Shown one piece after another: positions 1 through 64,000 of a stretch of DNA of 64,000 nt. The position numbers were made by a program, and so were the translations under genes. The stretch's first letter is position 1, and each line of letters opens with the position of its first letter. Location: NCBI GenBank assembly GCA_001773775.1, contig MEXR01000032.1, positions 7,266 to 71,265 on the forward strand. The letters run 5' to 3'. The stretch comes from Candidatus Amesbacteria bacterium RIFOXYB1_FULL_44_23 (GTDB taxonomy: Bacteria > Patescibacteriota > Microgenomatia > CAZETR01 > Amesbacteraceae). The notes beneath the pieces were generated by a model that saw only the letters and a list, made by a program, of their open reading frames with translations, ran no database searches and had not been told where the DNA came from.

Positions 1-1800
1 GGCTTCGGGGTAGGTTTCGGATATTTTAAGGCTTCCGAAAAAAGCTGCGGCGCAAACCCCGGCAATTCTGGTGAGATACACGGCAGTTGTTTCAAGGTCA
101 CTAAGAAGCCGACCTTTATGTCTTCTCAGGCCAAAAGCTTCATAGGTAGTGGGTGTTTCGTGGGGCCAGAGTTTTTTGAGTTTCTGAACAATTTGTTCCA
201 GTGAGGCCGGTTGGGGACCGACTTTTAGATCGGCTTTTTCTAAAGCGGCGTCGATTATTTTAGGCACCAGAACCGAGTTGTCGTAGCAATCAATTTCTTG
301 GGATTTGGGTGTGGTTAGGGAGTAGAATTTGGCGAGCCGGTCGGAGGATGAGAAGGGCGGGTTGTCCGAGAAGGCGAAATCGGTGTTGCGATCGCTGACT
401 GAAAAGGCCGAAGTCAGAATATCCTGAGCGGCAAATTTCAGAAGATGCTGGAACGAGTTTGGGTTTTGACGAACAGCATCGAATAGGAGATCTCTGAATT
501 CATAGAAACGAAGATGGTTAATCCATCTTAAACTGGGCAGCTGAGCCAGTTGTAACAGATTAGTATCTGAAAGACGATTAAGGTATGCGTGGTTAGTCGT
601 CCGGGCTTTGGCAGGTAAATTCGGATCGGCAGAAAACAAGTCGATTAGCTTTTCAATGGTTGACCTGACGGTTTGGGGCGATGCCGGAAGATGGGGCGGA
701 AGATTTTCTGCAAATTGGTCAAAAACAGAACCCCACTTCTGGGTGAAATTACGAGCGGCTGATTCCTTTTGCCGGGACAGGTTTTCTCTGGCAGATCTGA
801 CAGCAATCGGATCGGGTGGCTCGAGCAGGCCGTGTTTGCCCAGAACTGCAATTCTGGGAGAACGGAGGCTTTTTTCCAGAGCGGAGACACTGCCTGCCAG
901 TCGATTGCAGGTTTCGATATGGTCACAGGAGGGCAGATTGAGAATCAGCGGTTGGTAAGAAAAGGGTTCCGGGGGTGAGAAAAGATCCGGGCGGGTGGAA
1001 AGTATTCTATACGGGGCGATGTCTTTATACGTTTCCTGAGGAAAATGTAAGTTTATGGTTGTGATAGTTGAGAGTTTTTTTACTAGGCGTGCAAGGTCAG
1101 GGTGGTCGACGAGCTGGTTATTGTTAATAATTTCCAGCAGTCCTATGGCAGTTGATTCAGGTTTAGGCCTAAAAAAATCAGAATTTAAGGTTTCATAAAT
1201 CATGCTGGGATACACTCTGTCAATTTCGGACAGGAAAAATATGCCCTTTTTGGCTATACCGGGAAAGCGGTCATATCCGGCAAGGGTGCGGTATTTTTGT
1301 TGGGGGTGGCCAGGATCCCAGCCTGTTTCGAGTGGTCTTTGGTAGATGGAATTTGCGTCGTTGGGATTTAGGAATTCCGGAGACGAGTGAGTTAAGAGGT
1401 TGTTAGAGACAAAGTTTTGAGCGATTTTGTCACCTTGAGCCAGGCGTCCATCCCCGGTGGTTGAATAGGATCTTTCCGCACCAGAAAACAACAACAAAGC
1501 GATGTCTGTAGCCGGGTTGGTGGATGGAGGATTTGGGAGGTCGTGGTTTAAACAAAGGATGCTAACGGCCCGCATCTGTTTGAAGAGAATTTCAGCAAGC
1601 AGACCTTCTTCTATAGTAAGATTTTGGGATTGTTGTACAGATACGTATTGAAGATTCTTTCTGATAAATTGTTCAATGCGGCGGGTTTGATTTGTGTTCA
1701 TCCATTTTTCCAGTTTTTCCAAAGTGTCGGTGTTTAAAAATTCAGGAGTCAGGGGTTTGGGGGCTATTTCTTTACCGGTTGAGGCAGACTCTGTATCCAT
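1..1800 (-). CDS. Large hypothetical protein, N-terminal 600 aa (C-terminus beyond window start). Possible alkaline-phosphatase-superfamily/PglZ-like metal-site motifs (GWDPGHP, GYDRFPG), unconfirmed.
   Basis: I translated the minus strand by hand. The frame is open from the ATG at 1800..1798 through position 1 (600 codons, no stops), with an in-frame stop immediately upstream. It is absent from the ORF track because it has no stop inside the window, and only short nested ORFs exist in other frames. Confidence 0.6.
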   Translation of the reverse strand, partial: MDTESASTGKEIAPKPLTPEFLNTDTLEKLEKWMNTNQTRRIEQFIRKNLQYVSVQQSQNLTIEEGLLAEILFKQMRAVSILCLNHDLPNPPSTNPATDIALLLFSGAERSYSTTGDGRLAQGDKIAQNFVSNNLLTHSSPEFLNPNDANSIYQRPLETGWDPGHPQQKYRTLAGYDRFPGIAKKGIFFLSEIDRVYPSMIYETLNSDFFRPKPESTAIGLLEIINNNQLVDHPDLARLVKKLSTITTINLHFPQETYKDIAPYRILSTRPDLFSPPEPFSYQPLILNLPSCDHIETCNRLAGSVSALEKSLRSPRIAVLGKHGLLEPPDPIAVRSARENLSRQKESAARNFTQKWGSVFDQFAENLPPHLPASPQTVRSTIEKLIDLFSADPNLPAKARTTNHAYLNRLSDTNLLQLAQLPSLRWINHLRFYEFRDLLFDAVRQNPNSFQHLLKFAAQDILTSAFSVSDRNTDFAFSDNPPFSSSDRLAKFYSLTTPKSQEIDCYDNSVLVPKIIDAALEKADLKVGPQPASLEQIVQKLKKLWPHETPTTYEAFGLRRHKGRLLSDLETTAVYLTRIAGVCAAAFFGSLKISETYPEA

Positions 1801-1836
1801 ACCGGGATTATTTTAGCTGATGTATGATGTGAAGAC

Positions 1837-2136
1837 ATGAGGCAGAACTCGATCGGTACCTGGATTCTGAAGTTTGTTTTTTGGACTCTGCATTTAGGAT
1901 TTGTAATTTGGGTATGGAAGGTGCCACAGATTTCCGGAGGGGTGTATATGGCAAACGGAAAATTGTATGACCCCAATTTGGCAAGCTGGGGATTTAAGTC
2001 GGGTGCGGCTTTTTTGGGGATGTTTGGAGCTTTTCAGGTGGCGAAATTCAGATGGATGTGGGGACTGGGCGTTTTGGGGGTAAACATTCTTTTGATGGTC
2101 TGTTATTGGATGTTTATGCTGTCCTGGGGAGAATGA
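1837..2136 (+). CDS. Small hydrophobic membrane protein, hypothetical
   Basis: 99-aa ORF with at least 3 predicted TM segments (WILKFVFWTLHLGFVIWVW, AAFLGMFGAF, LGVLGVNILLMVCYWMFML). The overlapping minus ORF 1894..2424 is low-complexity and looks spurious. Confidence 0.4.
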   Translation: MRQNSIGTWILKFVFWTLHLGFVIWVWKVPQISGGVYMANGKLYDPNLASWGFKSGAAFLGMFGAFQVAKFRWMWGLGVLGVNILLMVCYWMFMLSWGE

Positions 2137-2173
2137 CTGTGGTAAGGCTGGCGACTTTGGAAGGGCGGATATT

Positions 2174-2776
2174 GTGGGGTATGAATGTGGATTAGTAAAG
2201 ATGTTAGGATATAATATTGCGATGGCAAATTCCGAAAAAAGAGACAGAATAAGCAGAATCGAGGCGCTACAAGAGTTGTGGCAACATTCCCGGAGAGTAG
2301 GAAAGCTGGCGGTGACTTTGGGGGGCAAATTTAGTTTGAAAAAGGGCGAATTGGAAGTTTTGGAGAGAGCGGCAAAGTTGCACGATGTGGGAAAGTTATT
2401 GATGATTAGACTGGTGTCCGGCAATGGCAGTTTAACCGCAAAAGAGAGAGAAAAACTTAGATATCATCCGGCCCTGGGAGTGTTACTGGTAGGACTATGG
2501 TTAGGTTCGACCGGAAGAGAGGTTGTAATGCAGCACCATGAACAACCAAACGGTTTAGGTTACCCGCGCGGTTTACGAGAAGATCAAATACACCCACTTG
2601 CAGGAATACTTGCAGTGGCAGACCATTATGATGCATTGGCTAGCGACCGGTGTTATCGAAAGCGATTTAAGTTATCCAAGGTGATACAAATGTTAGAGGA
2701 CGAAGCGGCACTGGGAATTTTAAACCCAGGGGTGGTGGAAAAAGCGGTTAAGCTGTGGGGAAACGGAGTTAGATAA
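2174..2776 (+). CDS. HD-GYP domain protein (c-di-GMP phosphodiesterase family)
   Basis: Carries the HD motif (LHDVGK) and the HD-GYP signature HHEqpNGLGYP. The start is ambiguous among 2174, 2201 and 2222. Confidence 0.7.
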   Translation: MGYECGLVKMLGYNIAMANSEKRDRISRIEALQELWQHSRRVGKLAVTLGGKFSLKKGELEVLERAAKLHDVGKLLMIRLVSGNGSLTAKEREKLRYHPALGVLLVGLWLGSTGREVVMQHHEQPNGLGYPRGLREDQIHPLAGILAVADHYDALASDRCYRKRFKLSKVIQMLEDEAALGILNPGVVEKAVKLWGNGVR

Positions 2777-3194
2777 CCTTAACGCCCATTGATCTAGCGG
2801 TTCCGGATACGGATTTGATGGCGGCTTCCAGGGTGTCACAGTTCATATCTCCCAATTTCTTTTGGGCAATTTCTTTGATTTGTTCCTGGGTGATATTGCC
2901 GGCAGTTTCCCGACCCGGTTTTTTGGCGGCCAATTCAAGCCCTAAAGCCTTTTTGATCAAAGCGGAAACCGGTGGAAGTTTGGTGACAAAAGTGAAGCTG
3001 CGATCTTCATAGACGGTGATAACAGCCGGAATAATGTCACCTTTCTGATCCTTGGTTTTGTCATTGTATTGTTTGACAAAATCCATGATGGCAATACCGT
3101 GCTGACCTAAAGCCGGACCTACCGGAGGAGCAGGGGTAGCGGAACCTGCCGGAAGGTTTAACTTTAAAACGACTTTAACTTTTTTGGGTGCCAT
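2769..3194 (-). CDS. rplK: 50S ribosomal protein L11
   Basis: MAPKKVKVVLKLNLPAGSATPAPPVGPALGQHGIAIMDFVKQYN is the canonical L11 N-terminus. I trimmed the start to the MAPKK methionine inside the longer ORF 2769..3233. Confidence 0.9.
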   Translation of the reverse strand: MAPKKVKVVLKLNLPAGSATPAPPVGPALGQHGIAIMDFVKQYNDKTKDQKGDIIPAVITVYEDRSFTFVTKLPPVSALIKKALGLELAAKKPGRETAGNITQEQIKEIAQKKLGDMNCDTLEAAIKSVSGTARSMGVKVI

Positions 3195-3430
3195 AGTGTT
3201 TAAGGAAGGGTAATTGACGACATATAAGAGCAAGTTCCATTTTTGGTTACTTCAGTTTTCAGGGTTTGGGGCGAGAGAGGGTGTCCAGGTTGTTTGGAGG
3301 CACAAAAAAAATTATTTAGGACTTTTAGAGGGAGAGCTTCTAAATCATATTGATGTCCATTAAACATACATCCTTCACATTGAGCGGAGACGAATTTGGA
3401 TAGTTCGAGTAGGGTTGGCATGGGCTTAGA

Positions 3431-3649
3431 TTATATACTAAATCTATTCGTCTGATTACGATGGTCTTCTGTCGACGTCTGTGGGATCTGTCTTTTAAAA
3501 GCACATCGGTTACAATTTTGACTTAGGTGTTTCTTAAGTTGCTCTGGCGTTTGAGGCCTGTTTGATCTAGGAGAACCGCAGAACTCCGGGCGACCGGTGG
3601 TTTCTGGAGTGTAACTACAATCTGAGCAAACGGTTTCTGTGTAGGCCAT
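3431..3649 (-). CDS. Small zinc-ribbon-like protein (CxxC...CxxC), hypothetical
   Basis: 72-aa ORF between nusG and rplK with CSDC ... CNRC pairs. It loosely resembles an L33-like fold, but the true rpmG is elsewhere at 28882..29055. Confidence 0.3.
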   Translation of the reverse strand: MAYTETVCSDCSYTPETTGRPEFCGSPRSNRPQTPEQLKKHLSQNCNRCAFKRQIPQTSTEDHRNQTNRFSI

Positions 3650-3655
3650 AGTATT

Positions 3656-4342
3656 CTAGATCTTTTTAACTTGCAGGAAATCTAACTCTACCGGGGTTTC
3701 GCGGCCAAAGATGGAGACCAGGACGCGAAGCTTACCTGAGGCTTCATCAATGCTTTCGATTGAACCCAGGAAGTCGGCAAAGGGACCATCGGTAATTTTG
3801 ACGGCTTCACCAACACTGAAGTTGGCTTTGTACTTGGGAGCTCCGATGGAAGCAAATTGCATGATGGCTTCAACTTCGGTGGTGGAGAGGGGGGTGGGTT
3901 TGCTACCAACGCCGACAAATCCGGTAACACCGGCGGTGGTTCTGACTACCAGCCAGGAATCATCGTCCAACAGCATTTTGACCAGCAGATATCCGGGAAA
4001 GATTTTTTCCTTGACCGAAGATTTTTTGCCGTGCCTGATTTGGATCTTGTCCTGAGTGGGGATGAGAACTTCAAAAACTTTGTCGGTGTGACCCAGGGTA
4101 GAGACTCTTTGGCGCAGGGTTTCGGCAACCCGGGCCTCGTGGCCGGAGTAGGTATGGACGACATACCAATGAGCTTTCTTGCCTTCAGGAAGATTTTTTT
4201 CCTCACTGATGATGATATGTCCCGGGATGACTTTTGAACCTAAACCTCTTTCAGTGACACTGCTGGCCGGAGCCGGAGTGTTGGTGACAGGCGGGGTTTG
4301 AGCTGAAGTATCGGATTGAGGATCAAAAATTGAATCTGGCAT
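3656..4342 (-). CDS. nusG: Transcription termination/antitermination factor NusG (with ~55-aa N-terminal extension)
   Basis: NGN motif HWYVVHTYSGHE and KOW domain (GEAVKITDGPFADFLGSIESID); located in the conserved position secE-nusG-rplK. Confidence 0.85.
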   Translation of the reverse strand: MPDSIFDPQSDTSAQTPPVTNTPAPASSVTERGLGSKVIPGHIIISEEKNLPEGKKAHWYVVHTYSGHEARVAETLRQRVSTLGHTDKVFEVLIPTQDKIQIRHGKKSSVKEKIFPGYLLVKMLLDDDSWLVVRTTAGVTGFVGVGSKPTPLSTTEVEAIMQFASIGAPKYKANFSVGEAVKITDGPFADFLGSIESIDEASGKLRVLVSIFGRETPVELDFLQVKKI

Positions 4343-4343
4343 A

Positions 4344-4583
4344 TTATTGGGTGGTAACTAGTTTTAACAAGTTGGTAAAAACAAAATCTAAACCTCCGAC
4401 ATAGGCTCCTACAAAAAGAGAAATGCCGAGAACTATGATGGTCAGATTAATGGTTTGCTGGCGGGTGGGCCAGGTGACCAATTTTAGTTCAGAGACGGTA
4501 TCTTTAAAATAAGAGACAAGATTCATTGGATGATTGTACCAACAAAAAAGAGTCTTAGCGACTCGTGTCAAGGATTGTAGCAC
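4344..4583 (-). CDS. secE: Preprotein translocase subunit SecE
   Basis: Single C-terminal TM helix preceded by ...ELKLVTWPTRQQ, the SecE signature, sitting immediately upstream of nusG. The real start may be the internal Met (MNLVSYF..., about 4526). Confidence 0.75.
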   Translation of the reverse strand: MLQSLTRVAKTLFCWYNHPMNLVSYFKDTVSELKLVTWPTRQQTINLTIIVLGISLFVGAYVGGLDFVFTNLLKLVTTQ

Positions 4584-4605
4584 TTAAAACGGGGGGATTC
4601 AATAT

Positions 4606-5073
4606 TCAAACTGCTAGGGCTGGGGAGGGGGTAGTTTGTTCGGGGTGATCGGGTTGGGGCGGATCGGCAACTGCTTTTTGTGTGACCGGAAGTTCTTTTT
4701 TGATGCGGTTGGCCACTTCTTCAATGCTGAACGGAACAGCTCCCGTTTCGGAAGCTCGGTCTGGGCAATCGATAAATTTCCAGACTCCGGCTGCGGCACA
4801 GTACAGGGTGTCTTTTGAACCTTTTGATCTAAGATACGGACAAACTCTGATACAGGGACGTTCGTCAATTAAAACATCGGGATCGGCCTCAATAACCGGA
4901 ATTTGCGGAAATATAGGACAACTGGCTATTCTGAACAGACCGATCGCCCTCATAGCATCTGCGTTGCTGGTTTGAAGAGTTTTAAGGTAGGCTTCGGTAA
5001 TTTGGGCGGGTGGGAATTGGGCAATCATCTTTAATTCAAGATGCAAGTTGCGAAGTTGCTCTTCTGAGGCCAT
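4606..5073 (-). CDS. Hypothetical protein, Cys-containing
   Basis: 155-aa ORF co-directional with and immediately downstream of the 5107..6168 gene; no recognisable motif. Confidence 0.4.
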   Translation of the reverse strand: MASEEQLRNLHLELKMIAQFPPAQITEAYLKTLQTSNADAMRAIGLFRIASCPIFPQIPVIEADPDVLIDERPCIRVCPYLRSKGSKDTLYCAAAGVWKFIDCPDRASETGAVPFSIEEVANRIKKELPVTQKAVADPPQPDHPEQTTPSPALAV

Positions 5074-5106
5074 TTGATCGGATGATATTGCCTGATGATC
5101 ACAATG

Positions 5107-6168
5107 TCAATTGGGTTGCATTTGCAGCTGAGACCACCAGTTGGAGAGCCAAGCGAAGGCGGTGATTTCGGTAAGGGAAGACTGGGTGAATGTTTCCGTA
5201 AAGGTGACGGCGGGTGGAGCGCTGATGGTTTTTTCGACGTGGGGGCCGAAAGATTTACCACAGTGGGGACACGGGTCGTGGCCAAAAGTGAGAACGGTAC
5301 CAATTTCCCGGCAACAAAGCGGACATCCTATGCAAAATACTTCCTGACCGATATGGAAATCGTAGGAGGCGGAAGTGGAAACGTAGACTGAGTTTGATTC
5401 CCCGCATCCGGAACCGGAAAAATCCATTGATTGACCTGAGATACTTACCATCTGGGTTTCGGCCTGAGCCCCAACCCGGTGCGGGGAGACGTCTTTAGCT
5501 AAATCAGCCTGAATGGCGATGGCAACCGGAATCATGTCTTGAGTGAGCTTTTGGCAACGGTTTTTAATTTCTCCGGAGTTGATTTGGCCCCAGACTTCGT
5601 CTGGTAAGTCGATCCAACGTTGAGCCAGTTTGCAAAGGTCTGTTGGGGAAGATGACGTAACGGAAAGAGGGGTCATGGCGGCGTCCTGGTTATGCAGGGG
5701 GGGGAGGTTTTTGGTGTCTGAAATGAGGGCAAATTGGTTAAGTCTGGCTTCGGTTTTTTGGGGGGATTCGTGGCGAAGCGGAATTCCGTAGGCGTCAAAA
5801 GTAACGGCGCCGTTTTGGTTTTTGACAAAATACAAATCGAGCCGGCCTTCAGGAAAATTGCTGGCCGGGCTGACCAGAATTACCAGTCGGTGTCGGTTGT
5901 CAGGGGTGCTTTGAATATGTCTTTCCAGATCCAGGGCAGCCAGAGAAGCATCAAAATCCGGTTTTTTAGTACTCAGGTTTTGGGGCAGACGGTTAAACCA
6001 CCAGATGCGATTCGGATCAATGTCTTTGTTAGTAGAAGCGGCTTCTACATTGAGCGAGGCGACGTCTGAGCTAACTTCTTCAAGAGGGGACGATCGGTAT
6101 AGGGAAACGTCGAGAGCGACGCGGGATTCGTTTGACATAGATTTTCCTGCTCGGGAACAGTGAACCAT
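5107..6168 (-). CDS. Hypothetical protein with C-terminal zinc-ribbon-like Cys cluster (CIGCPLCC...CPHCGK)
   Basis: 353-aa ORF with no recognisable catalytic motif; C-terminal cysteine cluster. Confidence 0.45.
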   Translation of the reverse strand: MVHCSRAGKSMSNESRVALDVSLYRSSPLEEVSSDVASLNVEAASTNKDIDPNRIWWFNRLPQNLSTKKPDFDASLAALDLERHIQSTPDNRHRLVILVSPASNFPEGRLDLYFVKNQNGAVTFDAYGIPLRHESPQKTEARLNQFALISDTKNLPPLHNQDAAMTPLSVTSSSPTDLCKLAQRWIDLPDEVWGQINSGEIKNRCQKLTQDMIPVAIAIQADLAKDVSPHRVGAQAETQMVSISGQSMDFSGSGCGESNSVYVSTSASYDFHIGQEVFCIGCPLCCREIGTVLTFGHDPCPHCGKSFGPHVEKTISAPPAVTFTETFTQSSLTEITAFAWLSNWWSQLQMQPN

Positions 6169-6515
6169 TAGTTTTCTGACTTTACAGTTGCGGCACAGTG
6201 GAGGAATTTCACCTCACTTCCTGAAACATGGTTTGGGGACTATATTTGCGGATTCGGGGTAGAATGTCAAGAAGAAAATGAACGCAGAAAACAGCCGTTA
6301 TTTGCTATGTTGTTGCGGAAGTAAGCTGAAATGTCCGACTTCGGTTCTGATAACCAGCATCTGGAAAGATGACGGACTGTGTACAGCTAACTGTCAAAGA
6401 AAAATCGACCAGGGATGGGTAGGCGAAGTTGAGCCGGTGGAAATACTACCAAACAGTGAAGGGAAGGAAGTGGCGGTGTGTGTTTTTGGAAGAATGTATG
6501 TTTTGGAGTGGAAAA

Positions 6516-7547
6516 CTATTGGGTTTTGCGGTCTGCTGCCAGAAGAGGTTTTAGAACCCGGGCAAGTTTTGCCGGATCGTGACGGATGCGATACAGTGTC
6601 GGAGTGATGCTGAAGACGTCTGCTTTAACAGGGGTAATATCGGATTTGATAAGTTCCTGAAGCTGAGAGTCGGTCCAGCCCAGAAAGTGTGAATGTTCGG
6701 CGGCGTAAGTGTCGGCTACTTTGGGATACTTGGTATCAAATTGATTTTCGGTAAGATGGGGACAGATAAAATAATCAAACGGATGTTTGAGCTTAGTGTA
6801 TTTTTGGAAAAGTCGAAGAAAATCGGCAGGTGAGAAACGATGAGTCTGGTTGCGGTTGGAAACCAAATTACTAACAAAAATGGTGGTGGCCTTTGAGGAC
6901 TTTAAGGCCGAAGTGATGCCGGTGGGAAGAAGATTACTGATAACCGATCCGTAGATACTGCCGGGGCTGTAAATGATGTGAGTAGCCTCCTGGATGGCGG
7001 TGACGGCTTGTTTGGTTGCTTTAACCGGGCGATCCAGCCAAATGTGAGTGATGACATTGGTGGAGAGGGACTGTTTGTCCAATTCATGTTCGCCGCAGAA
7101 AGTGTTGCCCAGCGAAGTGCTAAAACACAAATTGGCTGGTTCTGAGGTAATGGGAATGGCAGTACCCTGGAAGTGGATACCCAACAGTTGTTCTAAGTGG
7201 GATTGAACTTTTATAAAATCACCGTGGTATTTTTCCAGGAGAGCGTAGTAGATGGTGTAGCCGAGGTTACGGTTGCGGCCGTCGGTAAAGCTGACCAGGT
7301 CAATAAAAGATGAGACCTGTTCCAGATGATTTTGCTTGTCAGAAACCAAAGCCAGCAGGTTTCTAAGTAAGTCGGAAATGGCAATTACCCGGTCTCGTTC
7401 ATCGCTTCTGATAACACCGGTTTTACCGCCGCTGTCAGTGGAGGCTGAGACGGCTGAAATGTCAGTAAATCCAGCCATGGCCAGGGATTTGAGGATGGTA
7501 GGGGATCCGGTGCCGCCGCCTATAGTGACAATTTTAGTAGTTTTCAT
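6516..7547 (-). CDS. YvcK/CofD-family (UPF0052) protein
   Basis: N-terminal IVTIGGGTGSPTILKSL matches the GGGTG motif of the gluconeogenesis factor / 2-phospho-L-lactate transferase family. Confidence 0.5.
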   Translation of the reverse strand: MKTTKIVTIGGGTGSPTILKSLAMAGFTDISAVSASTDSGGKTGVIRSDERDRVIAISDLLRNLLALVSDKQNHLEQVSSFIDLVSFTDGRNRNLGYTIYYALLEKYHGDFIKVQSHLEQLLGIHFQGTAIPITSEPANLCFSTSLGNTFCGEHELDKQSLSTNVITHIWLDRPVKATKQAVTAIQEATHIIYSPGSIYGSVISNLLPTGITSALKSSKATTIFVSNLVSNRNQTHRFSPADFLRLFQKYTKLKHPFDYFICPHLTENQFDTKYPKVADTYAAEHSHFLGWTDSQLQELIKSDITPVKADVFSITPTLYRIRHDPAKLARVLKPLLAADRKTQ

Positions 7548-7553
7548 TCAAAA

Positions 7554-7784
7554 TCAGGGTTTGTTGCCTAAGACAAATCTAAGCGTTTCTTTCTTTTCTG
7601 CTTGGAATTCTGGCTTCTTCATAATTCTGAGCGCATTTTGGCGATGCCTTTCGGCGCTTTTTTCGTCACCTCTCAACTCCGCTTCCAGAGCCATACCAAG
7701 CTCTAACTGAGCTTTTTCTTCTGCCGTGGAGGGAGGCGCTAAGAATTCGCTTCTCATAATGGTGATGATACTACTTGGAATCAA
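7554..7784 (-). CDS. Small hypothetical protein
   Basis: 76-aa ORF, charged and helical; no motif. Confidence 0.25.
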   Translation of the reverse strand: MIPSSIITIMRSEFLAPPSTAEEKAQLELGMALEAELRGDEKSAERHRQNALRIMKKPEFQAEKKETLRFVLGNKP

Positions 7785-7992
7785 CTTTGGGGGTGGTTGA
7801 GTGGGAGTCGGTGGTAGTAGTACCCAGGACTTTTAAGTTTTGACGACGATTGTTTAGAGTTAGGGCGGTGTATGAGATGACGATAGTTAAGGCCAGAAGT
7901 GAAACCATGGCCAGGCTAAAAGAGGCGCGGTGAATCAGCCGCCAGTCAGATGAGCGCATATAGAATTTAGGCTGAGGGAAATCTTCGTACAT
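7771..7992 (-). CDS. Small membrane protein, hypothetical
   Basis: 73-aa ORF with one TM segment (ASFSLAMVSLLALTIVISYTAL). Confidence 0.3.
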   Translation of the reverse strand: MYEDFPQPKFYMRSSDWRLIHRASFSLAMVSLLALTIVISYTALTLNNRRQNLKVLGTTTTDSHSTTPKVDSK

Positions 7993-8021
7993 GCGGTGAT
8001 ATTATATACCCAGGGTGAAAT

Positions 8022-8867
8022 ATGTTAGGAAAAAGAATAAAACTGGCGGTTGAACATGAGTGGGACTTTTTAGGATCAAAACAAAGCTATCGAAAGCTGG
8101 GGCAAGGTCTGCCGGTAGTTTTGTTGCACGGATCGATGGTGGCTGACCCCTGGGACGGATTTGAAAAACGGCTGGCGGAGCATTTTGAAGTGTATGTGCC
8201 GGATTTGCCAGGTTTCGGGGCTTCGGATGCGATTGAAGGCCGGGTGCATGACACACAATTTTTTTCTGAGGCTTTAGCTGAGTTTTTGAAACACAGTAAA
8301 TTGGAGCAGGCGCCAATAATCGCTTTTTCTCTGGGGGCGGTGGTAGCAGTGAAGACGGCATCGGGCGGAGGGACTTTGGGAAAGCTAATACTGGTGGGGC
8401 TACCCATCAGACTTGAAAGTAAACTATTGGATCAAATTTGCCGGATGCCGCTTATTGCCAGACGGGTACTGGCAACTGATGAACTAACCCGAGGAGGCGT
8501 ACTTCTGGCAATACTAAAAGACGTAATCGGGATTACGGAAGCTAAATTTTTGCCGAAATATTTAAATTTGCTGCGCACAACCGACGTGCGGGCGATGGTG
8601 GACACGGATCTGATTTCAGAAGTGGAGAAAGAGTTGCCGTGGTATTTAAACCGGATAACTAATCCGGTTTGGTTTGTCTACGGAGAACATGACAAGCTGA
8701 AAAACGGAGCCGAGAAGTGGCTACAACGGCGGATAATGGTGGTTAAGGGAGCCGGGCATGATGTATTTATCGGGCGGCCCGAGGCCACTCTGACACTAAT
8801 TAGAAGGATTTTGGAAAAACAACAAAGTCTTTGGGACAAAATCAGGAGGTGGTGGAATGGGGCGTAA
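8022..8867 (+). CDS. Alpha/beta-fold hydrolase
   Basis: VVLLHGSMV (oxyanion HG), nucleophile elbow AFSLGAVVA (GxSxG-like), and His in GAGHDVF near the C-terminus. Confidence 0.6.
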   Translation: MLGKRIKLAVEHEWDFLGSKQSYRKLGQGLPVVLLHGSMVADPWDGFEKRLAEHFEVYVPDLPGFGASDAIEGRVHDTQFFSEALAEFLKHSKLEQAPIIAFSLGAVVAVKTASGGGTLGKLILVGLPIRLESKLLDQICRMPLIARRVLATDELTRGGVLLAILKDVIGITEAKFLPKYLNLLRTTDVRAMVDTDLISEVEKELPWYLNRITNPVWFVYGEHDKLKNGAEKWLQRRIMVVKGAGHDVFIGRPEATLTLIRRILEKQQSLWDKIRRWWNGA

Positions 8868-10179
8868 AGTTTTTATTGCAATATTGATTTTGGGATTTTT
8901 GGTGTGGGTGCATACCCGGGGGTTTGTAGTCGGGGATGAGGGATATTTATTAAATGCCGGAGCCCGGATGATGGATGGTCAATGGCCGTATCGGGATTTT
9001 CAATTTGTGTATCAGCCATTAACGGCTTATTTAAATTTTTTGGCGTTTAAGTTTTGGGGAGTAAGTATTTTGTCGTCGCGGGTAATGGCGATTTTAGTCA
9101 GCGGTCTGGGAGTCGTGGCAATTTTTAAAATATTTGGACAAACCAAGTGGGGGATAGCGGTAGTGGTGAGTTACTTACTGTGGGGTCCGGGACAAATTAA
9201 TTTTTTGGCCCCGACAATGATTTGTTTGGCGTTGGGACTATGGCATGTGTGGGGGCTTAAAAATGGAAAATGGATGCTGGTTGGAGTAACAGCCGGACTG
9301 GTAATTCTGACTAAACAAAATTTCGGACTGGCCATTTTGTTACTTGATTTGTTCTATATAAAAAGGTTTGTAACAGGCTATTTCTACGGTTTATTGGGTA
9401 TTATTCTTGCGCATAGTGTAATTCTTTTTTTGACCGGTTCAATGATGATGTACCTGGTTGAATTGTATGAAACGACAGTAGTTAAAATCGGACTGAAAGG
9501 AATCTTTACCACCGCCTGGCCATGGGAGTATCCGCAACCATTAATTATCAAATTGGTTAAGACAGCAATCTATGCAGTTCCGGCTATTTTGGCGGTTAAG
9601 GAACTTAGAAACGACAAAGTATTGGCATTGTTGGTATTGGCATTTTACGGACTGAGCATTAGACCGACCACTGACTGGATCCATCTGACCCCCTTACTGG
9701 CAATCAGCGGCCTTTTAATTTCTGGGAAATACAGAACGTGGTTTATGGCTGGTTGGATTGCTGCTGGAGTATTGGTTTTGGGGTACGGAGGATATTACAA
9801 GTGGGGGAAACCGATTGTTGAGCAAACGGTGGTTTGGAAAATCGGGTTAGAAGTTCCGGAGCTGGCCAGTGAGAAATATGTTTTTATTTATAGCTACAGC
9901 CCGGGATGGTATGTAGTGTTGGGGAAACAAAATCCAACCCCTTACGACTATCTGCATTCAGGAATATTGGACACCAAAATTGAGAGGAGAGTAATCGGTG
10001 AATTGCTGGTTAATAAAGTTCAATACGTACTGGCTGACGGGCAATTGGAGGCTGATAGATCAAGGATTGCCGAGTTTGTGGTAGCCAATTACAGTAAAGT
10101 AGCGGTGGTTGAGAATCTGACACTATGGAAATCAAATTCAGTTTTGTATGCACTGGAAACGGGGACTAATAGTAGGTGA
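8857..10179 (+). CDS. Polytopic membrane protein, probable GT-C-fold glycosyltransferase-like
   Basis: At least 10 TM helices. A DE motif (VVGDEGYLLNAG) sits in the first extracytoplasmic loop, as in ArnT/PMT-type glycosyltransferases. The start overlaps the upstream gene by 11 nt. Confidence 0.4.
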   Translation: MGRKVFIAILILGFLVWVHTRGFVVGDEGYLLNAGARMMDGQWPYRDFQFVYQPLTAYLNFLAFKFWGVSILSSRVMAILVSGLGVVAIFKIFGQTKWGIAVVVSYLLWGPGQINFLAPTMICLALGLWHVWGLKNGKWMLVGVTAGLVILTKQNFGLAILLLDLFYIKRFVTGYFYGLLGIILAHSVILFLTGSMMMYLVELYETTVVKIGLKGIFTTAWPWEYPQPLIIKLVKTAIYAVPAILAVKELRNDKVLALLVLAFYGLSIRPTTDWIHLTPLLAISGLLISGKYRTWFMAGWIAAGVLVLGYGGYYKWGKPIVEQTVVWKIGLEVPELASEKYVFIYSYSPGWYVVLGKQNPTPYDYLHSGILDTKIERRVIGELLVNKVQYVLADGQLEADRSRIAEFVVANYSKVAVVENLTLWKSNSVLYALETGTNSR

Positions 10180-10227
10180 GTAGGGAGTAAGCCTTGCGGG
10201 AATCTTGCGTTAATTATGCGGGAAAAG

Positions 10228-10563
10228 TTATTTTTGAGCAACAAGAAAAGCGATGATACTGAGAATGTAGACGCTAAGCCAGAGAGTAGTAAAAATGACC
10301 AGTTTTACGGCTTTTTTTGGTTGCTTGCTGTCCCAAAAAAGTAAAAATGCCTGACCTAAAAACATCAAAGAAGTGATGACAGCCGAAACGATGAATAACG
10401 ACAAAAATAAGGCCGGTCCGAGAATGCTGGGTGAAGATCCAAACCAATGGTTACCGTTTAGCATGATCGATCCGATTAAAAGACAGTAGACAAAGATTCC
10501 GGTTGCCTGCAGGAAAGCGGTAAATTCCAAAGAAAGTTTACTTAGCACTAGATTATTATACAC
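10228..10563 (-). CDS. Membrane protein, hypothetical
   Basis: 111-aa ORF with 3-4 TM segments. Confidence 0.4.
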   Translation of the reverse strand: MYNNLVLSKLSLEFTAFLQATGIFVYCLLIGSIMLNGNHWFGSSPSILGPALFLSLFIVSAVITSLMFLGQAFLLFWDSKQPKKAVKLVIFTTLWLSVYILSIIAFLVAQK

Positions 10564-10581
10564 GCCTTGGGAAGGTGGAGT

Positions 10582-10980
10582 TTAGAATGAGGGTTGGAAT
10601 TCAATTTCGGGTTTAATCTGTTGGAATTTAATGGTGGGTTGGGGTGTGGGAGTGGGAGTAATGATTAGTGGTTTTATGGGAAGTTTCGGATTAACTAATT
10701 TCCAGGTTGGTTTGGGAGTGGGTTGGGGTGTGGTGGTGGGGGTAGCAGAAGGGGCAATGGTAGAAGATGGGGTGGCTGGAGCAGGAGTTTCGCTGGGTGA
10801 AGGAGTGACAGTAGGAGTAGTTTCGGTCTGGGCGGAAAGAACTTGTTTTTGACGGGTGCCAAAGTAGTATGCGGCGGCAACGACTCCGACCAAGAGTAAG
10901 GTAATGGCGATGCCGGAGATAAAAAACTTAGCAGATCCAGAGGAGGTTTTGGGAGTCGGAGTGAGGGTATTGTCTTCCAC
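10582..10980 (-). CDS. Membrane-anchored Pro/Thr-rich protein
   Basis: N-terminal TM segment (FISGIAITLLLVGVVAAAYYF) followed by a TPTVTPSPSETPAPATP low-complexity linker. Confidence 0.45.
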   Translation of the reverse strand: MEDNTLTPTPKTSSGSAKFFISGIAITLLLVGVVAAAYYFGTRQKQVLSAQTETTPTVTPSPSETPAPATPSSTIAPSATPTTTPQPTPKPTWKLVNPKLPIKPLIITPTPTPQPTIKFQQIKPEIEFQPSF

Positions 10981-11061
10981 TAGTTTCGGATAATAGTCTC
11001 AAATAAATCGCATGTCAATCCTGGTTTAATTGTCACCATCTCCTTCCTATGTCCTATAGGA

Positions 11062-11070
11062 TGGTATAAT
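11062..11070 (+). promoter_or_regulatory. Extended -10 element (TGGTATAAT) 10 nt upstream of the ATG of the 11080 gene; probably a leaderless transcript
   Basis: tggTATAATgctcaaatcATG; no room for a Shine-Dalgarno sequence. Confidence 0.4.
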
Positions 11071-11079
11071 GCTCAAATC

Positions 11080-11928
11080 ATGTTTGATAAAGAAATTGGT
11101 GATAAGTATGGTCCGAAGAATGAGCCATATTTGGGGGCTAGAGTATTGGCTTTGCTACCCAGGTTGATCGGTAAAAGAGGCGAGTTTGTAGTTGGATTAT
11201 TTTCATATCTGAGGTGGGTGGATGACTTGATGGATGAGGGGAAGCAACCTACCAAGTCTAAGCTCGAATTTATGGAGCGGCAAATGGTGCTGGCAACCGG
11301 GATTGATGAAATTAAGCCAGCAAACCCCGAACCAGAAGAAGAATTTTTTTCCAATCTTCCGTGGAACGTAGTGCCCAGGGAAACTCGTCACAGAGTTCAG
11401 ATGATTTTGGGGTCTGTGATTGATGACGTAAATAATCAAGGATTCAAGGTTAGAACAGATCGAGAAATAAGGCATTACAACTGGAGGACAATGTGGCCAA
11501 TTATGGACGGGTTATTTCTGGTTTTAAATGGAAAACCTGCAAAGCCAGGAGTTCAGGTTATGAGGTTTTTGGATGCTTGTGTCAGGATAGGGAGCCTGGA
11601 GGGTTTGGGTGACGATTTGTCCCAGGAGGTAATAAAGCTGCCTGTGGAGTTTGAGAGAGAGACTGCAGTAACAAAGCAATCGGTGCTAGAAAAATTAGAT
11701 GAGAAGTGGTTTTCCGCAGAGAAAAAAAGAAACCTGAATGAGATTGCGGTCAATGCGTTGGGATTTTTGAAATTAGATATTCCGGCGTGGCAGAAATTGT
11801 TGTGTCTTGGCTATGCTGCTGAAATTTTGGTAACTAAGAGCTTGGGAGTTAGTCTAAAAAAAGCAATCCAAGGAGCTGTATCCGAAACGGTAGATGTTGG
11901 AAATTTGAATGAGACAGAAGCCATATAG
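11080..11928 (+). CDS. Squalene/phytoene synthase-like (head-to-head isoprenoid synthase fold) protein
   Basis: YLRWVDDLMDE matches the (Y/F)xxCRxxDDxxD first Asp-rich motif. The size (282 aa) fits the family; the second motif is weak. Confidence 0.35.
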   Translation: MFDKEIGDKYGPKNEPYLGARVLALLPRLIGKRGEFVVGLFSYLRWVDDLMDEGKQPTKSKLEFMERQMVLATGIDEIKPANPEPEEEFFSNLPWNVVPRETRHRVQMILGSVIDDVNNQGFKVRTDREIRHYNWRTMWPIMDGLFLVLNGKPAKPGVQVMRFLDACVRIGSLEGLGDDLSQEVIKLPVEFERETAVTKQSVLEKLDEKWFSAEKKRNLNEIAVNALGFLKLDIPAWQKLLCLGYAAEILVTKSLGVSLKKAIQGAVSETVDVGNLNETEAI

Positions 11929-12026
11929 ACGAGATCGAAAAAGTAATGCTGAGGCGGTTTTAGGAATAGAGATTTGGCCAAGATTTGAGTGAGGATTTAC
12001 TGCGCTGTTAGCTCATGTCCTATAGT

Positions 12027-12055
12027 TTGACTTTATAAGGAAAAATGCTTATAAT
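12027..12055 (+). promoter_or_regulatory. Consensus sigma70-type promoter TTGACT-N17-TATAAT
   Basis: ttgact (12027..12032), 17-nt spacer, tataat (12050..12055), 26 nt upstream of the ATG at 12082. Confidence 0.55.
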
Positions 12056-12081
12056 GCCGCCATATTTGTTGCGGGAAGCCT

Positions 12082-13176
12082 ATGAAAATACCGGCGGATT
12101 TATCGAGAGCTTTGACGGGATTTAGGCGGGTTTTTACAGGCGTTAATAAACAAAGCAAAACCAGGATAAATGACAGGGAAAAGATAACGGTAATTTTGAC
12201 CGGGTTCGGGGGAAAGGATGTTTTGGGAAATTGGTCCGGGGAAACGGCCCCTTTCTTAAAGGAAATGAAAGATCTTTTGGACGTAAGAAATAAAGTGCGA
12301 TTGTGCAATTTGGCATATGAAGGAGAACTGTACGGAAGCCGGGTTTTGGTAGCGGCAACCGGAATGGCTAAAGTGAAGACCACGGCCTGTTTATCAGAGA
12401 TTCTGCATGTTTATGATAAGAAAATAAGAGAGGTTATTTTGGTCGGGATTGCCGGCATAACCCCAATGAAGGGCGGGATTTTAGATAGTTTGGGAAAGGT
12501 GCGAAAGTCGGAGCCGGCCATGTTGGGTGATGTTTGCGTCAGCTTTCTGGCAGTGGATTACGATTTGCAGCATTATGGTGCCGATTGCGGCAGATCGAGT
12601 TTGCCGGAACCTAAATTTTGGGATCAAAAAAGCACATTTCAGGCTAAGTTCATAAAGGGAGATAAGAAGTTGGCAGATGAGCTTCTTTCTGCCTGCAAAA
12701 AAGTGCGCTGGCCGGCTGTACCTAAGGGGGTGGAAAAAATTAACACCTTATATCACTCCGGAAGCCGATTTCCTAAAGTGTGGGAACCTTGGGAATGTCT
12801 GGAAGTGACCAGTGACTTATATTGGCACGATTTAAGATCTGATTGCAGAGCCCGGGAGCTGGCCGGAGGACTGTTGAGGAGGGAATACGGCAGGAAAATT
12901 TCCCCAGATTCGGTGCTGGTAGTTTCTTCCATGGAAGCGGTGGCCTGCGGGGCAGTTGTGGAATGGTGGAACAGGGATCACAAACGGGCAATTGGGTTTT
13001 CTTACGTCAGGGGGGCTAGTAACTTTAGTCACCCATATGTAGACACTGACGGAAAGCCGGTTTTAGGGGCCCTGGAGAGCCTGAAAATGTCGGCAAAATC
13101 GGGAGGGGCCTCGTATGCAATGCAGACTGAAGCGTTACCGGTATTAAAAATGCTTGAATTGAGATCATATGTTTAA
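12082..13176 (+). CDS. Nucleoside phosphorylase superfamily protein (PNP_UDP_1; MTA/SAH-nucleosidase-like)
   Basis: ...SRVLVAATGMAKVKTTACLSEILHVYDKKIREVILVGIAGI parallels the MTAN/PNP SGIGKV...A..T and V(I/L)N.G.AGG core. Confidence 0.5.
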   Translation: MKIPADLSRALTGFRRVFTGVNKQSKTRINDREKITVILTGFGGKDVLGNWSGETAPFLKEMKDLLDVRNKVRLCNLAYEGELYGSRVLVAATGMAKVKTTACLSEILHVYDKKIREVILVGIAGITPMKGGILDSLGKVRKSEPAMLGDVCVSFLAVDYDLQHYGADCGRSSLPEPKFWDQKSTFQAKFIKGDKKLADELLSACKKVRWPAVPKGVEKINTLYHSGSRFPKVWEPWECLEVTSDLYWHDLRSDCRARELAGGLLRREYGRKISPDSVLVVSSMEAVACGAVVEWWNRDHKRAIGFSYVRGASNFSHPYVDTDGKPVLGALESLKMSAKSGGASYAMQTEALPVLKMLELRSYV

Positions 13177-13720
13177 TAGTTTGAAAACAAATGTCGCATT
13201 ACTAATGCAGAGCCCGAAGGACTACTTGTATTCCTTTGTATATTCGGATAACTCGAAAGTGGAAATACGCCGGTTTGATCCCAGATCGGTAGCGGCGGCT
13301 GAAAAACTAATTAAGAAACTTAAGAGGCTTTGTCCTAAGATAACAGTTGTTTTAATCGGATCGGTAGGCTTGGGAATTGACGGCCGGGGAGACATTGATT
13401 TGTGTGCCTGTGCTGCGAAGACTAAACTGCCGGTTTATTACCGGAGGATAACAAAAAATTTCGGTAAACCGGTAAAAATCAGAAGTGAATTTCGGCAGTG
13501 GGAGTTTGAGAGAAATGGTTTTCCGGTAGAGCTGTACTTGTCTAATACAAAAGACCAAAGATTTAAAGAGCAAGTTAGATTGTTTAACTTGCTGAAAAAT
13601 AATCCAGCTTACCTACGGGAGTATCAGAGCATTAAAAGATTAATGAACCATGGATCTGAGAGAGAGTATGTATTAAGAAGAATGGAGTTTTTTAACAGGA
13701 TTTCGGGCCAAAGACAATAA
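13169..13720 (+). CDS. GrpB-like nucleotidyltransferase-fold protein
   Basis: IGSVGLGIDGRGDIDL matches the GS...DxD nucleotidyltransferase motif; the size and C-terminal region fit GrpB/UPF0157. Confidence 0.5.
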   Translation: MFNSLKTNVALLMQSPKDYLYSFVYSDNSKVEIRRFDPRSVAAAEKLIKKLKRLCPKITVVLIGSVGLGIDGRGDIDLCACAAKTKLPVYYRRITKNFGKPVKIRSEFRQWEFERNGFPVELYLSNTKDQRFKEQVRLFNLLKNNPAYLREYQSIKRLMNHGSEREYVLRRMEFFNRISGQRQ

Positions 13721-13766
13721 ATGTTGACTGGAAATTTATGGGCGGGAAGCTATACTTATTTAAGAG

Positions 13767-14171
13767 ATGAAACCTGAAAAGGTGATGCTAGTTGTGAGCG
13801 CAGTAGTAATTGCGTTGGGAGTGGGGATTTACGCGGTAAAAGCGACTGGATTCTTCAAAAGAGTCGGTGGTAGAGTTGTTACCAATCTGTTTGAAGTTAA
13901 GTGTAAAGAAAATGAAGAATATGTAGTGACCCAGGCAGGCGGAAAGAAACTTTGTGTCAAAAGACCAAAAGACGGAGGTAAAAGTTGCACTAAAAGCAGC
14001 GAGTGTGAAACGGGTAAATGCGTGAGTAAAGAATATTATGGAGCTACTAGCGGAACCTGTTTTAATTCAAACTACCACCAGCCTTGTATATTTTGGTTGT
14101 GGACGGTTGAAGAATCTCAAGCCCGGGAAAAACCAGCAGCTAATGTTATTCAGGGTCCTTGTGTTTATTAG
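13767..14171 (+). CDS. Secreted/anchored small cysteine-rich protein
   Basis: N-terminal signal/anchor (VMLVVSAVVIALGVGIYAV) followed by a Cys-rich region (CVKRPKDGGKSCTKSSECETGKCVSK...TCF...PCVY). Confidence 0.5.
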   Translation: MKPEKVMLVVSAVVIALGVGIYAVKATGFFKRVGGRVVTNLFEVKCKENEEYVVTQAGGKKLCVKRPKDGGKSCTKSSECETGKCVSKEYYGATSGTCFNSNYHQPCIFWLWTVEESQAREKPAANVIQGPCVY

Positions 14172-14269
14172 GTGTTAATAGAGAAGGTATTAATAGTCGT
14201 TTTGTAACCGCAAGTGGTTAGTGGTCCGAAAGGAGATTTGAAAAACGAATCTTGTTATAATTCCGGATT

Positions 14270-14839
14270 ATGGTTTTGCAGAAAGGTGAAGTTGTAGGTT
14301 TGTATATTGCGGCTCAGGGTCAAAGACCTAAAGAGGGACTGCGAAGAGCGGCGATGAATCCGGTAGATTATGTGTTAGCCGTAGCGGGATTTGGATTGAT
14401 GGGTGACAGATATTACCTAAACAGGTTACTGGGTTCTTATTCTAAAACGGCCCGAATTCCTGACATTTTTCGTCAAGTTACGTTTATGGGAATGGAAGAT
14501 TTTGAGGCCGGGGTTTTGGAGATGAGTGGTCGGATGGATATACGTGAAACGCGGAGAAACATCATAACCAGGGGAATCGATTACCGGGAATTGAAGAAAA
14601 AAACTATTCGGATAGTCAGTGATTCAAGAACCAGGAGGTTTGCCGGATTTTTAACCGAGGAAGAGTGTACTCCTTGTAACATCCCCGATGACGGAAAGTT
14701 GGGATTTAAGGAGGCTTTCGGTTCTGAGTGGAGAGGAGGAGTAAGAGCTCAAGTTACGAAAACCGGGTTGGTGGAGATGGGATATCAGGTGTTGGTGATG
14801 GACCGAAAACCAGGGATAATTACAGACGCACAGCAGTAG
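14270..14839 (+). CDS. MOSC-domain-like protein (tentative)
   Basis: Pattern of Gly and conserved Arg (RRNIITRGID, GFKEAFGSEWRGGVRAQV) resembles a YiiM/MOSC beta-barrel; weak. Confidence 0.35.
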   Translation: MVLQKGEVVGLYIAAQGQRPKEGLRRAAMNPVDYVLAVAGFGLMGDRYYLNRLLGSYSKTARIPDIFRQVTFMGMEDFEAGVLEMSGRMDIRETRRNIITRGIDYRELKKKTIRIVSDSRTRRFAGFLTEEECTPCNIPDDGKLGFKEAFGSEWRGGVRAQVTKTGLVEMGYQVLVMDRKPGIITDAQQ

Positions 14840-14854
14840 CAGTAACTATGATGT

Positions 14855-15139
14855 TTAAGGCAGAAAATAGGCGACTAGCCACAGCGGAATAGCAGTCAGG
14901 GACAGTTTTCCCAGAAGTCCGATATAACCTCTTTTTAAGACGACAAATCCACCAGCAATGCCTGTGACATCAAGGGGAAAGGTAACCAGGTTGCAATAGG
15001 GTTTGCACCAATTGTGAGGCCGGTGCAGTATGTCCGTTAAGCCGTTATTTAAGTTCAGGGTTTGCAGAATATCTCTACCCAGATGGTATAGGGAGAAGGC
15101 AAGAAGGCAGATGAAACACAATCTGGCTAATTTAGTCAC
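14855..15139 (-). CDS. Small membrane protein, hypothetical
   Basis: 94-aa ORF with two hydrophobic segments and Cys pairs. Confidence 0.35.
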   Translation of the reverse strand: MTKLARLCFICLLAFSLYHLGRDILQTLNLNNGLTDILHRPHNWCKPYCNLVTFPLDVTGIAGGFVVLKRGYIGLLGKLSLTAIPLWLVAYFLP

Positions 15140-15261
15140 GAATAAAAGTATAACAACTGAGATGAGTATTCATCTCAAATACTGACTTAATAGTTTGCAA
15201 CCAGAACAAGATCAGTTTATGCGATCTGATTGGGGTGAAGTCTGATAGACCCAAAAGCCAG

Positions 15262-15672
15262 TTACTTACAATCCTTTGGACAATTGCAGTAATCTTCGTA
15301 TTGCGAGTCACAGACTCCGTTTCCACACGGGCTGCAAATAGCATTGGGTCCACCCATAATCATGCCGCAGGTTCCTCGACCTTTGTTTGTTGGGGGTTGT
15401 TTTTTCTGGATAGATACCAGTCCGGGACAACATTTTTTAATCTTGATGTCGGGATTTATTTTTCCGGTTCGGAAGTCAAAGTTGCTGATGGGGATTTCAC
15501 CTGCGTTTGAACAGTATGTTTCGGAAGTATTGGTGGCAGGAGTCGTTGAGGGGGAGATTTGATTTGTGTCTGCCTTTTTGGGCAAGACATTTTGATATAG
15601 GAGATATCCTGAGCTTGCAACAAAGATTGCAAGCATGATTAAGGGGAGCAACCCAGAGCCCTTTTGGTTCAC
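15262..15672 (-). CDS. Secreted small cysteine-rich protein
   Basis: Signal/anchor (LLPLIMLAIFVASSGYLLY), Thr-rich linker, then 10 Cys in 60 aa (KCCPGLV...GTCGMIMGGPNAICSPCGNGVCDSQYEDYCNCPKDCK). Confidence 0.5.
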   Translation of the reverse strand: MNQKGSGLLPLIMLAIFVASSGYLLYQNVLPKKADTNQISPSTTPATNTSETYCSNAGEIPISNFDFRTGKINPDIKIKKCCPGLVSIQKKQPPTNKGRGTCGMIMGGPNAICSPCGNGVCDSQYEDYCNCPKDCK

Positions 15673-15807
15673 AATTCAGTATCTTTTAATGTGGGGGAGA
15701 TGTCAATAATTGTGTTTGCAAAACCAGCGAGCAATGCCAAAACCTACTTTTTGATGTTTGTTTGATCGCGTTTTGAATGGCAATGAATATTCAAATAATT
15801 TGTTAGC

Positions 15808-16011
15808 TTAGCCTTGTAATAATGGGCAGTTTGGGTCGCAGTTGCCGTTGCAACTTATGTCGAGGGGCAAGCCATTTTCAGGTATCAAGATGGGAACTCT
15901 CTGATTGCACCATTTTCCATCCTTTCCAGCTTTTAAAACTCCAGCTGCGACTAACTTATCAACGTCGGGATTAATACCGGGATTTGCGAGCTCTCTGCAT
16001 TCTTTTGGCAT
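15808..16011 (-). CDS. Small cysteine-rich protein, hypothetical
   Basis: 67-aa ORF (CNQRVPILIPENGLPLDISCNGNCDPNCP). Confidence 0.3.
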   Translation of the reverse strand: MPKECRELANPGINPDVDKLVAAGVLKAGKDGKWCNQRVPILIPENGLPLDISCNGNCDPNCPLLQG

Positions 16012-16079
16012 GCTTGCATTATATCCCGGGACCCTAGTGAGTAAATTGATGACGATTCAGCCGAAGAATGCGGGCTTTG

Positions 16080-16814
16080 TTAGAGCCTACTTTTAGGATT
16101 TTGGAAATTCACTTGCAAAAGGAGTTGGGGAATTGAAGCGGTGTCGCTTATAAAATAGCGGAATTCTTCCGTGTACGGGTAAATGTATTTCAGCTGCATA
16201 CCACTGCCTGAGGTGCTGCTTTTTGATACTATCCGGGTAAGACAAGCGACTTTTATCTGATCGTTTCTAACCCCGTATATACACTCTGGCTGATAAGTAG
16301 CGCTTTGAGCTCCCTGGGCCGGGGAAAAACTATAACCCGGTTTAACATAATATTTCTGTCCTGACCAGGCGTTTTGTTTGGCCCACTCTAAAGTAGAAAA
16401 TCCCAAAATATCCCTATGATAAGTTGCCTGATCCGGTTGGGTTACTTGATGGTAGTAAACCCATTCCTTTCCGGGGAGATCAGATGAGCCGGTTTTAAAC
16501 AAATTTAAATCTTCTGGGCATGCACCTTTGGGAGGACATTTGCGGAGATCCATTAACCAGTTCAAAACATCCTGATTGGTTATTACTTGAGATTCTGATA
16601 CGGGCGCCCATTTGACTTTGGAAGGTAAAGAGGGAGGAGTAAGACTGGTAGATGTGGGCATGGGGGTAACGTTTGGCGTGGTTGGGGAGGGGTTATCCGG
16701 GTATGGAAGGTTGGTGATGGTTGAAACCTGCGGTGATCTTAAAAATATGATTATAAATACCGAAAAGGTGACAACGGCAACTAACAAGAGGGGGAGAAAA
16801 GACGATTTGGGCAT
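16080..16814 (-). CDS. Secreted/membrane-anchored hypothetical protein
   Basis: N-terminal TM/signal (FLPLLLVAVVTFSVFIIIFL), a Pro/Thr-rich linker, then a C-terminal domain with conserved Cys. Confidence 0.45.
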   Translation of the reverse strand: MPKSSFLPLLLVAVVTFSVFIIIFLRSPQVSTITNLPYPDNPSPTTPNVTPMPTSTSLTPPSLPSKVKWAPVSESQVITNQDVLNWLMDLRKCPPKGACPEDLNLFKTGSSDLPGKEWVYYHQVTQPDQATYHRDILGFSTLEWAKQNAWSGQKYYVKPGYSFSPAQGAQSATYQPECIYGVRNDQIKVACLTRIVSKSSTSGSGMQLKYIYPYTEEFRYFISDTASIPQLLLQVNFQNPKSRL

Positions 16815-16904
16815 GTCCTTTTATATTATTATCCGATCAAACTTTAAATTCAATGTGGTAAGCATGGACAGAGCATTCGAAGCTATGATGTTCTGATTTG
16901 ACAA

Positions 16905-17171
16905 AACGTTGAGCCGGATGGTACCATTCGTCTACAATTTGCAAAAGCGTTTAAGTTTGGTTTCCCGCCAAACAAGCTGCTTGCGATGAGCAAGACGGAA
17001 GTCAACCGTAAGAATGAGACAAAGCGTGTCGGTAACGGAGCGCTACAAGCGTAAGCTTTTAGTTCCACCGAAAGGTGGTTTTTTTGTAGCTTACGAAAGC
17101 AGGGTGGTACCACGAGAAACCTCGTCCTTGCTCTTCAAGAAATATCTTGGAGGGTGAAGGCGAGGTTTTTT
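16905..17171 (+). promoter_or_regulatory. T-box leader (tRNA-sensing riboswitch), presumably proline-specific, ending in an intrinsic terminator
   Basis: The conserved T-box sequence AGGGTGGTACCACGAG lies at 17101..17116. A terminator hairpin (acctcgtcctt 17119..17129 pairing with aaggcgaggt 17157..17166, one bulge) is followed by T6 at 17166..17171, right before the ATG at 17172. The downstream operon ends in proS. Confidence 0.6.
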
Positions 17172-18566
17172 ATGTTTACAAATGCAAAACTTATACAAAA
17201 GAACTGGCGAAATACCCTGAAACAAGGGCAGGTGTCTTTGGTGGTCGTGAGGGAGGGAGAGGTTTTGTATGCCAATAAGGTGTCCGGAGTTTCTGGTCTG
17301 GTTGATTGTTTTAAGCAGGATTTATTGTCAGGAAGTGAGGTCTATGACACCAAGATTGGGTTGGCGGCGGCGAAACTTTTAGTGTGGGGGAAGGCAAGAT
17401 CAGTGTTTGCACTTACGGCGAGTCAGTCCGCTGTAAACTTTTGCAAAGCAAATAATCTGGCAGTTGAGAGTGTGAAGCAGGTGGACCGGTTGTACTTTTC
17501 TAATGATTTAGGTGGATGCCTATTTGAGAAGACAGCCTTCGGAGCGCAGAGAGCGGAAGATTTAATCAGGGGTTTGGAAGGACTAGGGGAGGTAAGAGTT
17601 GAGAGGTGTACAAAAGACGGTGTCTTTCCCCTGAATTATTATTCCACGTCAAATAGAAAAACATGGGTCAATCTGCAAGGGAAATGGACTGCGGTCAGGC
17701 ATCCTGAAATGGATAAGGCGATCAGAGTTGGGAGAAAGAAAGCCCGGACTGTGGCGACCTGCGAAGTTAAAAGAGGAGATATGGTAGTGGTCGGAGACGG
17801 GTTGGGGGTGTATGAGGAGAAAGTCGAGTTGAAAAAGGGCCAGGATTTTGGCTTTATGAGTAGTGAGGTTAGTGCAGAGAGGCCCAAAGAAGCACTGATT
17901 GGCAGGGTGGCTGAAATAATGCGGGAAAGCAGGCGAGAGGGTAAGCGAACGCTTTTAGTAGGGGGTCCGGCGATAGTTCATACCGGTTCGGGAAAATATT
18001 TGTCCGGACTAATCCGGTCCGGATGGATAGACGTACTGTTTGGAGGAAACGCCATAGCTGCTCATGACTTAGAAGAAAATTATCTGGGGACGTCTTTGGG
18101 GACAGAGGTGACTTCCGGAAACAGGATTGAGGGGGGTCATCATCATCACCTGAGGACTATCAATACGATTCGGTTTTACGGGGGAATTAAAAATGCCGTG
18201 GTCGCCAAAGTGATTAAATCCGGAATTTTTTATGAGTGTGTCCGAAGCGGAACGAAGTTTGTTTTAGCCGGGTCCATCAGGGACGACGGTCCGTTAACAG
18301 ACGTGATCACAGATTCGGTAAGGGCACAAATGGAGATGAGAAAAGAAACCAGAAATGGTTTCGGCGTAGCCCTGATGGTGGCTACGACTTTACACTCAGT
18401 TGCTACGGGCAATTTGTTGTCTTTTGATACCACCAAAATCATCGTTGATGACAATCTGGCTTCAGTGACTAAGTTAGCTGATCGGGGGACTAATGCCTTA
18501 GGAATTGTGACCGATTGCGCTTATTTTTTGAGCCAATTATGTAATAAGCTGGAGGTGGAGATATGA
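17172..18566 (+). CDS. Conserved hypothetical protein (465 aa) under T-box control, coupled to proS; possibly ornithine-cyclodeaminase/LOR-SDH-like (speculative)
   Basis: The ORF track starts at a GTG at 17154, but that sits inside the terminator and T-run. The first ATG at 17172 is more plausible. The stop overlaps the proS start (ATGA). The C-terminal half has Gly-rich motifs (LLVGGPAIVHTGSG, GGHHHH) and no clear family. Confidence 0.55.
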   Translation: MFTNAKLIQKNWRNTLKQGQVSLVVVREGEVLYANKVSGVSGLVDCFKQDLLSGSEVYDTKIGLAAAKLLVWGKARSVFALTASQSAVNFCKANNLAVESVKQVDRLYFSNDLGGCLFEKTAFGAQRAEDLIRGLEGLGEVRVERCTKDGVFPLNYYSTSNRKTWVNLQGKWTAVRHPEMDKAIRVGRKKARTVATCEVKRGDMVVVGDGLGVYEEKVELKKGQDFGFMSSEVSAERPKEALIGRVAEIMRESRREGKRTLLVGGPAIVHTGSGKYLSGLIRSGWIDVLFGGNAIAAHDLEENYLGTSLGTEVTSGNRIEGGHHHHLRTINTIRFYGGIKNAVVAKVIKSGIFYECVRSGTKFVLAGSIRDDGPLTDVITDSVRAQMEMRKETRNGFGVALMVATTLHSVATGNLLSFDTTKIIVDDNLASVTKLADRGTNALGIVTDCAYFLSQLCNKLEVEI

Positions 18567-19993
18567 AAGATTTTATTAAAAAGAATTTACCCAAAAAGAG
18601 TCAAAGCTTGTCTGAATGGTATAACCGGGTGGTAATGCTGGCTGAACTGGCTGATTATGGACCCGCCAGAGGGACTATGATTTTTCGGCCTTACGGATAT
18701 GCGATTTGGGAAACGGTGCAGAAATACATGGATGAGAAAATCAAGGCCAGCGGGGTGGAGAATGCATATTTTCCGCTTTTTATCCCCGAGTCTTTATTGG
18801 CTAAAGAGAAAGATCATATCAAGGGGTTTGCTCCTGAGTTGGCGGTAGTAACGATCGGAGGCGGAGAAGAATTGAAGGAGAGGCTGGTAGTAAGACCGAC
18901 CAGTGAAACGATAATGTACCAGGCGTATGCCAATTGGATAAAGTCATGGCGGGACTTGCCGGTTTTGGTTAACCAATGGAATAACGTAGTCCGCTGGGAA
19001 AAACGTACTTATCTGTTTCTTCGGACTCTGGAATTTCTGTGGCAGGAAGGACATTGTGCTCATGCGACCTGGGAAGAGTCGTGGGAGAGGGTGCTGTGGG
19101 GAATTAAATTGTACGAGCAAACATATCGTGAAATATTTGCATTGCCAACGGTGGTGGGAAGGAAATCGGAATCTGAGAAGTTTGCCGGGGGTGTGGCGAC
19201 TTTGACTTGTGAAGTTTTGATGCCGGAAGGCAAGGCTTTGCAGGGTTGCACATCGCATGATTTGGGGCAAAATTTTTCCAGAGCACAGAACATCAAGTTT
19301 CAGGATAAAGACAGAAGTGCCAAATATGTCTGGCAAAACAGCTGGGGTTTTACCACCAGATCTATAGGAGGAATGCTAATGGCACATGGGGATGATGCGG
19401 GAGCGGTACTGCCCCCAAGAGCTGCTCCTGTTCAAGTAGTAATCATATTGGCAAAAAGCGAAACCGACGTAACGGAGTATGCCAAAAAAGTTGAGTTGGA
19501 GTTGGTTCAACTGGGTTTAAGAGTGAAATTGGACGATCGGGAAGAGGAGTCAATGGGGTACAAAATCAATAAATGGGAACTGAGAGGGGTGCCCTTACGG
19601 ATTGAAATTGGCATTAAAGAGGTGAGGAGTCAGAATTTGACGATTGTTAGAAGGGACAACCAGACCAGACTTCTGATTTCAAATAACAACTTGGGAACAG
19701 TCAAGACGTTGCTGGACACTATTCAGTCTGATATGTTGGCTAGGCAGGAAAGATTTCTAGCTGAGAATACTTTTGAGGCTATTACGTATAATAGATTTAG
19801 CGAAATAATGAAAACAACGAAAGGTTTTATTAAGGCGTTTTGGTGCGAGCGAGCGGAATGCGAAATGACAATTAAAGAAGAGACCAAAGCTTCGACTAGA
19901 TGCCTTCCTTTGGATGCGCCGAAAGAAAACGGAGTCTGTGTTAAATGCGGTGAACCGGCAATTCACCGCTGGTTATTTGCTCAGGCCTATTGA
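18563..19993 (+). CDS. proS: Prolyl-tRNA synthetase, archaeal/eukaryotic type (no INS editing domain)
   Basis: Class II motifs (FRPYGYAIWE, RPTSETIMY, WNNVVRWE, TRSIGG) and a C-terminal zinc-binding extension. Confidence 0.9.
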   Translation: MKDFIKKNLPKKSQSLSEWYNRVVMLAELADYGPARGTMIFRPYGYAIWETVQKYMDEKIKASGVENAYFPLFIPESLLAKEKDHIKGFAPELAVVTIGGGEELKERLVVRPTSETIMYQAYANWIKSWRDLPVLVNQWNNVVRWEKRTYLFLRTLEFLWQEGHCAHATWEESWERVLWGIKLYEQTYREIFALPTVVGRKSESEKFAGGVATLTCEVLMPEGKALQGCTSHDLGQNFSRAQNIKFQDKDRSAKYVWQNSWGFTTRSIGGMLMAHGDDAGAVLPPRAAPVQVVIILAKSETDVTEYAKKVELELVQLGLRVKLDDREEESMGYKINKWELRGVPLRIEIGIKEVRSQNLTIVRRDNQTRLLISNNNLGTVKTLLDTIQSDMLARQERFLAENTFEAITYNRFSEIMKTTKGFIKAFWCERAECEMTIKEETKASTRCLPLDAPKENGVCVKCGEPAIHRWLFAQAY

Positions 19994-20007
19994 GGAGGTG
20001 ATGATGC

Positions 20008-20343
20008 ATGGCAACTATTGATGATTTTAACGCACTAGATATCAGAGTGGGAAAAATTGTGGAAGTTGAGGATTTCCCCGAGGCAAGGAAACCTTCATAT
20101 AAGCTAACAATTGATTTTGGACCAGAAATCGGGATAAAGCACTCAAGCGCTCAATTGGTTAAGCACTACACAAAAGAAGAGCTAAAAAACAAGCTGGTGT
20201 TGGGTGTGGTCAATTTTCCCCCGCGCCAAATCGGTCCTTTTATATCCGAATCACTTACTCTGGGAGTTCCGGATGAAAACCATGATTGCATTCTAATTGC
20301 ACCCGATAAAGCCACGGCAGTGGTAGGAGGAAAACTATATTAG
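20008..20343 (+). CDS. tRNA-binding domain protein (CsaA/Trbp111/EMAP-like OB fold)
   Basis: LDIRVGKIVEVEDFPEARKPSYKLTIDFGPE is the classic tRNA-binding OB-fold signature. Confidence 0.7.
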   Translation: MATIDDFNALDIRVGKIVEVEDFPEARKPSYKLTIDFGPEIGIKHSSAQLVKHYTKEELKNKLVLGVVNFPPRQIGPFISESLTLGVPDENHDCILIAPDKATAVVGGKLY

Positions 20344-20555
20344 GATTGATTCCAGAATTCGAATTTCGATCTAGCGTCGATACTATTAGACGAGTTCTGA
20401 TCAGGGTTTGGGTGGGTATGGGCGGAAATCCGTTCGAACCTGTTTAGCCATTAAGTTATTATTGGGTTATGTTCAAAATCGTGGCCTGCCCGGTTGATAA
20501 AAGAGAAGTGGGGGAGTTGGCTCGTGAGATCGGGGGCTTTTATATTTGAAAATGT

Positions 20556-20786
20556 ATGACTAAACGACAGGTTTGGCAAACGATAGCCTTGGATTTGAAG
20601 AGAGCGGCTAATTATTTGCATGCTAAGAGATACCGGCAGGCAGAATTTTATTTAGATGAGGCCAAACAACTGTACAAGACCGCTTCTTTTGACGACAAGA
20701 TGCGCTCTGTTGAGAAGTTTATAAGCTTTAGCGGTGATCCGGAAGGGATTTTGTTGGGGAGCAGTATTATTTCAGGGAGACTGTAA
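20556..20786 (+). CDS. Small hypothetical protein
   Basis: 76-aa ORF in an AT-rich stretch. Confidence 0.25.
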   Translation: MTKRQVWQTIALDLKRAANYLHAKRYRQAEFYLDEAKQLYKTASFDDKMRSVEKFISFSGDPEGILLGSSIISGRL

Positions 20787-20875
20787 AACCCGGCTGGCCT
20801 GATGGAAAGTATTCTAGCCTGTTCCTCTCAAATTTAGTATTTACTATCTTTGTAAAATATGTTAGAAGTTCTTAA

Positions 20876-21109
20876 ATGTCAGATGAACGTTTAGGTCCGG
20901 CAGAAACAAGGGTAGATATTAGAAGATATATCGAAGAACACCCCGAAGGTGTAAATATTTCTCCAACTGTTCTTGCGGCCATTGCTAGGCAGAGAAAATG
21001 GTCGGATCTTGTAGATCCTGTAAGAAGAATAACTTCAGGTCTAAAAACTTTAGGAGTTGTACGTATAGAGGGTTTAATTGCTAAACCCGTTCCTCGAAGG
21101 AAGCATTAA
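20876..21109 (+). CDS. Small hypothetical protein
   Basis: 77-aa ORF in an AT-rich stretch. Confidence 0.25.
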   Translation: MSDERLGPAETRVDIRRYIEEHPEGVNISPTVLAAIARQRKWSDLVDPVRRITSGLKTLGVVRIEGLIAKPVPRRKH

Positions 21110-21264
21110 AATTTGTTCAGAGGGCTTTGATGGAAGACGTCTGCGGTAAACCACTACCCCCTTTGATACAGAACGAAGCTGTTACGCACAAAATTTAACA
21201 TAACAGACTAGATAGAATGGCCTCACGCGGTTATAATCTCACTTAGTAAAACAACTAAATAGCC

Positions 21265-22074
21265 ATGAATATGCCTGATTTCGATGAGTCTCGAGTTATA
21301 TTTGAAAAGAGATGGCAGGAGTATGTTAATAATTTTCTTGCCTCACCATCTAATTCCAAGGTATTTAAAGCGTACGAGTCCGGGGGAATCTTATCTCCTG
21401 AAAATAGGAATGTGGTAGAGCATCAAATCATGGCAAGATTCGTAGTTGAGGTGTTGTGTGATTTGTGTGGTGTAGACGGAAATGAAAAGGAAGACGGCTT
21501 AACAGCAGCAAGTCTGCACGATTTCAATGTGCTCGAAGAAAAATTCGGCAGAAGAAACGGGAAATATAAACATTACCGGGATATAGAATCGCTGAAAGAA
21601 AAAGATCGTAATACACTCAGAGAGTTGGGGTTTTCAGAGGAAGCAATTAGTCTGACGGATGCTAACATAACGCACGAAGAGGGGGGTCCAAAATCACTAA
21701 CCGCGATGTTTTTGTTCTTGGCTGACGCCTGCATCTCCGGAACAAAAATCGTAGATATCAGAAAAAGATTTGCGGATACAAGGATGGGGTGGCGCAGCGA
21801 CAAGAAGCGAATAGATGATAAAACAGCGCAGGAGAATGCATATTATTATGATCATTTTTGGAAAGGGGCTCCGGGGCACGGAGACAGGCCGCATGATGAA
21901 GTACAACTGGAAACTGCCGCAAGAATATGTAGTGATTTGGTAGGAATATTAAGAGAGAAGCAGGCAGATACTAAAAATCCCAAATACGCACGCATATTTG
22001 GCCCAAATGGAGATTCAAACCTACTTCCAGAGTATATACGGGATAAAGTGAACGAAAAAGTTGCAAACGTCTAA
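21265..22074 (+). CDS. Hypothetical protein, possible HD-domain phosphohydrolase
   Basis: H...HD pattern (VVEHQIMARF ... AASLHDFNVLEE); weak. Confidence 0.35.
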   Translation: MNMPDFDESRVIFEKRWQEYVNNFLASPSNSKVFKAYESGGILSPENRNVVEHQIMARFVVEVLCDLCGVDGNEKEDGLTAASLHDFNVLEEKFGRRNGKYKHYRDIESLKEKDRNTLRELGFSEEAISLTDANITHEEGGPKSLTAMFLFLADACISGTKIVDIRKRFADTRMGWRSDKKRIDDKTAQENAYYYDHFWKGAPGHGDRPHDEVQLETAARICSDLVGILREKQADTKNPKYARIFGPNGDSNLLPEYIRDKVNEKVANV

Positions 22075-22149
22075 GGGGAGATTTGTAATATTCATTGGGA
22101 TTAGTTCTCGATATTTGCAGGGACTGGCGGACTGTCTGGGAACCTGGTT

Positions 22150-23220
22150 TTGGGTATAATCAGTCTTATGGATGAAATTAAAGTAGCTTCACTAGAAGAT
22201 TTGGGTTGGGGTGGGTATTTTAAAAATGAACACTCTATAGCCAGAGTGGTTGCCGAATATAGAGAAGCGTATAGGGTCAGAAGCATAAATGGAGAATTTT
22301 TAGCAAAAATTACCGGTAAACAACTGTTTTTGGCGACCAAACGGGAAGATTATCCGGCGGTAGGTGATTTCGTGGTGATAGATGAAATGTCCGGGAAAAA
22401 AGCAGTAATTCGTGAGGTGTTGCCCAGAAAGACCTGGCTTAAGAAGAAGTACAGCGATAAAGAAGAAAACCAGCTGATAGCAACTAACATAGACGCGGCA
22501 TTTATAGTGGGATCTCCGGATAAGGATTACAGTTTGAATCGTTTTGAGAGATATTTAGTTATTGCTAAGGACGGGGGAATTAAGCCGGTCTTAATTATTA
22601 ACAAAACCGACTTACTTTCTGAGGCGGAATTGCGCGCCAAAATATCGGAGATTAAGGAAAGATTTGGGGAGGTTGATATTCTTCTGACTAGTACAGTGAC
22701 TGAGCTGGGATTAGGAGAGCTGGAAAAGTATATTCTAAGGGGTAAGACATATTGCTTTTTGGGTTCTTCCGGAGTAGGCAAATCGACACTTATAAATAAA
22801 TTACTGGGTAAAAATGAAATTAAAACGATGGAAATTAGTGAAACATCCGGCAGGGGAAAACACACCACCTCAACCAGGGAGATGTATTTTTTAAAAAACG
22901 GGGGAATAGTCATTGATAACCCAGGAACCAGGGAGGTGGGTACGGGAGATTCAGTTAGGGGTATGGAAAATGTGTTTGATGAAATAAGATTACTGTCTCA
23001 AAACTGCAGATTTTCTGATTGCACGCATACAAACGAACCTAATTGTGCGATTATCACAGCCGTGGAGTCTGGAAGTTTGGATAAAGATAAATATGCGAAT
23101 TTTCTAAAGTTACGAAAAGAATCGGAATTTTATAAAATGAGTGAGCTGGATAGAAGAGCTAAAGATCGGAAGTTTGGAAAATTTGTTAAGAAGGCAAAAA
23201 ATGAGCTTGAGATGTATTGA
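22150..23220 (+). CDS. rsgA: Ribosome small-subunit-dependent GTPase A (RsgA/YjeQ)
   Basis: Circularly permuted GTPase motifs (NKTDL, GSSGVGKSTLIN, DTPG-like DNPGTRE) and the RsgA zinc finger CRFSDCTHTNEPNC. Confidence 0.85.
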   Translation: MGIISLMDEIKVASLEDLGWGGYFKNEHSIARVVAEYREAYRVRSINGEFLAKITGKQLFLATKREDYPAVGDFVVIDEMSGKKAVIREVLPRKTWLKKKYSDKEENQLIATNIDAAFIVGSPDKDYSLNRFERYLVIAKDGGIKPVLIINKTDLLSEAELRAKISEIKERFGEVDILLTSTVTELGLGELEKYILRGKTYCFLGSSGVGKSTLINKLLGKNEIKTMEISETSGRGKHTTSTREMYFLKNGGIVIDNPGTREVGTGDSVRGMENVFDEIRLLSQNCRFSDCTHTNEPNCAIITAVESGSLDKDKYANFLKLRKESEFYKMSELDRRAKDRKFGKFVKKAKNELEMY

Positions 23221-23300
23221 ATTTTTTACTTAAAGCTATTTTGCAGGTTTGGACGCCATAGCCCTGAGCGGAGTCGAAGGGGAAGATACTCGAATTTTGT

Positions 23301-23936
23301 ATGGGCAACTTGCCTCTTTTGGAACTAAGCAATAAAATCCGGCAAATGGCTCGTGAACGCGGGTTTGAATGTCTGTTTAGCAGTAATCCAAAGGTTTATT
23401 TTATCGAGCAAGTTATTGAACAGCTCGATGTACTCGAGGCTCTCTTTTTGTGGGAACAGGGATTGGAACATATCTCTGGCTTAGTGACTGGATGTTTCGA
23501 TATACTACACCCTGATCAAGTTGAGTTTTTACAAGCAGGAAAAAGAAAGGTTCAGACGTTAATTGTGGGGGTTGATAGGGATGAAACGGTGAGACTAAAA
23601 GGTCCAGGAAGACCAATTTTTAATCTTAGACAAAGGTGCGAAATGCTGGCGGCTCTTGATTGTGTAGACTTAGTTTTTCCAATTCCCTTTGCTTTGGGAA
23701 GGTATGAGGAGTCACCCGAAAACGCTACCTTGTTCGAAGCCTTAACTGATAGATTATTCAACTCTACTTTGCCGAGGCAAGGTATACATTGTCTAATAAC
23801 AAATGAAGCTGCAGATCCGTTTTGGCGGGAAAAGAAAGAGCGGGCTGAAAAACTGGGAGTTGGCTATATTGGTTTGAATATGGAGAGATCTACTAGCTCG
23901 AGTCAGGTGGCAACTAAAATTCAAACAGGGGGTTAG
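23301..23936 (+). CDS. Cytidylyltransferase-like nucleotidyltransferase (HxGH family; RfaE domain II / TagD-like)
   Basis: GCFDILHPDQVEFLQ is an H-x-G-H-type motif in the right position, followed by VGVDRDETV... Confidence 0.5.
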   Translation: MGNLPLLELSNKIRQMARERGFECLFSSNPKVYFIEQVIEQLDVLEALFLWEQGLEHISGLVTGCFDILHPDQVEFLQAGKRKVQTLIVGVDRDETVRLKGPGRPIFNLRQRCEMLAALDCVDLVFPIPFALGRYEESPENATLFEALTDRLFNSTLPRQGIHCLITNEAADPFWREKKERAEKLGVGYIGLNMERSTSSSQVATKIQTGG

Positions 23937-23951
23937 GCATTCTTTATGGTT

Positions 23952-23978
23952 GCAGCCCTGGATGGAAGACATCCGAAC
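23952..23978 (+). repeat. 27-nt direct repeat copy 1 (GCAGCCCTGGATGGAAGACATCCGAAC)
   Basis: 25/27 identical to 24782..24808; contains a small hairpin ggatg-gaaga-catcc. Confidence 0.6.
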
Positions 23979-24008
23979 CTATTACTCTCAAAACCGATAA
24001 TAGAGTAT

Positions 24009-24698
24009 CTATTTTAATATTTCTCTTACAGTAGCCTGGACAAGGATTTCCATTGTATCGATAATTTCAGAGTTCTGTATATGGGGGGTGATTAATTGTA
24101 AATCTGTGCACGCAAGCAGAATTGTTTTTGGACCCTGGTCTAGTAGTCCTTTGGTTATTTTTAACAATTTTTCCCTGTCTTCACCATCCTGTCTACTGTG
24201 AACCAGGTGGTTGATGATTTCGCCCATTTGGTTCTGATCCTCCTCAACTGGACTTTTTACTTTTATACCATTTGAGGTAAGAACCTCTTCATATAACCTT
24301 TTTCTGATGGTGGAGGAGGTGGCTAAAAGACCAACTTCGGTGACTTTGTTACTATTGAGGCGACTTAATGTTTCATCCACTATGCTCAAAACAGGGACTT
24401 TCACTGATTCTCGGATTTGGTTAATAAAAATATGAACTGAGTTACATGGGATGACGATAAAATCTGCTCCGCCCTTCTCCAGTCTTTTAGCGGCATCTAA
24501 CAGATAAGGCAGATATTTTTCTTCTCCCTGAGAATTCTTGATGAATTCCTCTTCTATCTGATAGGGGAGGGGGACGTTCCAAATCAGCATTGGCGGACGG
24601 TTTATCCGATCCTTTTCAAAACAGGAGAAAATTACCTCCAGATAAAATTTGGAAGTTGTTTCCGGACCCAGTCCGCCAATTATGCCTGCAGTTTTCAT
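24009..24698 (-). CDS. Asp/Glu/hydantoin racemase family protein (aspartate racemase-like)
   Basis: MKTAGIIGGLGPETT ... two catalytic Cys regions (IVIPCNSVH, LLACTDL). Confidence 0.75.
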   Translation of the reverse strand: MKTAGIIGGLGPETTSKFYLEVIFSCFEKDRINRPPMLIWNVPLPYQIEEEFIKNSQGEEKYLPYLLDAAKRLEKGGADFIVIPCNSVHIFINQIRESVKVPVLSIVDETLSRLNSNKVTEVGLLATSSTIRKRLYEEVLTSNGIKVKSPVEEDQNQMGEIINHLVHSRQDGEDREKLLKITKGLLDQGPKTILLACTDLQLITPHIQNSEIIDTMEILVQATVREILK

Positions 24699-24781
24699 TC
24701 TCGGACTTAATTATATAGCAGGTTCGATTCCAATTAGCCGTTGATATAGTTTGATATGTTTTTTAGCTTCAAATTGAGTTA

Positions 24782-24808
24782 GCTGCCCTGGATGGAAGAC
24801 ATTCGAAC
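24782..24808 (+). repeat. 27-nt direct repeat copy 2 (GCTGCCCTGGATGGAAGACATTCGAAC)
   Basis: Flanks the racemase gene together with copy 1; sits at the left edge of the AT-rich island. Confidence 0.6.
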
Positions 24809-24864
24809 TTTTTACGTTCAGTTATCTTGTTAGTTGGAATAAACAGACTTATACTTTTTCCGTA

Positions 24865-25230
24865 ATGATAATAAATCGTAATAATTCGCGTTTTTGGGAG
24901 GCTTTGGAAGATATATTGAATAATTCTTCAGTAGTAATAGACCGGCCAGGGGGCAGTGCTCATCCAAGATTTCCGAAGTTTATTTATCCTCTGGATTATG
25001 GTTTCCTCGAAGGGACTTCTTCTATGGATGGTGGGGGAATTGACGTGTGGAAGGGGACCGGTACTAACGGTTTTGATGCGATACTTTGTGTTGTTGACAC
25101 AATCAAAAAAGATTCAGAAATAAAAATATTACTTAACTGCACCCCAGAAGAAAAAAGAAAGGTGCTGGAGTGTCAGAATACAAAAAAGATGAAGGCTATG
25201 ATGATAAATCGCGACGGGACACTTTCGTGA
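24865..25230 (+). CDS. Minimal inorganic-pyrophosphatase-like protein (family I core motif only)
   Basis: DRPGGSAHPRFPKFIYPLDYGFLEGTSSMDGGGIDVW parallels the family I PPase core DR......YP.NYGYI..T...DGDP.DV. At 121 aa it lacks the usual N-terminal strands. Confidence 0.35.
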   Translation: MIINRNNSRFWEALEDILNNSSVVIDRPGGSAHPRFPKFIYPLDYGFLEGTSSMDGGGIDVWKGTGTNGFDAILCVVDTIKKDSEIKILLNCTPEEKRKVLECQNTKKMKAMMINRDGTLS

Positions 25231-25404
25231 AAAGCTAGACGTCGTCTGGTGAAGCTAAACGAAAGATTGTTACAAAGCTCTGTTGTGGCAGGACTAGTGG
25301 ACTATGTTGGAACCTGGTTTAGGGAAAATAGGTTTGGTTTTGCTGTGTAAATGGTGGGGGGCGGGTAAACCCGTTAGCTTTATTGTCGTAAAATTACTGA
25401 GGTA

Positions 25405-25986
25405 TTGGAAAGACAGCCTTTTTGGGTTAATATCGCCCCAGGAACGAGTATGAGTGACGATATTAAATGGGTGGTAGATAATGCAGTGAAGTTATCTATT
25501 TTGGCGATAGCCTTATCAGTGGCATATTACTTTGTATTTTTTTTGCCAAATAAACAGAACCAGGAATTGGAATTAAAAAGGCAACAGTATCAGGACCAGA
25601 TAGTTGCCCAGCAAAAGGAAGACGAACGGGAACAACAAAAGATTTTAGATGTACAGAAACAGGCTGCAGAGAATAGGTCATTATTGGATAAGTGTTTGGA
25701 AAACGCTGAAGATTCGTATCACCTGAATTGGAGAAATAGTTGTAGGACAAGAGGATTAATGCCAAGTGGGTGTGAGGAGGAGTCAATTAACCTGGAGTTT
25801 TCTGATTATCAGAAACAACATAATTTGCCAACTTCTACCATTGAGGGATGGGATGATTATTGGAAAGTTTACAGTGCAAAAAAGGATAAATGTACCTGCA
25901 GCTTGCCTACATATAATGCAGACGACATAACTGAGACTGAAAAAAACTCAAAGGACGAATGCTTTAAAAGATATCCACAGAATTAG
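25405..25986 (+). CDS. Membrane-anchored hypothetical protein (coiled-coil, C-terminal Cys-rich)
   Basis: TM segment (LSILAIALSVAYYFVFFL), a Q/E-rich coiled coil, and C-terminal Cys residues. AT-rich context; alternative start about 25450. Confidence 0.4.
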   Translation: MERQPFWVNIAPGTSMSDDIKWVVDNAVKLSILAIALSVAYYFVFFLPNKQNQELELKRQQYQDQIVAQQKEDEREQQKILDVQKQAAENRSLLDKCLENAEDSYHLNWRNSCRTRGLMPSGCEEESINLEFSDYQKQHNLPTSTIEGWDDYWKVYSAKKDKCTCSLPTYNADDITETEKNSKDECFKRYPQN

Positions 25987-26085
25987 GGGTATATTACGGT
26001 TGGTGTTGTCGCTGGAACCTGGTTTAGCCTGAATTGGTGGAGAGAAAGGGGGATTAGCCTTTGCTGGGTGGTTTAGGAGGAGTGG

Positions 26086-26436
26086 ATGTTTGTACTGCGC
26101 AGGACTAAGATTACCCAGGACATGGACGAGGAAAATAATGCTCTTTCTTATTTATTTTGGGGTGGGGTAATAGTCTTCATTATTTGGGCATTCATTTTTA
26201 ACAATAAGCCCGATACTGAATACATTAGGGAAGAATTCGACAATGGTAAGGCTATCGAAATGGAGGTTGACGACTCGATCACTAGAGACAATTGGGAGTG
26301 TACAGGTGATTGCTCTGGTCATGATGCTGGATATGAATGGGCAGAAGAGAAGGGGATAACTGATCCAAGTGACTGTGGTGGCAAATCAGAGTCTTTTATA
26401 GAGGGGTGTGAGGCTTATGCGAACGAAAATTATTAA
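26086..26436 (+). CDS. Small membrane protein with Cys-rich C-terminus, hypothetical
   Basis: TM segment (LFWGGVIVFIIWAFIF) and CTGDCSGHDAG...CGGKSESFIEGC. Confidence 0.35.
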   Translation: MFVLRRTKITQDMDEENNALSYLFWGGVIVFIIWAFIFNNKPDTEYIREEFDNGKAIEMEVDDSITRDNWECTGDCSGHDAGYEWAEEKGITDPSDCGGKSESFIEGCEAYANENY

Positions 26437-26537
26437 GGTAGGTGGGCATTGATGGGGTGGGGGACTACGTGGGAACCTTTTTTGTTTGTATTGATAGAAG
26501 GTATGGGGAAGTAAACCTTGTCAGGAATTTTTGTGCC

Positions 26538-27032
26538 CTAGGGTCCTTTTTTTAGGTTAGATCGGAAATTTATCCAACTTATAAAAATTTTTACTCTGTC
26601 AATGAGGCTCAGATTTGAAAGTAAGGTGTCTGCTCTGTCTCCAATGTGTTCAATGTAGTCCTTAAAATAATTTATTTCAGATTGCTTTGGTTCAAAGATT
26701 GATTCCCCGCCGGTGAAGCTGGGAATTTTTTTCCAATCCTGTACAAATGCTCTAATCATGGTTGAGAGTGATGGGTTGTACATTTTGACATTTCTAGCGA
26801 TGTGTATCAGGCGTTGTGATATGTTTTCAGAGAATTTGAGCGATGGTAAACATTGTTCTTCGAATTCGGCCAACCGATCTTGAATTTTATTTCTAAGCTT
26901 GCGTTTTTCGGTCTCATCTTCACCCAAGGATTTAAGCTTATTAGACAAGTTGTAGTTGTAAAATATTCCGATCAAACTGATTACTGCGGGTACTGAGGCT
27001 AAGACCAAAGCAAATTTTTCTGAAAGTGTCAT
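26538..27032 (-). CDS. Membrane-anchored hypothetical protein (second gene of the LexA-divergent cassette)
   Basis: 164-aa ORF with an N-terminal TM helix (FALVLASVPAVISLIGIFY). It lies 9 nt downstream of the 308-aa ORF on the same strand. Confidence 0.5.
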   Translation of the reverse strand: MTLSEKFALVLASVPAVISLIGIFYNYNLSNKLKSLGEDETEKRKLRNKIQDRLAEFEEQCLPSLKFSENISQRLIHIARNVKMYNPSLSTMIRAFVQDWKKIPSFTGGESIFEPKQSEINYFKDYIEHIGDRADTLLSNLSLIDRVKIFISWINFRSNLKKGP

Positions 27033-27041
27033 ATATTACGT

Positions 27042-27968
27042 TTATGCAAAAAGTTTTGTTATTTCCGAATCCCATGATTCAGTATGGATAACTCTTTTGA
27101 TCGATAAATTGCCTTGTATTATCTGTGCTTTGGTGAGTTTGGAAAGGGTTTCCCAGTTGTTCCCAAATACGTAAGTGGCGTTGCCATACTTGATGCACTC
27201 GAGTAGGTAAAAGCCTCTTTGCCCAAAGCCAAAAACTACATACCCCTGAAAACCGCCAAAACCAATGGCGTGTAGGGTGGGTTTGTAACTTCGAATTTTG
27301 TCTACCCTATGTGTAGCCCATGGCTGGTTACCTTTGGGTAGCTGATTTATGACCGTTTTTAATCTATCGGACACCCTTTCCCAGGGGTATTCACCTGGTG
27401 GGAGTATTTCCCAGTTGAGTCTTACTTCTTTAGGTGAAAAGTAACCTTCGAGATTATTGGAGACAATGTCGAATTCACCAAAAATTTCAAGCATCAAGTT
27501 TGCGAGGTGGAGAACTTCCTTTTCGTTTTCTGGTTTGCTTTGAACTACCCGGCTGGAAAACATGAGTTCGCCTGTTGGAGTTTGAAGTATTTCGAGTTCT
27601 TCTGAGGGTGGTAGCACTTTTTCTCTGGGATATCTTTGGTAAGGAACATCAACAAATTTGCTCATTGGAACTGTGTTGTAACGGCCGTCCCATTGTTTCC
27701 AATGCCACTTGACTGTGCGGTAAGCAGTTTCCATTGGTAGATCAGTTCTTTTTATTTCCTTGCCCAGGGCATTGAATCTGGTAGTTGGGCCAAATGTGGG
27801 TGGGGGGAGTATTTTGTGACCTACTGAAATGGGTAAGTTGAAACCAATTCTAATGGCTATCTGGTCAGTGGTGGAGTTGGTGGTGGCAATGAGTCGAAAT
27901 TGTTCACCTGGTTTTAAGAATCCAAAATAAGACTTGTAATCGTGGATTGACGTCTTTTTAATCTTCAT
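27042..27968 (-). CDS. Hypothetical 308-aa protein (first gene of the LexA-divergent cassette); no recognisable family
   Basis: Long clean ORF, AT-rich, with Gly/aromatic-rich C-terminal motifs (GFGGFQGYVVFGFGQRGFYLLE). Transcribed divergently from the LexA-like repressor across an 83-nt region containing palindromes. Confidence 0.55.
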   Translation of the reverse strand: MKIKKTSIHDYKSYFGFLKPGEQFRLIATTNSTTDQIAIRIGFNLPISVGHKILPPPTFGPTTRFNALGKEIKRTDLPMETAYRTVKWHWKQWDGRYNTVPMSKFVDVPYQRYPREKVLPPSEELEILQTPTGELMFSSRVVQSKPENEKEVLHLANLMLEIFGEFDIVSNNLEGYFSPKEVRLNWEILPPGEYPWERVSDRLKTVINQLPKGNQPWATHRVDKIRSYKPTLHAIGFGGFQGYVVFGFGQRGFYLLECIKYGNATYVFGNNWETLSKLTKAQIIQGNLSIKRVIHTESWDSEITKLFA

Positions 27969-27979
27969 GAGGCTGATTG

Positions 27980-27996
27980 TACCACAATTTCTGGTA
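27980..27996. promoter_or_regulatory. Candidate LexA operator palindrome TACCA-N7-TGGTA (second palindrome CAAGA-N4-TCTTG at 28001..28014)
   Basis: Perfect inverted repeats in the divergent intergenic region between the cassette and the lexA-like gene. Confidence 0.3.
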
Positions 27997-28051
27997 AATG
28001 CAAGATTGTTCTTGTATAGTGTGTTATGATTTAATACGATTGAAAGGCATT

Positions 28052-28669
28052 ATGGTAGGATTACATCCAAGGCAAATAAAAATTCTGGAGCTGCTGAAAG
28101 GTGGTGATGGCCAGGGTTTAAGCGTGAGGGAGATTCAGAACTTACTTGGGATTTCCTCACCAAGTGTTGTTCAGCACCACATTGTTCAATTGGAGCGGAA
28201 GGGTTATCTTCGCAGAAATCCTAATAACCCTCAGGATTTTCAGGTTTTGGCTGATAGCCCTGATAGGGAAGTGACCTATTTGAACGTTTATGGGTTGGCT
28301 CAGTGTGGTCCAGGAGGGAGAATTCTTGATGGCAATCCCATTGAGAGAGTTCCCATCAGCTCAAAATTGCTTGGATTCTCCTCCTCGGAAGCATTTATGG
28401 TTAAGGCGAAAGGAGATTCGATGGTGCCACTTATTGCTGAGAACGACTATGTGGTTGCTAGGGTAACGAATGACAAACCACCTGGGGGTGAAATTGTTGT
28501 TGCTGTCAATGATGGTAATGCGACAATAAAAAAAATAAATTATTCAGGAGGTGAGGTTGTCTTGTCGTCTATTAACAGGGATTATTCGCCAATGATTGTA
28601 TCGCCAGATTTCAGGGTGGAGGGTGTAGTTAGAGGTGTATATAAATATGCCAATCCCACGGTAAAATAA
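28052..28669 (+). CDS. lexA: LexA-type transcriptional repressor (wHTH + S24 peptidase)
   Basis: N-terminal LexA DNA-binding domain (RQIKILELL...GLSVREIQNLLGISSPSVVQHHIVQLERKGYLRR). S24 catalytic Ser in GDSM and Lys in ...NATIKK. Start trimmed to MVGLHP; the upstream in-frame extension from 27998 would overlap the promoter palindromes. Confidence 0.8.
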   Translation: MVGLHPRQIKILELLKGGDGQGLSVREIQNLLGISSPSVVQHHIVQLERKGYLRRNPNNPQDFQVLADSPDREVTYLNVYGLAQCGPGGRILDGNPIERVPISSKLLGFSSSEAFMVKAKGDSMVPLIAENDYVVARVTNDKPPGGEIVVAVNDGNATIKKINYSGGEVVLSSINRDYSPMIVSPDFRVEGVVRGVYKYANPTVK

Positions 28670-28769
28670 TTTATGGCGAAAATATCATGGTCGGAGGCAT
28701 TGGCTGATTATTTGGGGGGATGAGACGTCGAGTTACCAATCCTTGGTGGGGAAATTTGGGGTATCGAAG

Positions 28770-28840
28770 CAGGGACGGGAGGAATCGAACCTCCACTAGA
28801 GCTTTTGGAGAGCCCAGGTCTACCATTAACCTACGTCCCT
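28770..28840 (-). tRNA. tRNA-Trp (anticodon CCA)
   Basis: Hand-folded cloverleaf: acceptor AGGGACG/CGTCCCT, D-arm, anticodon stem GGGCT/AGCTC with loop CUCCAAA, T-arm GGAGG-TTCGATT-CCTCC. CCA not encoded. Confidence 0.75.
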
Positions 28841-28881
28841 AGACAGTTTAATTTTACAGGAGTTGCTGAAGAAAGAGAAGC

Positions 28882-29055
28882 TTACTTGAGTTTGGCGTTT
28901 TCCTTGTGGGTGGTGTGCTTTCGGCACTTCTTACAGAATTTATCCAACTGGATTTTTTCGGGGACGTTAACCTTGTTACGTTCTCCGATATAGTTTTGGG
29001 TTTTGCAGACGCTGCAAACAAAACCAAAGATCTGACGGGCACCTTTTTTGGCCAT
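28882..29055 (-). CDS. rpmG: 50S ribosomal protein L33
   Basis: Hand translation gives MAKKGARQIFGFVCSVCKTQNYIGERNKVNVPEKIQLDKFCKKCRKHTTHKENAKLK (57 aa), the canonical L33 zinc ribbon. It was missed by the ORF track (<60 aa); the track ORFs 28854..29042(-) and 28805..28993(+) are wrong-frame artefacts. Confidence 0.85.
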   Translation of the reverse strand: MAKKGARQIFGFVCSVCKTQNYIGERNKVNVPEKIQLDKFCKKCRKHTTHKENAKLK

Positions 29056-29090
29056 AGTTTTGTGATTTTACTCGAAACTGCCTCCCATGT

Positions 29091-29501
29091 CTATTGGGTG
29101 ACTGGCGGAACTGGGGTAGCAGCCGCTGGTTGGGTTGGCATGTTCCAGGCCGGAGAAACTGGAGCCGGAGCACTTGAGAGCGGTGCTTGTGGCATTGTTG
29201 CCGGAGCCATGGGAACTACGGGTTCTGGGGCTACTGGAGCTATGACAACCGGTTCCGGAGCCATTACCGGTGGTGGGGTCACGACAGGGGTCGGACTGAA
29301 AACCGGAGTGGGGGGAACGCTGACTGTGGCTGCTGCCTGGTCAATACTGGCCTGAGCCTGACTGACGTCTGGGGCGACTGAGGCTGCTGTGGTTGCGGTA
29401 GAGTTTTCTACGCCACAACGTTCGCATACCCAAACAGTGCGGCCATCGTTGGTGGTAACAGCTTGACAGTTGACGCAGTTAATTGGTTGTTGAGGATCCA
29501 A
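29091..29501 (-). CDS. Zinc-ribbon (CxxC...CxxC) protein with long Pro/Ala/Val-rich tail, hypothetical
   Basis: N-terminal CVNCQAVTTNDGRTVWVCERCG followed by a PTPVVTPPPVMAPEPVV low-complexity region; immediately upstream of rpmG on the same strand. Confidence 0.45.
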   Translation of the reverse strand: MDPQQPINCVNCQAVTTNDGRTVWVCERCGVENSTATTAASVAPDVSQAQASIDQAAATVSVPPTPVFSPTPVVTPPPVMAPEPVVIAPVAPEPVVPMAPATMPQAPLSSAPAPVSPAWNMPTQPAAATPVPPVTQ

Positions 29502-29604
29502 AAAAATTCACCCCCTGATAAATTGCGCGAAAATAAATTGCGCAATAGCCTGTTAACTATATGTGATAATTGACACCCCGGTCAAGACACAACACAATGG
29601 ATAG

Positions 29605-30816
29605 GTGGACTACGCAAGTAAGTTGGGGGGAATGCAAAGCTTTTCATTGTCGGGAATGTCTTCCCCGGTTGAGATTGTGGACCAGGTGATCGGTCAGGCG
29701 GTAAAAGATTCGGCTTCGGATATTTTGTTTGAGCCTCAGGAGAAAGATGTGGCGGTCAGACTGAGAGTAGATGGAGTGCTGCAGGTGGTGGGAGTAATGC
29801 CGCACGGAGCTTACGATCAGGTGCTGTCAAGAATCAAGGTGTTGGGAAATATGGACGTAACTGAAAGCAGGAAACCTCAGGAATCAAAGATAAGATTTGA
29901 AGTGGACGGGCATCCGTATGTGCTAAGGGCTGCTATTGTATCTACCAATTTCGGACAAATGGTGGCTTTAAGAGTTCTTGACGCCCCTAAATTCACTGAA
30001 TTTACGGATTTGGGAATGTCGGCTGACCTGTCAGATAAAATCAAAAAGAACATTTCCGGGAGATACGGATTGTTTTTGGTCTGCGGACCGACGGGATCCG
30101 GAAAAACTACAACGGTGCATGCCTGTTTGAAGCATTTAAATGATGGGGAAGTAAATATCATGACCTTGGAAGACCCGATTGAATACATCATGGGCGGAAT
30201 TAATCAGATGCAGATTGGGGAAGAGGTGGGATTGGACTTTGTTTCCGGACTGAAACTTATTTTGCGACTGAATCCGGACATTGTTTTTGTGGGAGAAATC
30301 CGGGATGCGGAAACGGCCCGGATTGCGGTTCAGGCATCACTGACCGGGCATTTGGTTATTTCAACAATTCACGCCCGAAACAGTGTGGGAGCGTTGTACA
30401 GATTGATAGATTTGGGAGTGGACCGATACATGATCAATTACGCCCTGCGGGCAATTGTGTCACAAAGGCTGATGCGGCGGGTGTGTGACCACTGTAAGGA
30501 AGAGTATGCACCGGAACAAACTGAGGTGAAGGCATATGTCACCGAAAAAGGAGCACCGCCTTCAAGGCTTGTGCATGGAAGGGGATGTGATTTGTGTAAT
30601 CAGACCAAGTATCGGGGCAGGGTGGGAATTTACGAGCTGTTAGAAATGGACGATGGTGTAAGGCAAATGGTGACTTCAGTGGCATCAGAATCAGAATTCA
30701 GGGCTGGTTTAAACAGTAAAGGTTGGGTGGGAATGAACCACGAGGGGATTAGACTGGTGGATGAAGGAGTAACTTCACTGCGGGAGTTTGTGAGAACAAT
30801 GTACGATGCGAGGTAA
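29605..30816 (+). CDS. Type II/IV secretion ATPase (PilB/GspE family)
   Basis: Walker A LVCGPTGSGKTTT, Asp box TLEDPIE, Walker B VGEIRD, His box, C-terminal tetracysteine (CDHC...CDLC). At 403 aa it is short. Confidence 0.8.
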   Translation: MDYASKLGGMQSFSLSGMSSPVEIVDQVIGQAVKDSASDILFEPQEKDVAVRLRVDGVLQVVGVMPHGAYDQVLSRIKVLGNMDVTESRKPQESKIRFEVDGHPYVLRAAIVSTNFGQMVALRVLDAPKFTEFTDLGMSADLSDKIKKNISGRYGLFLVCGPTGSGKTTTVHACLKHLNDGEVNIMTLEDPIEYIMGGINQMQIGEEVGLDFVSGLKLILRLNPDIVFVGEIRDAETARIAVQASLTGHLVISTIHARNSVGALYRLIDLGVDRYMINYALRAIVSQRLMRRVCDHCKEEYAPEQTEVKAYVTEKGAPPSRLVHGRGCDLCNQTKYRGRVGIYELLEMDDGVRQMVTSVASESEFRAGLNSKGWVGMNHEGIRLVDEGVTSLREFVRTMYDAR

Positions 30817-30827
30817 TAGAAGTGAGC

Positions 30828-30902
30828 TGGAGCCTGGAGTGAGAATCGGACTCACGACTTCATTCTTACCAAGAATGCGTTCTGCCACTGAACTACCCAG
30901 GC
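30828..30902 (-). tRNA. tRNA-Thr (anticodon GGU), CCA encoded
   Basis: Hand-folded: acceptor GCCTGGG/TCCAGGC, D-arm GTTC-AGTGGCA-GAAC, anticodon stem CATTC/GAATG with loop UUGGUAA, T-arm GTGAG-TCCGATT-CTCAC, 3' CCA. Confidence 0.75.
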
Positions 30903-30958
30903 GACGTAATTATTATATCTGACTAAATGCTGATGTGAAGAGTTAAAGACCCTTTAGA

Positions 30959-31312
30959 CTACTTACTTTCTTTTCGGGTGTCGTAAAGTCGGCGGGTAAG
31001 ATCCTCGCTGGCCAGAATCCACTTGTGATGAGTGGTTTGGTTGACGTATTTTAGTTGAAAGCTTAGATCGAGAAGAGCGGTAATTTTAGCTATGGATAAA
31101 ATGCATTTTTCCAAAGTTTTGGGCACATCTGATTCTGAGAATCGGGTTGAACTTTCGGCAAAGTCTTCCAAAAGTGAAGTACCCAGGTTGCGAATTTGGG
31201 GAATCAAGCCTGAGCTTTCATAGCTGGGGAAACTACCGGTGAGGACAAACAGGTCTTTGGTATATTGACGGAGTTGTTCGTAAAGAACTTGATTTAGAAA
31301 TTTAAAGGACAT
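30959..31312 (-). CDS. Four-helix-bundle protein (TIGR02436-like)
   Basis: FPSYESSGLIPQIRNLGTSLLEDFAES...SESD...LSIAKITALLDL fits the FP..E..GL..Q.RRAA.S...NIAEG pattern of this family. Confidence 0.5.
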   Translation of the reverse strand: MSFKFLNQVLYEQLRQYTKDLFVLTGSFPSYESSGLIPQIRNLGTSLLEDFAESSTRFSESDVPKTLEKCILSIAKITALLDLSFQLKYVNQTTHHKWILASEDLTRRLYDTRKESK

Positions 31313-31332
31313 GATAAATTTATATCACAATT

Positions 31333-32100
31333 TTATCTGAAAGTTAGAAGAGAAGTCTCTAAAAGATCCTTGTGTTTGTCCCAGGCGGATTCGAGTGAGG
31401 TGGCGGTGACAATATACGCCCGGCTATCTTCAATGAGAATGAGTTGGATATTTTTGATGTGAAAGACACCCTGAACAAAAGTGCCGCCAATGATTCTGGC
31501 CTGGGATCCGGCTGTTGTTGTAACCGGCCGATCTTCGGTTGAGCGATAGTTTTGCAAAAGCTTGGGCAGCATCTCTTTGGTGGCGGCTACATAGGTATCC
31601 AAATCTAGACCGGGAACCGATTCTGAGGTGACGTTGATATTGGTGGTGAACTGGTTTTCGCCTTCTTTGTCCGTTTGGTTGTTAAAGAAAAAAACCAGGG
31701 TGCCAAATTGTCCGCTTTCGTCCGTTCGCCAACCTTTGGGGGCATTGATTTTGAAACCAAATTTAGAGTTGGTGTACGCAGTCTGTTCGAGAGAACTTGA
31801 AACTGATTGCTGGGTGGGAGCGGGTTTGGGATCGATAAGGAGTTCGGTTGATGGTTTTTTGGTGTTAACAAAGAAATAAATACCGATTGAAGCCAGGCTG
31901 ACTAGTAAAATAGCGATAAAGCCGGTTAAGAGGTGGTTTTTAGGACGGGGTGGGGCAATGGTGGTAGTGGCCTGAGATAGAGCTTCGTCGATGTCGTGCT
32001 GCTGCCATCCTTGTTGGATCAGGGTTTGGATGATTGATGAGGGCGATATCCCAGACTGGATTTGTTGCCTGATGTAGTCGAGCAGTTGCTGATTTGCCAT
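31333..32100 (-). CDS. Membrane-anchored hypothetical protein (256 aa)
   Basis: Start trimmed to MANQQLL... (ATG 32100..32098), because the longer track ORF (to 32235) runs through tRNA-Tyr. One TM (LLTGFIAILLVSLASIGIYFFV) and an extracytoplasmic domain. Confidence 0.5.
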   Translation of the reverse strand: MANQQLLDYIRQQIQSGISPSSIIQTLIQQGWQQHDIDEALSQATTTIAPPRPKNHLLTGFIAILLVSLASIGIYFFVNTKKPSTELLIDPKPAPTQQSVSSSLEQTAYTNSKFGFKINAPKGWRTDESGQFGTLVFFFNNQTDKEGENQFTTNINVTSESVPGLDLDTYVAATKEMLPKLLQNYRSTEDRPVTTTAGSQARIIGGTFVQGVFHIKNIQLILIEDSRAYIVTATSLESAWDKHKDLLETSLLTFR

Positions 32101-32184
32101 GGTGCCGGGAGCAGGATTCGAACCTACGTAGCCTAAGGCGCCTGATTTACAGTCAGGTGTGATTGACCGCTCCACCATCCCGGC
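32100..32184 (-). tRNA. tRNA-Tyr (anticodon GUA), long variable arm, CCA encoded
   Basis: Hand-folded: acceptor GCCGGGA/TCCCGGC, anticodon stem CCTGA/TCAGG with loop CUGUAAA, long variable arm CGCCTTAGGCTACG, T-arm with GGTTCGAATCC, 3' ACCA. Confidence 0.8.
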
Positions 32185-32274
32185 GATAATTATGATTTTA
32201 ACAAAATTCAGACGCTTCGTGTTGCTGACGGTCAAATCTTTAAGTACTTGAACTCTTGTTACTGACGAAATATA

Positions 32275-33054
32275 TCATTCCCAATCTTCGATTAGGGGTC
32301 GATATTCTCTTTGAATTTCTAAATATGATTTTTTGAGAATGACTTCAAGTTTTATCTGGGGGAATAGATGTCTAAATAAAGCATCTCTTTCTTGTGAATA
32401 TAAATTCATGTAGTTTTTAACTTCGATATAAGTTTTAACTTTAGGCAAATAGAAGTCTGGACGGTAGGTGTGGATTCCTAGATTAAAACGTCTGGGGGCA
32501 TATTGCCATTTAATCCCGACTAAATTGAACGTTCTGGCAAGATTGGCTTCCCATGTACTATAAAAACAAATTTTGGGATCAATATCGATTCTTACTCCAG
32601 ATTTGCCTTTTGAGGCCTTAGGCGACGTGGTTTGATGGCCAATCGTGGTTATGGCACAAAGAGAGCTACAGTATTTTCGTGACTTTGTTAAGTACCTGGC
32701 GACTTTAAATATTTGTTTACAATCAGGGTTTTGGCAGGTCAGGGTGACAAGTGGCAATTTTACTTGTTTAGGAGGTCTGATCCCGGCAAGTTTGAGACAT
32801 TTCGAAATTTTATTTCTGATTATTTCTGGCATGTGTTTTCCCGTGTTGTGAAACTGAGCCGAACATCTTCTTGAACAGAATATTTGCCTAGCGTACGGCT
32901 TTGTCTCAAAAATACTTGAACATTTTGGGTTGGGACAAACCTTGGTAATAGTGGGGCTAGTTAACTTTGTATATTTTCCAGCTAGCCAATTGGCTTTAGT
33001 AATGCGGGATTGTTTGGATCGATACGTAGGGGTTTGGTAGAACTGGGGTGCCAC
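32275..33054 (-). CDS. Zinc-finger + PD-(D/E)xK nuclease-like protein (homing-endonuclease-like), inserted within the tRNA cluster
   Basis: Duplicated C4 fingers (CPNPKCSSIF..C.RRCS and CQNPDCKQIF..CSSLC). The C-terminal TYRPDFYLP...YIEVK fits the PD...(D/E)xK nuclease core. AT-rich. Confidence 0.5.
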   Translation of the reverse strand: MAPQFYQTPTYRSKQSRITKANWLAGKYTKLTSPTITKVCPNPKCSSIFETKPYARQIFCSRRCSAQFHNTGKHMPEIIRNKISKCLKLAGIRPPKQVKLPLVTLTCQNPDCKQIFKVARYLTKSRKYCSSLCAITTIGHQTTSPKASKGKSGVRIDIDPKICFYSTWEANLARTFNLVGIKWQYAPRRFNLGIHTYRPDFYLPKVKTYIEVKNYMNLYSQERDALFRHLFPQIKLEVILKKSYLEIQREYRPLIEDWE

Positions 33055-33103
33055 ACTTTAATTATTCCGAAATTTACCCGAATGTCAAGAGAAATAGATT
33101 ATG

Positions 33104-33174
33104 AGCCGATGGGCAGAATTGAACTGCCGTCTGAGGGTTACAAAACCTCGGCTCTGCCATTGAGCTACATCGGC
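33104..33174 (-). tRNA. tRNA-Thr (anticodon UGU), tentative
   Basis: Hand-folded: acceptor GCCGATG/CATCGGC, D-arm GCTC-AATGGCA-GAGC, anticodon loop UUUGUAA, T-arm GGCAG-TTCAATT-CTGCC. There is a U-C mismatch at the 31-39 closing pair, so the anticodon call needs tRNAscan. Confidence 0.6.
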
Positions 33175-33418
33175 TTAACTAAGATGATTTTACAATAAAA
33201 AGTCCTGCCAATAGGGATGAAAGGTTTCTCCCTGAGGGAACTCAGGTGGGCGAGCTGTTCTGACAACTAATGGAGTCAGAAACGATTTCAAAAGTACTAG
33301 GACGTTTGAAATATTAAGCAAGCCCTGAGAAATTTAAATAGTCAAGGAAAACATCCTTTGCTATCCCATTTTGACAGGACCCTTTAATTATATAGGAAGA
33401 GCGCAATAGGGGAAATGG

Positions 33419-34057
33419 CTAAGGAAACAGAAAACCGAGAAGAAAATTGGCGATGGGGGAAACAAGGAGTGAGGCGATTGACGCCCCACCAATAATAGGC
33501 AGAATCAGGAGTAACAAAATAAGAGGCCGGTTTTGGTTTTGATAGCGAAGGGCGGATTCGTTGGACATGAGAAGGCCAATAATTTTAGAGCCATCCAGTG
33601 GGGGAACTGGGATTAAATTAAACAGGGCCAAGAAAATATTCAGGCGGACTAAAGAATAAACAACTGCACCTACTAGCATGGGCGGGCTGGTGAAATTTAA
33701 AACAACAGCCAATAAGACAGCCATGATTAAATTACTGGCCGGTCCGGCCAGGGCGATTAAGGCGGTATCCTTTTTGGGATTTTTTAAATTGAAGGGGTCA
33801 AAAGGGGCAGGTTTTCCCCAACCAAAAAAACCGGTGACTAAAATAACCAAAGTTCCCATGGGGTCTAAATGGGCCAGGGGATTTAAGGTAGTCCGGCCCA
33901 GGGAACGGGGAGTGGGGTCTCCCAGATAATCGGCCATGTAGGCGTGGGCTGCCTCATGAATACCGATGGCCATAATTAATCCACCGAAAATAAGCGCAAA
34001 AGCAGCCGGTGAGGAAACCAGGAGATCAAGCATTAGGGTTGGTAGTGATTTAGCCAA
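33419..34057 (-). CDS. Site-2 protease family zinc metalloprotease (peptidase M50-like)
   Basis: HExxH within a TM segment (IGIHEAAHAYMADYLG) plus a multi-TM topology. Confidence 0.6.
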   Translation of the reverse strand: MAKSLPTLMLDLLVSSPAAFALIFGGLIMAIGIHEAAHAYMADYLGDPTPRSLGRTTLNPLAHLDPMGTLVILVTGFFGWGKPAPFDPFNLKNPKKDTALIALAGPASNLIMAVLLAVVLNFTSPPMLVGAVVYSLVRLNIFLALFNLIPVPPLDGSKIIGLLMSNESALRYQNQNRPLILLLLILPIIGGASIASLLVSPIANFLLGFLFP

Positions 34058-37000
34058 GTAACGTAATCGGCACCGTCTACTTTACCATCATTATTGAAAT
34101 CACCGACACTGGCTCCACCGGCAACTGCTTGTTCATAGTGATTTAGCCAAATGATGTAATCGAGTCCGTCAATTTTTAAATCACTGTTGGCATCACCAGG
34201 AATCGGAGTGGGGATGGCACTGGGCGTTTGGGTGGGGGACTGAGTTGAAGTGGGAACAGAAATAGTCGGCTGGAGAGTGGGTACGGGAGTAATAAGAGAG
34301 GTGCCGGGAGCGGAGATGGTTTTGGTCAGTCCCTGGATGTAGAAAAGATCGCCGGTTTTTAGCGCGGGGACATCTACGTACGGCTCTAATTGACTGCGGG
34401 TGGCATTAAGAACGTAGCGTTTGGCGTTTAGAAGACCGGTTCTGTCCTGCCAGGGCTGAACACTAACTTCTCCGGCTGCTTCCGGGGCGTTAACCATAAA
34501 CCAGTAGGGAGCCATACGTTCATAGGCTGTCACCTGATTGGTGACTTCCGGTAGGGCATGCTGGCTCATGAAAGAGCCGACTTCGGGGACCAGGTCGAGA
34601 AAATCAACCGTGAAGGTGTAAGCGCCGCCGGTAAGGGCGCCGCTTCTGAAGTAGAGCAGATCGTAGATCAGGCCGTAGGTCGAATATTGGGACCACTGAG
34701 TGCCGATTTGCTGGGTGTGGAAAGTAATTTCTCCCACATCGGGCCGGTATGCCTGGACCGTCCACAAGTGGCCACCATTTTCAAACCCGGTTTGGGAGAG
34801 GCTTTCGGGGTTTTTACTTAAGGCCAGGCGCATCAAAAGCAGTTTAGTGAAGACCTGTTTTTGGGTATCGGTGTTGGCTGCGGCCTGATTGCCTAATTTA
34901 ATATAGCCCAGATATCCGGCCAGGTAGTTATTAAGAGTGTAGGGAGTGCTAATTCTGAAGCGGTTCCCGGTAAAGGGATTTTGGAGCTTGTTGGAAACTG
35001 CGGAAAAGAGAGTTTGGGCATTGCCGAATTCCTGAGCATATTTGGCCAGGGTATATAAACTTTTGGGTGAGTAAGACCAGCCTTGAGTATCGATAGACCA
35101 GTTTACAGAGGTGTTTTGGTTTATAACCCGATTGGCCCGGTTGAACTCATATTCAAAATCCGGAAGAGGGAGATGGTCTTCCCGGCGGGTTCCACTGCCA
35201 AAGCCGGTGTGGACGATCGAAGTGATTGGATCGTGACTGTATTCACTCTGAATGTAAGTGCGAAGGGCCAATTGCTGATCTGACGGAAGTAGCGGTAGTG
35301 CATCAAGCAGAGTAAGAATTGTTTCTGAGGGGTTGTGGTAATACTGGAACAGCCATTCTCCGGCTGAGTTGTCTAAGTTATTGAGAATGCCGTAGTAAAT
35401 GCGGTAGGGGCGTAAATGTCCGGCAGTTTCCATAGCTGAAATCTCCCGGCTTAAGCGAGAAACCAGCGGATCTGAAGCTGAAGCTGCAGTGGATGAAGCC
35501 GGGGATTGGGTCCACAAAGAGGAAACTCCGGGAATGGTCACGCTAAGTTGACCGGTGTTGGCAACGGCAGCCCATCTGCCTAAAGGAAGAGGGTAATTAA
35601 GATCCAGGTGGTTTGCCAGGGGCTGGGAGTTGAAAGTGATTTGAGTGTTATTCCAGGCAGCCAGCGCGGTAGTGGGAGGAATAAAGGCGACATCTGAAGG
35701 AGTACTGCCACCGGCAAATCCGAATTTAGTAAAAGCGGAATAACTGTAAGTTTGGGTGGCACTAGCGGTGGTAAAGGAGGAGTTTTCGGTCCAGGAGGTG
35801 GGGAAAACTCTGGCCAGCTGATCGATTTGATCGGCTTTGGATACTTCAGCTGTGTTCGGCCCTGCTACCTGCCAGCGATCTAAGATTGAGTTCAGGCGAT
35901 CGTCGGCATAATAGGTGGGGCCTTTGCCGGGTAAGGGACTGCTTAAACCATTAAAAGGAGTAAGGCTGATGTGTCCGGTTGATGAGGCAAAGTTTAAGAT
36001 GATTCCGGTTGAACGGACGCTGATTGAGGAAGGACGATTTTCCAAGGAAACGACAACCGGAAACCAGCGATGGTTGTCGGAAGTGTCCCAGACTATAAAC
36101 CAGCCGTCGGTCAGGCTGCTGCCGGCAACGTCGCCTGCGCCGATAACCCGGGTGATTCCGGATGCGGATGGATAGGCAATTCCGGCAACCGGCCCGGAGA
36201 GTTTGAGATATGAGCCGGTGTTATGTAATAGCAGGGTAGGAGTAACAGGCGAGGTGCGGATAGTCAGAGTGCCGTTGTCATAAGTAGAAGTGAGGGTAGG
36301 AGCAAATGTCGAAGCTGTGACTGTGGTTTGGGTGGGCATAAGTGAGGGGTGGGCAATAACAGAAAATGGATTAAACACATACATGGGATACGAATTCAAA
36401 GCGGCGTTTGGCCTAAGGTCTAAATACGATTCCTGTTGGTGCCATGTAGGCCAGATGTTGGTATTGGAGGTGACATTGGAAAAGATTCCGGTAATTTTTA
36501 GAGGACCTTCGGTGGCTGTTACCTGGACGCCGGTATTTTTGTTTCGAATTGAAGCAATGGCGGCGGTTTGATTCCAAAGGTATTGTTTGGCAGTTCCCTG
36601 GGAACTGAATTCAACCAGGGCGTTATTGGTGATGGAGTAGACCTTCCCGCGAAAAGGAATCATGGGCGCCTGATCACCGGATTTCCAATAGCCATATGGC
36701 CAACCCCGGCGGAACAATTCGGGAACGAGGTAACTTAAGAAGCTGTCGCCGCCCTGATCCCAATAATTGCTGGACTGGGTAGGGCTGGATGAATAACGAA
36801 AGACTCTGGCTGCCCGTTCGGCCATCAGTTTATGGTGAATAAAGTTGGGGCCGGCCGCATAGGCTGAGGGTTCGTCGATGGCCCAGTTACCTTCAGGTAA
36901 ACTGAAATATCTACTGCCGGGAACCCAACCTACCAGTCCCCCCCGGCCGATGGCACTATTGGTGATGTAGTTGTTGCGGGCGTAAAGTACGTTATCAGAT

Positions 37001-38229
37001 CCGATAAGCGGAGGATAAGCGGTGCCGGCTTTTCCGCCAACATAAGCAAATGGCATATGGTCGTCAACCTGGCCATTGCCTTCCAAATCGGCTAGATATT
37101 CATTTCCGTTGGCAGCGTAGACCATGAAATAAGTCCGGCGGTAAGCACGATTGGCAGATTCAGTGACCCGGGTGGCCGGATCGCAGGTGGTGGTGTTTTC
37201 CGAGAGAATATAAGTTTCGTTTTGGTTGTCTAAATAGGTGATGTGTTTAGCAGCGCTAAGCATGGAAAATCCGTGCATCCAGGGCTGATTTCCGGCTTCA
37301 ATGGGCACAATGGGCAGAAAGGAGGTAAAGGAGTTACGGTCGCATGTGCTGCCCTGCGAATACAAATCGGTTGATTCCAGGTGGGTTTGAGTGATGTCAA
37401 ACAAACGAACGAAGATGACATATTTGGTGCCGTTGTACGAATAAACGACCGGCCAGTAGGACTGAAACATGGGACCGGGAAATTTGTCTTTTTGCGGGGT
37501 GGATGGGTCGGCGTCTGATTTCCAAATGATGGCTCCGGTGTCGGCACTGATGGCATAAGCATGCATGTCGTTACTGGCGACATACAGAACTCCGGCATCG
37601 TAGGCAGGGGATTGGTAAATGGTTCCACCGGTTTGCTGACGCCACTTAAGCGATCCGGTATTGAGATCAAAGGCATAAACTGATCCATCTCTGTTGGCGG
37701 CATAAACGGTATTGTTTATGACAATCGGATTGCTTTGAAACCCGGCTTCAGCTTCTGGACTGCGCCATAGAAGCTGATACGAATTACCATTATCCTTGAT
37801 GGCGTGAATCCGCTTGTCCATTCCGGGAAGGTAAGCTACCCCGGCTACGACGGTAGGGGAGTTTCCTGAAGGAAGCGAAGTAGGATAATGCCATTTCAGT
37901 CCGGAGGTAGCTTGTCTTGATGGAGTGTCGAATCGGACGGCCGAAGGGTCAACGGCATACAATCCATCGGAAGCGGCCACATAAATAGTGTCACGACCCT
38001 GGGAATCTTTTGTAGCTATGGGGTGAATACGTTGGGAAACATAAGAACCGATGGGCAAAAACCAGTCGGGAGTTAATGTACCGGGAACATCTTCTGAAAC
38101 TGTACTGGTGCGGTTATAGTTGCCGGCTACGGTAAACCAGTCAGTGGAGGGAGGCAGGGTTTGGGCGCGAGCAAGCTGAGGGGAACCGAGTAAACATACT
38201 AAAAGTATTAATAGATTGACGACTGTCAT
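34033..38229 (-). CDS. Giant secreted protein (1398 aa): signal peptide, PQQ-like beta-propeller repeats, C-terminal tandem dockerin-type Ca-binding repeats
   Basis: Signal peptide MTVVNLLILLVCLLGSPQLARAQT. Repeated ...DG.VYA.D..TG...W motifs (YAVDPSA, VYAFDLNTGSLKWRQ, YAISADTGAIIWK). C-terminus GDANSDLKIDGLDYIIWLNHY ... GDFNNDGKVDGADYVTWLNHY (dockerin-like DxNxDGxxD). Confidence 0.7.
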   Translation of the reverse strand: MTVVNLLILLVCLLGSPQLARAQTLPPSTDWFTVAGNYNRTSTVSEDVPGTLTPDWFLPIGSYVSQRIHPIATKDSQGRDTIYVAASDGLYAVDPSAVRFDTPSRQATSGLKWHYPTSLPSGNSPTVVAGVAYLPGMDKRIHAIKDNGNSYQLLWRSPEAEAGFQSNPIVINNTVYAANRDGSVYAFDLNTGSLKWRQQTGGTIYQSPAYDAGVLYVASNDMHAYAISADTGAIIWKSDADPSTPQKDKFPGPMFQSYWPVVYSYNGTKYVIFVRLFDITQTHLESTDLYSQGSTCDRNSFTSFLPIVPIEAGNQPWMHGFSMLSAAKHITYLDNQNETYILSENTTTCDPATRVTESANRAYRRTYFMVYAANGNEYLADLEGNGQVDDHMPFAYVGGKAGTAYPPLIGSDNVLYARNNYITNSAIGRGGLVGWVPGSRYFSLPEGNWAIDEPSAYAAGPNFIHHKLMAERAARVFRYSSSPTQSSNYWDQGGDSFLSYLVPELFRRGWPYGYWKSGDQAPMIPFRGKVYSITNNALVEFSSQGTAKQYLWNQTAAIASIRNKNTGVQVTATEGPLKITGIFSNVTSNTNIWPTWHQQESYLDLRPNAALNSYPMYVFNPFSVIAHPSLMPTQTTVTASTFAPTLTSTYDNGTLTIRTSPVTPTLLLHNTGSYLKLSGPVAGIAYPSASGITRVIGAGDVAGSSLTDGWFIVWDTSDNHRWFPVVVSLENRPSSISVRSTGIILNFASSTGHISLTPFNGLSSPLPGKGPTYYADDRLNSILDRWQVAGPNTAEVSKADQIDQLARVFPTSWTENSSFTTASATQTYSYSAFTKFGFAGGSTPSDVAFIPPTTALAAWNNTQITFNSQPLANHLDLNYPLPLGRWAAVANTGQLSVTIPGVSSLWTQSPASSTAASASDPLVSRLSREISAMETAGHLRPYRIYYGILNNLDNSAGEWLFQYYHNPSETILTLLDALPLLPSDQQLALRTYIQSEYSHDPITSIVHTGFGSGTRREDHLPLPDFEYEFNRANRVINQNTSVNWSIDTQGWSYSPKSLYTLAKYAQEFGNAQTLFSAVSNKLQNPFTGNRFRISTPYTLNNYLAGYLGYIKLGNQAAANTDTQKQVFTKLLLMRLALSKNPESLSQTGFENGGHLWTVQAYRPDVGEITFHTQQIGTQWSQYSTYGLIYDLLYFRSGALTGGAYTFTVDFLDLVPEVGSFMSQHALPEVTNQVTAYERMAPYWFMVNAPEAAGEVSVQPWQDRTGLLNAKRYVLNATRSQLEPYVDVPALKTGDLFYIQGLTKTISAPGTSLITPVPTLQPTISVPTSTQSPTQTPSAIPTPIPGDANSDLKIDGLDYIIWLNHYEQAVAGGASVGDFNNDGKVDGADYVTWLNHYQP

Positions 38230-38346
38230 AACTGATATTTAACTATAGCTAATCATAATAGTATATTTGCGAACGGATGTGAACAGGTATTTGGATTGCA
38301 GTGATTTGCTGATTGCAAGGATTAGGGGGTATGCTAAAATTTGCGC

Positions 38347-38547
38347 ATGGCTTACGTGTGTGATAATTGTGGAAAAGGCGTGCAATATGGAGAGTCGCAT
38401 ACTCATGGACGGGGTGTGGCAGGAGGCAGGTGGAAGAAAAGAGCACCCAGAACCAGAAAAGTGTTTAAACCTAATTTGCACAAATGGGAAGGATTGAGAT
38501 TGTGTACCAAGTGTCTAAGAAAACTTAAGGGGAGTAAGGGAAAGTAA
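38347..38547 (+). CDS. rpmB: 50S ribosomal protein L28 (Zn-ribbon type)
   Basis: MAYVCDNCGKGVQYGESHTHGRGVAGGRWKKRAPRTRKVFKPNLH matches L28 (RVCQVTGKRP..GNNRSHA.N.TKRRF.PNLH). Confidence 0.75.
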   Translation: MAYVCDNCGKGVQYGESHTHGRGVAGGRWKKRAPRTRKVFKPNLHKWEGLRLCTKCLRKLKGSKGK

Positions 38548-39315
38548 TTTGAGACGTTTGCCTTCAGGATTTATAGTCCACAAGCCAGGCCATGGCCAAT
38601 AGGCTCTGAATTTGGAATCAAGAAGGGGAGATTTTGCGGCCAGCTGGGATTTCAATTCAGGATACGGGACAAAGCCGTCCTGGCGGGTAAGCTTTCTGGT
38701 GTAGGTAGATTGGGAATCGTCCTGGGCAACAGGGTGAATGGACTTTGGAAGTGAGTTGTTTTGAAGCAAATCAAGAAACAAATCGGTACCTTTTTCAAAT
38801 AATCTCTTTCCCAATATTGGGGGAGTGTCGGTGTCTAAAATGACGTCTTTTTTTTGGGCGACAACCGGTCCGTGATCCATCTGAGCATCCAGTTGAATAA
38901 CGGTTACACCGGTATCTTTTTCTCCATCAAGTATTTGCTGTTGCAGGGGTGAAGGACCCCTATATTTAGGAAGCATTGATGGGTGAATATTGTATATTTG
39001 ATTATTAAATATACTCAGTATGTTTTGCGGAATAATCTGGCCGAATGCCGCCACCAGACCCAGTGTTTGGTTGTGGGAATCAATAAAATTTTCAGGTAGT
39101 TTTTTAAGCGATTCTATAACATGGATTTGATACTTTTGGGCCAGTACTTTTACGGGATTGGGGGTAAGTTTTAGATGGCGACCTACCGGTTTGTCAGGCG
39201 AGGTGACTACGTAACGCAGCTGAATGTCGTTGGAGGTGAGTTGGTGGTGGATTAATTTGTCTAAAACCGGAAGGGAGTACTCAGAGGAGCCAAAAAAAAT
39301 GAGATTTATGCTCAT
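38515..39315 (-). CDS. fmt: Methionyl-tRNA formyltransferase
   Basis: N-terminal IFFGSSEYSLPVL and HPSMLPKYRGPSPLQQQIL (the HPS/SLLP...RG formyltransferase motif); downstream of def. Confidence 0.8.
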   Translation of the reverse strand: MSINLIFFGSSEYSLPVLDKLIHHQLTSNDIQLRYVVTSPDKPVGRHLKLTPNPVKVLAQKYQIHVIESLKKLPENFIDSHNQTLGLVAAFGQIIPQNILSIFNNQIYNIHPSMLPKYRGPSPLQQQILDGEKDTGVTVIQLDAQMDHGPVVAQKKDVILDTDTPPILGKRLFEKGTDLFLDLLQNNSLPKSIHPVAQDDSQSTYTRKLTRQDGFVPYPELKSQLAAKSPLLDSKFRAYWPWPGLWTINPEGKRLKLLSLTPLKFS

Positions 39316-39334
39316 GATTTGATTCTATACTAAT

Positions 39335-39598
39335 TTGGTTGATTTGAAATATATTCTGTCTATAATGTGCAGTATGTCTAACTCAGAAGCTAGAGAACAG
39401 AGGGGTGACGATAAGCAGCCTCCTCAGGAGCCTTCTGACATGCAAAAGCTTTATGATGCAGCGGTGGAAGGTAATAATGCAATGGCTGATGGCGATAGAA
39501 AAAAAGCCAGGTTAGCTCTTCATCGGGTAACATGGTTGACAGAAAAAATGAAAGATGTTGACAGAAATACTGAGAGCAAGCAAGAAGAAGTAACCTAG
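39335..39598 (+). CDS. Small acidic hypothetical protein (uncertain)
   Basis: 87-aa ORF filling the gap between def and fmt on the opposite strand. Confidence 0.2.
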   Translation: MVDLKYILSIMCSMSNSEAREQRGDDKQPPQEPSDMQKLYDAAVEGNNAMADGDRKKARLALHRVTWLTEKMKDVDRNTESKQEEVT

Positions 39599-40140
39599 AT
39601 CGTCACTTCTTCGTAAACTTCACCCTTGATCAGATACAATTTTGAATGTTGAGTGAGAACGTGGTCGACAAAAAGAATTCCGTTTAAGTGATCGGTTTCG
39701 TGTTGGATGATGTGAGCTAAAAACCCGGTGAACACACCTGTTTTTTCAACTAATTGAGGCTCGGGCTGGGTCATATCGATGTCTTGGTATTTGACGGTAA
39801 CTGATTGGGATCTTTTAATGGGGGAATAGTGGTTGGGGATTGAGAGGCAGCCTTCATAGACGCCGTTTTTGGCGTTCGGCTGTTGCAGGCGCTGGCTGTA
39901 TTGAGTGATTTCGGGATTGATAAACAAAAGCGGTGGTTTTTTGAGGTCGGGTCTGGCTAAGAATAACTTAAGCGGTTCTCCTACCTGAGGAGCTGCCAGG
40001 CCTACTCCTTCAGGATCTTTGGCAGACAGCAAAGTTTGGGTCATATCCTCAATCAGATCCAGAAGTTTTTTGTCGACTCTTTCTACCGGTTTGGTTATCT
40101 GACGCAGGACAGGATGGGGAACGCAAACTATTCTGGCCAT
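39595..40140 (-). CDS. def: Peptide deformylase
   Basis: Three PDF motifs: GVGLAAPQVG, EGCLSIP, HETDHLNG. Confidence 0.9.
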   Translation of the reverse strand: MARIVCVPHPVLRQITKPVERVDKKLLDLIEDMTQTLLSAKDPEGVGLAAPQVGEPLKLFLARPDLKKPPLLFINPEITQYSQRLQQPNAKNGVYEGCLSIPNHYSPIKRSQSVTVKYQDIDMTQPEPQLVEKTGVFTGFLAHIIQHETDHLNGILFVDHVLTQHSKLYLIKGEVYEEVTI

Positions 40141-42140
40141 GAGTCGATTTTAGCAGACTGGGAGGCAATTTCTTCAAGTTGTAGTTTGGGGTCGGCAAAA
40201 TCAGGCTTAAGTTTTAATGAGTTTTCGAACTCCGCTTTGGCTTTGGGGAACTGCTCTTGGTACTTGTAGATCACGCCCAGATTGTAGGGAATCCGGGGAT
40301 CGGTGGGAGAAATTTCGGAAGCCGTAAGTAAATACTTAGCGGCAGAATCTAACATCTCCGGGTTGACTGTAGAGAGAATGATGGCGGCTTTTGAAGCTGA
40401 TTTGTAGTAGTTGGGGTGGTGGGGATTGGCAGAAATGGATTTATTGATGAGAAACTCAGTGATTTTTTTCAGTCCGGCCGAGGTGGAGGCATCCGAATCC
40501 GAAGTAAGAACTGACATATATGCGGTGGCCAGGGCCAGTTCTGAGGAGATGGCCGGCTCGCTAGAGTTGAGTTCGTAGGCCTGATTGAGTTTTTGGTAGG
40601 CAGAAACAATGTAGGAAACTTCCTGGGTCAGAGCAAAAGCGCGCAGATCGGTTTGACCGCCGGAGTATTTGGTGTCGGCTAACCAGTAACGGGCAAGCAT
40701 TAATTGAACGTATCCGGCCGCACAAAGGGCAATTAAAAACAGAAATACATTTCTGAAACTGTTTTCGGAAGGAGGCAGAGGGACTGGGGGGTCACGTTGA
40801 AAAGAGAGACTAATTGCAGGGAGTAAAAACATGAGTATTTGTACCGGAACTACTGAAAAGCCCCAAAAGTTTGTAAAGGGGATGGTTAACCAGCCAGCCA
40901 AAAGGGCGAGACTTAGATTTGAGTAGGTCGGGTCTATTTTTTTAGCATGGTCGGATTTTGAGGCCAGTGGGGCTGGGGGAGGAATCAAGACCGACCTAAT
41001 CAGTACGTACCCCATGACTACCAGCAAAACCAGGTATGACCCCAGGCCGAGAATGCCGGTGGTAGTTAAGTAGTTTAAGAATTCATTGTGGGCTTTGTTG
41101 TATAAAAGTTCCCATTCGGAAGTCGCGTTGTGTTCCGGGGGACGATTTTGATAGTAGGCCATGGTAAAGGTTTCCGGACCGGTGCCTATCAGGATAGTTT
41201 GATTTGATGACAGCCAGGCTCTGACAGCTCCGGTCCAGACTATTTTTCTGATGGCTTCGGAGTTAGTGCCGCCTGATTCCAAAACCGTGCCGGTGGGAGT
41301 TTTTACGGGTGGGGAGGTGTTAGTGGGCGGAAAAAGATAGTCGCGAAAAGGGTTTGAGATAAGAAGCGGGAAAACAATCACCGAAAGCCAGGCGATAACG
41401 GCCAGGTAATTTTTTACGGTTTTAATACCGGACTGTTTAATAGTTAAACCCCAGAAGACCAGCCACGAGAGGCCAAAAGCCAACATGCCGGACCGGCTTT
41501 TAGTGTAGATGAGACAGACAAAAAGAAGTGCAAAAAGAAACAAATGAAAATAACCACCCTTTTTTGAAGTCAGCCAGGAGAGGGGAATAAAGACCAAAGC
41601 AATTAGATATGAAGCCAGCCAATTGGGCTGGCCGAGAGTACTAAAGACCCGGTTTTGAACGTCCTGAACCCAGATATGGGCGTCGATCCCCATGTGCTGG
41701 GCTGCGCCGTAAAGCGAGACCAGGAAAGCTGCTAATAAAGCGAATTTTAGATTTGTCAGAGTTGATTTACGGTCCATGTAGGTGACAAAGCTCCAATACA
41801 AAAGGCTGTAGCTGACCAAAGAAAGAAGACCGCCGTTGAAGCGGGAATAATACCCTAAAAGAGAGATTTGCTGATTGATGGAAAAAAAGAAACTCAGTAG
41901 TTGACTGGCCAGAAACAGCAGGATGGGCCAGTCTAAAAGAGAACGGCGAAAAATAATTTTACGCTGAAAAATCATATCCGAGACCCAGGCAAAGACGATT
42001 ACGGAAGTGAGGCTGTAGGTGGCGACGATTTTGTTAAATTCAAAAAGCTCGGAGTTGTTAGGAAGAAAAATGAGGGGAACCAGGACTAACAGTAAGTGGA
42101 AACAAATGCGGATGACTTTCGCCGGCCAGGACATAGACAT
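40128..42140 (-). CDS. O-antigen ligase (Wzy_C)-like polytopic membrane protein fused to C-terminal TPR repeats
   Basis: About 12 TM helices with the ligase-loop motif YTKSRSGMLAF, then a TPR-like helical region (YAIYKYQEQFPKAKAEFENSLKLKPDFADP). Confidence 0.55.
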   Translation of the reverse strand: MSMSWPAKVIRICFHLLLVLVPLIFLPNNSELFEFNKIVATYSLTSVIVFAWVSDMIFQRKIIFRRSLLDWPILLFLASQLLSFFFSINQQISLLGYYSRFNGGLLSLVSYSLLYWSFVTYMDRKSTLTNLKFALLAAFLVSLYGAAQHMGIDAHIWVQDVQNRVFSTLGQPNWLASYLIALVFIPLSWLTSKKGGYFHLFLFALLFVCLIYTKSRSGMLAFGLSWLVFWGLTIKQSGIKTVKNYLAVIAWLSVIVFPLLISNPFRDYLFPPTNTSPPVKTPTGTVLESGGTNSEAIRKIVWTGAVRAWLSSNQTILIGTGPETFTMAYYQNRPPEHNATSEWELLYNKAHNEFLNYLTTTGILGLGSYLVLLVVMGYVLIRSVLIPPPAPLASKSDHAKKIDPTYSNLSLALLAGWLTIPFTNFWGFSVVPVQILMFLLPAISLSFQRDPPVPLPPSENSFRNVFLFLIALCAAGYVQLMLARYWLADTKYSGGQTDLRAFALTQEVSYIVSAYQKLNQAYELNSSEPAISSELALATAYMSVLTSDSDASTSAGLKKITEFLINKSISANPHHPNYYKSASKAAIILSTVNPEMLDSAAKYLLTASEISPTDPRIPYNLGVIYKYQEQFPKAKAEFENSLKLKPDFADPKLQLEEIASQSAKIDSWPE

Positions 42141-42182
42141 GATTCTACATTAAAAATTGGATTGGGGTAAAATTGTGAATGC

Positions 42183-43166
42183 ATGGAAAAAACAGTTACC
42201 CGGCGAATGATTTTATCGGTGGCAGAAACTGTGGGGATGACTTCAAAAAAGGTTTTGGAAGTATTATTTCTTTTAAGACACGGACAAGCGGTTGAAAATA
42301 ATGAATTGGTTAAACGGACAGGAGTGTCGCGAAACGTGCTTAATTTGTTAAAAAAAGAGTGGTCTGAACTGTTACTTCCGGGTACCGACAAAACCCAGAT
42401 GAAGCCAGAAGTGGTAGGGGAGTTGGATTTACTGTTCGGAGAAGGTTGGCAGCCTGATGATAGCCTGTGGAGGGTATTAGACGGAGAGCTGGGAAGAAGA
42501 ATGATGAATCTTTTAGACAAATATGCTCATTTAAGACCGGAGCCAAACAGGGCGTACGATCAGTTTTATGCCACAAAAGAAACGGTGGCCAAAAGAGCTG
42601 AGCTATTAAATTTTATGGATGACGTGGCCGGCAAAAGATTGTTGTTTTTAGGAGATGATGATTGGGGATCGGTGGGGGTTGGGTTACAAAAGCAGGCAGA
42701 AAAAGTAGTGGCTTTGGACGTAGACAAACGGATGCTGGGAAGTATCAGACAGCTGGCTGAACTGGAGAAGTTGGAGATTGAAACCGAAATGTACGATGCC
42801 AGAGACCCGCTTTTCAACAAGTGGGCCGGGAAGTTTGATGTGGTGTTTACGGATCCGCCATACACCCCACAGGGAGTGGAGTTATTCCTGTCCAGAGCCG
42901 TGTCTGGTTTGGACCTGTCCAAACAGACAGCAAGAATATACTTGTGCTTTGGTAACAGTGATCGGGCCAAAGAACGGTTTTTGCCAATTTACGAACTATT
43001 TGTGAAGTCGGGGTTGATGATTCGGTGGGTGTGGGATAAATTTAACAGATATCAGGGGGCGGAATCGATCGGGAGCGCCAGCAGCTTGTTTATATTAGAA
43101 ACTACATCTAAAACAAAACCGTTAATTTCAGGTAAAAACCATGGAGCAATCTACACCAATAATTAA
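42183..43166 (+). CDS. BpsA-like branched-chain polyamine aminopropyltransferase (DUF43 family), tentative
   Basis: GDDD motif (LLFLGDDDWGSVG) and DPPY (VVFTDPPYTP) in a Rossmann-like C-terminal domain. It sits immediately upstream of, and overlapping, the SAM decarboxylase gene. Confidence 0.5.
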   Translation: MEKTVTRRMILSVAETVGMTSKKVLEVLFLLRHGQAVENNELVKRTGVSRNVLNLLKKEWSELLLPGTDKTQMKPEVVGELDLLFGEGWQPDDSLWRVLDGELGRRMMNLLDKYAHLRPEPNRAYDQFYATKETVAKRAELLNFMDDVAGKRLLFLGDDDWGSVGVGLQKQAEKVVALDVDKRMLGSIRQLAELEKLEIETEMYDARDPLFNKWAGKFDVVFTDPPYTPQGVELFLSRAVSGLDLSKQTARIYLCFGNSDRAKERFLPIYELFVKSGLMIRWVWDKFNRYQGAESIGSASSLFILETTSKTKPLISGKNHGAIYTNN

Positions 43167-43482
43167 TCATTTTGTGGCCTTAATTCGATTAGCAGGAGTG
43201 GACGATTGGGGAAACCTAGCCAGTAATTTGGCCGAGAGCCTAATCCAAAAGCTGAACTTAACGGTGATTAAATCTGACAGTCACAACTTTTCTCCCCACG
43301 GAGAAACAAGAGTGTATTTATTGTCACAGTCGCATCTGGCAATTCATACCTGGCCGGAAGACGGGGTGATGCATGTGGACCTAGTCACCTGCAGCGAAGC
43401 CAATTTAGGTCAGTTTGAGGAGGGGGTACGACCGGACTTCCTCAGGGAGAAAATAATTGATTTGCAGGCGAGAAAAGTATAG
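43141..43482 (+). CDS. speH: S-adenosylmethionine decarboxylase proenzyme (class 1a, SpeH-type)
   Basis: Self-cleavage/pyruvoyl motif region LSQSHLAIHTWPE (ESH.S.HTWPE consensus); size 113 aa. Confidence 0.8.
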   Translation: MEQSTPIINHFVALIRLAGVDDWGNLASNLAESLIQKLNLTVIKSDSHNFSPHGETRVYLLSQSHLAIHTWPEDGVMHVDLVTCSEANLGQFEEGVRPDFLREKIIDLQARKV

Positions 43483-43517
43483 AAGAGAAGATCGAAAAAG
43501 ACGGAGCGATATGGGAA

Positions 43518-43862
43518 ATGGTAAAATGGGTGATGACAGAAAAAGGCAGCTGGCATAAATTTAGAAGGACAAGTCCCAGTTGGAGAGAAGTTGATGATAC
43601 AGAGAGTAGGGCCATTCAGGAAGCGTTAAGGATAGCGGATGAGGTCGTCAGATTGAGAGACGCAGCTATTTCGAAGGTGGATCCGCAAGTGGGGGAGATG
43701 CAAAAGTTGGTTAAGCAAAAAGCAAGGAGGGGGGAACTGGATATGGGCTTGGTGTTAAAAATTGCCGAAAGAATGGCTGACTTAGAGCAATCGGGTAAGA
43801 TACCCAGCACAGAGGCTTTAGAGAATCAGGCGAGAACAAAATTGGGTCTTTTAAAGCATTAG
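43518..43862 (+). CDS. Hypothetical helical protein
   Basis: 114-aa ORF; no motif. Confidence 0.3.
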   Translation: MVKWVMTEKGSWHKFRRTSPSWREVDDTESRAIQEALRIADEVVRLRDAAISKVDPQVGEMQKLVKQKARRGELDMGLVLKIAERMADLEQSGKIPSTEALENQARTKLGLLKH

Positions 43863-44776
43863 CCAATAGTTTCTGGCTCGAGAACGGATTTTAAACGTTG
43901 AGCAAACTGGGTTGGGTTTTGATAGCGATCTTTAGATTCTTTGGCTAAAGCTTTTTGAAAGATAGTAACTAATTCAGAAGGTGCGTTTGGAATTGAATTG
44001 GGATCTAGGCTAGCTCCGTTTTGGAAATCGTTGTAGTCTGGTAAACGGCCACCTAAGGCTTGGTAAGCTACTGCTGCTAAGCTGTAGACCTGGGCTTGGG
44101 GATTGGCGACTTCAATTTGACCTGCCTGAGTCCAGGTAAAGGTATTTAATTCTGGAGGGGAATAGACTTCGTTGGTACCGACTAGTCCGTGTTGGGTGAC
44201 CGTGGAAACAGTCATACCCAGATCTGAGAGGGCGTATGATCCATCGTCCCTGCGCCAGATTTGGGCGGGGCTAATGTCTGTATTTATGACCTGTTCAGTT
44301 TCTCTCAGATAATCGAGAGCTGAGGCTATCTGAGTGACCATGGCAGCGACTTGTGGCAACCGGTCAGAAGAAGGAAGGGTGGCTATGTGTTCTGTGGCGG
44401 TTACGGGAAGAAATTCCCGAACCAAGGCTGGGAATTTCTTGGTTGAGGTTAGAGGTATCTCAGTTGTAGCGTATGCCAAAGCCAGATTCGGGTGTGTATT
44501 TTTCATTAGTATTTCAGCCTCAATTTTGAATTGATCGGCTATTAAATTATCCCCATAAGCCAGGACAGTATTTCCCCGGGGAAACAGCATTTTTACTACT
44601 ACTTTCTTACCTTTTAGCTTGCCTTGGTAAGTAATGGCAAAGTCACCTGCTCCCAGGGGTGAATTAAGGTCGATAGTCAGGCCAGAAGGAGTTTGGGGAG
44701 CCCACTCTTTTTTTGAGGATAAGGCCCGAACGACGGCTGCCGGACGGTCTTGGCTGATTTCAGGATTGGAATCCAT
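43859..44776 (-). CDS. Eukaryotic-like protein kinase domain protein with atypical catalytic loop (possible pseudokinase)
   Basis: Gly-loop LGAGDFAITYQGKL, VVVK lysine, DFG-like SDLG, APE-like YSPPE; but HRD is replaced by INTDISPAQI. Confidence 0.5.
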   Translation of the reverse strand: MDSNPEISQDRPAAVVRALSSKKEWAPQTPSGLTIDLNSPLGAGDFAITYQGKLKGKKVVVKMLFPRGNTVLAYGDNLIADQFKIEAEILMKNTHPNLALAYATTEIPLTSTKKFPALVREFLPVTATEHIATLPSSDRLPQVAAMVTQIASALDYLRETEQVINTDISPAQIWRRDDGSYALSDLGMTVSTVTQHGLVGTNEVYSPPELNTFTWTQAGQIEVANPQAQVYSLAAVAYQALGGRLPDYNDFQNGASLDPNSIPNAPSELVTIFQKALAKESKDRYQNPTQFAQRLKSVLEPETIG

Positions 44777-44820
44777 AGATTAGTTAGATTATATGTTAAG
44801 TAATATAAATTTAAAGCGAG

Positions 44821-44905
44821 GGGCCCGCGCTCGAAGACTAGTTGCGTTTTTAAACTTTACGTAGAACGTAAAGAACACAATTTTGTCTTATGTGAGCGCG
44901 GGCCC
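44821..44905. repeat. Perfect 12-bp GC-rich inverted repeat (GGGCCCGCGCTC / GAGCGCGGGCCC) with 61-nt loop
   Basis: Read directly; lies between two same-strand genes (downstream of 44922..46268, upstream of the kinase-like gene). Confidence 0.6.
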
Positions 44906-44921
44906 AGGCAGTGATGAGTTT

Positions 44922-46268
44922 CTATCGTTTGAACAGGTTTTCAGGTCTTAGGTCTGGCAAAGGGATTTCTGTAATTTCATAGAGTGGACTATATTTCGCT
45001 CTGGTGGCCTCCCACCATTGCCAGCCTTGTCCTACCTCTAGCCACGTTGATTCAGGAGAAGCCCCGTGCCCGTTCCAATCCTTGTTTGAAAGGATCCACG
45101 CACAATTCCAAAGGAGGTCCTTTGGGTTGAAAAAACTTTGTGAATCGATTCGAATGCACCCGCCTGGTGGGCACAAATAACCTAGTGGGCGAACGGGTGC
45201 CGACAGAACAGTGAACCAAACATATTTGTTCACTATCAGTAGCACCGCTACGTGCGCCTGTTGTCTGTTCGTAGCGTCTACTCCTGCGTAGATACGGACA
45301 CTTCCATTTGAGTGGCCATCTCCTTTTTTATGCAGACAGTAGCCGGCTGAACAGACTGTAGCAGCGGTTAAGGCTGCTTTTATAACTTGCTCCGATTCAT
45401 TTCCTAACTGATCACCCCATCCAGGTAGGGGCGATCCATGCCGTGTTGACATCCAAACGGCTTCCGAAAGCGAGGCCGCAGTGAGGGGTGGTCCTAAAAG
45501 TTCAGGACCCGCGTCGCTAGATAGCAGTGTGGCGATTGAGGCTAGTACAAATACTCTGGACAACACTACTACTGCGCCGTCCGTTATGAATTCGTACCCG
45601 ACCGTTTTATACGCCAGTGATGCGATAGTCGCAACACTGGTGTCATTGGCCTCAAAAGCTATAACCTCTTCATTTTCTGGGAATGAATCACACCAGAATA
45701 TTGAAGTCTCGCTATCATCAGTCGTAGGCTGCCAAGGGCTTGAGGTCAATGTCCCATTGCATGTAAGAGCTTGCCACATTAATGTAGCAGAGTTTCCAAC
45801 AACAACCCCATCATCTCTGGCAAAAACTATGCTTCCACTTTCCCTGGACACGGCGGTACTCCAGGTATAGTAGTGGTGAATTTCCCCAGATTGGGGAGGG
45901 GCGACAAAAAAGTCATAAATTCCCCCGTTGGGGTTTATTTCCCAACCAAAATTCATCCGGAGAACTTGCTCTAGTGTTACGTCTACCCCACACAGTGTGC
46001 GGATAGAATCGGTTGCGAATTGCCAAGGGTTTGTTACTCCGGCTGGTATTTCAACCCTGCATATAGGGGTTTTGAGATCGAGAACTGGTTCTGGGTTTAC
46101 ATTTTCGATAGCTGGCTGAGAAGCCGGCTGAACTGAATCCGACGAGGCATTGATTAAGTCTGTTGGGGCTTTGTCGGGAATGGCGGTGGCAGTTGGTCCG
46201 CCACATTTTGCGGCCATTATAAAAACTGAACTGGCCAGCATCAATCGAACAAGCTTATTAAGCTTCAT
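44922..46268 (-). CDS. Secreted hypothetical protein (448 aa), Cys-containing C-terminal domain
   Basis: Signal peptide (LVRLMLASSVFIMAAKCG); no confident family. Preceded by a ~95-nt purine-rich leader. Confidence 0.5.
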   Translation of the reverse strand: MKLNKLVRLMLASSVFIMAAKCGGPTATAIPDKAPTDLINASSDSVQPASQPAIENVNPEPVLDLKTPICRVEIPAGVTNPWQFATDSIRTLCGVDVTLEQVLRMNFGWEINPNGGIYDFFVAPPQSGEIHHYYTWSTAVSRESGSIVFARDDGVVVGNSATLMWQALTCNGTLTSSPWQPTTDDSETSIFWCDSFPENEEVIAFEANDTSVATIASLAYKTVGYEFITDGAVVVLSRVFVLASIATLLSSDAGPELLGPPLTAASLSEAVWMSTRHGSPLPGWGDQLGNESEQVIKAALTAATVCSAGYCLHKKGDGHSNGSVRIYAGVDATNRQQAHVAVLLIVNKYVWFTVLSAPVRPLGYLCPPGGCIRIDSQSFFNPKDLLWNCAWILSNKDWNGHGASPESTWLEVGQGWQWWEATRAKYSPLYEITEIPLPDLRPENLFKR

Positions 46269-46678
46269 TGTGATCTCCTTTTCTTTTTCTTTTGGTCGTT
46301 TTTTTTGGCCCTTTTTCTTCCTATGCTTCTTCCTTTTTCCTTTTTTTATCCTTTCTTAGCCTCTCTGAACCGGTGGGCTGGAAAACCGAGATTGCTTTTA
46401 GGTCCCATGGATGCAATCCGCAAAAGGGGATACCAATTTGAGTTATCCCGCTTAACGGATTGCACCGTAGACCTATAGCTTTATAGAACTACATCACTAC
46501 CATTTTAATGTGCTAGATTGCAAAAAAGGCGCAAATAGTTCCTTGGAATTCAAGAAACCTGCGCCTGATTTACATGGATATATCCTATAATAAATATAGT
46601 CGAAAGTCAAGTATTATAGGGTATTTGCCGGTAAGGGTGGATTTTGGAGCCTGTGTGGGAGTATGATGGGGAGGCTTT

Positions 46679-47575
46679 ATGGCTAAAAAAGTAACCAAGG
46701 CGGTGATTCCGGCGGCTGGGTTTGGGACCCGGTTTTTGCCTCAAACCAAGGCTATGCCAAAGCAAATGTTACCAATCGTAGACAAGCCTATTATTCAGTA
46801 CGTGGTAGAGGGGCTGGTGAAGTCGGGAATTGAGGATATTATCGTGGTCACCAACTACCACGAACGGGCGATTGAGGATCATTTTGACCGACCACATGCC
46901 GATCTGACTGAGAACATCTTGATGGGTGGTGAGAAGAAACGACCACTTCTTGATATCCTAAACGAGATTTCAGACATGGCTAATTTTGTATATGTCAGAC
47001 AGAAGGGGCCGTATGGTAACGGAACCCCATTATTAAACGTCAGGAACCTGGTCGGAGATGAACCGTTTATATATACCTGGAGCGATGAGTTTATTGATAC
47101 CAATGGAGGCAAGTCGGTATTTGAGCAGCTGATCGAGGTGTACAACGAATACGGCTGTTCGGTGATGGGCTCGATAAGAGCCAGATCTGATGAAGACTAC
47201 AAGCGGTTTGGGTTTGCAGCCGGCAAGGAATTAAGACCGGGTTTAATTGACGCTGACGCAATTATTGAAAAGCCGGGAAAGGAGAAGGCTCCTTCAAACC
47301 TAGCTCAGGTGACGGCTTATTTGTTTACTCCGGAAATCTTTGCCAAAATTTCTGAGGCCAAGGACAGGCTAAAAGAAGGGGAAGAGCTATGGTATAACGA
47401 TGCGCTCAAATTGATGCTGGCTGATGGTCAAAGGGTTCTGGCTAAAGAAATTGAGGGGGGAATTTATCGTGACGCGGGAACAAAAATTGAATATCTGAAG
47501 ACGGTGGTTTCAATGGCAATGAAACACCCTGAAGTGGGGGAAGAATTTTCAAAGTGGCTTAGGGAATTGAAGTAA
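46679..47575 (+). CDS. galU: UTP--glucose-1-phosphate uridylyltransferase
   Basis: KAVIPAAGFGTRFLPQTKAMPKQMLPIVDKPIIQY is the canonical GalU N-terminus. Confidence 0.85.
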   Translation: MAKKVTKAVIPAAGFGTRFLPQTKAMPKQMLPIVDKPIIQYVVEGLVKSGIEDIIVVTNYHERAIEDHFDRPHADLTENILMGGEKKRPLLDILNEISDMANFVYVRQKGPYGNGTPLLNVRNLVGDEPFIYTWSDEFIDTNGGKSVFEQLIEVYNEYGCSVMGSIRARSDEDYKRFGFAAGKELRPGLIDADAIIEKPGKEKAPSNLAQVTAYLFTPEIFAKISEAKDRLKEGEELWYNDALKLMLADGQRVLAKEIEGGIYRDAGTKIEYLKTVVSMAMKHPEVGEEFSKWLRELK

Positions 47576-47622
47576 GTTAATAATCAAGAACTTTGCAGGT
47601 TGAATAGTTTCAGGAAACAAGT

Positions 47623-47904
47623 CTAGCGTTCGGATGAAAACCCGCGTCTTTCTGATCCTCTTTCACGCCGGTATCTGTACACTTCTGCCTTTAATTCATT
47701 TCCCGATTGACCGGTTGCAAGGTTAGTAAGGTATGGACATCCGGCGTGAACGCACTTAGCAAAGACCCCTCCAGCAGTTTGACAATTAGAGTCTTTTTTA
47801 GAGGGATGGTTGCAAACGTATTCAGGATGGTTTGGCATATGGCGGAAAAGAAGCATTGTACTAACTGGATAGTAAGATTTTAAGTGGGAGATTTGGATGA
47901 CCAA
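47623..47904 (-). CDS. Small Cys/His-rich protein, hypothetical
   Basis: HPEYVCNHPSKKDSNCQTAGGVFAKCVHAGCPY; the start is possibly the internal Met. Confidence 0.3.
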   Translation of the reverse strand: MVIQISHLKSYYPVSTMLLFRHMPNHPEYVCNHPSKKDSNCQTAGGVFAKCVHAGCPYLTNLATGQSGNELKAEVYRYRRERGSERRGFSSER

Positions 47905-48378
47905 AAAGGCCTTAAATATGATAAAATACAGTTATGTCTAGTAGAATTAATAAGATAAAACCGAGAGTGTCAGATGCGGTTGACGGGGGAGAGGGAACAG
48001 AGATTCACCGAGATAGGTCAGAAGAACATCTGGACCATCGATTTGGATATGGAAGGGAGCTATCTCAGGGAGATACTTCTGACTTTTATCAGCCCGGACG
48101 GAGGGTTTCGGTGGAAGAGGCGCGGCTTCGTCAATTGAGCTTGCAGGAAGGGATGGATCAGCAGGTGGTGGATGAGAATCGGTTTCCGGAAGATCCGGAG
48201 CATGTGACTCGACGCGGGTTGCCTCCATGTCAAAGAGTGAATGATGAGGGTACACGTCGTGGTGACACTCCGGGAAGAAGGAGATAAACCAAGGCTTCTT
48301 TATTGGGAAATCGATTGATGGGTTTTTGGCTTGGGTCTTGAGGAAAAGAGAGGTTAGTGTATATTGCGAGGTAGAGCT

Positions 48379-49440
48379 ATGTTTGATTATATTTTTGGAC
48401 TGTTGTCACATGACGTCGGTATTGATTTAGGGACGGCAAATACCCTGGTACATGTTAAGGGGAAGGGGATAGTGATCCGGGAGCCGTCAGTAGTAGCCAG
48501 ACACAAAAAAACCAAACAGGTACTAGCTATCGGGGAGGAAGCCAAAAAAATGCTGGGGAGAACACCGGCGACCATTGAGGCTATCAGGCCGTTGAAAGAC
48601 GGAGTGATTTCCGACTTTGATGCGACCGAAGCCATGCTGAAAAAATACATCCTGATGGTGCACGAGTCAGGACAAATAATCCCTAAAGTTCCCCGACCGC
48701 GGGTAGTGGTGGGAATTCCTTCAGGGGTGACAGAAGTTGAAAGGCGGGCGGTACAGGAAGCGGCATTGTCGGCAGGAGCTCGGAAATGTTATCTGATTGA
48801 AGAGCCGATGGCAGCAGCCATAGGAGCGGAATTACCAATATCTGATGCCGGAGGGGTGATGGTAATTGATATCGGCGGAGGAACCAGCGAAATGGCAGTA
48901 ATTTCTCTGGGGGGGATTGTTCTTAACAGGTCAATCCGGGTGGCCGGAGATGAGATGGATGAGGCCATCATCCATTTTATGAGGTTAAAATACAATTTAC
49001 TGTTAGGTGAAAGAACGGCTGAGGAACTTAAATTTGCCCTGGGAAATGCCCACGTAACTGCATACGGCGATAAAGACCAAATAAAGTATATGGTGGTTAG
49101 AGGCAGGGATTTGGGTACCGGCTTGCCCAGAACTATTAAAGTAACTTCTACCGAAGTGAGAGAAGCGTTGATGCCGGTTTTAAAACAGATTACGGCCGCT
49201 GCGGCAGAACTGATTGAAGAGACCCCGCCGGAACTGGTGTCGGATATTTTGGAACGGGGGATTGTTCTGGCCGGAGGCGGATCTCAAATTGTGGGGATTG
49301 AGAAGCTTTTGAGTGAAGACACCAAAATGCCGGTGTTTATCACCGAAGACCCGATGACGGCAGTGGTTCGCGGTTGCGGCAGAGTTTTAGAAGATGATGA
49401 ATTACTCAGGAAAGTAAAAGTGGTGGGGGGACTGAGATAG
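48379..49440 (+). CDS. mreB: Rod shape-determining protein MreB
   Basis: MFDYIFGLLSHDVGIDLGTANTLVHVKGKGIV..., plus the actin-fold phosphate motifs. Confidence 0.9.
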   Translation: MFDYIFGLLSHDVGIDLGTANTLVHVKGKGIVIREPSVVARHKKTKQVLAIGEEAKKMLGRTPATIEAIRPLKDGVISDFDATEAMLKKYILMVHESGQIIPKVPRPRVVVGIPSGVTEVERRAVQEAALSAGARKCYLIEEPMAAAIGAELPISDAGGVMVIDIGGGTSEMAVISLGGIVLNRSIRVAGDEMDEAIIHFMRLKYNLLLGERTAEELKFALGNAHVTAYGDKDQIKYMVVRGRDLGTGLPRTIKVTSTEVREALMPVLKQITAAAAELIEETPPELVSDILERGIVLAGGGSQIVGIEKLLSEDTKMPVFITEDPMTAVVRGCGRVLEDDELLRKVKVVGGLR

Positions 49441-49444
49441 ACAG

Positions 49445-51169
49445 GTGGCGGTAAGAAATTATAATGGGACCATGAGAAAGTTTAAGCCGGGGATAGGATT
49501 TTCGGACTTTGTGGTGACGGACCAGATGGAGAAAAGAATAAGAATCGGCGATGATCAGGAAAGGAATTTCCGGATGGGGTGGCTGGTGTGGATTTTGGTA
49601 CTGGTGGGGTTTTCCGTTTTAGGAGTCAGGCTTTTGACACTGCAGGTTTTTTTCGGAGAAAGATACCGACTGTTGTCTGATGAAAACAGAGTCAGGACAA
49701 TTAAGTTAGTGGCTCCCCGGGGGGTGATAGCTGATCGAAACGGAGTTGAACTGGCGGCAAACCGGTTGGTGGGTGAAAAGTGGAGACGGGTGTATTTGGC
49801 CGGAGAGGCGTTTTCTCACATGCTGGGTTATGTAGGAGAAGTGACGGAAGATGAAGTGGGGCTTATGAAAGAGCGGGGATTAAAGTTTCAGGTGGGGGAT
49901 TTTATCGGCAGAAGCGGAGTTGAGGAATATTATGAGGAGGCGTTAAGAGGAATTGACGGGGGAATTCTGGTGGAAGTGGATAACCAGGGTATTGCTGCCA
50001 GGCAGTTGGGTCGAAGACAGCCGGTAGGAGGGGAACGACTGATATTGGGGATTGATGCCGACTTGCAAAAGACGGGGTTTGAGGCTATGGGCAACAAGAA
50101 AGGAGCGGTAGTGGCGTCTGACCCCAAAACGGGGGAACTATTGGTGCTGACCAGTTCGCCAAGTTTTGATGCCAATAGCTTAACGGCTAATTATTCGGAT
50201 TTAATTACCAATGCCGACATGCCGTTTTTGAACAGAACGGTAGGCGGGGTGTATCCACCGGGGTCGATTTTTAAAATGATCACCACATCAGCGGCCATCG
50301 AATCAGGAGAAGTGTTGCCGGGTTTTACTTTTGAGGATGCCGGAGTGATTAAGGTAAATGAATATTCGTACTACAACTGGCTGTTTACCAAAAGGGGAGG
50401 TGTGGAGGGGACGATCGGATTTACCAGGGCGATCACCAGATCGACCGATACTTTTTTTTACAAAGTGGGTGAAAAAACCGGTCCGGAGAATATCGCTGAT
50501 TGGGCGACAAAGTTCGGATTGTCGCAAAAAACGGGAATTGATCTTCCGGGAGAAGTGACGGGGTTAATACCGGATCCAGATTGGAAGATGGAGGTTAAAA
50601 ATGAGCGGTGGTATCTGGGTGACACTTACATCATGTCAATCGGCCAGGGTGACATTCTGGTGACCCCGTTACAAATGAATGTAATGACTAATGTACTGGC
50701 CACAGGCGGAAGTAAATGCGTTCCGCATTTACTAAAGAATCCAAGCGGTAAATGTCAGACACTGCCGATGGCAAAATCGACACTGGATATCATCGAAAAG
50801 GGAATGGTGGGGGCTTGCAGCAGCGGGGGAACGGCTTACGTATTTTTTGATTGGAATGATGCGGCCAAAGCCGGACTATCCCAGGCAGCTTATACCAAAG
50901 CCCCGCCTGAGACCAAGCTGCCACTGGTAGCCTGCAAGACAGGGACGGCGGAGTACTGGGATGTGGCAAGTGGCAAAATGAAAACCCATGGCTGGCTGAC
51001 GGCTTATGCGCCGGCTGATAACCCGCAAATTTCGGTGACGGTGTTGATGGAGGGAGGCGGCGAAGGGTCGGATGTGGCTGCTCCGGTTGTTCGTAAAGTG
51101 CTGGCCAAGTACTTCGGAATAACCGACACATATCCGTATCAAAGTATCAGAAAAGGAGAAGGGGAATAA
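49445..51169 (+). CDS. mrdA: Penicillin-binding protein 2 (class B transpeptidase)
   Basis: N-terminal TM, SxxK (GSIFKMIT), SxN, KTG (CKTGTAE). Confidence 0.8.
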   Translation: MAVRNYNGTMRKFKPGIGFSDFVVTDQMEKRIRIGDDQERNFRMGWLVWILVLVGFSVLGVRLLTLQVFFGERYRLLSDENRVRTIKLVAPRGVIADRNGVELAANRLVGEKWRRVYLAGEAFSHMLGYVGEVTEDEVGLMKERGLKFQVGDFIGRSGVEEYYEEALRGIDGGILVEVDNQGIAARQLGRRQPVGGERLILGIDADLQKTGFEAMGNKKGAVVASDPKTGELLVLTSSPSFDANSLTANYSDLITNADMPFLNRTVGGVYPPGSIFKMITTSAAIESGEVLPGFTFEDAGVIKVNEYSYYNWLFTKRGGVEGTIGFTRAITRSTDTFFYKVGEKTGPENIADWATKFGLSQKTGIDLPGEVTGLIPDPDWKMEVKNERWYLGDTYIMSIGQGDILVTPLQMNVMTNVLATGGSKCVPHLLKNPSGKCQTLPMAKSTLDIIEKGMVGACSSGGTAYVFFDWNDAAKAGLSQAAYTKAPPETKLPLVACKTGTAEYWDVASGKMKTHGWLTAYAPADNPQISVTVLMEGGGEGSDVAAPVVRKVLAKYFGITDTYPYQSIRKGEGE

Positions 51170-51209
51170 TTGACTGGTTACCTAACGACATGTAAAATAT
51201 CTCACTGAT

Positions 51210-51458
51210 ATGGCAAAAACCGGAAATGGAATAGAAGGGGGACCGGGCAAACTCAGAGAAGTTTTAGTGACCGGGTCGATATTAGCAATAATGGGAATTG
51301 GCTTGATTGTTTTACTTGAACAGGGCAAGTTGGATTTGGGTCAGAGATTTTTGGAGGCAGTAGCAATATTAGGAGTGGGGGCGGGAGCTTTATCGAAGAT
51401 TAAGGATTGGATGGGAGCATTAGGTTGGACTAGTACAGATAAGGACAAGAAGAGTTGA
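51210..51458 (+). CDS. Small membrane protein, hypothetical
   Basis: 82-aa ORF with two hydrophobic segments. Confidence 0.3.
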   Translation: MAKTGNGIEGGPGKLREVLVTGSILAIMGIGLIVLLEQGKLDLGQRFLEAVAILGVGAGALSKIKDWMGALGWTSTDKDKKS

Positions 51459-51555
51459 TTGTTTGCTAATAGTGATTTGTGTTTATGCTAAGGTAGCAGA
51501 AGAGAAAAGGACACCCTTTGACACGGTGATTAAACCGCAGTAGGATGCGAAGGCC

Positions 51556-52140
51556 ATGAGTTCAAGGTCGGAATTAATTCAAAAGGCTCGGTTGCCGCAA
51601 GAGTTGGTGGAACAAACTGCATTTGAAGCATTTCGCAATGTAGTAGTTACTTATCTACCACAAACTTCTACTGATTTGTATGATTTTAATGCAGTTGCTG
51701 AACAAGATATGGGCGCATTGAGAATGGCACTTAGAGTTGATTTAATGCCGAAAGATGAACAGAAGATTTTTGATGATTTAACTACCGGGAGCTTGTTGGG
51801 CGACAGCCGGGAGCAAACTCCGTTTGAGCATTTTGCCGAGCAGATAACGGAGGACGATGTGGATAAAATGATTCCGAAAGAATTAAAGGGGCTGGCGTTA
51901 AGGTGGGTAGTGTTGGGAATAGCAGCGAGGGTGCATTTGGCTCGGCGCATGGTAGCAAATATTGCTCAAGATTCGATCCGACCAGTAGACGATATTGGTT
52001 TTAAGAGTTGGTGTGAAATTGGAGCCAATACCAGCACTATGTTTAAAATTGCAAATGGGAGAAAAGTGATTGATGGTAGGTTTGTTTTTTACCGGATATT
52101 AACCAATTCGGGAGTTAAGGCCTATTTAGGCAGTCGGTAA
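51556..52140 (+). CDS. Hypothetical protein
   Basis: 194-aa ORF; no motif. Confidence 0.4.
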   Translation: MSSRSELIQKARLPQELVEQTAFEAFRNVVVTYLPQTSTDLYDFNAVAEQDMGALRMALRVDLMPKDEQKIFDDLTTGSLLGDSREQTPFEHFAEQITEDDVDKMIPKELKGLALRWVVLGIAARVHLARRMVANIAQDSIRPVDDIGFKSWCEIGANTSTMFKIANGRKVIDGRFVFYRILTNSGVKAYLGSR

Positions 52141-52199
52141 AATTAGTGAAGGGGGATTGACGGGAAGGGTAAACTTGTGGGAACGTGTAGGGAGCATTT

Positions 52200-54248
52200 A
52201 TGAACTTGATTATTGTTGAGTCGCCAACTAAAGCCAGGACACTGGCTCGTTTTTTGGGGGCTGGATTTGAAATCCGAGCCAGTTACGGCCATGTCAGAGA
52301 TTTGCCACAAAGAAAGATGGGGGTAAAGATCATTTCTCCTAAGGCTAAAGATTCAGACGGATCGGGTGAATACAAATTCGTGCCCGAATATGTGATGGTG
52401 GATAAGCAAAAGGAGAGAGTAGATGAGATTAAGAAGTTGAGCGAACAGGCTGAGAAAGTATACCTGGCAACAGACCCTGACCGAGAAGGAGAAGCAATTG
52501 CCTGGCACGTGGGACAAGTGCTGGACGTCAAAGGGCTCACCCGGCGAATTGAGTTTCATGAAATTACCGAGAAAGCGATTAAGCTAGCTTTGGAAGATCC
52601 GCGGGAGATTGATACTAAGCTCGTAGACGCCCAACAGGCCAGAAGAATTCTGGACCGGTTGGTGGGATACAAGTTGTCACCTCTTTTGTGGAGAAAAATC
52701 AGAAAAGGACTGTCGGCCGGAAGAGTGCAGAGTGTGGCCGTTCGGCTAATTGTTGATAGGGAACGGGAGATTGAAGCGTTTAAGCCGGAGGAGTATTGGA
52801 ACATCTCAGTTCTGGTTAAGGATGGCCAAAATTCAAAATTTGCGGTAACGCTGGTAGAAAAAAACGGGGAGAAAATAAAAGTTGTCAACGGTGATCAGGC
52901 ACATCAGGTAGAGGAAGATTTGCGACAGGCGATGTATGAAGTTGAGAAGGTGGAGGAGAAGGAAATTAAAAAGTCGCCCCCGGCTCCGTTTACTACTTCC
53001 AGTTTGCAGCAAACAGCGGCAAACAAACTTGGATGGACAGCCAAAAGAACCATGCAGGTGGCTCAAATGCTGTACGAGGAAGGCTACATAACGTATCACA
53101 GGACCGATTCAACCAATGTTGCTACGGAGGCAGCTGAGGGAGTGGCGGTATTTATCACCAACGGCTTCGGGAAGGAATATGCTTTGGATAAACCAAGGTT
53201 TTATAAGACAAAATCAAAAGTGGCCCAAGAGGCACATGAGGCAATCAGGCCTACAGATTTTAGCTCTCAGCACACTGAACATTCGGCACAATTAAACAGG
53301 GATCAGGCCAGATTGTATGAGTTGATATGGAAAAGATTTGTAGGCTGCCAGATGGCGGAAGCGACCGGGGTAAGTGTCAAAGTAAGCGTGAGTGGTAAAA
53401 CCAGCGGAGCAAGTTATGGACTGGAAGCAAAAGGGGAAACGATTAAGTTTGATGGCTGGTTGAAGCTGTATGAAACCGGCGGCCGAAAGGTGCAAGCGGC
53501 AACCGAGGAGTTGGACGAGAAAGAAAATGAAGTGCTGACTTTGCCGGAGATAAAAACAGGTGAGAAATTGGAGTTTGTAGATTTTTCTGGCGAGCAGAAA
53601 TTCACCCAACCTCCGGCTAGGTACAATGACGCCTCTTTAATCAAGGCGCTGGAGGAAAGAGGTATCGGCAGGCCGAGTACGTATGCTCCGATACTGACTA
53701 CGATTCAGGAGCGCCAGTATGTGGAAAGACTGGAAAAAAGACTGAAACCGACCAGTCTGGGAATTGCGGTAAGCGATTTTCTGGTAGCAAACTTTACCGG
53801 GATCGTGGATTACGGATTTACGGCCAGAATGGAGGATGAACTGGACGAAATTGCTAACGGGGACAGACTGTGGCAGCCGACTATTTCTGAGTTCTACGGT
53901 CCATTTGAAGCAGAACTATTAAAAGTCTCGGAAACGGCTCAAAGAGTCAAAGTAGAAGTGGAAATTACCGGGGACAAATGTCCGACATGCGGGCAGGGAG
54001 ATGTGGTGGTCAGGATAGGCAAGTTCGGCAAGTTTTTGGCCTGCAGTAGGTATCCGGAATGCACTTACAAAGCTAATTGGCAGGAAAAAATCGGAGTGGC
54101 TTGTCCCAAATGCGGCGGAGATGTAATTATGAGGAAAACAAAGTCGCACAAGAATTTTTACGGCTGCAGCAATTATCCGAACTGTGATTTTGCCAGTTGG
54201 ACTAAGCCTAAAGCAGAGGCTACGGAAACAGGAGGAAAAAATGAGTGA
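52200..54248 (+). CDS. topA: DNA topoisomerase I
   Basis: TOPRIM (LIIVESPTKARTLARFLG, YGHVRDLP), catalytic Tyr region, C-terminal zinc ribbons (CPTCGQGD..., CPKCGGD...). Confidence 0.9.
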   Translation: MNLIIVESPTKARTLARFLGAGFEIRASYGHVRDLPQRKMGVKIISPKAKDSDGSGEYKFVPEYVMVDKQKERVDEIKKLSEQAEKVYLATDPDREGEAIAWHVGQVLDVKGLTRRIEFHEITEKAIKLALEDPREIDTKLVDAQQARRILDRLVGYKLSPLLWRKIRKGLSAGRVQSVAVRLIVDREREIEAFKPEEYWNISVLVKDGQNSKFAVTLVEKNGEKIKVVNGDQAHQVEEDLRQAMYEVEKVEEKEIKKSPPAPFTTSSLQQTAANKLGWTAKRTMQVAQMLYEEGYITYHRTDSTNVATEAAEGVAVFITNGFGKEYALDKPRFYKTKSKVAQEAHEAIRPTDFSSQHTEHSAQLNRDQARLYELIWKRFVGCQMAEATGVSVKVSVSGKTSGASYGLEAKGETIKFDGWLKLYETGGRKVQAATEELDEKENEVLTLPEIKTGEKLEFVDFSGEQKFTQPPARYNDASLIKALEERGIGRPSTYAPILTTIQERQYVERLEKRLKPTSLGIAVSDFLVANFTGIVDYGFTARMEDELDEIANGDRLWQPTISEFYGPFEAELLKVSETAQRVKVEVEITGDKCPTCGQGDVVVRIGKFGKFLACSRYPECTYKANWQEKIGVACPKCGGDVIMRKTKSHKNFYGCSNYPNCDFASWTKPKAEATETGGKNE

Positions 54249-54618
54249 TCAGTCCAGTCGGGAAGATGAGCCAAGGGTGCATAGCGCCGCCGCCAGAACG
54301 GTTAGAGACGGAACGGCAGTAACAGTGGTAACACTCCTAGCTTCCGCTATTTCCGAAAAGTTTGGGGGAGGGGGGTTTGCGGTTGGACTGTTAGCTATGA
54401 CAATTCTGGCTGGAGTGCAAGCGGTGTCTAAAGTCGAGGCGCATCAGGAGTTGAACGGAGCAAAGATAGAAGAGGTTCCGGGGGCGGGTTTAGTACGTGA
54501 AGTGAGGGCGCAGACTGAAGCTTTTCTGGCTGTACTTAAAAATCTGAGAAGGGAGCCGAAATCAGAAGAGCGGGAGAAAGTAAGCGGGGGGATACAGGAG
54601 TTATCAAACGGAGATTAA
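54241..54618 (+). CDS. Hypothetical protein with hydrophobic core segment
   Basis: ATG overlaps the topA stop (ATGAGTGA); 126 aa. Confidence 0.35.
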   Translation: MSDQSSREDEPRVHSAAARTVRDGTAVTVVTLLASAISEKFGGGGFAVGLLAMTILAGVQAVSKVEAHQELNGAKIEEVPGAGLVREVRAQTEAFLAVLKNLRREPKSEEREKVSGGIQELSNGD

Positions 54619-54675
54619 ATCGGTTTGGATCGTACAACACATTGCAAATAGTGTTGGTTTGAGTAAAATAAGCCA

Positions 54676-55281
54676 ATGAGTGCAAGGAAAGGTTTGTTTG
54701 TGGTGCTTTACGGTCCATCCGGAGTAGGTAAGACCAAACAACTGGATTTGTTGGAAGAAAGATTGAGACGGGAGGGAATAGTAAATAAAAGAGTGGAGTA
54801 TCCGATTTACGATTTGGCGGAAGCAGGACCAACGTTAAAAAAGATTTTATGGAGGCAAAAAGCAGCCCCAGCCGAAGAACAAATGCAGGAACTGTTCGCC
54901 CAGAACAGACGGGATTTCGAGCCCACCCTGAGAACGTGGCTTGATTCAGGAGTGACTGTTCTGGCTGAAGACTACAAAGGTACGGGAATTGTGTGGGGGT
55001 CAGTAAGAGGAGTGGATCCAAAGAGAGTGGAAGAGATCAATGATGGATTTGAAGATCCGGATGTGTCGATACTGATTGACGGACCAAGAAGACTGGATTT
55101 ACGACCCGGGGAGGGTCACATCTACCAACAGAACGAGGATGAGTGGTATCGGGCCAGAAAGATGTACCTGGGAATGGCTGACAAATACGGCTGGATAAGA
55201 GTCGGAGCGGATGCTCCGATTTTGACTGTGGCCGGTAGGATTTGGACTGTGGTTAGACTAGCACTGGCGATGAAGAAGTAA
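54676..55281 (+). CDS. P-loop nucleotide kinase, thymidylate-kinase-like (second copy)
   Basis: Walker A VVLYGPSGVGKT in the N-terminal position; NMP-kinase-like layout; low similarity to the bona fide tmk at 57002. Confidence 0.45.
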   Translation: MSARKGLFVVLYGPSGVGKTKQLDLLEERLRREGIVNKRVEYPIYDLAEAGPTLKKILWRQKAAPAEEQMQELFAQNRRDFEPTLRTWLDSGVTVLAEDYKGTGIVWGSVRGVDPKRVEEINDGFEDPDVSILIDGPRRLDLRPGEGHIYQQNEDEWYRARKMYLGMADKYGWIRVGADAPILTVAGRIWTVVRLALAMKK

Positions 55282-55712
55282 TGCGAGTCAAGATTAAGAG
55301 GTTCGATTTGAGTTTGCCCTTGCCTGAATATAAAACAGCTAAGGCTACTTCTGCAGATCTAAATGCCAGAGAACGCGTGGAAATAAAACCAGGTGAAGTA
55401 AAACTGATCGGTTTAAATATTGCCATAAAAATACCCAACGGATATGTGGGGATTTTGGCAGCTAGAAGTTCAACTCATAAGTTAGGATTAATGGCGGCAA
55501 ACGGTGTGGGAATAATCGATCCGGATTATTGCGGAGATGAAGATGAATGGAAGCTGGCGGCTTTCAATTTTACAAAGAAAAAAGTGGTGGTGGAGAAGGG
55601 GACTCGAATTGCTCAGGTGTTGTTTTTGCCTTGTAAAAGGGCGAAGTGGACGGAGGTTAAAAAAATGGGAATCAGGAACAGAGGAGGATTTGGAACAACG
55701 GGAGTTAAGTAG
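55281..55712 (+). CDS. dut: dUTP diphosphatase
   Basis: dUTPase motifs: ATSADLNA, AARSSTHKLG, GVGIIDPDYCGDE, RIAQVLF, NRGGFGTTG. Confidence 0.9.
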   Translation: MRVKIKRFDLSLPLPEYKTAKATSADLNARERVEIKPGEVKLIGLNIAIKIPNGYVGILAARSSTHKLGLMAANGVGIIDPDYCGDEDEWKLAAFNFTKKKVVVEKGTRIAQVLFLPCKRAKWTEVKKMGIRNRGGFGTTGVK

Positions 55713-55772
55713 TGTGGAAATTTGTAATAAAACCGTTGGTAATTTAAATAGAAGTGTGATAGAAATTTGTGA

Positions 55773-56636
55773 ATGAAATTGGAAGACGGAAGCTATGCGC
55801 CGGCGGAATTTGCACAGGAGTTTGTGGCCAACAGGACTGATTTGACGTATCACGCACTACTACATCGGGTTTTAACTGAAGGGGAAAGGCGGCCAGACAG
55901 GACAGGAGTGGGTACAATCGGAGTATTTGGACATTTTATGGAGTTTGATTTAAGAACACACTTTCCTCTTGGTACCACCAAGAGGTTAAGTTTTAAATCT
56001 ATAGCGGAAGAGCTGTTATGGTTTTTGAGAGGTGAGCAGAATATCCGTTCTTTGCAGGAGCGGGGGGTCAGCATTTGGGATGAGTGGGCTGATGCTGATG
56101 GTAATTTGGGACCGGTATATGGAGTGCAATGGCGAGGTTGGATGACAGCAGGTGGGCAGCGGGTTGATCAAATCGCTAATGTGATTAATGATTTGAGACA
56201 TAATCCACATAGCCGGAGACACATTGTGAGCGCATGGAACGTGGGTGAGATACAGAAGATGGCACTACCTCCGTGCCATTTGTTAGTTCAATTTTACGTG
56301 GATGCCCAAAAAAAATTGTCTGGTCAAATGTATCAACGTTCGGCTGATATTTTTTTGGGGGTGCCGTTTAATATAGCTTCATATGCATTGTTAACCCGGA
56401 TGGTGGCCCAGGTGGTCGGACTTGAACCCGGTTGGCTTAAAATGATTTTAGGGGACGCTCATTTGTATTTGAATCACCTGGAACAGGCAAGGGAACAGTT
56501 AAGCCGGACGCCATTTCCTTCACCAAGGTTGGAGCTGGATCCGGGAGTGACCGAGATTGATGATTTTAGATTTGAACATATTAAGTTGGTTGGCTACCAA
56601 TCTCATCCTTCAATAAAAGCTCAGATTGCGGTGTAG
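55773..56636 (+). CDS. thyA: Thymidylate synthase (ThyA)
   Basis: [29 protein letters not shown] (catalytic Cys), folate-binding region. Confidence 0.9.
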
Positions 56637-56997
56637 GGGGGGTGTGATATATTGGGCGGAAATGATGGTAGAGCAGGAAGTGATGAAAATCAGACCCAGG
56701 TTGCGAATCGGAGCAGCAGGACAAATGACTTTTTTGGCAGGGACCAGAGCTCAGGTAGAACGATCCCACAGGCGGGCGATAGGAATAGGACCAAAAGAGG
56801 AGGAGGCCAAACGAGAAGAAATGTTGGAAAGTTTGGATTATCATCCACGTTACTTGGCACTTGGCTGTCCGCAGTTTTTTGAATTTAGATTCGGAGCAGA
56901 TCTGACAGAATGGATATGCCGCTTGGACGAACCGGGTGATCCTAGGTGTATGAGTAGAAATATGTCACTCGCATTAAAGTTACTTAAGAAGTTGTGA
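56626..56997 (+). CDS. Hypothetical protein in the thyA-tmk gap (position usually occupied by folA)
   Basis: 123 aa (111 from the internal Met); no DHFR motifs. Confidence 0.35.
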
Positions 56998-57001
56998 TAT
57001 A

Positions 57002-57667
57002 TTGTGCGAAATGGGGACTGAAAAAGGGGCATTTATTACTTTTGAGGGTGATGACGGGTGTGGAAAAACGAGCACAATTGGTGAGATCGCTCCAACATTG
57101 ATGAAGATGGGGGTATCTGTATTGTCTGTCCATGAACCAGGTGGGACACAAATAAGCGAACAGATAAGGGGTGTGTTGAGTGCTCATGGAAATCACATGA
57201 TCAGTCCTAGAACTGAGGCATTATTATTTCAAGGAGCCAGGGCTCAGTTGGTGGATGAAAAAATTTTGCCATGGTTGAAAGCAGGGGGAGTGGTATTATC
57301 TGACAGGTTTTACGATAGCACTTTGGCGTATCAGGGTTATGCCAGGGGATTGGACATGGGGGAGTTGAGGCAATTGATAAAATTTGCAACTGGCGGTCTG
57401 AAGCCAGATTTAACTCTTTTTTTTGATGTGCAACCAGAGATTGGGTTGGCTCGGGCTAGTGGGAGAGGTGAAATGGATCGGCTAGATTTGGAAAAATTGC
57501 CTTTCCACAAGAAAGTCTACGAAGGATATCAGGCGTTGATGAAAGAGGAGCCACAGAGATGGAGAAGGGTTGATGCTGGGAAGGATTTGGTCAGTGTTCA
57601 GGCGGAGGCGACAGGCTTGGTGTTGGAATTTTTACGATTAAGAGGAATAGGGCTTTTAGGGTTATAA
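57002..57667 (+). CDS. tmk: Thymidylate kinase
   Basis: FITFEGDDGCGKTS (P-loop), HEPGGT, DRFYDSTLAYQG (DRF.DS..AYQG). Confidence 0.9.
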   Translation: MCEMGTEKGAFITFEGDDGCGKTSTIGEIAPTLMKMGVSVLSVHEPGGTQISEQIRGVLSAHGNHMISPRTEALLFQGARAQLVDEKILPWLKAGGVVLSDRFYDSTLAYQGYARGLDMGELRQLIKFATGGLKPDLTLFFDVQPEIGLARASGRGEMDRLDLEKLPFHKKVYEGYQALMKEEPQRWRRVDAGKDLVSVQAEATGLVLEFLRLRGIGLLGL

Positions 57668-57668
57668 T

Positions 57669-59003
57669 TTGGGGATGGATAAACAAGTGGGGGAGTTGAT
57701 TTACCAGGAGGAAGAAAGACAGCAAAAAACTCTGGCGCTTATTCCTTCAGAGAATTATGCCAGCCCGGCAGTTCGTGAAGCGATGGCCAGCTGCTTTGCC
57801 AACAAGTATGCAGAAGGGTATCCCCAAAAAAGATACTACCAAGGAAACGAAGTGGTCGATAAGTTAGAACGGTTGTGTCAGGAAAGGGCACAAAAGTTGT
57901 TTGGTGTACCCCATGTAAACGTTCAACCATTGTCCGGAGCGCCGGCAAATCTGGCAATAATTAAAGCATTATGGTCGGATAAAAATGATGTTCAATTATC
58001 TCAATTATTGTCTTCAGGGGGCCATTTATCTATGGGCCAGGAAGTGTCAGTTACTAACATGGTGATGCCGGCTGTTTTTTACACTTTGGACAAATCAGGC
58101 GAGATTAACTGGGAGGAACTTTTTGCCAAAGCCAGAGAGCACAAGCCAAGAATCATCTGGTCCGGGGGAACCGGTTACACCAGGATATTTCATTGGGAGA
58201 AGTACAGACTGATTGCTGACGAAGTGGGGGCCTATTTTGTGGCCGACATTTCGCATATCGGAGGACTGGTGGCAGGGGGAGCTCATCCGACACCTGTGCC
58301 TTATGCAGATGTAGTGATGACGACGACCCATAAATCACTGCGAGGCCCTCGGGGAGCTATGATTATGGTGACTGATCGGGGACTGAAAAAGGATCCTGAC
58401 TTGGGTCAAAAAATTGATAAGGCAGTTTTTCCGGGAACTCAGGGTGGGCCTCACATGGAAAATGTAGCTGCCTTGGTGGTGGCTTTGGCAGAGGCGGGGA
58501 CAGAAGAGTTTAAAGAGTACTCCAGACAGATTGTAGCTAACGCCAACACTTTAGCTTCTGAACTGGCCATCCGGGGTTATGAACTGGTTGGGGGAGGAAC
58601 TGAGAATCATATGGTGTGGATTGATTTAAGCAACAAAGGGATTGACGGTTGGACTGCGGCCTGGGCGCTTGAATACGCCGGAATGATTGCCAACCGACAA
58701 ACCGTGCCTGATGATGCCAAGTCGGCTTATTATCCTTCGGGGCTACGGTTGGGAACTCCGGCTGTGACCACCAGGGGAATGAAAGAAGCCGAGATGAAAA
58801 CAATCGCCGGGTGGATTGATAAAGCGGTGGAGAGTTGCCGGGTTGCGGTTGGCAGCAAATACAAAGATATCGGAAATCCGGATAAAGTGAAAGACCAGGA
58901 GGCGAGAAAGAAATTCAAAGATGAGATGGCTTCAGATGCCGTTCTGGCTGGAATTAAAAAAGAAGTTGAAGAGTTGTGCGGGAGGTTTTTATGCCCGCGG
59001 TAA
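57669..59003 (+). CDS. glyA: Serine hydroxymethyltransferase
   Basis: LIPSENYASPAVREAMAS, TTHKSLRGPRGAMI (PLP lysine). Confidence 0.9.
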   Translation: MGMDKQVGELIYQEEERQQKTLALIPSENYASPAVREAMASCFANKYAEGYPQKRYYQGNEVVDKLERLCQERAQKLFGVPHVNVQPLSGAPANLAIIKALWSDKNDVQLSQLLSSGGHLSMGQEVSVTNMVMPAVFYTLDKSGEINWEELFAKAREHKPRIIWSGGTGYTRIFHWEKYRLIADEVGAYFVADISHIGGLVAGGAHPTPVPYADVVMTTTHKSLRGPRGAMIMVTDRGLKKDPDLGQKIDKAVFPGTQGGPHMENVAALVVALAEAGTEEFKEYSRQIVANANTLASELAIRGYELVGGGTENHMVWIDLSNKGIDGWTAAWALEYAGMIANRQTVPDDAKSAYYPSGLRLGTPAVTTRGMKEAEMKTIAGWIDKAVESCRVAVGSKYKDIGNPDKVKDQEARKKFKDEMASDAVLAGIKKEVEELCGRFLCPR

Positions 59004-59758
59004 TTTTTGACGGAAAAAAACTGGCTTTTGAAATTACAAAAGAACTGGAGATGAAAGTAGCCGGGTTGAATAAGAAAAAAGGCAGAAGATTGAAGCTGGT
59101 AACTATTTATAACCCGGATCATGAACCAAGCCGGGTGTACTCGAATATTAAGCAGAAAAAAGCAGAGGAAATCGGGGTGGAGTTTGAGAAGGTGCCGGTT
59201 GGGGGAATGACAGTGGAGCAAATAAGCCGAATAATTGGAAAGCTCAATTTGGATTTATCAGTGGACGGGGTGATGGTCCAATTGCCGTTGGGAACTGCAA
59301 ACGACAAAGAATTAATTGATCAAATTGATTTAAAAAAAGACGTTGACGGACTTAGGGCTAACTCGGTGATAGTGCCGGCAACGGTGAGGGCAGTTTTAAA
59401 AATTCTGGGAGAATTATCTGAACAAAATAATAGTAAGGTGCTGGTGGTCGGTAACCTGGGGTTGGTGGGGGCAAGGTTACAAAAGGAACTGGGGTGTGAA
59501 GGAATGGACAAACATAACTTCGATTCGGAGAAAATTAAAAGCTTCGATGTAGTGATTGGCTGTACGGGTGAAGCGGGGCTAATCAAAGCCGAGATGGTCA
59601 AACAGGGTGTGGTGGCAATTGATGTAGGGTATCCGGTGGGGGATTTTGAACCAGATGTGGCTGATTCAGCTTCATTTTTAACCCCGGTACCCGGCGGAGT
59701 GGGACCGGTGACGGTGGCGATGTTGTTTGCAAATTTGGTGGACCTGGTGTCGGATTGA
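58991..59758 (+). CDS. folD: Bifunctional methylenetetrahydrofolate dehydrogenase/cyclohydrolase
   Basis: IFDGKKLA start, ...YSNIKQKKAEEIGV..., C-terminal TPVPGGVGPVTVAML. Start trimmed to MPAVIF (overlaps the glyA end by 13 nt). Confidence 0.85.
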   Translation: MPAVIFDGKKLAFEITKELEMKVAGLNKKKGRRLKLVTIYNPDHEPSRVYSNIKQKKAEEIGVEFEKVPVGGMTVEQISRIIGKLNLDLSVDGVMVQLPLGTANDKELIDQIDLKKDVDGLRANSVIVPATVRAVLKILGELSEQNNSKVLVVGNLGLVGARLQKELGCEGMDKHNFDSEKIKSFDVVIGCTGEAGLIKAEMVKQGVVAIDVGYPVGDFEPDVADSASFLTPVPGGVGPVTVAMLFANLVDLVSD

Positions 59759-59784
59759 CTATCCTATAGTTTTATGGTTAAATT

Positions 59785-60627
59785 GTGGGTATGAGTTTGG
59801 CGGAGACATTACATTTAGGTGAGGCGGCGGCTGTCTGGAGTGGTAGGTTTAATAAGAGTGGGGTTGAGAGTAAAGCGAGCGCGCAGCGAGTTCCGGAAGA
59901 TAAGAAAGAGAGACGGAGTTTTATGGCCGACAAGTGGAGCAAGTATGAGTCCAGGCTGATGACAGGCGAAATGTCGGTTCAGGAGGCAGTTGATGAGGCC
60001 AGACTGCAAACACGAGACGAGAGACGCCGGCTGGCACAGTCATTGTCCGGACGAATGAAAACCCGGGAAATGCGGGCATGGGCCACTGAACTGGAAGACG
60101 AACGCAGTGTTTGGTATGGAGTGAATCAAAAATTTCGAGGACAGGGAGAGGCCAGGATGGCAGCGGCCAAAAAGATTTACAGAGAACGACAAATGGTATT
60201 GTCAGAAGTGCCGTTACCTAAATCCGAGTTGGCAGACCCTAATTTAACCAGAAGAGCCGGATTGGCACTGACTTTGATGCAGGCCAGAGCAGAAGAGATA
60301 GTTGGACAAAAACCGGCTGGGAAAGTTTCGGGACAAGACAATCAACTTTCTGAACAGCCAGTGCAGAAGATATATTTAGAGGGTCAAGGCGGGGAAATAG
60401 TTTTGTATCAGCTGCGAAAAGCGGCGATCAGGCTGGATCGGGCCAATCGGGCGGTTGAGAGGTTCTTGGACCAGGGAGGATGTGGCAGGCTGGTGGGTGT
60501 GGCATTATTGGGATTGGCAGGACTTCTTGTTTGGCAGCTAGTCGACAATTACTCCGTTGTGTCGGAGTTTATTACTTGCGGCCCGGGTGGATATAATGAT
60601 TGCGGTTGGTTAAAGCCTGAGCCTTAA
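59785..60627 (+). CDS. Hypothetical protein with C-terminal TM helix
   Basis: 280 aa, charged and helical, TM at the C-terminus (LVGVALLGLAGLLVWQL). Confidence 0.4.
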   Translation: MGMSLAETLHLGEAAAVWSGRFNKSGVESKASAQRVPEDKKERRSFMADKWSKYESRLMTGEMSVQEAVDEARLQTRDERRRLAQSLSGRMKTREMRAWATELEDERSVWYGVNQKFRGQGEARMAAAKKIYRERQMVLSEVPLPKSELADPNLTRRAGLALTLMQARAEEIVGQKPAGKVSGQDNQLSEQPVQKIYLEGQGGEIVLYQLRKAAIRLDRANRAVERFLDQGGCGRLVGVALLGLAGLLVWQLVDNYSVVSEFITCGPGGYNDCGWLKPEP

Positions 60628-60645
60628 TTAGCCTTTTTAATCTAA

Positions 60646-61719
60646 ATGATAGACACGTCTGAGCCAGTGCCTATAGGTGAACTGCTTTTTTTAGGAAGAA
60701 AGTTTGAGTGGAGTAAAAACTTGTTGGAGCCGGAAAAAGTCAGGAATCAATTTCAAGCCTTTACTAAAACCCACCCGGAAATTGCCATTTCGGCTCAGGA
60801 GACCGTAAACACCATCACTACCAGCAACAAGATGGCAGCAGAAATATATGAACGATTTTGCCCGGCGGAATACTTAAATTTGGTTTACCACAACGCGGAT
60901 CATGAAGCAGTTACCGGACTGACCGGTCTGAAACTGTTTTTGGGTGGATTGGTCAAACTAGCAGACAAGCCGGAGTATAAGGAGTATTTTGGTGACAGGC
61001 AGAAAGTGGGAAAGCTGATAACCACCGTGGCTTTTTGTCTGGCTAACCATGAAGTGGACGACTGGTTTGATAGGATGGATGAGAATTTTAATCAGGAACA
61101 GATAGAACAAAAGCAGGCGGTGATTGCTGACGGGAAAGCAAAAGTAAGAGAACTTTTAGAAGTGCAAAAAATTAACCCATGGGATTTTCAGGGCTTGGTT
61201 AGTTTGGATGCGTTTTCTGAACCGGTTGAGGTATCTCTTAAGAAGGCAACTGATACACCACAGGCGATTCGGGATTTTTTGGAAGTGGGCAGACAGTCAC
61301 AGTCGGAGGTATTGGCTGATTTGGTTTCGGATAAAGGCCTGAGACAAGAGATACTGCGGGTATATGCAAATTCGGTCAGAGCAGCTGATTTTATGCAGAT
61401 ATTTAATCCGGCCTACAGACAGGAAATTCAGGTCAGGGGAGAGGATGGCCAGGTGCTGCGCAAGACCGCGGGGACAATTGCTTTGGCAACCGAAGTGATC
61501 AAATTCAGACCGAAAATGATTTCCGGAGCGGGGTGGTCAAAAAACGGAGATGGGGTGCTTGATTGGGGGAAAGTAGGCATGGATGCCGGGTTTTACCTGA
61601 AACTGGCCAAACCAAATATTGAATTGGGGCTTAATTATATGAGAAATTTTGATGCGGGTGAGTACGACCGGGCGATGGCAGTGAAAGGGGAATACGATAA
61701 CCGATTTGGAGCGAGTTAA
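60646..61719 (+). CDS. Hypothetical protein, possible HD-like metal site (HNADHE)
   Basis: 357 aa; immediately upstream of the GGDEF gene. Confidence 0.4.
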   Translation: MIDTSEPVPIGELLFLGRKFEWSKNLLEPEKVRNQFQAFTKTHPEIAISAQETVNTITTSNKMAAEIYERFCPAEYLNLVYHNADHEAVTGLTGLKLFLGGLVKLADKPEYKEYFGDRQKVGKLITTVAFCLANHEVDDWFDRMDENFNQEQIEQKQAVIADGKAKVRELLEVQKINPWDFQGLVSLDAFSEPVEVSLKKATDTPQAIRDFLEVGRQSQSEVLADLVSDKGLRQEILRVYANSVRAADFMQIFNPAYRQEIQVRGEDGQVLRKTAGTIALATEVIKFRPKMISGAGWSKNGDGVLDWGKVGMDAGFYLKLAKPNIELGLNYMRNFDAGEYDRAMAVKGEYDNRFGAS

Positions 61720-61738
61720 TTTGGTATCATGAGGGGAT

Positions 61739-63163
61739 ATGGAAGGCCAAGAAGGGTGGGTGCAGAGAAATCCCAGAACCAGAGGAGAGTCCTCAGTCGA
61801 ATTCTGGAAACGGGAAATTAGGGGGGCAATTTTAGATCCCGATACCGAACCTGTCGGAATGCCGGAAGACATTAGGGATCAAACGGCTTTGGAACTGGCT
61901 GCTCAGCAGGGAAATCTAGAGCAACATTCAATGCGCGATTGGATGACCGGAGTTTTAAACAGAGAGGAAATTTTGGATAAGGCACACCGGCTGGTGGGGC
62001 TGGAGAGAGTTCACAAAGATCATAAAGTAGCATTGGCGATTCTGGATTTGGATGACTTTGGCAAGATTGCAAAGCGGGAAGCGACGGAAACGCTTTCCCG
62101 AGTTGATATTGAAAAACAGGCTGACGCTGTTTTAGTAAAAATGACCAGGTTAATAATGGAAAAGAAAAAAGAGGAGCAGACAAAGCCCGGGGGCGAAGTG
62201 TGGAAAAACTTTGATATCGGCCGGCTGGGGGGAGAGGAGTTTTTACTAGTGATTGACGAGAAGGATCCGCAAAAGATAGCCTTGGTGTTGGAGGAAGTGA
62301 GAAAGCTGGTGGAAGCGGAGTTGGCAACGCAGTCGGGAATTTTGGATGTGCGCCCGACACTGACTGCCAGCATGGGAGTAAATTTAGTAGAACCCGGAAG
62401 TGATGTTTCGCAGGGTTTGTTGAAAGCCGATGCGGCGTTGTATAAGGCTAAAGCCCAGGGCAAAAACCAGGTGATGTTTTTTGACGAGTCGATGACAACT
62501 TCAGAGCCAGAAAAACAGGATAATAGGTTGGAAAGGGAGCAGATAGAAAGGGATTCGGTTCTTAAAAGAAGGGAAGAGCTGAGGCTGCAATTTACTGAAG
62601 AATTAAAGGCGCTGACTGATAACCAGGCATATGAAGCCTGGGTGCAGAAAACGGCGGAGAAGTTTGACCTGCTGGAAGCCTCGTCAAGAATGGATAGCCT
62701 GACTAAAGTTGATCATCGGGGAGCAGCCGAGCTGGCACTAACCGATATGCTTGAGCATGCCCGGGAGAATAATGAAACATTACGGGTGGTGGCAGTGGAC
62801 ATTGCGAGATTTAAAAGTGTGAACGACAATTTAGGACACCCCGAAGGAGATGAGGCATTAAAAGCGGTGGCTGAAGTGATGACAGAGGCCAGTCAAACTA
62901 TCGGGGGAGGGGGAAATGAAGTGGCCAGATGGCGGCCGGGGGGGACGTTTATTCTGGCCAGCACACATCAGGAAGTTGACGCTCAAGATGAGCAGCTGGC
63001 CCTGGATCTCAAAGTAAAGCTGGACCAGGTATTAAGTAAATGGAAGGTTTCGGCAGATGTGGCAGTAGTCAAAGTTGATCCTAATAAGCTGACCGGGGTA
63101 AGAGAGCTGTCGCAGGCTTTAGATGTGGAACTGACCCGGGTAAAAAGCGAGAGAAAGGGATAG
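61739..63163 (+). CDS. Tandem GGDEF-domain protein (one canonical GGEEF, one degenerate)
   Basis: First domain: RLGGEEF and KADAALYKAKAQGKN. Second domain: DIARFKSVNDNLGHPEGDEALKAVA with RWRPGGTFIL in place of GG(D/E)EF. Confidence 0.7.
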   Translation: MEGQEGWVQRNPRTRGESSVEFWKREIRGAILDPDTEPVGMPEDIRDQTALELAAQQGNLEQHSMRDWMTGVLNREEILDKAHRLVGLERVHKDHKVALAILDLDDFGKIAKREATETLSRVDIEKQADAVLVKMTRLIMEKKKEEQTKPGGEVWKNFDIGRLGGEEFLLVIDEKDPQKIALVLEEVRKLVEAELATQSGILDVRPTLTASMGVNLVEPGSDVSQGLLKADAALYKAKAQGKNQVMFFDESMTTSEPEKQDNRLEREQIERDSVLKRREELRLQFTEELKALTDNQAYEAWVQKTAEKFDLLEASSRMDSLTKVDHRGAAELALTDMLEHARENNETLRVVAVDIARFKSVNDNLGHPEGDEALKAVAEVMTEASQTIGGGGNEVARWRPGGTFILASTHQEVDAQDEQLALDLKVKLDQVLSKWKVSADVAVVKVDPNKLTGVRELSQALDVELTRVKSERKG

Positions 63164-63275
63164 AAATTTTTACCGATTGAAGAGGAGGGTTTTTTTGATA
63201 TAATAACTTCTGTTAATTCGCACTCCGATGAGGTTCTCCTTGTCAAAAGCCGTCGGAGGAGGATAAGGAGAACTT

Positions 63276-64000
63276 ATGCAAGATATTTCTTTGAATGATC
63301 TACTAGAAGCGGGGTGTCACTTTGGACATCAGAAGCGACGTTGGAATCCGGCCATGACCAGGTTCATCTACGGGGAGAGAGACGGAGTGCATATTTTTGA
63401 TTTGGCCAAAACAAAATTAGGCTTAGAACAAGCCTGTGAGTTTGCCAAAAATACGGCTGCTTCGGGAGGAAAGATACTGTTTGTGGCCACCAAAAGACAG
63501 GCAGCTGATTTTGTAAAAAATGAAGCCATCAGAGTAGGAATGCCGTATATCACAGTGCGCTGGATGGGAGGGTTTTTAACCAACTACGGACATTTGTCAA
63601 AAAGCATGAAGAAGCTGGCTGATGACAAAACCAAAAGAGAAGCCGGGGATTTTAAGAAATACACCAAGAAAGAAAGACTACTTATTGACAGAGAAATTGC
63701 TAAGTTAGAGAAGTTTTTTTCGGGAGTAATGGATTTACCGGGAATGCCGGCAGCTTTGTTTGTGGTTGATACCCACAGAGAAGATGTGGCAGTTCGGGAG
63801 GGTTTTCGAATGGGAGTTCCGGTAATCGGAATTGTGGACACCAACTCGGATCCGACCATGGTCGAACACGTCATCCCAGCCAACGATGACGCCGTAAAAT
63901 CGATTGAATTGATTGTAAAAACTGTGGCTGATGCGATAGAAGAAGGCAAGAAACAAGGTGAAGCGGTCGAAGCCAAAGCAACGGAGAAGGTTAAATCTAA
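63276..64000 (+). CDS. rpsB: 30S ribosomal protein S2 (3' end beyond window)
   Basis: MQDISLNDLLEAGCHFGHQKRRWNPAMTRFIYGERDGVHIFDL is the canonical S2 N-terminus. RBS GGAGGAGGATAAGGAG upstream. Not in the ORF track because no stop lies within the window. Confidence 0.9.
   Translation, partial: MQDISLNDLLEAGCHFGHQKRRWNPAMTRFIYGERDGVHIFDLAKTKLGLEQACEFAKNTAASGGKILFVATKRQAADFVKNEAIRVGMPYITVRWMGGFLTNYGHLSKSMKKLADDKTKREAGDFKKYTKKERLLIDREIAKLEKFFSGVMDLPGMPAALFVVDTHREDVAVREGFRMGVPVIGIVDTNSDPTMVEHVIPANDDAVKSIELIVKTVADAIEEGKKQGEAVEAKATEKVKS

What the first reader, a model, noticed from the sequence alone, without database searches (positions are those of the whole stretch)
42183..43482. Putative branched-chain polyamine operon: BpsA-like aminopropyltransferase (GDDD motif) overlapping speH
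The 327-aa ORF has the GDDD loop (LLFLGDDDWGSVG) characteristic of N4-bis(aminopropyl)spermidine synthase (BpsA/DUF43) plus a DPPY element. Its last codons overlap a clear SpeH-type SAM decarboxylase (SHLAIHTWPE). BpsA is known mainly from hyperthermophiles, so a BpsA-like enzyme with its dcSAM supplier in a reduced bacterial genome would be unusual. Alternatively this is a DPPY methyltransferase that happens to sit next to speH.
Basis: partly seen in the sequence, partly recalled or inferred. Interest (0 to 1): 0.5.

Follow-up and report, generated by a model that had tools for sequence, protein, structure and literature searches.

The report
BpsA-like aminopropyltransferase coupled to SAM decarboxylase
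A groundwater ultra-small (CPR) bacterium carries two overlapping genes: a SAM decarboxylase, and a relative of the heat-lover enzyme BpsA that lacks BpsA's special catalytic tail; together they most likely add aminopropyl groups to an unidentified amine, and the same untested pairing is common in ordinary-temperature bacteria.

Summary
ORF 42183-43166 (+, 327 aa) matches Pfam BpsA_C (E 4e-42). Its AlphaFold model matches only BpsA crystal structures strongly (Foldseek E ~1e-21). It carries GDDD and DPPY. Its last 26 nt overlap ORF 43141-43482 (+, 113 aa), a class-1b AdoMetDC/SpeH homolog with the Ser64/His69/Cys84 triad and WPE.

The window is from Candidatus Amesbacteria (CPR, aquifer). The pairing is not chance. 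An intact speH lies next to the gene in 30 of 43 CPR loci. The two proteins are also fused in three architectures, in CPR and in mesophilic Firmicutes (Lachnospiraceae, Lysinibacillus, Enterococcus). All 22 fused representatives keep GDDD, whereas 40 of 117 unfused ones have lost the middle Asp.

The "branched-chain polyamine" reading is not supported. The protein belongs to a separate "YT-type" clade. That clade lacks BpsA's C-terminal acidic aminopropyl-carrier cluster, the acidic insertion and Tyr316. It has DPPYT and a C-terminal I-Y-T motif instead.

Best reading: SpeH makes dcSAM, and the BpsA-like enzyme transfers the aminopropyl group directly to an amine. That amine is probably a scavenged di- or polyamine, but it is unknown. 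In 12 related CPR loci the pair heads a folE-queDEC (preQ0) and sugar-modification cluster, an unexplained lead. This is a new variant of a known kind, and of moderate interest.

The parts
42144..42173 (+). Sigma-70-like promoter match (TCTACA-18-TAAAAT) in the 42-nt divergent intergenic region, 10 nt before the bpsA-like ATG
   Evidence: Consensus scan only: 9/12 matches, and 6 sites were found in the region against 3.0 expected. This is weak evidence.
42183..43166 (+). bpsA-like gene, 327 aa: a 'YT-type' BpsA-family putative dcSAM-dependent aminopropyltransferase. Residues 1-~105 form a winged-helix-like N-terminal domain, and residues ~111-327 form a Rossmann catalytic domain.
   Evidence: Pfam PF01861 E 4.4e-42 over residues 111-298. 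PDB sequence hits to Tt-BpsA 6j27/6j28 and Tk-BpsA 5xnc. AF2 model pLDDT 90.3, pTM 0.87. Foldseek top 9 hits are all BpsA-type entries, TM 0.64-0.68.
42651..42662 (+). Codons for G157-D158-D159-D160, the GDDD loop. It replaces the GxGxG of methyltransferases and is predicted to bind the aminopropyl amine of dcSAM.
   Evidence: It aligns in register with GDDD of Tk-BpsA (157-160) and Tt-BpsA. Its role in Tk-BpsA is taken from PMC12979288. G157, D158 and D160 are invariant in 73 CPR homologs. The middle Asp co-varies with speH presence.
42852..42863 (+). Codons for D224-P-P-Y227 (motif IV, DPPY). D224 is the equivalent of Tk-BpsA Asp225, the acceptor-amine activating residue.
   Evidence: The HMMER alignment to 5xnc puts FTDPPYT against ITDPPET. 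The motif is invariant in the CPR family. DPPY[TSA] is present in 134 of the 150 closest cluster representatives.
43149..43163 (+). Codons for the C-terminal I323-Y324-T325-N-N motif. It occupies the position of the acidic (R-D-E-E-T) aminopropyl-carrier tail of canonical BpsA.
   Evidence: Alignment A4. I323, Y324 and T325 are invariant in 73 CPR homologs. The motif is kept in loci without an overlapping speH (L008, L076) and inside fusion proteins, so it is selected in the BpsA-like frame. The tail is modelled with pLDDT 92 for residues 311-320.
43130..43133 (+). AGGT Shine-Dalgarno-like element for speH, inside the end of the bpsA-like gene
   Evidence: Read directly from the sequence. It lies 7 nt before the ATG at 43141.
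43141..43166 (+). 26-nt overlap between the bpsA-like and speH genes, implying translational coupling
   Evidence: Overlaps of 26-44 nt recur in the related CPR loci.
43141..43482 (+). speH, 113 aa: class-1b pyruvoyl S-adenosylmethionine decarboxylase proenzyme homolog. The predicted self-cleavage site is Q63|S64, with S64 (codon 43330-43332) becoming the pyruvoyl group. H69, C84 and W71-P72-E73 are also present.
   Evidence: Pfam PF02675 E 2.3e-17. PDB hits to Aquifex 2iii and T. maritima 1tlu, aligned so that S64/H69/C84 correspond to Tm S63/H68/C83. The SpeDC diagnostic residues are absent.
43518..43862 (+). Co-directional 114-aa ORF 36 nt downstream. It is probably co-transcribed but is not part of the conserved module.
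   Evidence: No Pfam or NCBIfam hit. Homologs were found only in contigs of the same species.

Best explanation
This is a translationally coupled two-gene module for aminopropyl transfer.

Step 1 (inferred from homology): the SpeH proenzyme cleaves itself at Gln63-Ser64, forms an N-terminal pyruvoyl group, and decarboxylates S-adenosylmethionine to dcSAM.

Step 2 (inferred from fold, motifs, co-variation and gene fusions): the BpsA-family enzyme binds dcSAM. Its GDDD loop (D159/D160) holds the aminopropyl ammonium, D179/D181 hold the ribose, and D205 holds the adenine.

Step 3 (inferred): the aminopropyl group is transferred to an amine nitrogen, releasing methylthioadenosine. That nitrogen is positioned by D224-P-P-Y227, Y290, D260/E264 and the C-terminal Y324.

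The acidic C-terminal carrier tail of true BpsA is replaced by I-Y-T-N-N. Transfer is therefore probably direct (SpeE-like, SN2) rather than the ping-pong relay of BpsA.

The acceptor is not identified. A common di- or polyamine is the most likely candidate (putrescine, cadaverine, agmatine or spermidine, probably scavenged in this reduced genome). That would make this a SpeE-independent polyamine-elongating enzyme of mesophiles. A branched product is possible but not indicated.
For: - Family and fold: PF01861 at 144.5 bits. The profile of the CPR family hits Tk-BpsA 5xnc at E 7.6e-31. The AF2 model has pLDDT 90.3. The Foldseek top 9 hits are all BpsA-type entries at E ~1e-21, and the next hits are at ~1e-10.
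- dcSAM-side residues are conserved: GDDD, D126/Q127, D179/D181 and D205. The acceptor-side equivalents of D225 (D224) and Y290 are also conserved.
- SpeH: the catalytic triad, FxPxG and WPE are conserved in the window and in 27 of 27 CPR SpeH sequences. The SpeDC pattern QLIETS..GHF is absent.
- Linkage: of 43 CPR loci, 26 have intact speH overlapping downstream, 1 has it upstream, 2 are fused and 1 has it adjacent on the opposite strand.
- Rosetta-stone fusions occur in three architectures: BpsA-like::SpeH in CPR (L049, L051; Pfam), SpeH::BpsA-like (P0168), and BpsA-like-Zn-ribbon::canonical SpeH in Lachnospiraceae, Lysinibacillus, Enterococcus and others.
- 22 of the 150 closest cluster representatives are fused. 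All 22 have GDDD, while 40 of 117 unfused have GDxD with a non-Asp middle residue (Fisher p 5e-4).
- Among CPR loci, 0 of 4 middle-Asp variants keep an intact speH against 30 of 39 with GDDD (p 0.006).
- The fused genes sit alone in Lysinibacillus and Brevibacillus. This fits an acceptor that is a common cell metabolite.
Against: - No enzymology exists for any member of this clade in the literature I could search.
- The acceptor is unknown. The acidic pocket elements of BpsA (insertion after Y290, Y316, C-terminal DEE) are missing, so polyamine binding is not demonstrated.
- No polyamine precursor, transport or speE gene is visible in the 64-kb window or in the +/-8 kb of the related loci. The whole genome could not be inspected.
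- SpeH scores 60.3 bits, below the NCBIfam equivalog cut-off of 75.65. It has Gln instead of Glu before the cleavage Ser and lacks the second Gly of the usual G-x-S-G.
- In 12 CPR loci the pair sits at the head of a preQ0/sugar-modification cluster, which hints at another acceptor.
- The Fisher tests ignore phylogenetic relatedness.
Confidence: 0.6

Rival explanations
1. It is a true BpsA ortholog. It takes spermidine and adds aminopropyl groups at N4 to make N4-aminopropylspermidine or N4-bis(aminopropyl)spermidine, with dcSAM supplied by SpeH.
For: Same Pfam family and same two-domain fold. GDDD and the equivalents of D225 and Y290 are conserved. NCBI names relatives 'bis-aminopropyl spermidine synthase family protein'.
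Against: The features tied to the BpsA mechanism and to its branched products are absent: the C-terminal acidic carrier cluster (Tk E339/D342/D343/E344/E345, Tt DEE), Tyr316, and the acidic insertion. The protein falls in a clade distinct from canonical BpsA. No speE or other spermidine source was seen nearby. The organism lives in a cold aquifer, whereas branched polyamines are tied to thermophily.
Confidence: 0.12
2. The enzyme aminopropylates a non-polyamine acceptor. Candidates are a 7-deazaguanine (preQ0/preQ1-derived) base or nucleoside, an amino sugar of a surface glycan, or a protein or nucleic-acid amine. SpeH again supplies dcSAM.
For: In 12 of about 43 CPR loci the pair is followed, on the same strand, by some or all of folE, queD, queE and queC. 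Further downstream come a carbamoyltransferase, GT2/GT1, a DegT aminotransferase and an APH-type kinase. The DPPY motif is the one used by N-methyltransferases to bind planar exocyclic amines. After BpsA, the structurally nearest enzymes include the rRNA m6A methyltransferase METTL5. The polyamine-binding acidic elements are lost. The N-terminal winged-helix domain, and a Zn ribbon in Firmicutes, could bind a macromolecule.
Against: The window's own locus has no preQ0 genes within 64 kb. A 24-100 nt gap separates speH from folE, so these may be separate transcription units. The linkage is limited to Microgenomates and could be inherited synteny. The Firmicutes fusions are solitary genes. Canonical BpsA also has DPP and the N-terminal domain. 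No TGT or DpdA-type insertion enzyme lies in those clusters.
Confidence: 0.15
3. The SpeH-like protein is a neofunctionalised pyruvoyl arginine or ornithine decarboxylase (SpeDA/SpeDC type). It would supply the amine acceptor (agmatine or putrescine) rather than dcSAM, and the transferase would get dcSAM from elsewhere.
For: Such neofunctionalised SpeD homologs are common in CPR bacteria and occur where SpeE is missing (PMC10407285). The score is below the NCBIfam AdoMetDC equivalog cut-off. The cleavage site is Q-S and the second Gly is missing.
Against: It lacks all four SpeDC diagnostic residues, and it keeps both conserved prolines and the W-P-E motif of bona fide AdoMetDC. E-S and Q-S forms alternate among close CPR orthologs. 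In Firmicutes the same transferase clade is fused to textbook AdoMetDC domains ([20 protein letters not shown]). GDDD integrity co-varies with SpeH presence. No second SpeD homolog was seen in any locus.
Confidence: 0.08
4. It is a SAM-dependent DPPY N-methyltransferase (RsmD, HemK or N6-adenine type) that merely neighbours speH.
For: The DPPY motif is present. There are weak Pfam hits to Cons_hypoth95 (28.3 bits, cut-off 24), N6-adenineMlase and MTS. JGI labels some homologs 'predicted methyltransferase'.
Against: The acidic GDDD loop replaces the glycine-rich SAM loop. NCBIfam RsmD scores 21.8 bits against a cut-off of 117.5. BpsA structures outscore every methyltransferase by about 11 orders of magnitude. 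Recurrent fusion and overlap with AdoMetDC have no rationale for a methyltransferase.
Confidence: 0.03

Closest known systems
BpsA, N4-bis(aminopropyl)spermidine synthase (EC 2.5.1.128) of Thermococcus kodakarensis (PDB 5xnc/5xnf/5xnh) and Thermus thermophilus (6j27)
   Same: Same Pfam family (PF01861). Same two-domain architecture (N-terminal helical/winged-helix domain plus Rossmann domain; TM 0.64-0.68). The GDDD loop is in register. The D-P-P motif is shared, with the Asp225 equivalent present. Tyr290 is conserved, as is the RP.P.R..DQ..T.ET segment.
   Different: About 21-22% identity. DPPYT instead of DPPET. No 15-25 residue acidic insertion after Tyr290. Tyr316 (W-Y-K/N-S) is replaced by I-G-S-x-S. 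The C-terminal acidic carrier motif (..R-D-E-E-T..) is replaced by I-Y-T-N-N. The gene is tightly coupled or fused to AdoMetDC. The hosts are mesophilic or psychrotolerant. It forms a separate clade in the NJ tree.
Class 1b S-adenosylmethionine decarboxylase SpeH/SpeD (T. maritima 1tlu, Aquifex 2iii, B. subtilis SpeD)
   Same: Small proenzyme of about 113-130 aa. Ser/His/Cys triad (S64/H69/C84). F-x-P-x-G and H-T-W-P-E motifs.
   Different: Gln rather than Glu before the cleavage serine (Glu and Gln alternate among CPR orthologs). The second Gly of G-x-S-G is not conserved. The N-terminal strand is divergent (INHFVAL against GRHLVAE). The score is below the NCBIfam equivalog cut-off.
SpeDA/SpeDC, AdoMetDC-derived pyruvoyl arginine and ornithine decarboxylases (Li et al. 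2023, PMC10407285)
   Same: SpeD homologs found in CPR genomes without a neighbouring speE. This is the same 'anomalous SpeD' situation that prompted their discovery.
   Different: The window protein lacks the SpeDC signature (Gln/Thr/Phe/Tyr, as in QLIETS..GHF..Y) and keeps the prolines and WPE of genuine AdoMetDC. Its constant partner is an aminopropyltransferase-fold enzyme that needs dcSAM.
SpeE spermidine synthase with SpeD (the classical dcSAM-dependent aminopropyl transfer pair), including SpeD-SpeE fusion proteins described in some proteobacteria (the fusions are recalled from my own knowledge, not checked here)
   Same: The proposed working logic is the same: a decarboxylase makes dcSAM for a Rossmann-fold aminopropyltransferase that uses an acidic loop and a (T/S)DP motif. 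Gene fusion of the two steps also occurs.
   Different: There is no PF01564/PF17284 (SpeE) similarity. The enzyme belongs to a different family (PF01861), with a different N-terminal domain and different gatekeeping elements.

Membership tests
BpsA / PF01861 (branched-chain polyamine synthase family) | Significant match to the PF01861 catalytic-domain model | tested here: met
   144.5 bits against a cut-off of 27, E 4.4e-42, residues 111-298.
BpsA / PF01861 (branched-chain polyamine synthase family) | Two-domain BpsA fold (N-terminal domain plus Rossmann domain) | tested here: met
   AF2 model pLDDT 90.3. Foldseek top 9 hits are 2qm3, 5xnc, 6j27, 6j28, 5xnf and 5xnh at E ~1e-21 to 1e-19, TM 0.64-0.68.
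BpsA / PF01861 (branched-chain polyamine synthase family) | GDDD motif (Tk G157-D160), indispensable for catalysis and for positioning dcSAM | tested here: met
   LLFLGDDDWGS aligns in register with Tk and Tt GDDD. The motif's role is taken from PMC12979288.
BpsA / PF01861 (branched-chain polyamine synthase family) | Acceptor-activating residues Asp225, Glu259, Tyr290 and Tyr316 of Tk-BpsA | tested here: inconclusive
   D224 (= D225) and Y290 are conserved. The E259 region aligns ambiguously (N258/R261, with invariant D260 adjacent). Y316 is not conserved (I-G-S-x-S).
BpsA / PF01861 (branched-chain polyamine synthase family) | Flexible C-terminal acidic cluster that carries the aminopropyl group (ping-pong mechanism) and sets product branching | tested here: not met
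   The C-terminus is ...KNHGAIYTNN with no acidic residue in the last 20 positions. Canonical relatives end ...DILRDEETLTL.
BpsA / PF01861 (branched-chain polyamine synthase family) | Catalysis of N4-aminopropylation of spermidine | not testable with these tools
   This needs an enzyme assay or LC-MS.
Class 1b AdoMetDC (SpeH/SpeD, PF02675) | Match to PF02675 and to solved AdoMetDC proenzymes | tested here: met
   63.7 bits against a cut-off of 25. 2iii at E 5e-14 and 1tlu at E 1e-10.
Class 1b AdoMetDC (SpeH/SpeD, PF02675) | NCBIfam equivalog TIGR03330 trusted cut-off | tested here: not met
   60.3 bits against a cut-off of 75.65.
Class 1b AdoMetDC (SpeH/SpeD, PF02675) | Self-processing and catalytic residues Ser63, His68 and Cys83 (T. 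maritima numbering) | tested here: met
   S64, H69 and C84 align to them. They are conserved in 27 of 27 CPR orthologs.
Class 1b AdoMetDC (SpeH/SpeD, PF02675) | The proline conserved in bona fide AdoMetDC but not in SpeDA, and absence of the four SpeDC diagnostic residues | tested here: met
   Both central prolines (FSPHG, HTWPE) are present. No QLIETS/GHF/Y pattern is present. Which proline the paper marks could not be read from the figure.
Class 1b AdoMetDC (SpeH/SpeD, PF02675) | SAM decarboxylase activity | not testable with these tools
   This needs an assay or E. coli delta-speD complementation.
DPPY-type SAM-dependent N-methyltransferases (RsmD / HemK / N6-adenine MTases) | Motif IV (D/N)PP(Y/F) | tested here: met
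   D224-P-P-Y227. However, Tk-BpsA also has DPP at this site.
DPPY-type SAM-dependent N-methyltransferases (RsmD / HemK / N6-adenine MTases) | Glycine-rich motif I that accommodates the SAM carboxylate, and family-model scores above the cut-offs | tested here: not met
   The motif I position holds GDDD. NCBIfam RsmD scores 21.8 against 117.5, HemK2 22.1 against 87 and PrmC 13.1 against 199. Only PF03602 marginally passes (28.3 against 24).
SpeE-type aminopropyltransferases (PF01564) | Match to spermidine/spermine synthase models | tested here: not met
   No PF01564 or PF17284 hit at E <= 1.

The most novel reading that the evidence does not exclude
The YT-type BpsA-like/SpeH module may not be a polyamine synthase at all. 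It could be a dcSAM-dependent aminopropyltransferase for a non-polyamine amine. In Microgenomates that amine could be a 7-deazaguanine (preQ1-like) base or nucleoside, or an amino sugar made by the folE-queDEC-carbamoyltransferase-glycosyltransferase cluster that the pair heads in 12 loci. This would be a new class of aminopropylated nucleobase or glycan and a new use of dcSAM.
Probability: 0.12. Interest if true: 0.8.

Novelty: new variant of a known kind. Interest (0 to 1): 0.5.

Why it matters
Branched-chain polyamine synthase (BpsA) is presented in the literature as a thermophile-specific enzyme with a peculiar ping-pong mechanism.

This locus belongs to a sizeable sister clade found in mesophiles: CPR bacteria, gut Lachnospiraceae, Lysinibacillus, Brevibacillus, Enterococcus, Nocardiopsis and Myxococcota. 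The clade keeps the dcSAM site and is hard-wired to an AdoMetDC by overlap or fusion. It has replaced the parts that define BpsA's mechanism and product.

If the clade acts on polyamines, it is an unrecognised, SpeE-independent route for aminopropyl transfer. That would change how polyamine capacity is read from genomes. In genome-based surveys the partner SpeD would look 'anomalous' because no speE accompanies it, and NCBI labels the fusions only as 'adenosylmethionine decarboxylase'. It would also show that some ultra-small CPR bacteria invest SAM in polyamine tailoring.

Cultivable carriers exist, so the question can be tested directly.

Tried and rejected
- Full-length Tk/Tt BpsA: I tried to retrieve these with a profile of PDB-alignment fragments. 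The search returned mostly fragments. I used P0121, P0128, P0129 and P0148 as canonical stand-ins, so Tk residues 317-351 were compared only through the review text and these relatives.
- Third ORF (43518-43862): it has no family hits and no homologs outside the species, so I dropped it from the module.
- Nocardiopsis and Myxococcota contexts (glutamate synthase, Lgt, GMC oxidoreductase, acyltransferase): uninformative.
- Lysinibacillus and Brevibacillus contexts: solitary genes. No Rfam riboswitch lies upstream.
- Two copies in the complete Woesebacteria Ch104a genome (L021, L038): I first read these as paralogous modules, one standalone and one attached to the cluster. The proteins are identical, so this may be a recent duplication or an assembly repeat, and I did not use it as evidence.
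- Phage link: there is only one hit, an unverified 4.3-kb gut contig. It was useful only for revealing the Firmicutes fusion.
- Literature: six searches found no paper on this subfamily, on DUF43/PF01861 in mesophiles, or on a link between dcSAM and 7-deazaguanines.
I replaced it with my own HMM/phmmer scan.
- Whole-genome absence of speE, speA/B/C, polyamine transporters and MTA salvage could not be tested.
Full report
**1. What is in the sequence**

The window holds a 327-aa ORF at 42183-43166 (+) and a 113-aa ORF at 43141-43482 (+). They overlap by 26 nt. The same bases read G-A-I-Y-T-N-N-stop in the first frame and M-E-Q-S-T-P-I-I-N in the second. An AGGT lies 7 nt before the second ATG.

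The pair is transcribed divergently from a Wzy_C/TPR membrane protein gene 42 nt upstream. It is followed by a species-specific 114-aa ORF and then a convergent Ser/Thr kinase gene.

The identical protein is deposited as a hypothetical protein of Candidatus Amesbacteria bacterium RIFOXYB1_FULL_44_23, a CPR/Microgenomates genome. The same contig recurs in several metagenomes.

**2. Identity of the larger gene**

- Pfam gives PF01861 BpsA_C at 144.5 bits (cut-off 27, E 4.4e-42). Methyltransferase models score only 13-28 bits.
- NCBIfam methyltransferase equivalogs all fail their cut-offs by a wide margin.
- Sequence searches of the PDB find only the BpsA enzymes of Thermus thermophilus and Thermococcus kodakarensis and the homologous Pyrococcus protein 2qm3.
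- An AlphaFold model built on 73 homologs is confident (pLDDT 90.3, pTM 0.87).
- Its nine best Foldseek matches in the PDB are all BpsA-type entries (E ~1e-21 to 1e-19, TM 0.64-0.68 over both domains). The next matches (O- and C-methyltransferases, METTL5, PH1948) start at E ~1e-10.

That test comes out the other way.

**3. It is not a canonical BpsA**

The 2026 review of branched-chain polyamines (PMC12979288) lists what makes BpsA work:
- the GDDD loop (D159/D160 position the aminopropyl group of dcSAM);
- Asp225, Glu259, Tyr290 and Tyr316 around the acceptor;
- a flexible C-terminal acidic cluster (Tk E339/D342/D343/E344/E345; a DEE motif in Tt). This cluster covalently carries the aminopropyl group in a ping-pong mechanism and sets product specificity.

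Aligned to Tk-BpsA and to canonical full-length relatives, the window protein compares as follows:
- It keeps GDDD in register.
- It keeps D224 (= D225, in TDPPYT against TDPPET) and Y290.
- The Glu259 region aligns ambiguously.
- The 15-25-residue acidic insertion after Tyr290 is absent.
- Tyr316 (W-Y-K/N-S) is replaced by I-G-S-x-S.
- The acidic tail (...DILRDEETLTL) is replaced by ...GAIYTNN.

The I-Y-T motif is invariant in 73 CPR homologs. It persists where no speH overlaps it and inside fusion proteins, so it is a selected feature of this protein. A neighbour-joining tree separates canonical BpsA from a clade that I call YT-type, defined by DPPY[T/A] plus a C-terminal (I/L/V)Y(T/S). That clade contains the CPR, Myxococcota, Nocardiopsis, other actinobacterial and Firmicutes proteins.

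**4. Identity of the smaller gene**

- It matches PF02675 at 63.7 bits, and it matches the Aquifex and Thermotoga AdoMetDC proenzymes.
- Ser64, His69 and Cys84 align with the T. maritima processing and catalytic residues S63/H68/C83.
- It falls below the NCBIfam equivalog cut-off (60.3 against 75.65).
- It has Gln, not Glu, before the cleavage serine.

Li et al. 2023 (PMC10407285) showed that many SpeD homologs in genomes lacking SpeE, including CPR genomes, are really arginine or ornithine decarboxylases. I therefore checked their diagnostics. The SpeDC signature, visible in their supplementary alignment as ...QLIETS..SGHF..Y.D.FSC, is absent. Both central prolines and the H-T-W-P-E motif of bona fide enzymes are present in the window protein and in all 27 CPR orthologs aligned. 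Glu and Gln alternate before the serine among close orthologs. The sequence therefore looks like a divergent but genuine AdoMetDC. This is an inference, not a measurement.

**5. The two genes belong together**

A scan of one genome per species found 80 loci with this subfamily. Among 43 CPR loci:

| speH state | loci |
|---|---|
| intact, overlapping downstream | 26 |
| intact, upstream | 1 |
| fused with the BpsA-like gene in one ORF (L049, L051; Pfam BpsA_C + AdoMet_dc) | 2 |
| adjacent, opposite strand | 1 |
| fragments only | 4 |
| none | 9 |

Further fusions turned up elsewhere:
- A reverse fusion (SpeH::BpsA_C, P0168) appeared in the protein database.
- A 555-aa fusion of a YT-type enzyme, a zinc ribbon and a textbook AdoMetDC domain ([20 protein letters not shown]) was found on a gut contig.
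- That third architecture proved widespread in mesophilic Firmicutes: Lachnospiraceae (one 90% cluster has 1273 members), Lysinibacillus fusiformis, Heyndrickxia, Ornithinibacillus, Paenibacillus and Enterococcus. NCBI labels these only as 'adenosylmethionine decarboxylase'. Unfused forms occur in Brevibacillus, Tissierella and Clostridium.

An exhaustive HMMER search of 1.84 billion cluster representatives gives 1352 relatives at E <= 1e-3 and 98 at E <= 1e-30. Of the best 150, 22 carry a SpeH domain and 134 have DPPY[T/S/A].

**6. An internal consistency check**

In Tk-BpsA the middle Asp of GDDD (D159) contacts the aminopropyl group of dcSAM. All 22 fused representatives have GDDD. In contrast, 40 of 117 unfused ones have G-D-x-D with His, Asn, Ser, Tyr, Arg or Gly in the middle (Fisher p 5e-4).

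Among CPR loci, none of the four middle-Asp variants (GDGD, GDND, GDSD, GDYD) keeps an intact neighbouring speH, against 30 of 39 with GDDD (p 0.006). These tests ignore shared ancestry and are only indicative. The direction is what a dcSAM-binding role for GDDD predicts. The window protein has GDDD and an intact coupled speH.

**7. Mechanism proposed**

SpeH self-processes and makes dcSAM. The YT-type enzyme binds it through GDDD and the conserved Rossmann acidic residues. It then transfers the aminopropyl group to an amine held by D224-P-P-Y227, Y290, D260/E264 and the C-terminal Tyr324, releasing MTA. Without a carboxylate carrier tail, a direct SpeE-like displacement is more likely than BpsA's ping-pong relay.

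All of these steps are inferred from homology, motif conservation, co-variation and fusion. None is shown biochemically.

**8. The acceptor is the open question**

Arguments for a common di- or polyamine:
- Family ancestry points that way.
- The acceptor-side Asp and Tyr are conserved.
- The fused genes in Lysinibacillus and Brevibacillus are solitary, as expected if the substrate is an ordinary metabolite.

Arguments for caution:
- The acidic elements that line BpsA's polyamine pocket are gone.
- No speE, decarboxylase, agmatinase or polyamine transporter is seen in the window or recurrently near the gene.
- In 12 Microgenomates loci the pair is followed on the same strand by some or all of folE, queD, queE and queC (the preQ0 pathway). 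Variable sugar- or aminoglycoside-type genes follow: a carbamoyltransferase, GT2/GT1, a DegT aminotransferase, an APH-family kinase and a Peptidase_MA-like protein.

The window's own locus lacks these genes, although tgt and queA lie just beyond the window end. I treat this linkage as an unexplained lead. It underlies the 'novel case'.

**9. Comparison with what is known, and novelty**

The protein is a member of the PF01861 family, and NCBI's pipeline already names close relatives at family level. It fails the membership test for BpsA proper on the carrier tail, a defining feature. Calling it a branched-chain polyamine synthase is therefore not justified.

I found no publication on this clade, on its coupling to AdoMetDC, or on BpsA-family enzymes in mesophiles or CPR bacteria. 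The library does not cover most subscription journals.

I rate it a new variant of a known kind, with moderate interest (0.5). It is not rare or categorically new. It is a coherent, widespread and experimentally tractable module that contradicts the 'thermophile-specific' picture of the family and is easy to mis-annotate.

**10. Limits**

- The whole Amesbacteria genome could not be inspected.
- Full-length Tk and Tt sequences were not retrievable, so the tail comparison rests on the review and on canonical relatives.
- Model coordinates could not be examined residue by residue.
- The statistics are not phylogenetically corrected.

Noticed in passing
L007, L016, L017, L018, L020, L024, L026, L029, L030, L034, L035, L038 (e.g. 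L017:9365-15519): In 12 related CPR loci the bpsA-like/speH pair is followed by preQ0-pathway genes, on the same strand in 11 of them. Five or six loci carry three or four of folE, queD, queE and queC. The others have only folE or folE fragments, and in L020 folE is on the opposite strand. Downstream come a Peptidase_MA-like gene, a carbamoyltransferase, GT2/GT1, a DegT aminotransferase and an APH-type kinase. No TGT/DpdA-type gene is in the cluster. In some loci a serine recombinase or a helicase-REase gene lies just upstream. The product of this cluster is unknown.
   Followed up: partly
L090:1606-3273; proteins P0177, P0262, P0247, P0280; L049:7881-9233; P0168: Natural fusions of the BpsA-like enzyme with AdoMetDC occur in three architectures. 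The Firmicutes form (about 500-565 aa, with a CxxC...CxxC zinc ribbon between the domains) is abundant in gut Lachnospiraceae and present in cultivable Lysinibacillus, Heyndrickxia and Enterococcus. NCBI annotates it only as 'adenosylmethionine decarboxylase'.
   Followed up: partly
L050-L086 (e.g. L059:7746-9599): About 35 Nocardiopsis species and Glycomyces carry a long form (about 600 aa) of the YT-type protein. It has GDHD instead of GDDD and a C-terminal extension of about 230 aa with no Pfam match. No speH lies nearby, and the neighbours are housekeeping genes (gltBD, lgt). This may be a diverged function.
   Followed up: partly
window 1-64000: GC skew is very strong and uniform. (G-C)/(G+C) is 0.25 over the whole window (G 18253, C 10955) and 0.16-0.36 in nearly every 2-kb bin. 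It is independent of gene orientation: minus-strand genes such as 34033-38229 and 40128-42140 still show +0.21 to +0.23 on the plus strand. The closely related L007 shares it, while other CPR loci show much weaker skew.
   Followed up: partly
window 44922-46268 (-): A 448-aa ORF with a signal-peptide-like N-terminus and no Pfam hit has plus-strand GC skew of about 0. It is the only clear exception to the window-wide skew, so it may be recently acquired or inverted DNA.
   Followed up: no
window 6162-6234 (-): An AdoCbl-II (cobalamin) riboswitch aptamer scores 39.5 bits against a gathering score of 36.5. It lies at the 5' end of a 343-353-aa minus-strand gene (5107-6168) with no Pfam family, so this may be an uncharacterised B12-regulated gene in a CPR genome.
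   Followed up: no
window 17154-18566 (+), overlapping proS at 18563-19993: A 470-aa protein combines a TM1506/DUF1893 domain with both ArgZ-like C-terminal domains (268 bits) but lacks the arginine dihydrolase domain. It overlaps the prolyl-tRNA synthetase gene by 4 nt. It may be an ornithine/proline-related enzyme of unknown function.
   Followed up: no
window 54676-59758: A compact dTMP/one-carbon block contains two thymidylate kinase paralogs (54676-55281 and 57002-57667) flanking dCTP deaminase/dUTPase and ThyA, followed by SHMT and FolD. The duplicated tmk is unusual for a reduced genome.
   Followed up: no
window 34033-38229 (-): A 1398-aa secreted PQQ-like beta-propeller protein has a Pro/Thr/Ser-rich linker and a dockerin-like C-terminal repeat (DANSDLKIDGLD...DFNNDGKVDGAD).
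   Followed up: no
window 31333-32235 (-) and tRNA-Tyr 32100-32184 (-): The mechanically called 300-aa ORF (also called as a gene in public annotation) overlaps the tRNA-Tyr gene on the same strand. Its true start is probably further downstream.
   Followed up: no
L021 and L038 (both CP055308.1, Woesebacteria Ch104a complete genome): The 0.8-Mb genome holds two copies of the bpsA-like/speH pair with identical protein sequences (speH differs only in the last few residues). One copy is standalone. The other lies at the record end, heading the folE-queDE-queC-carbamoyltransferase cluster. This could be a recent duplication or an assembly repeat.
   Followed up: partly
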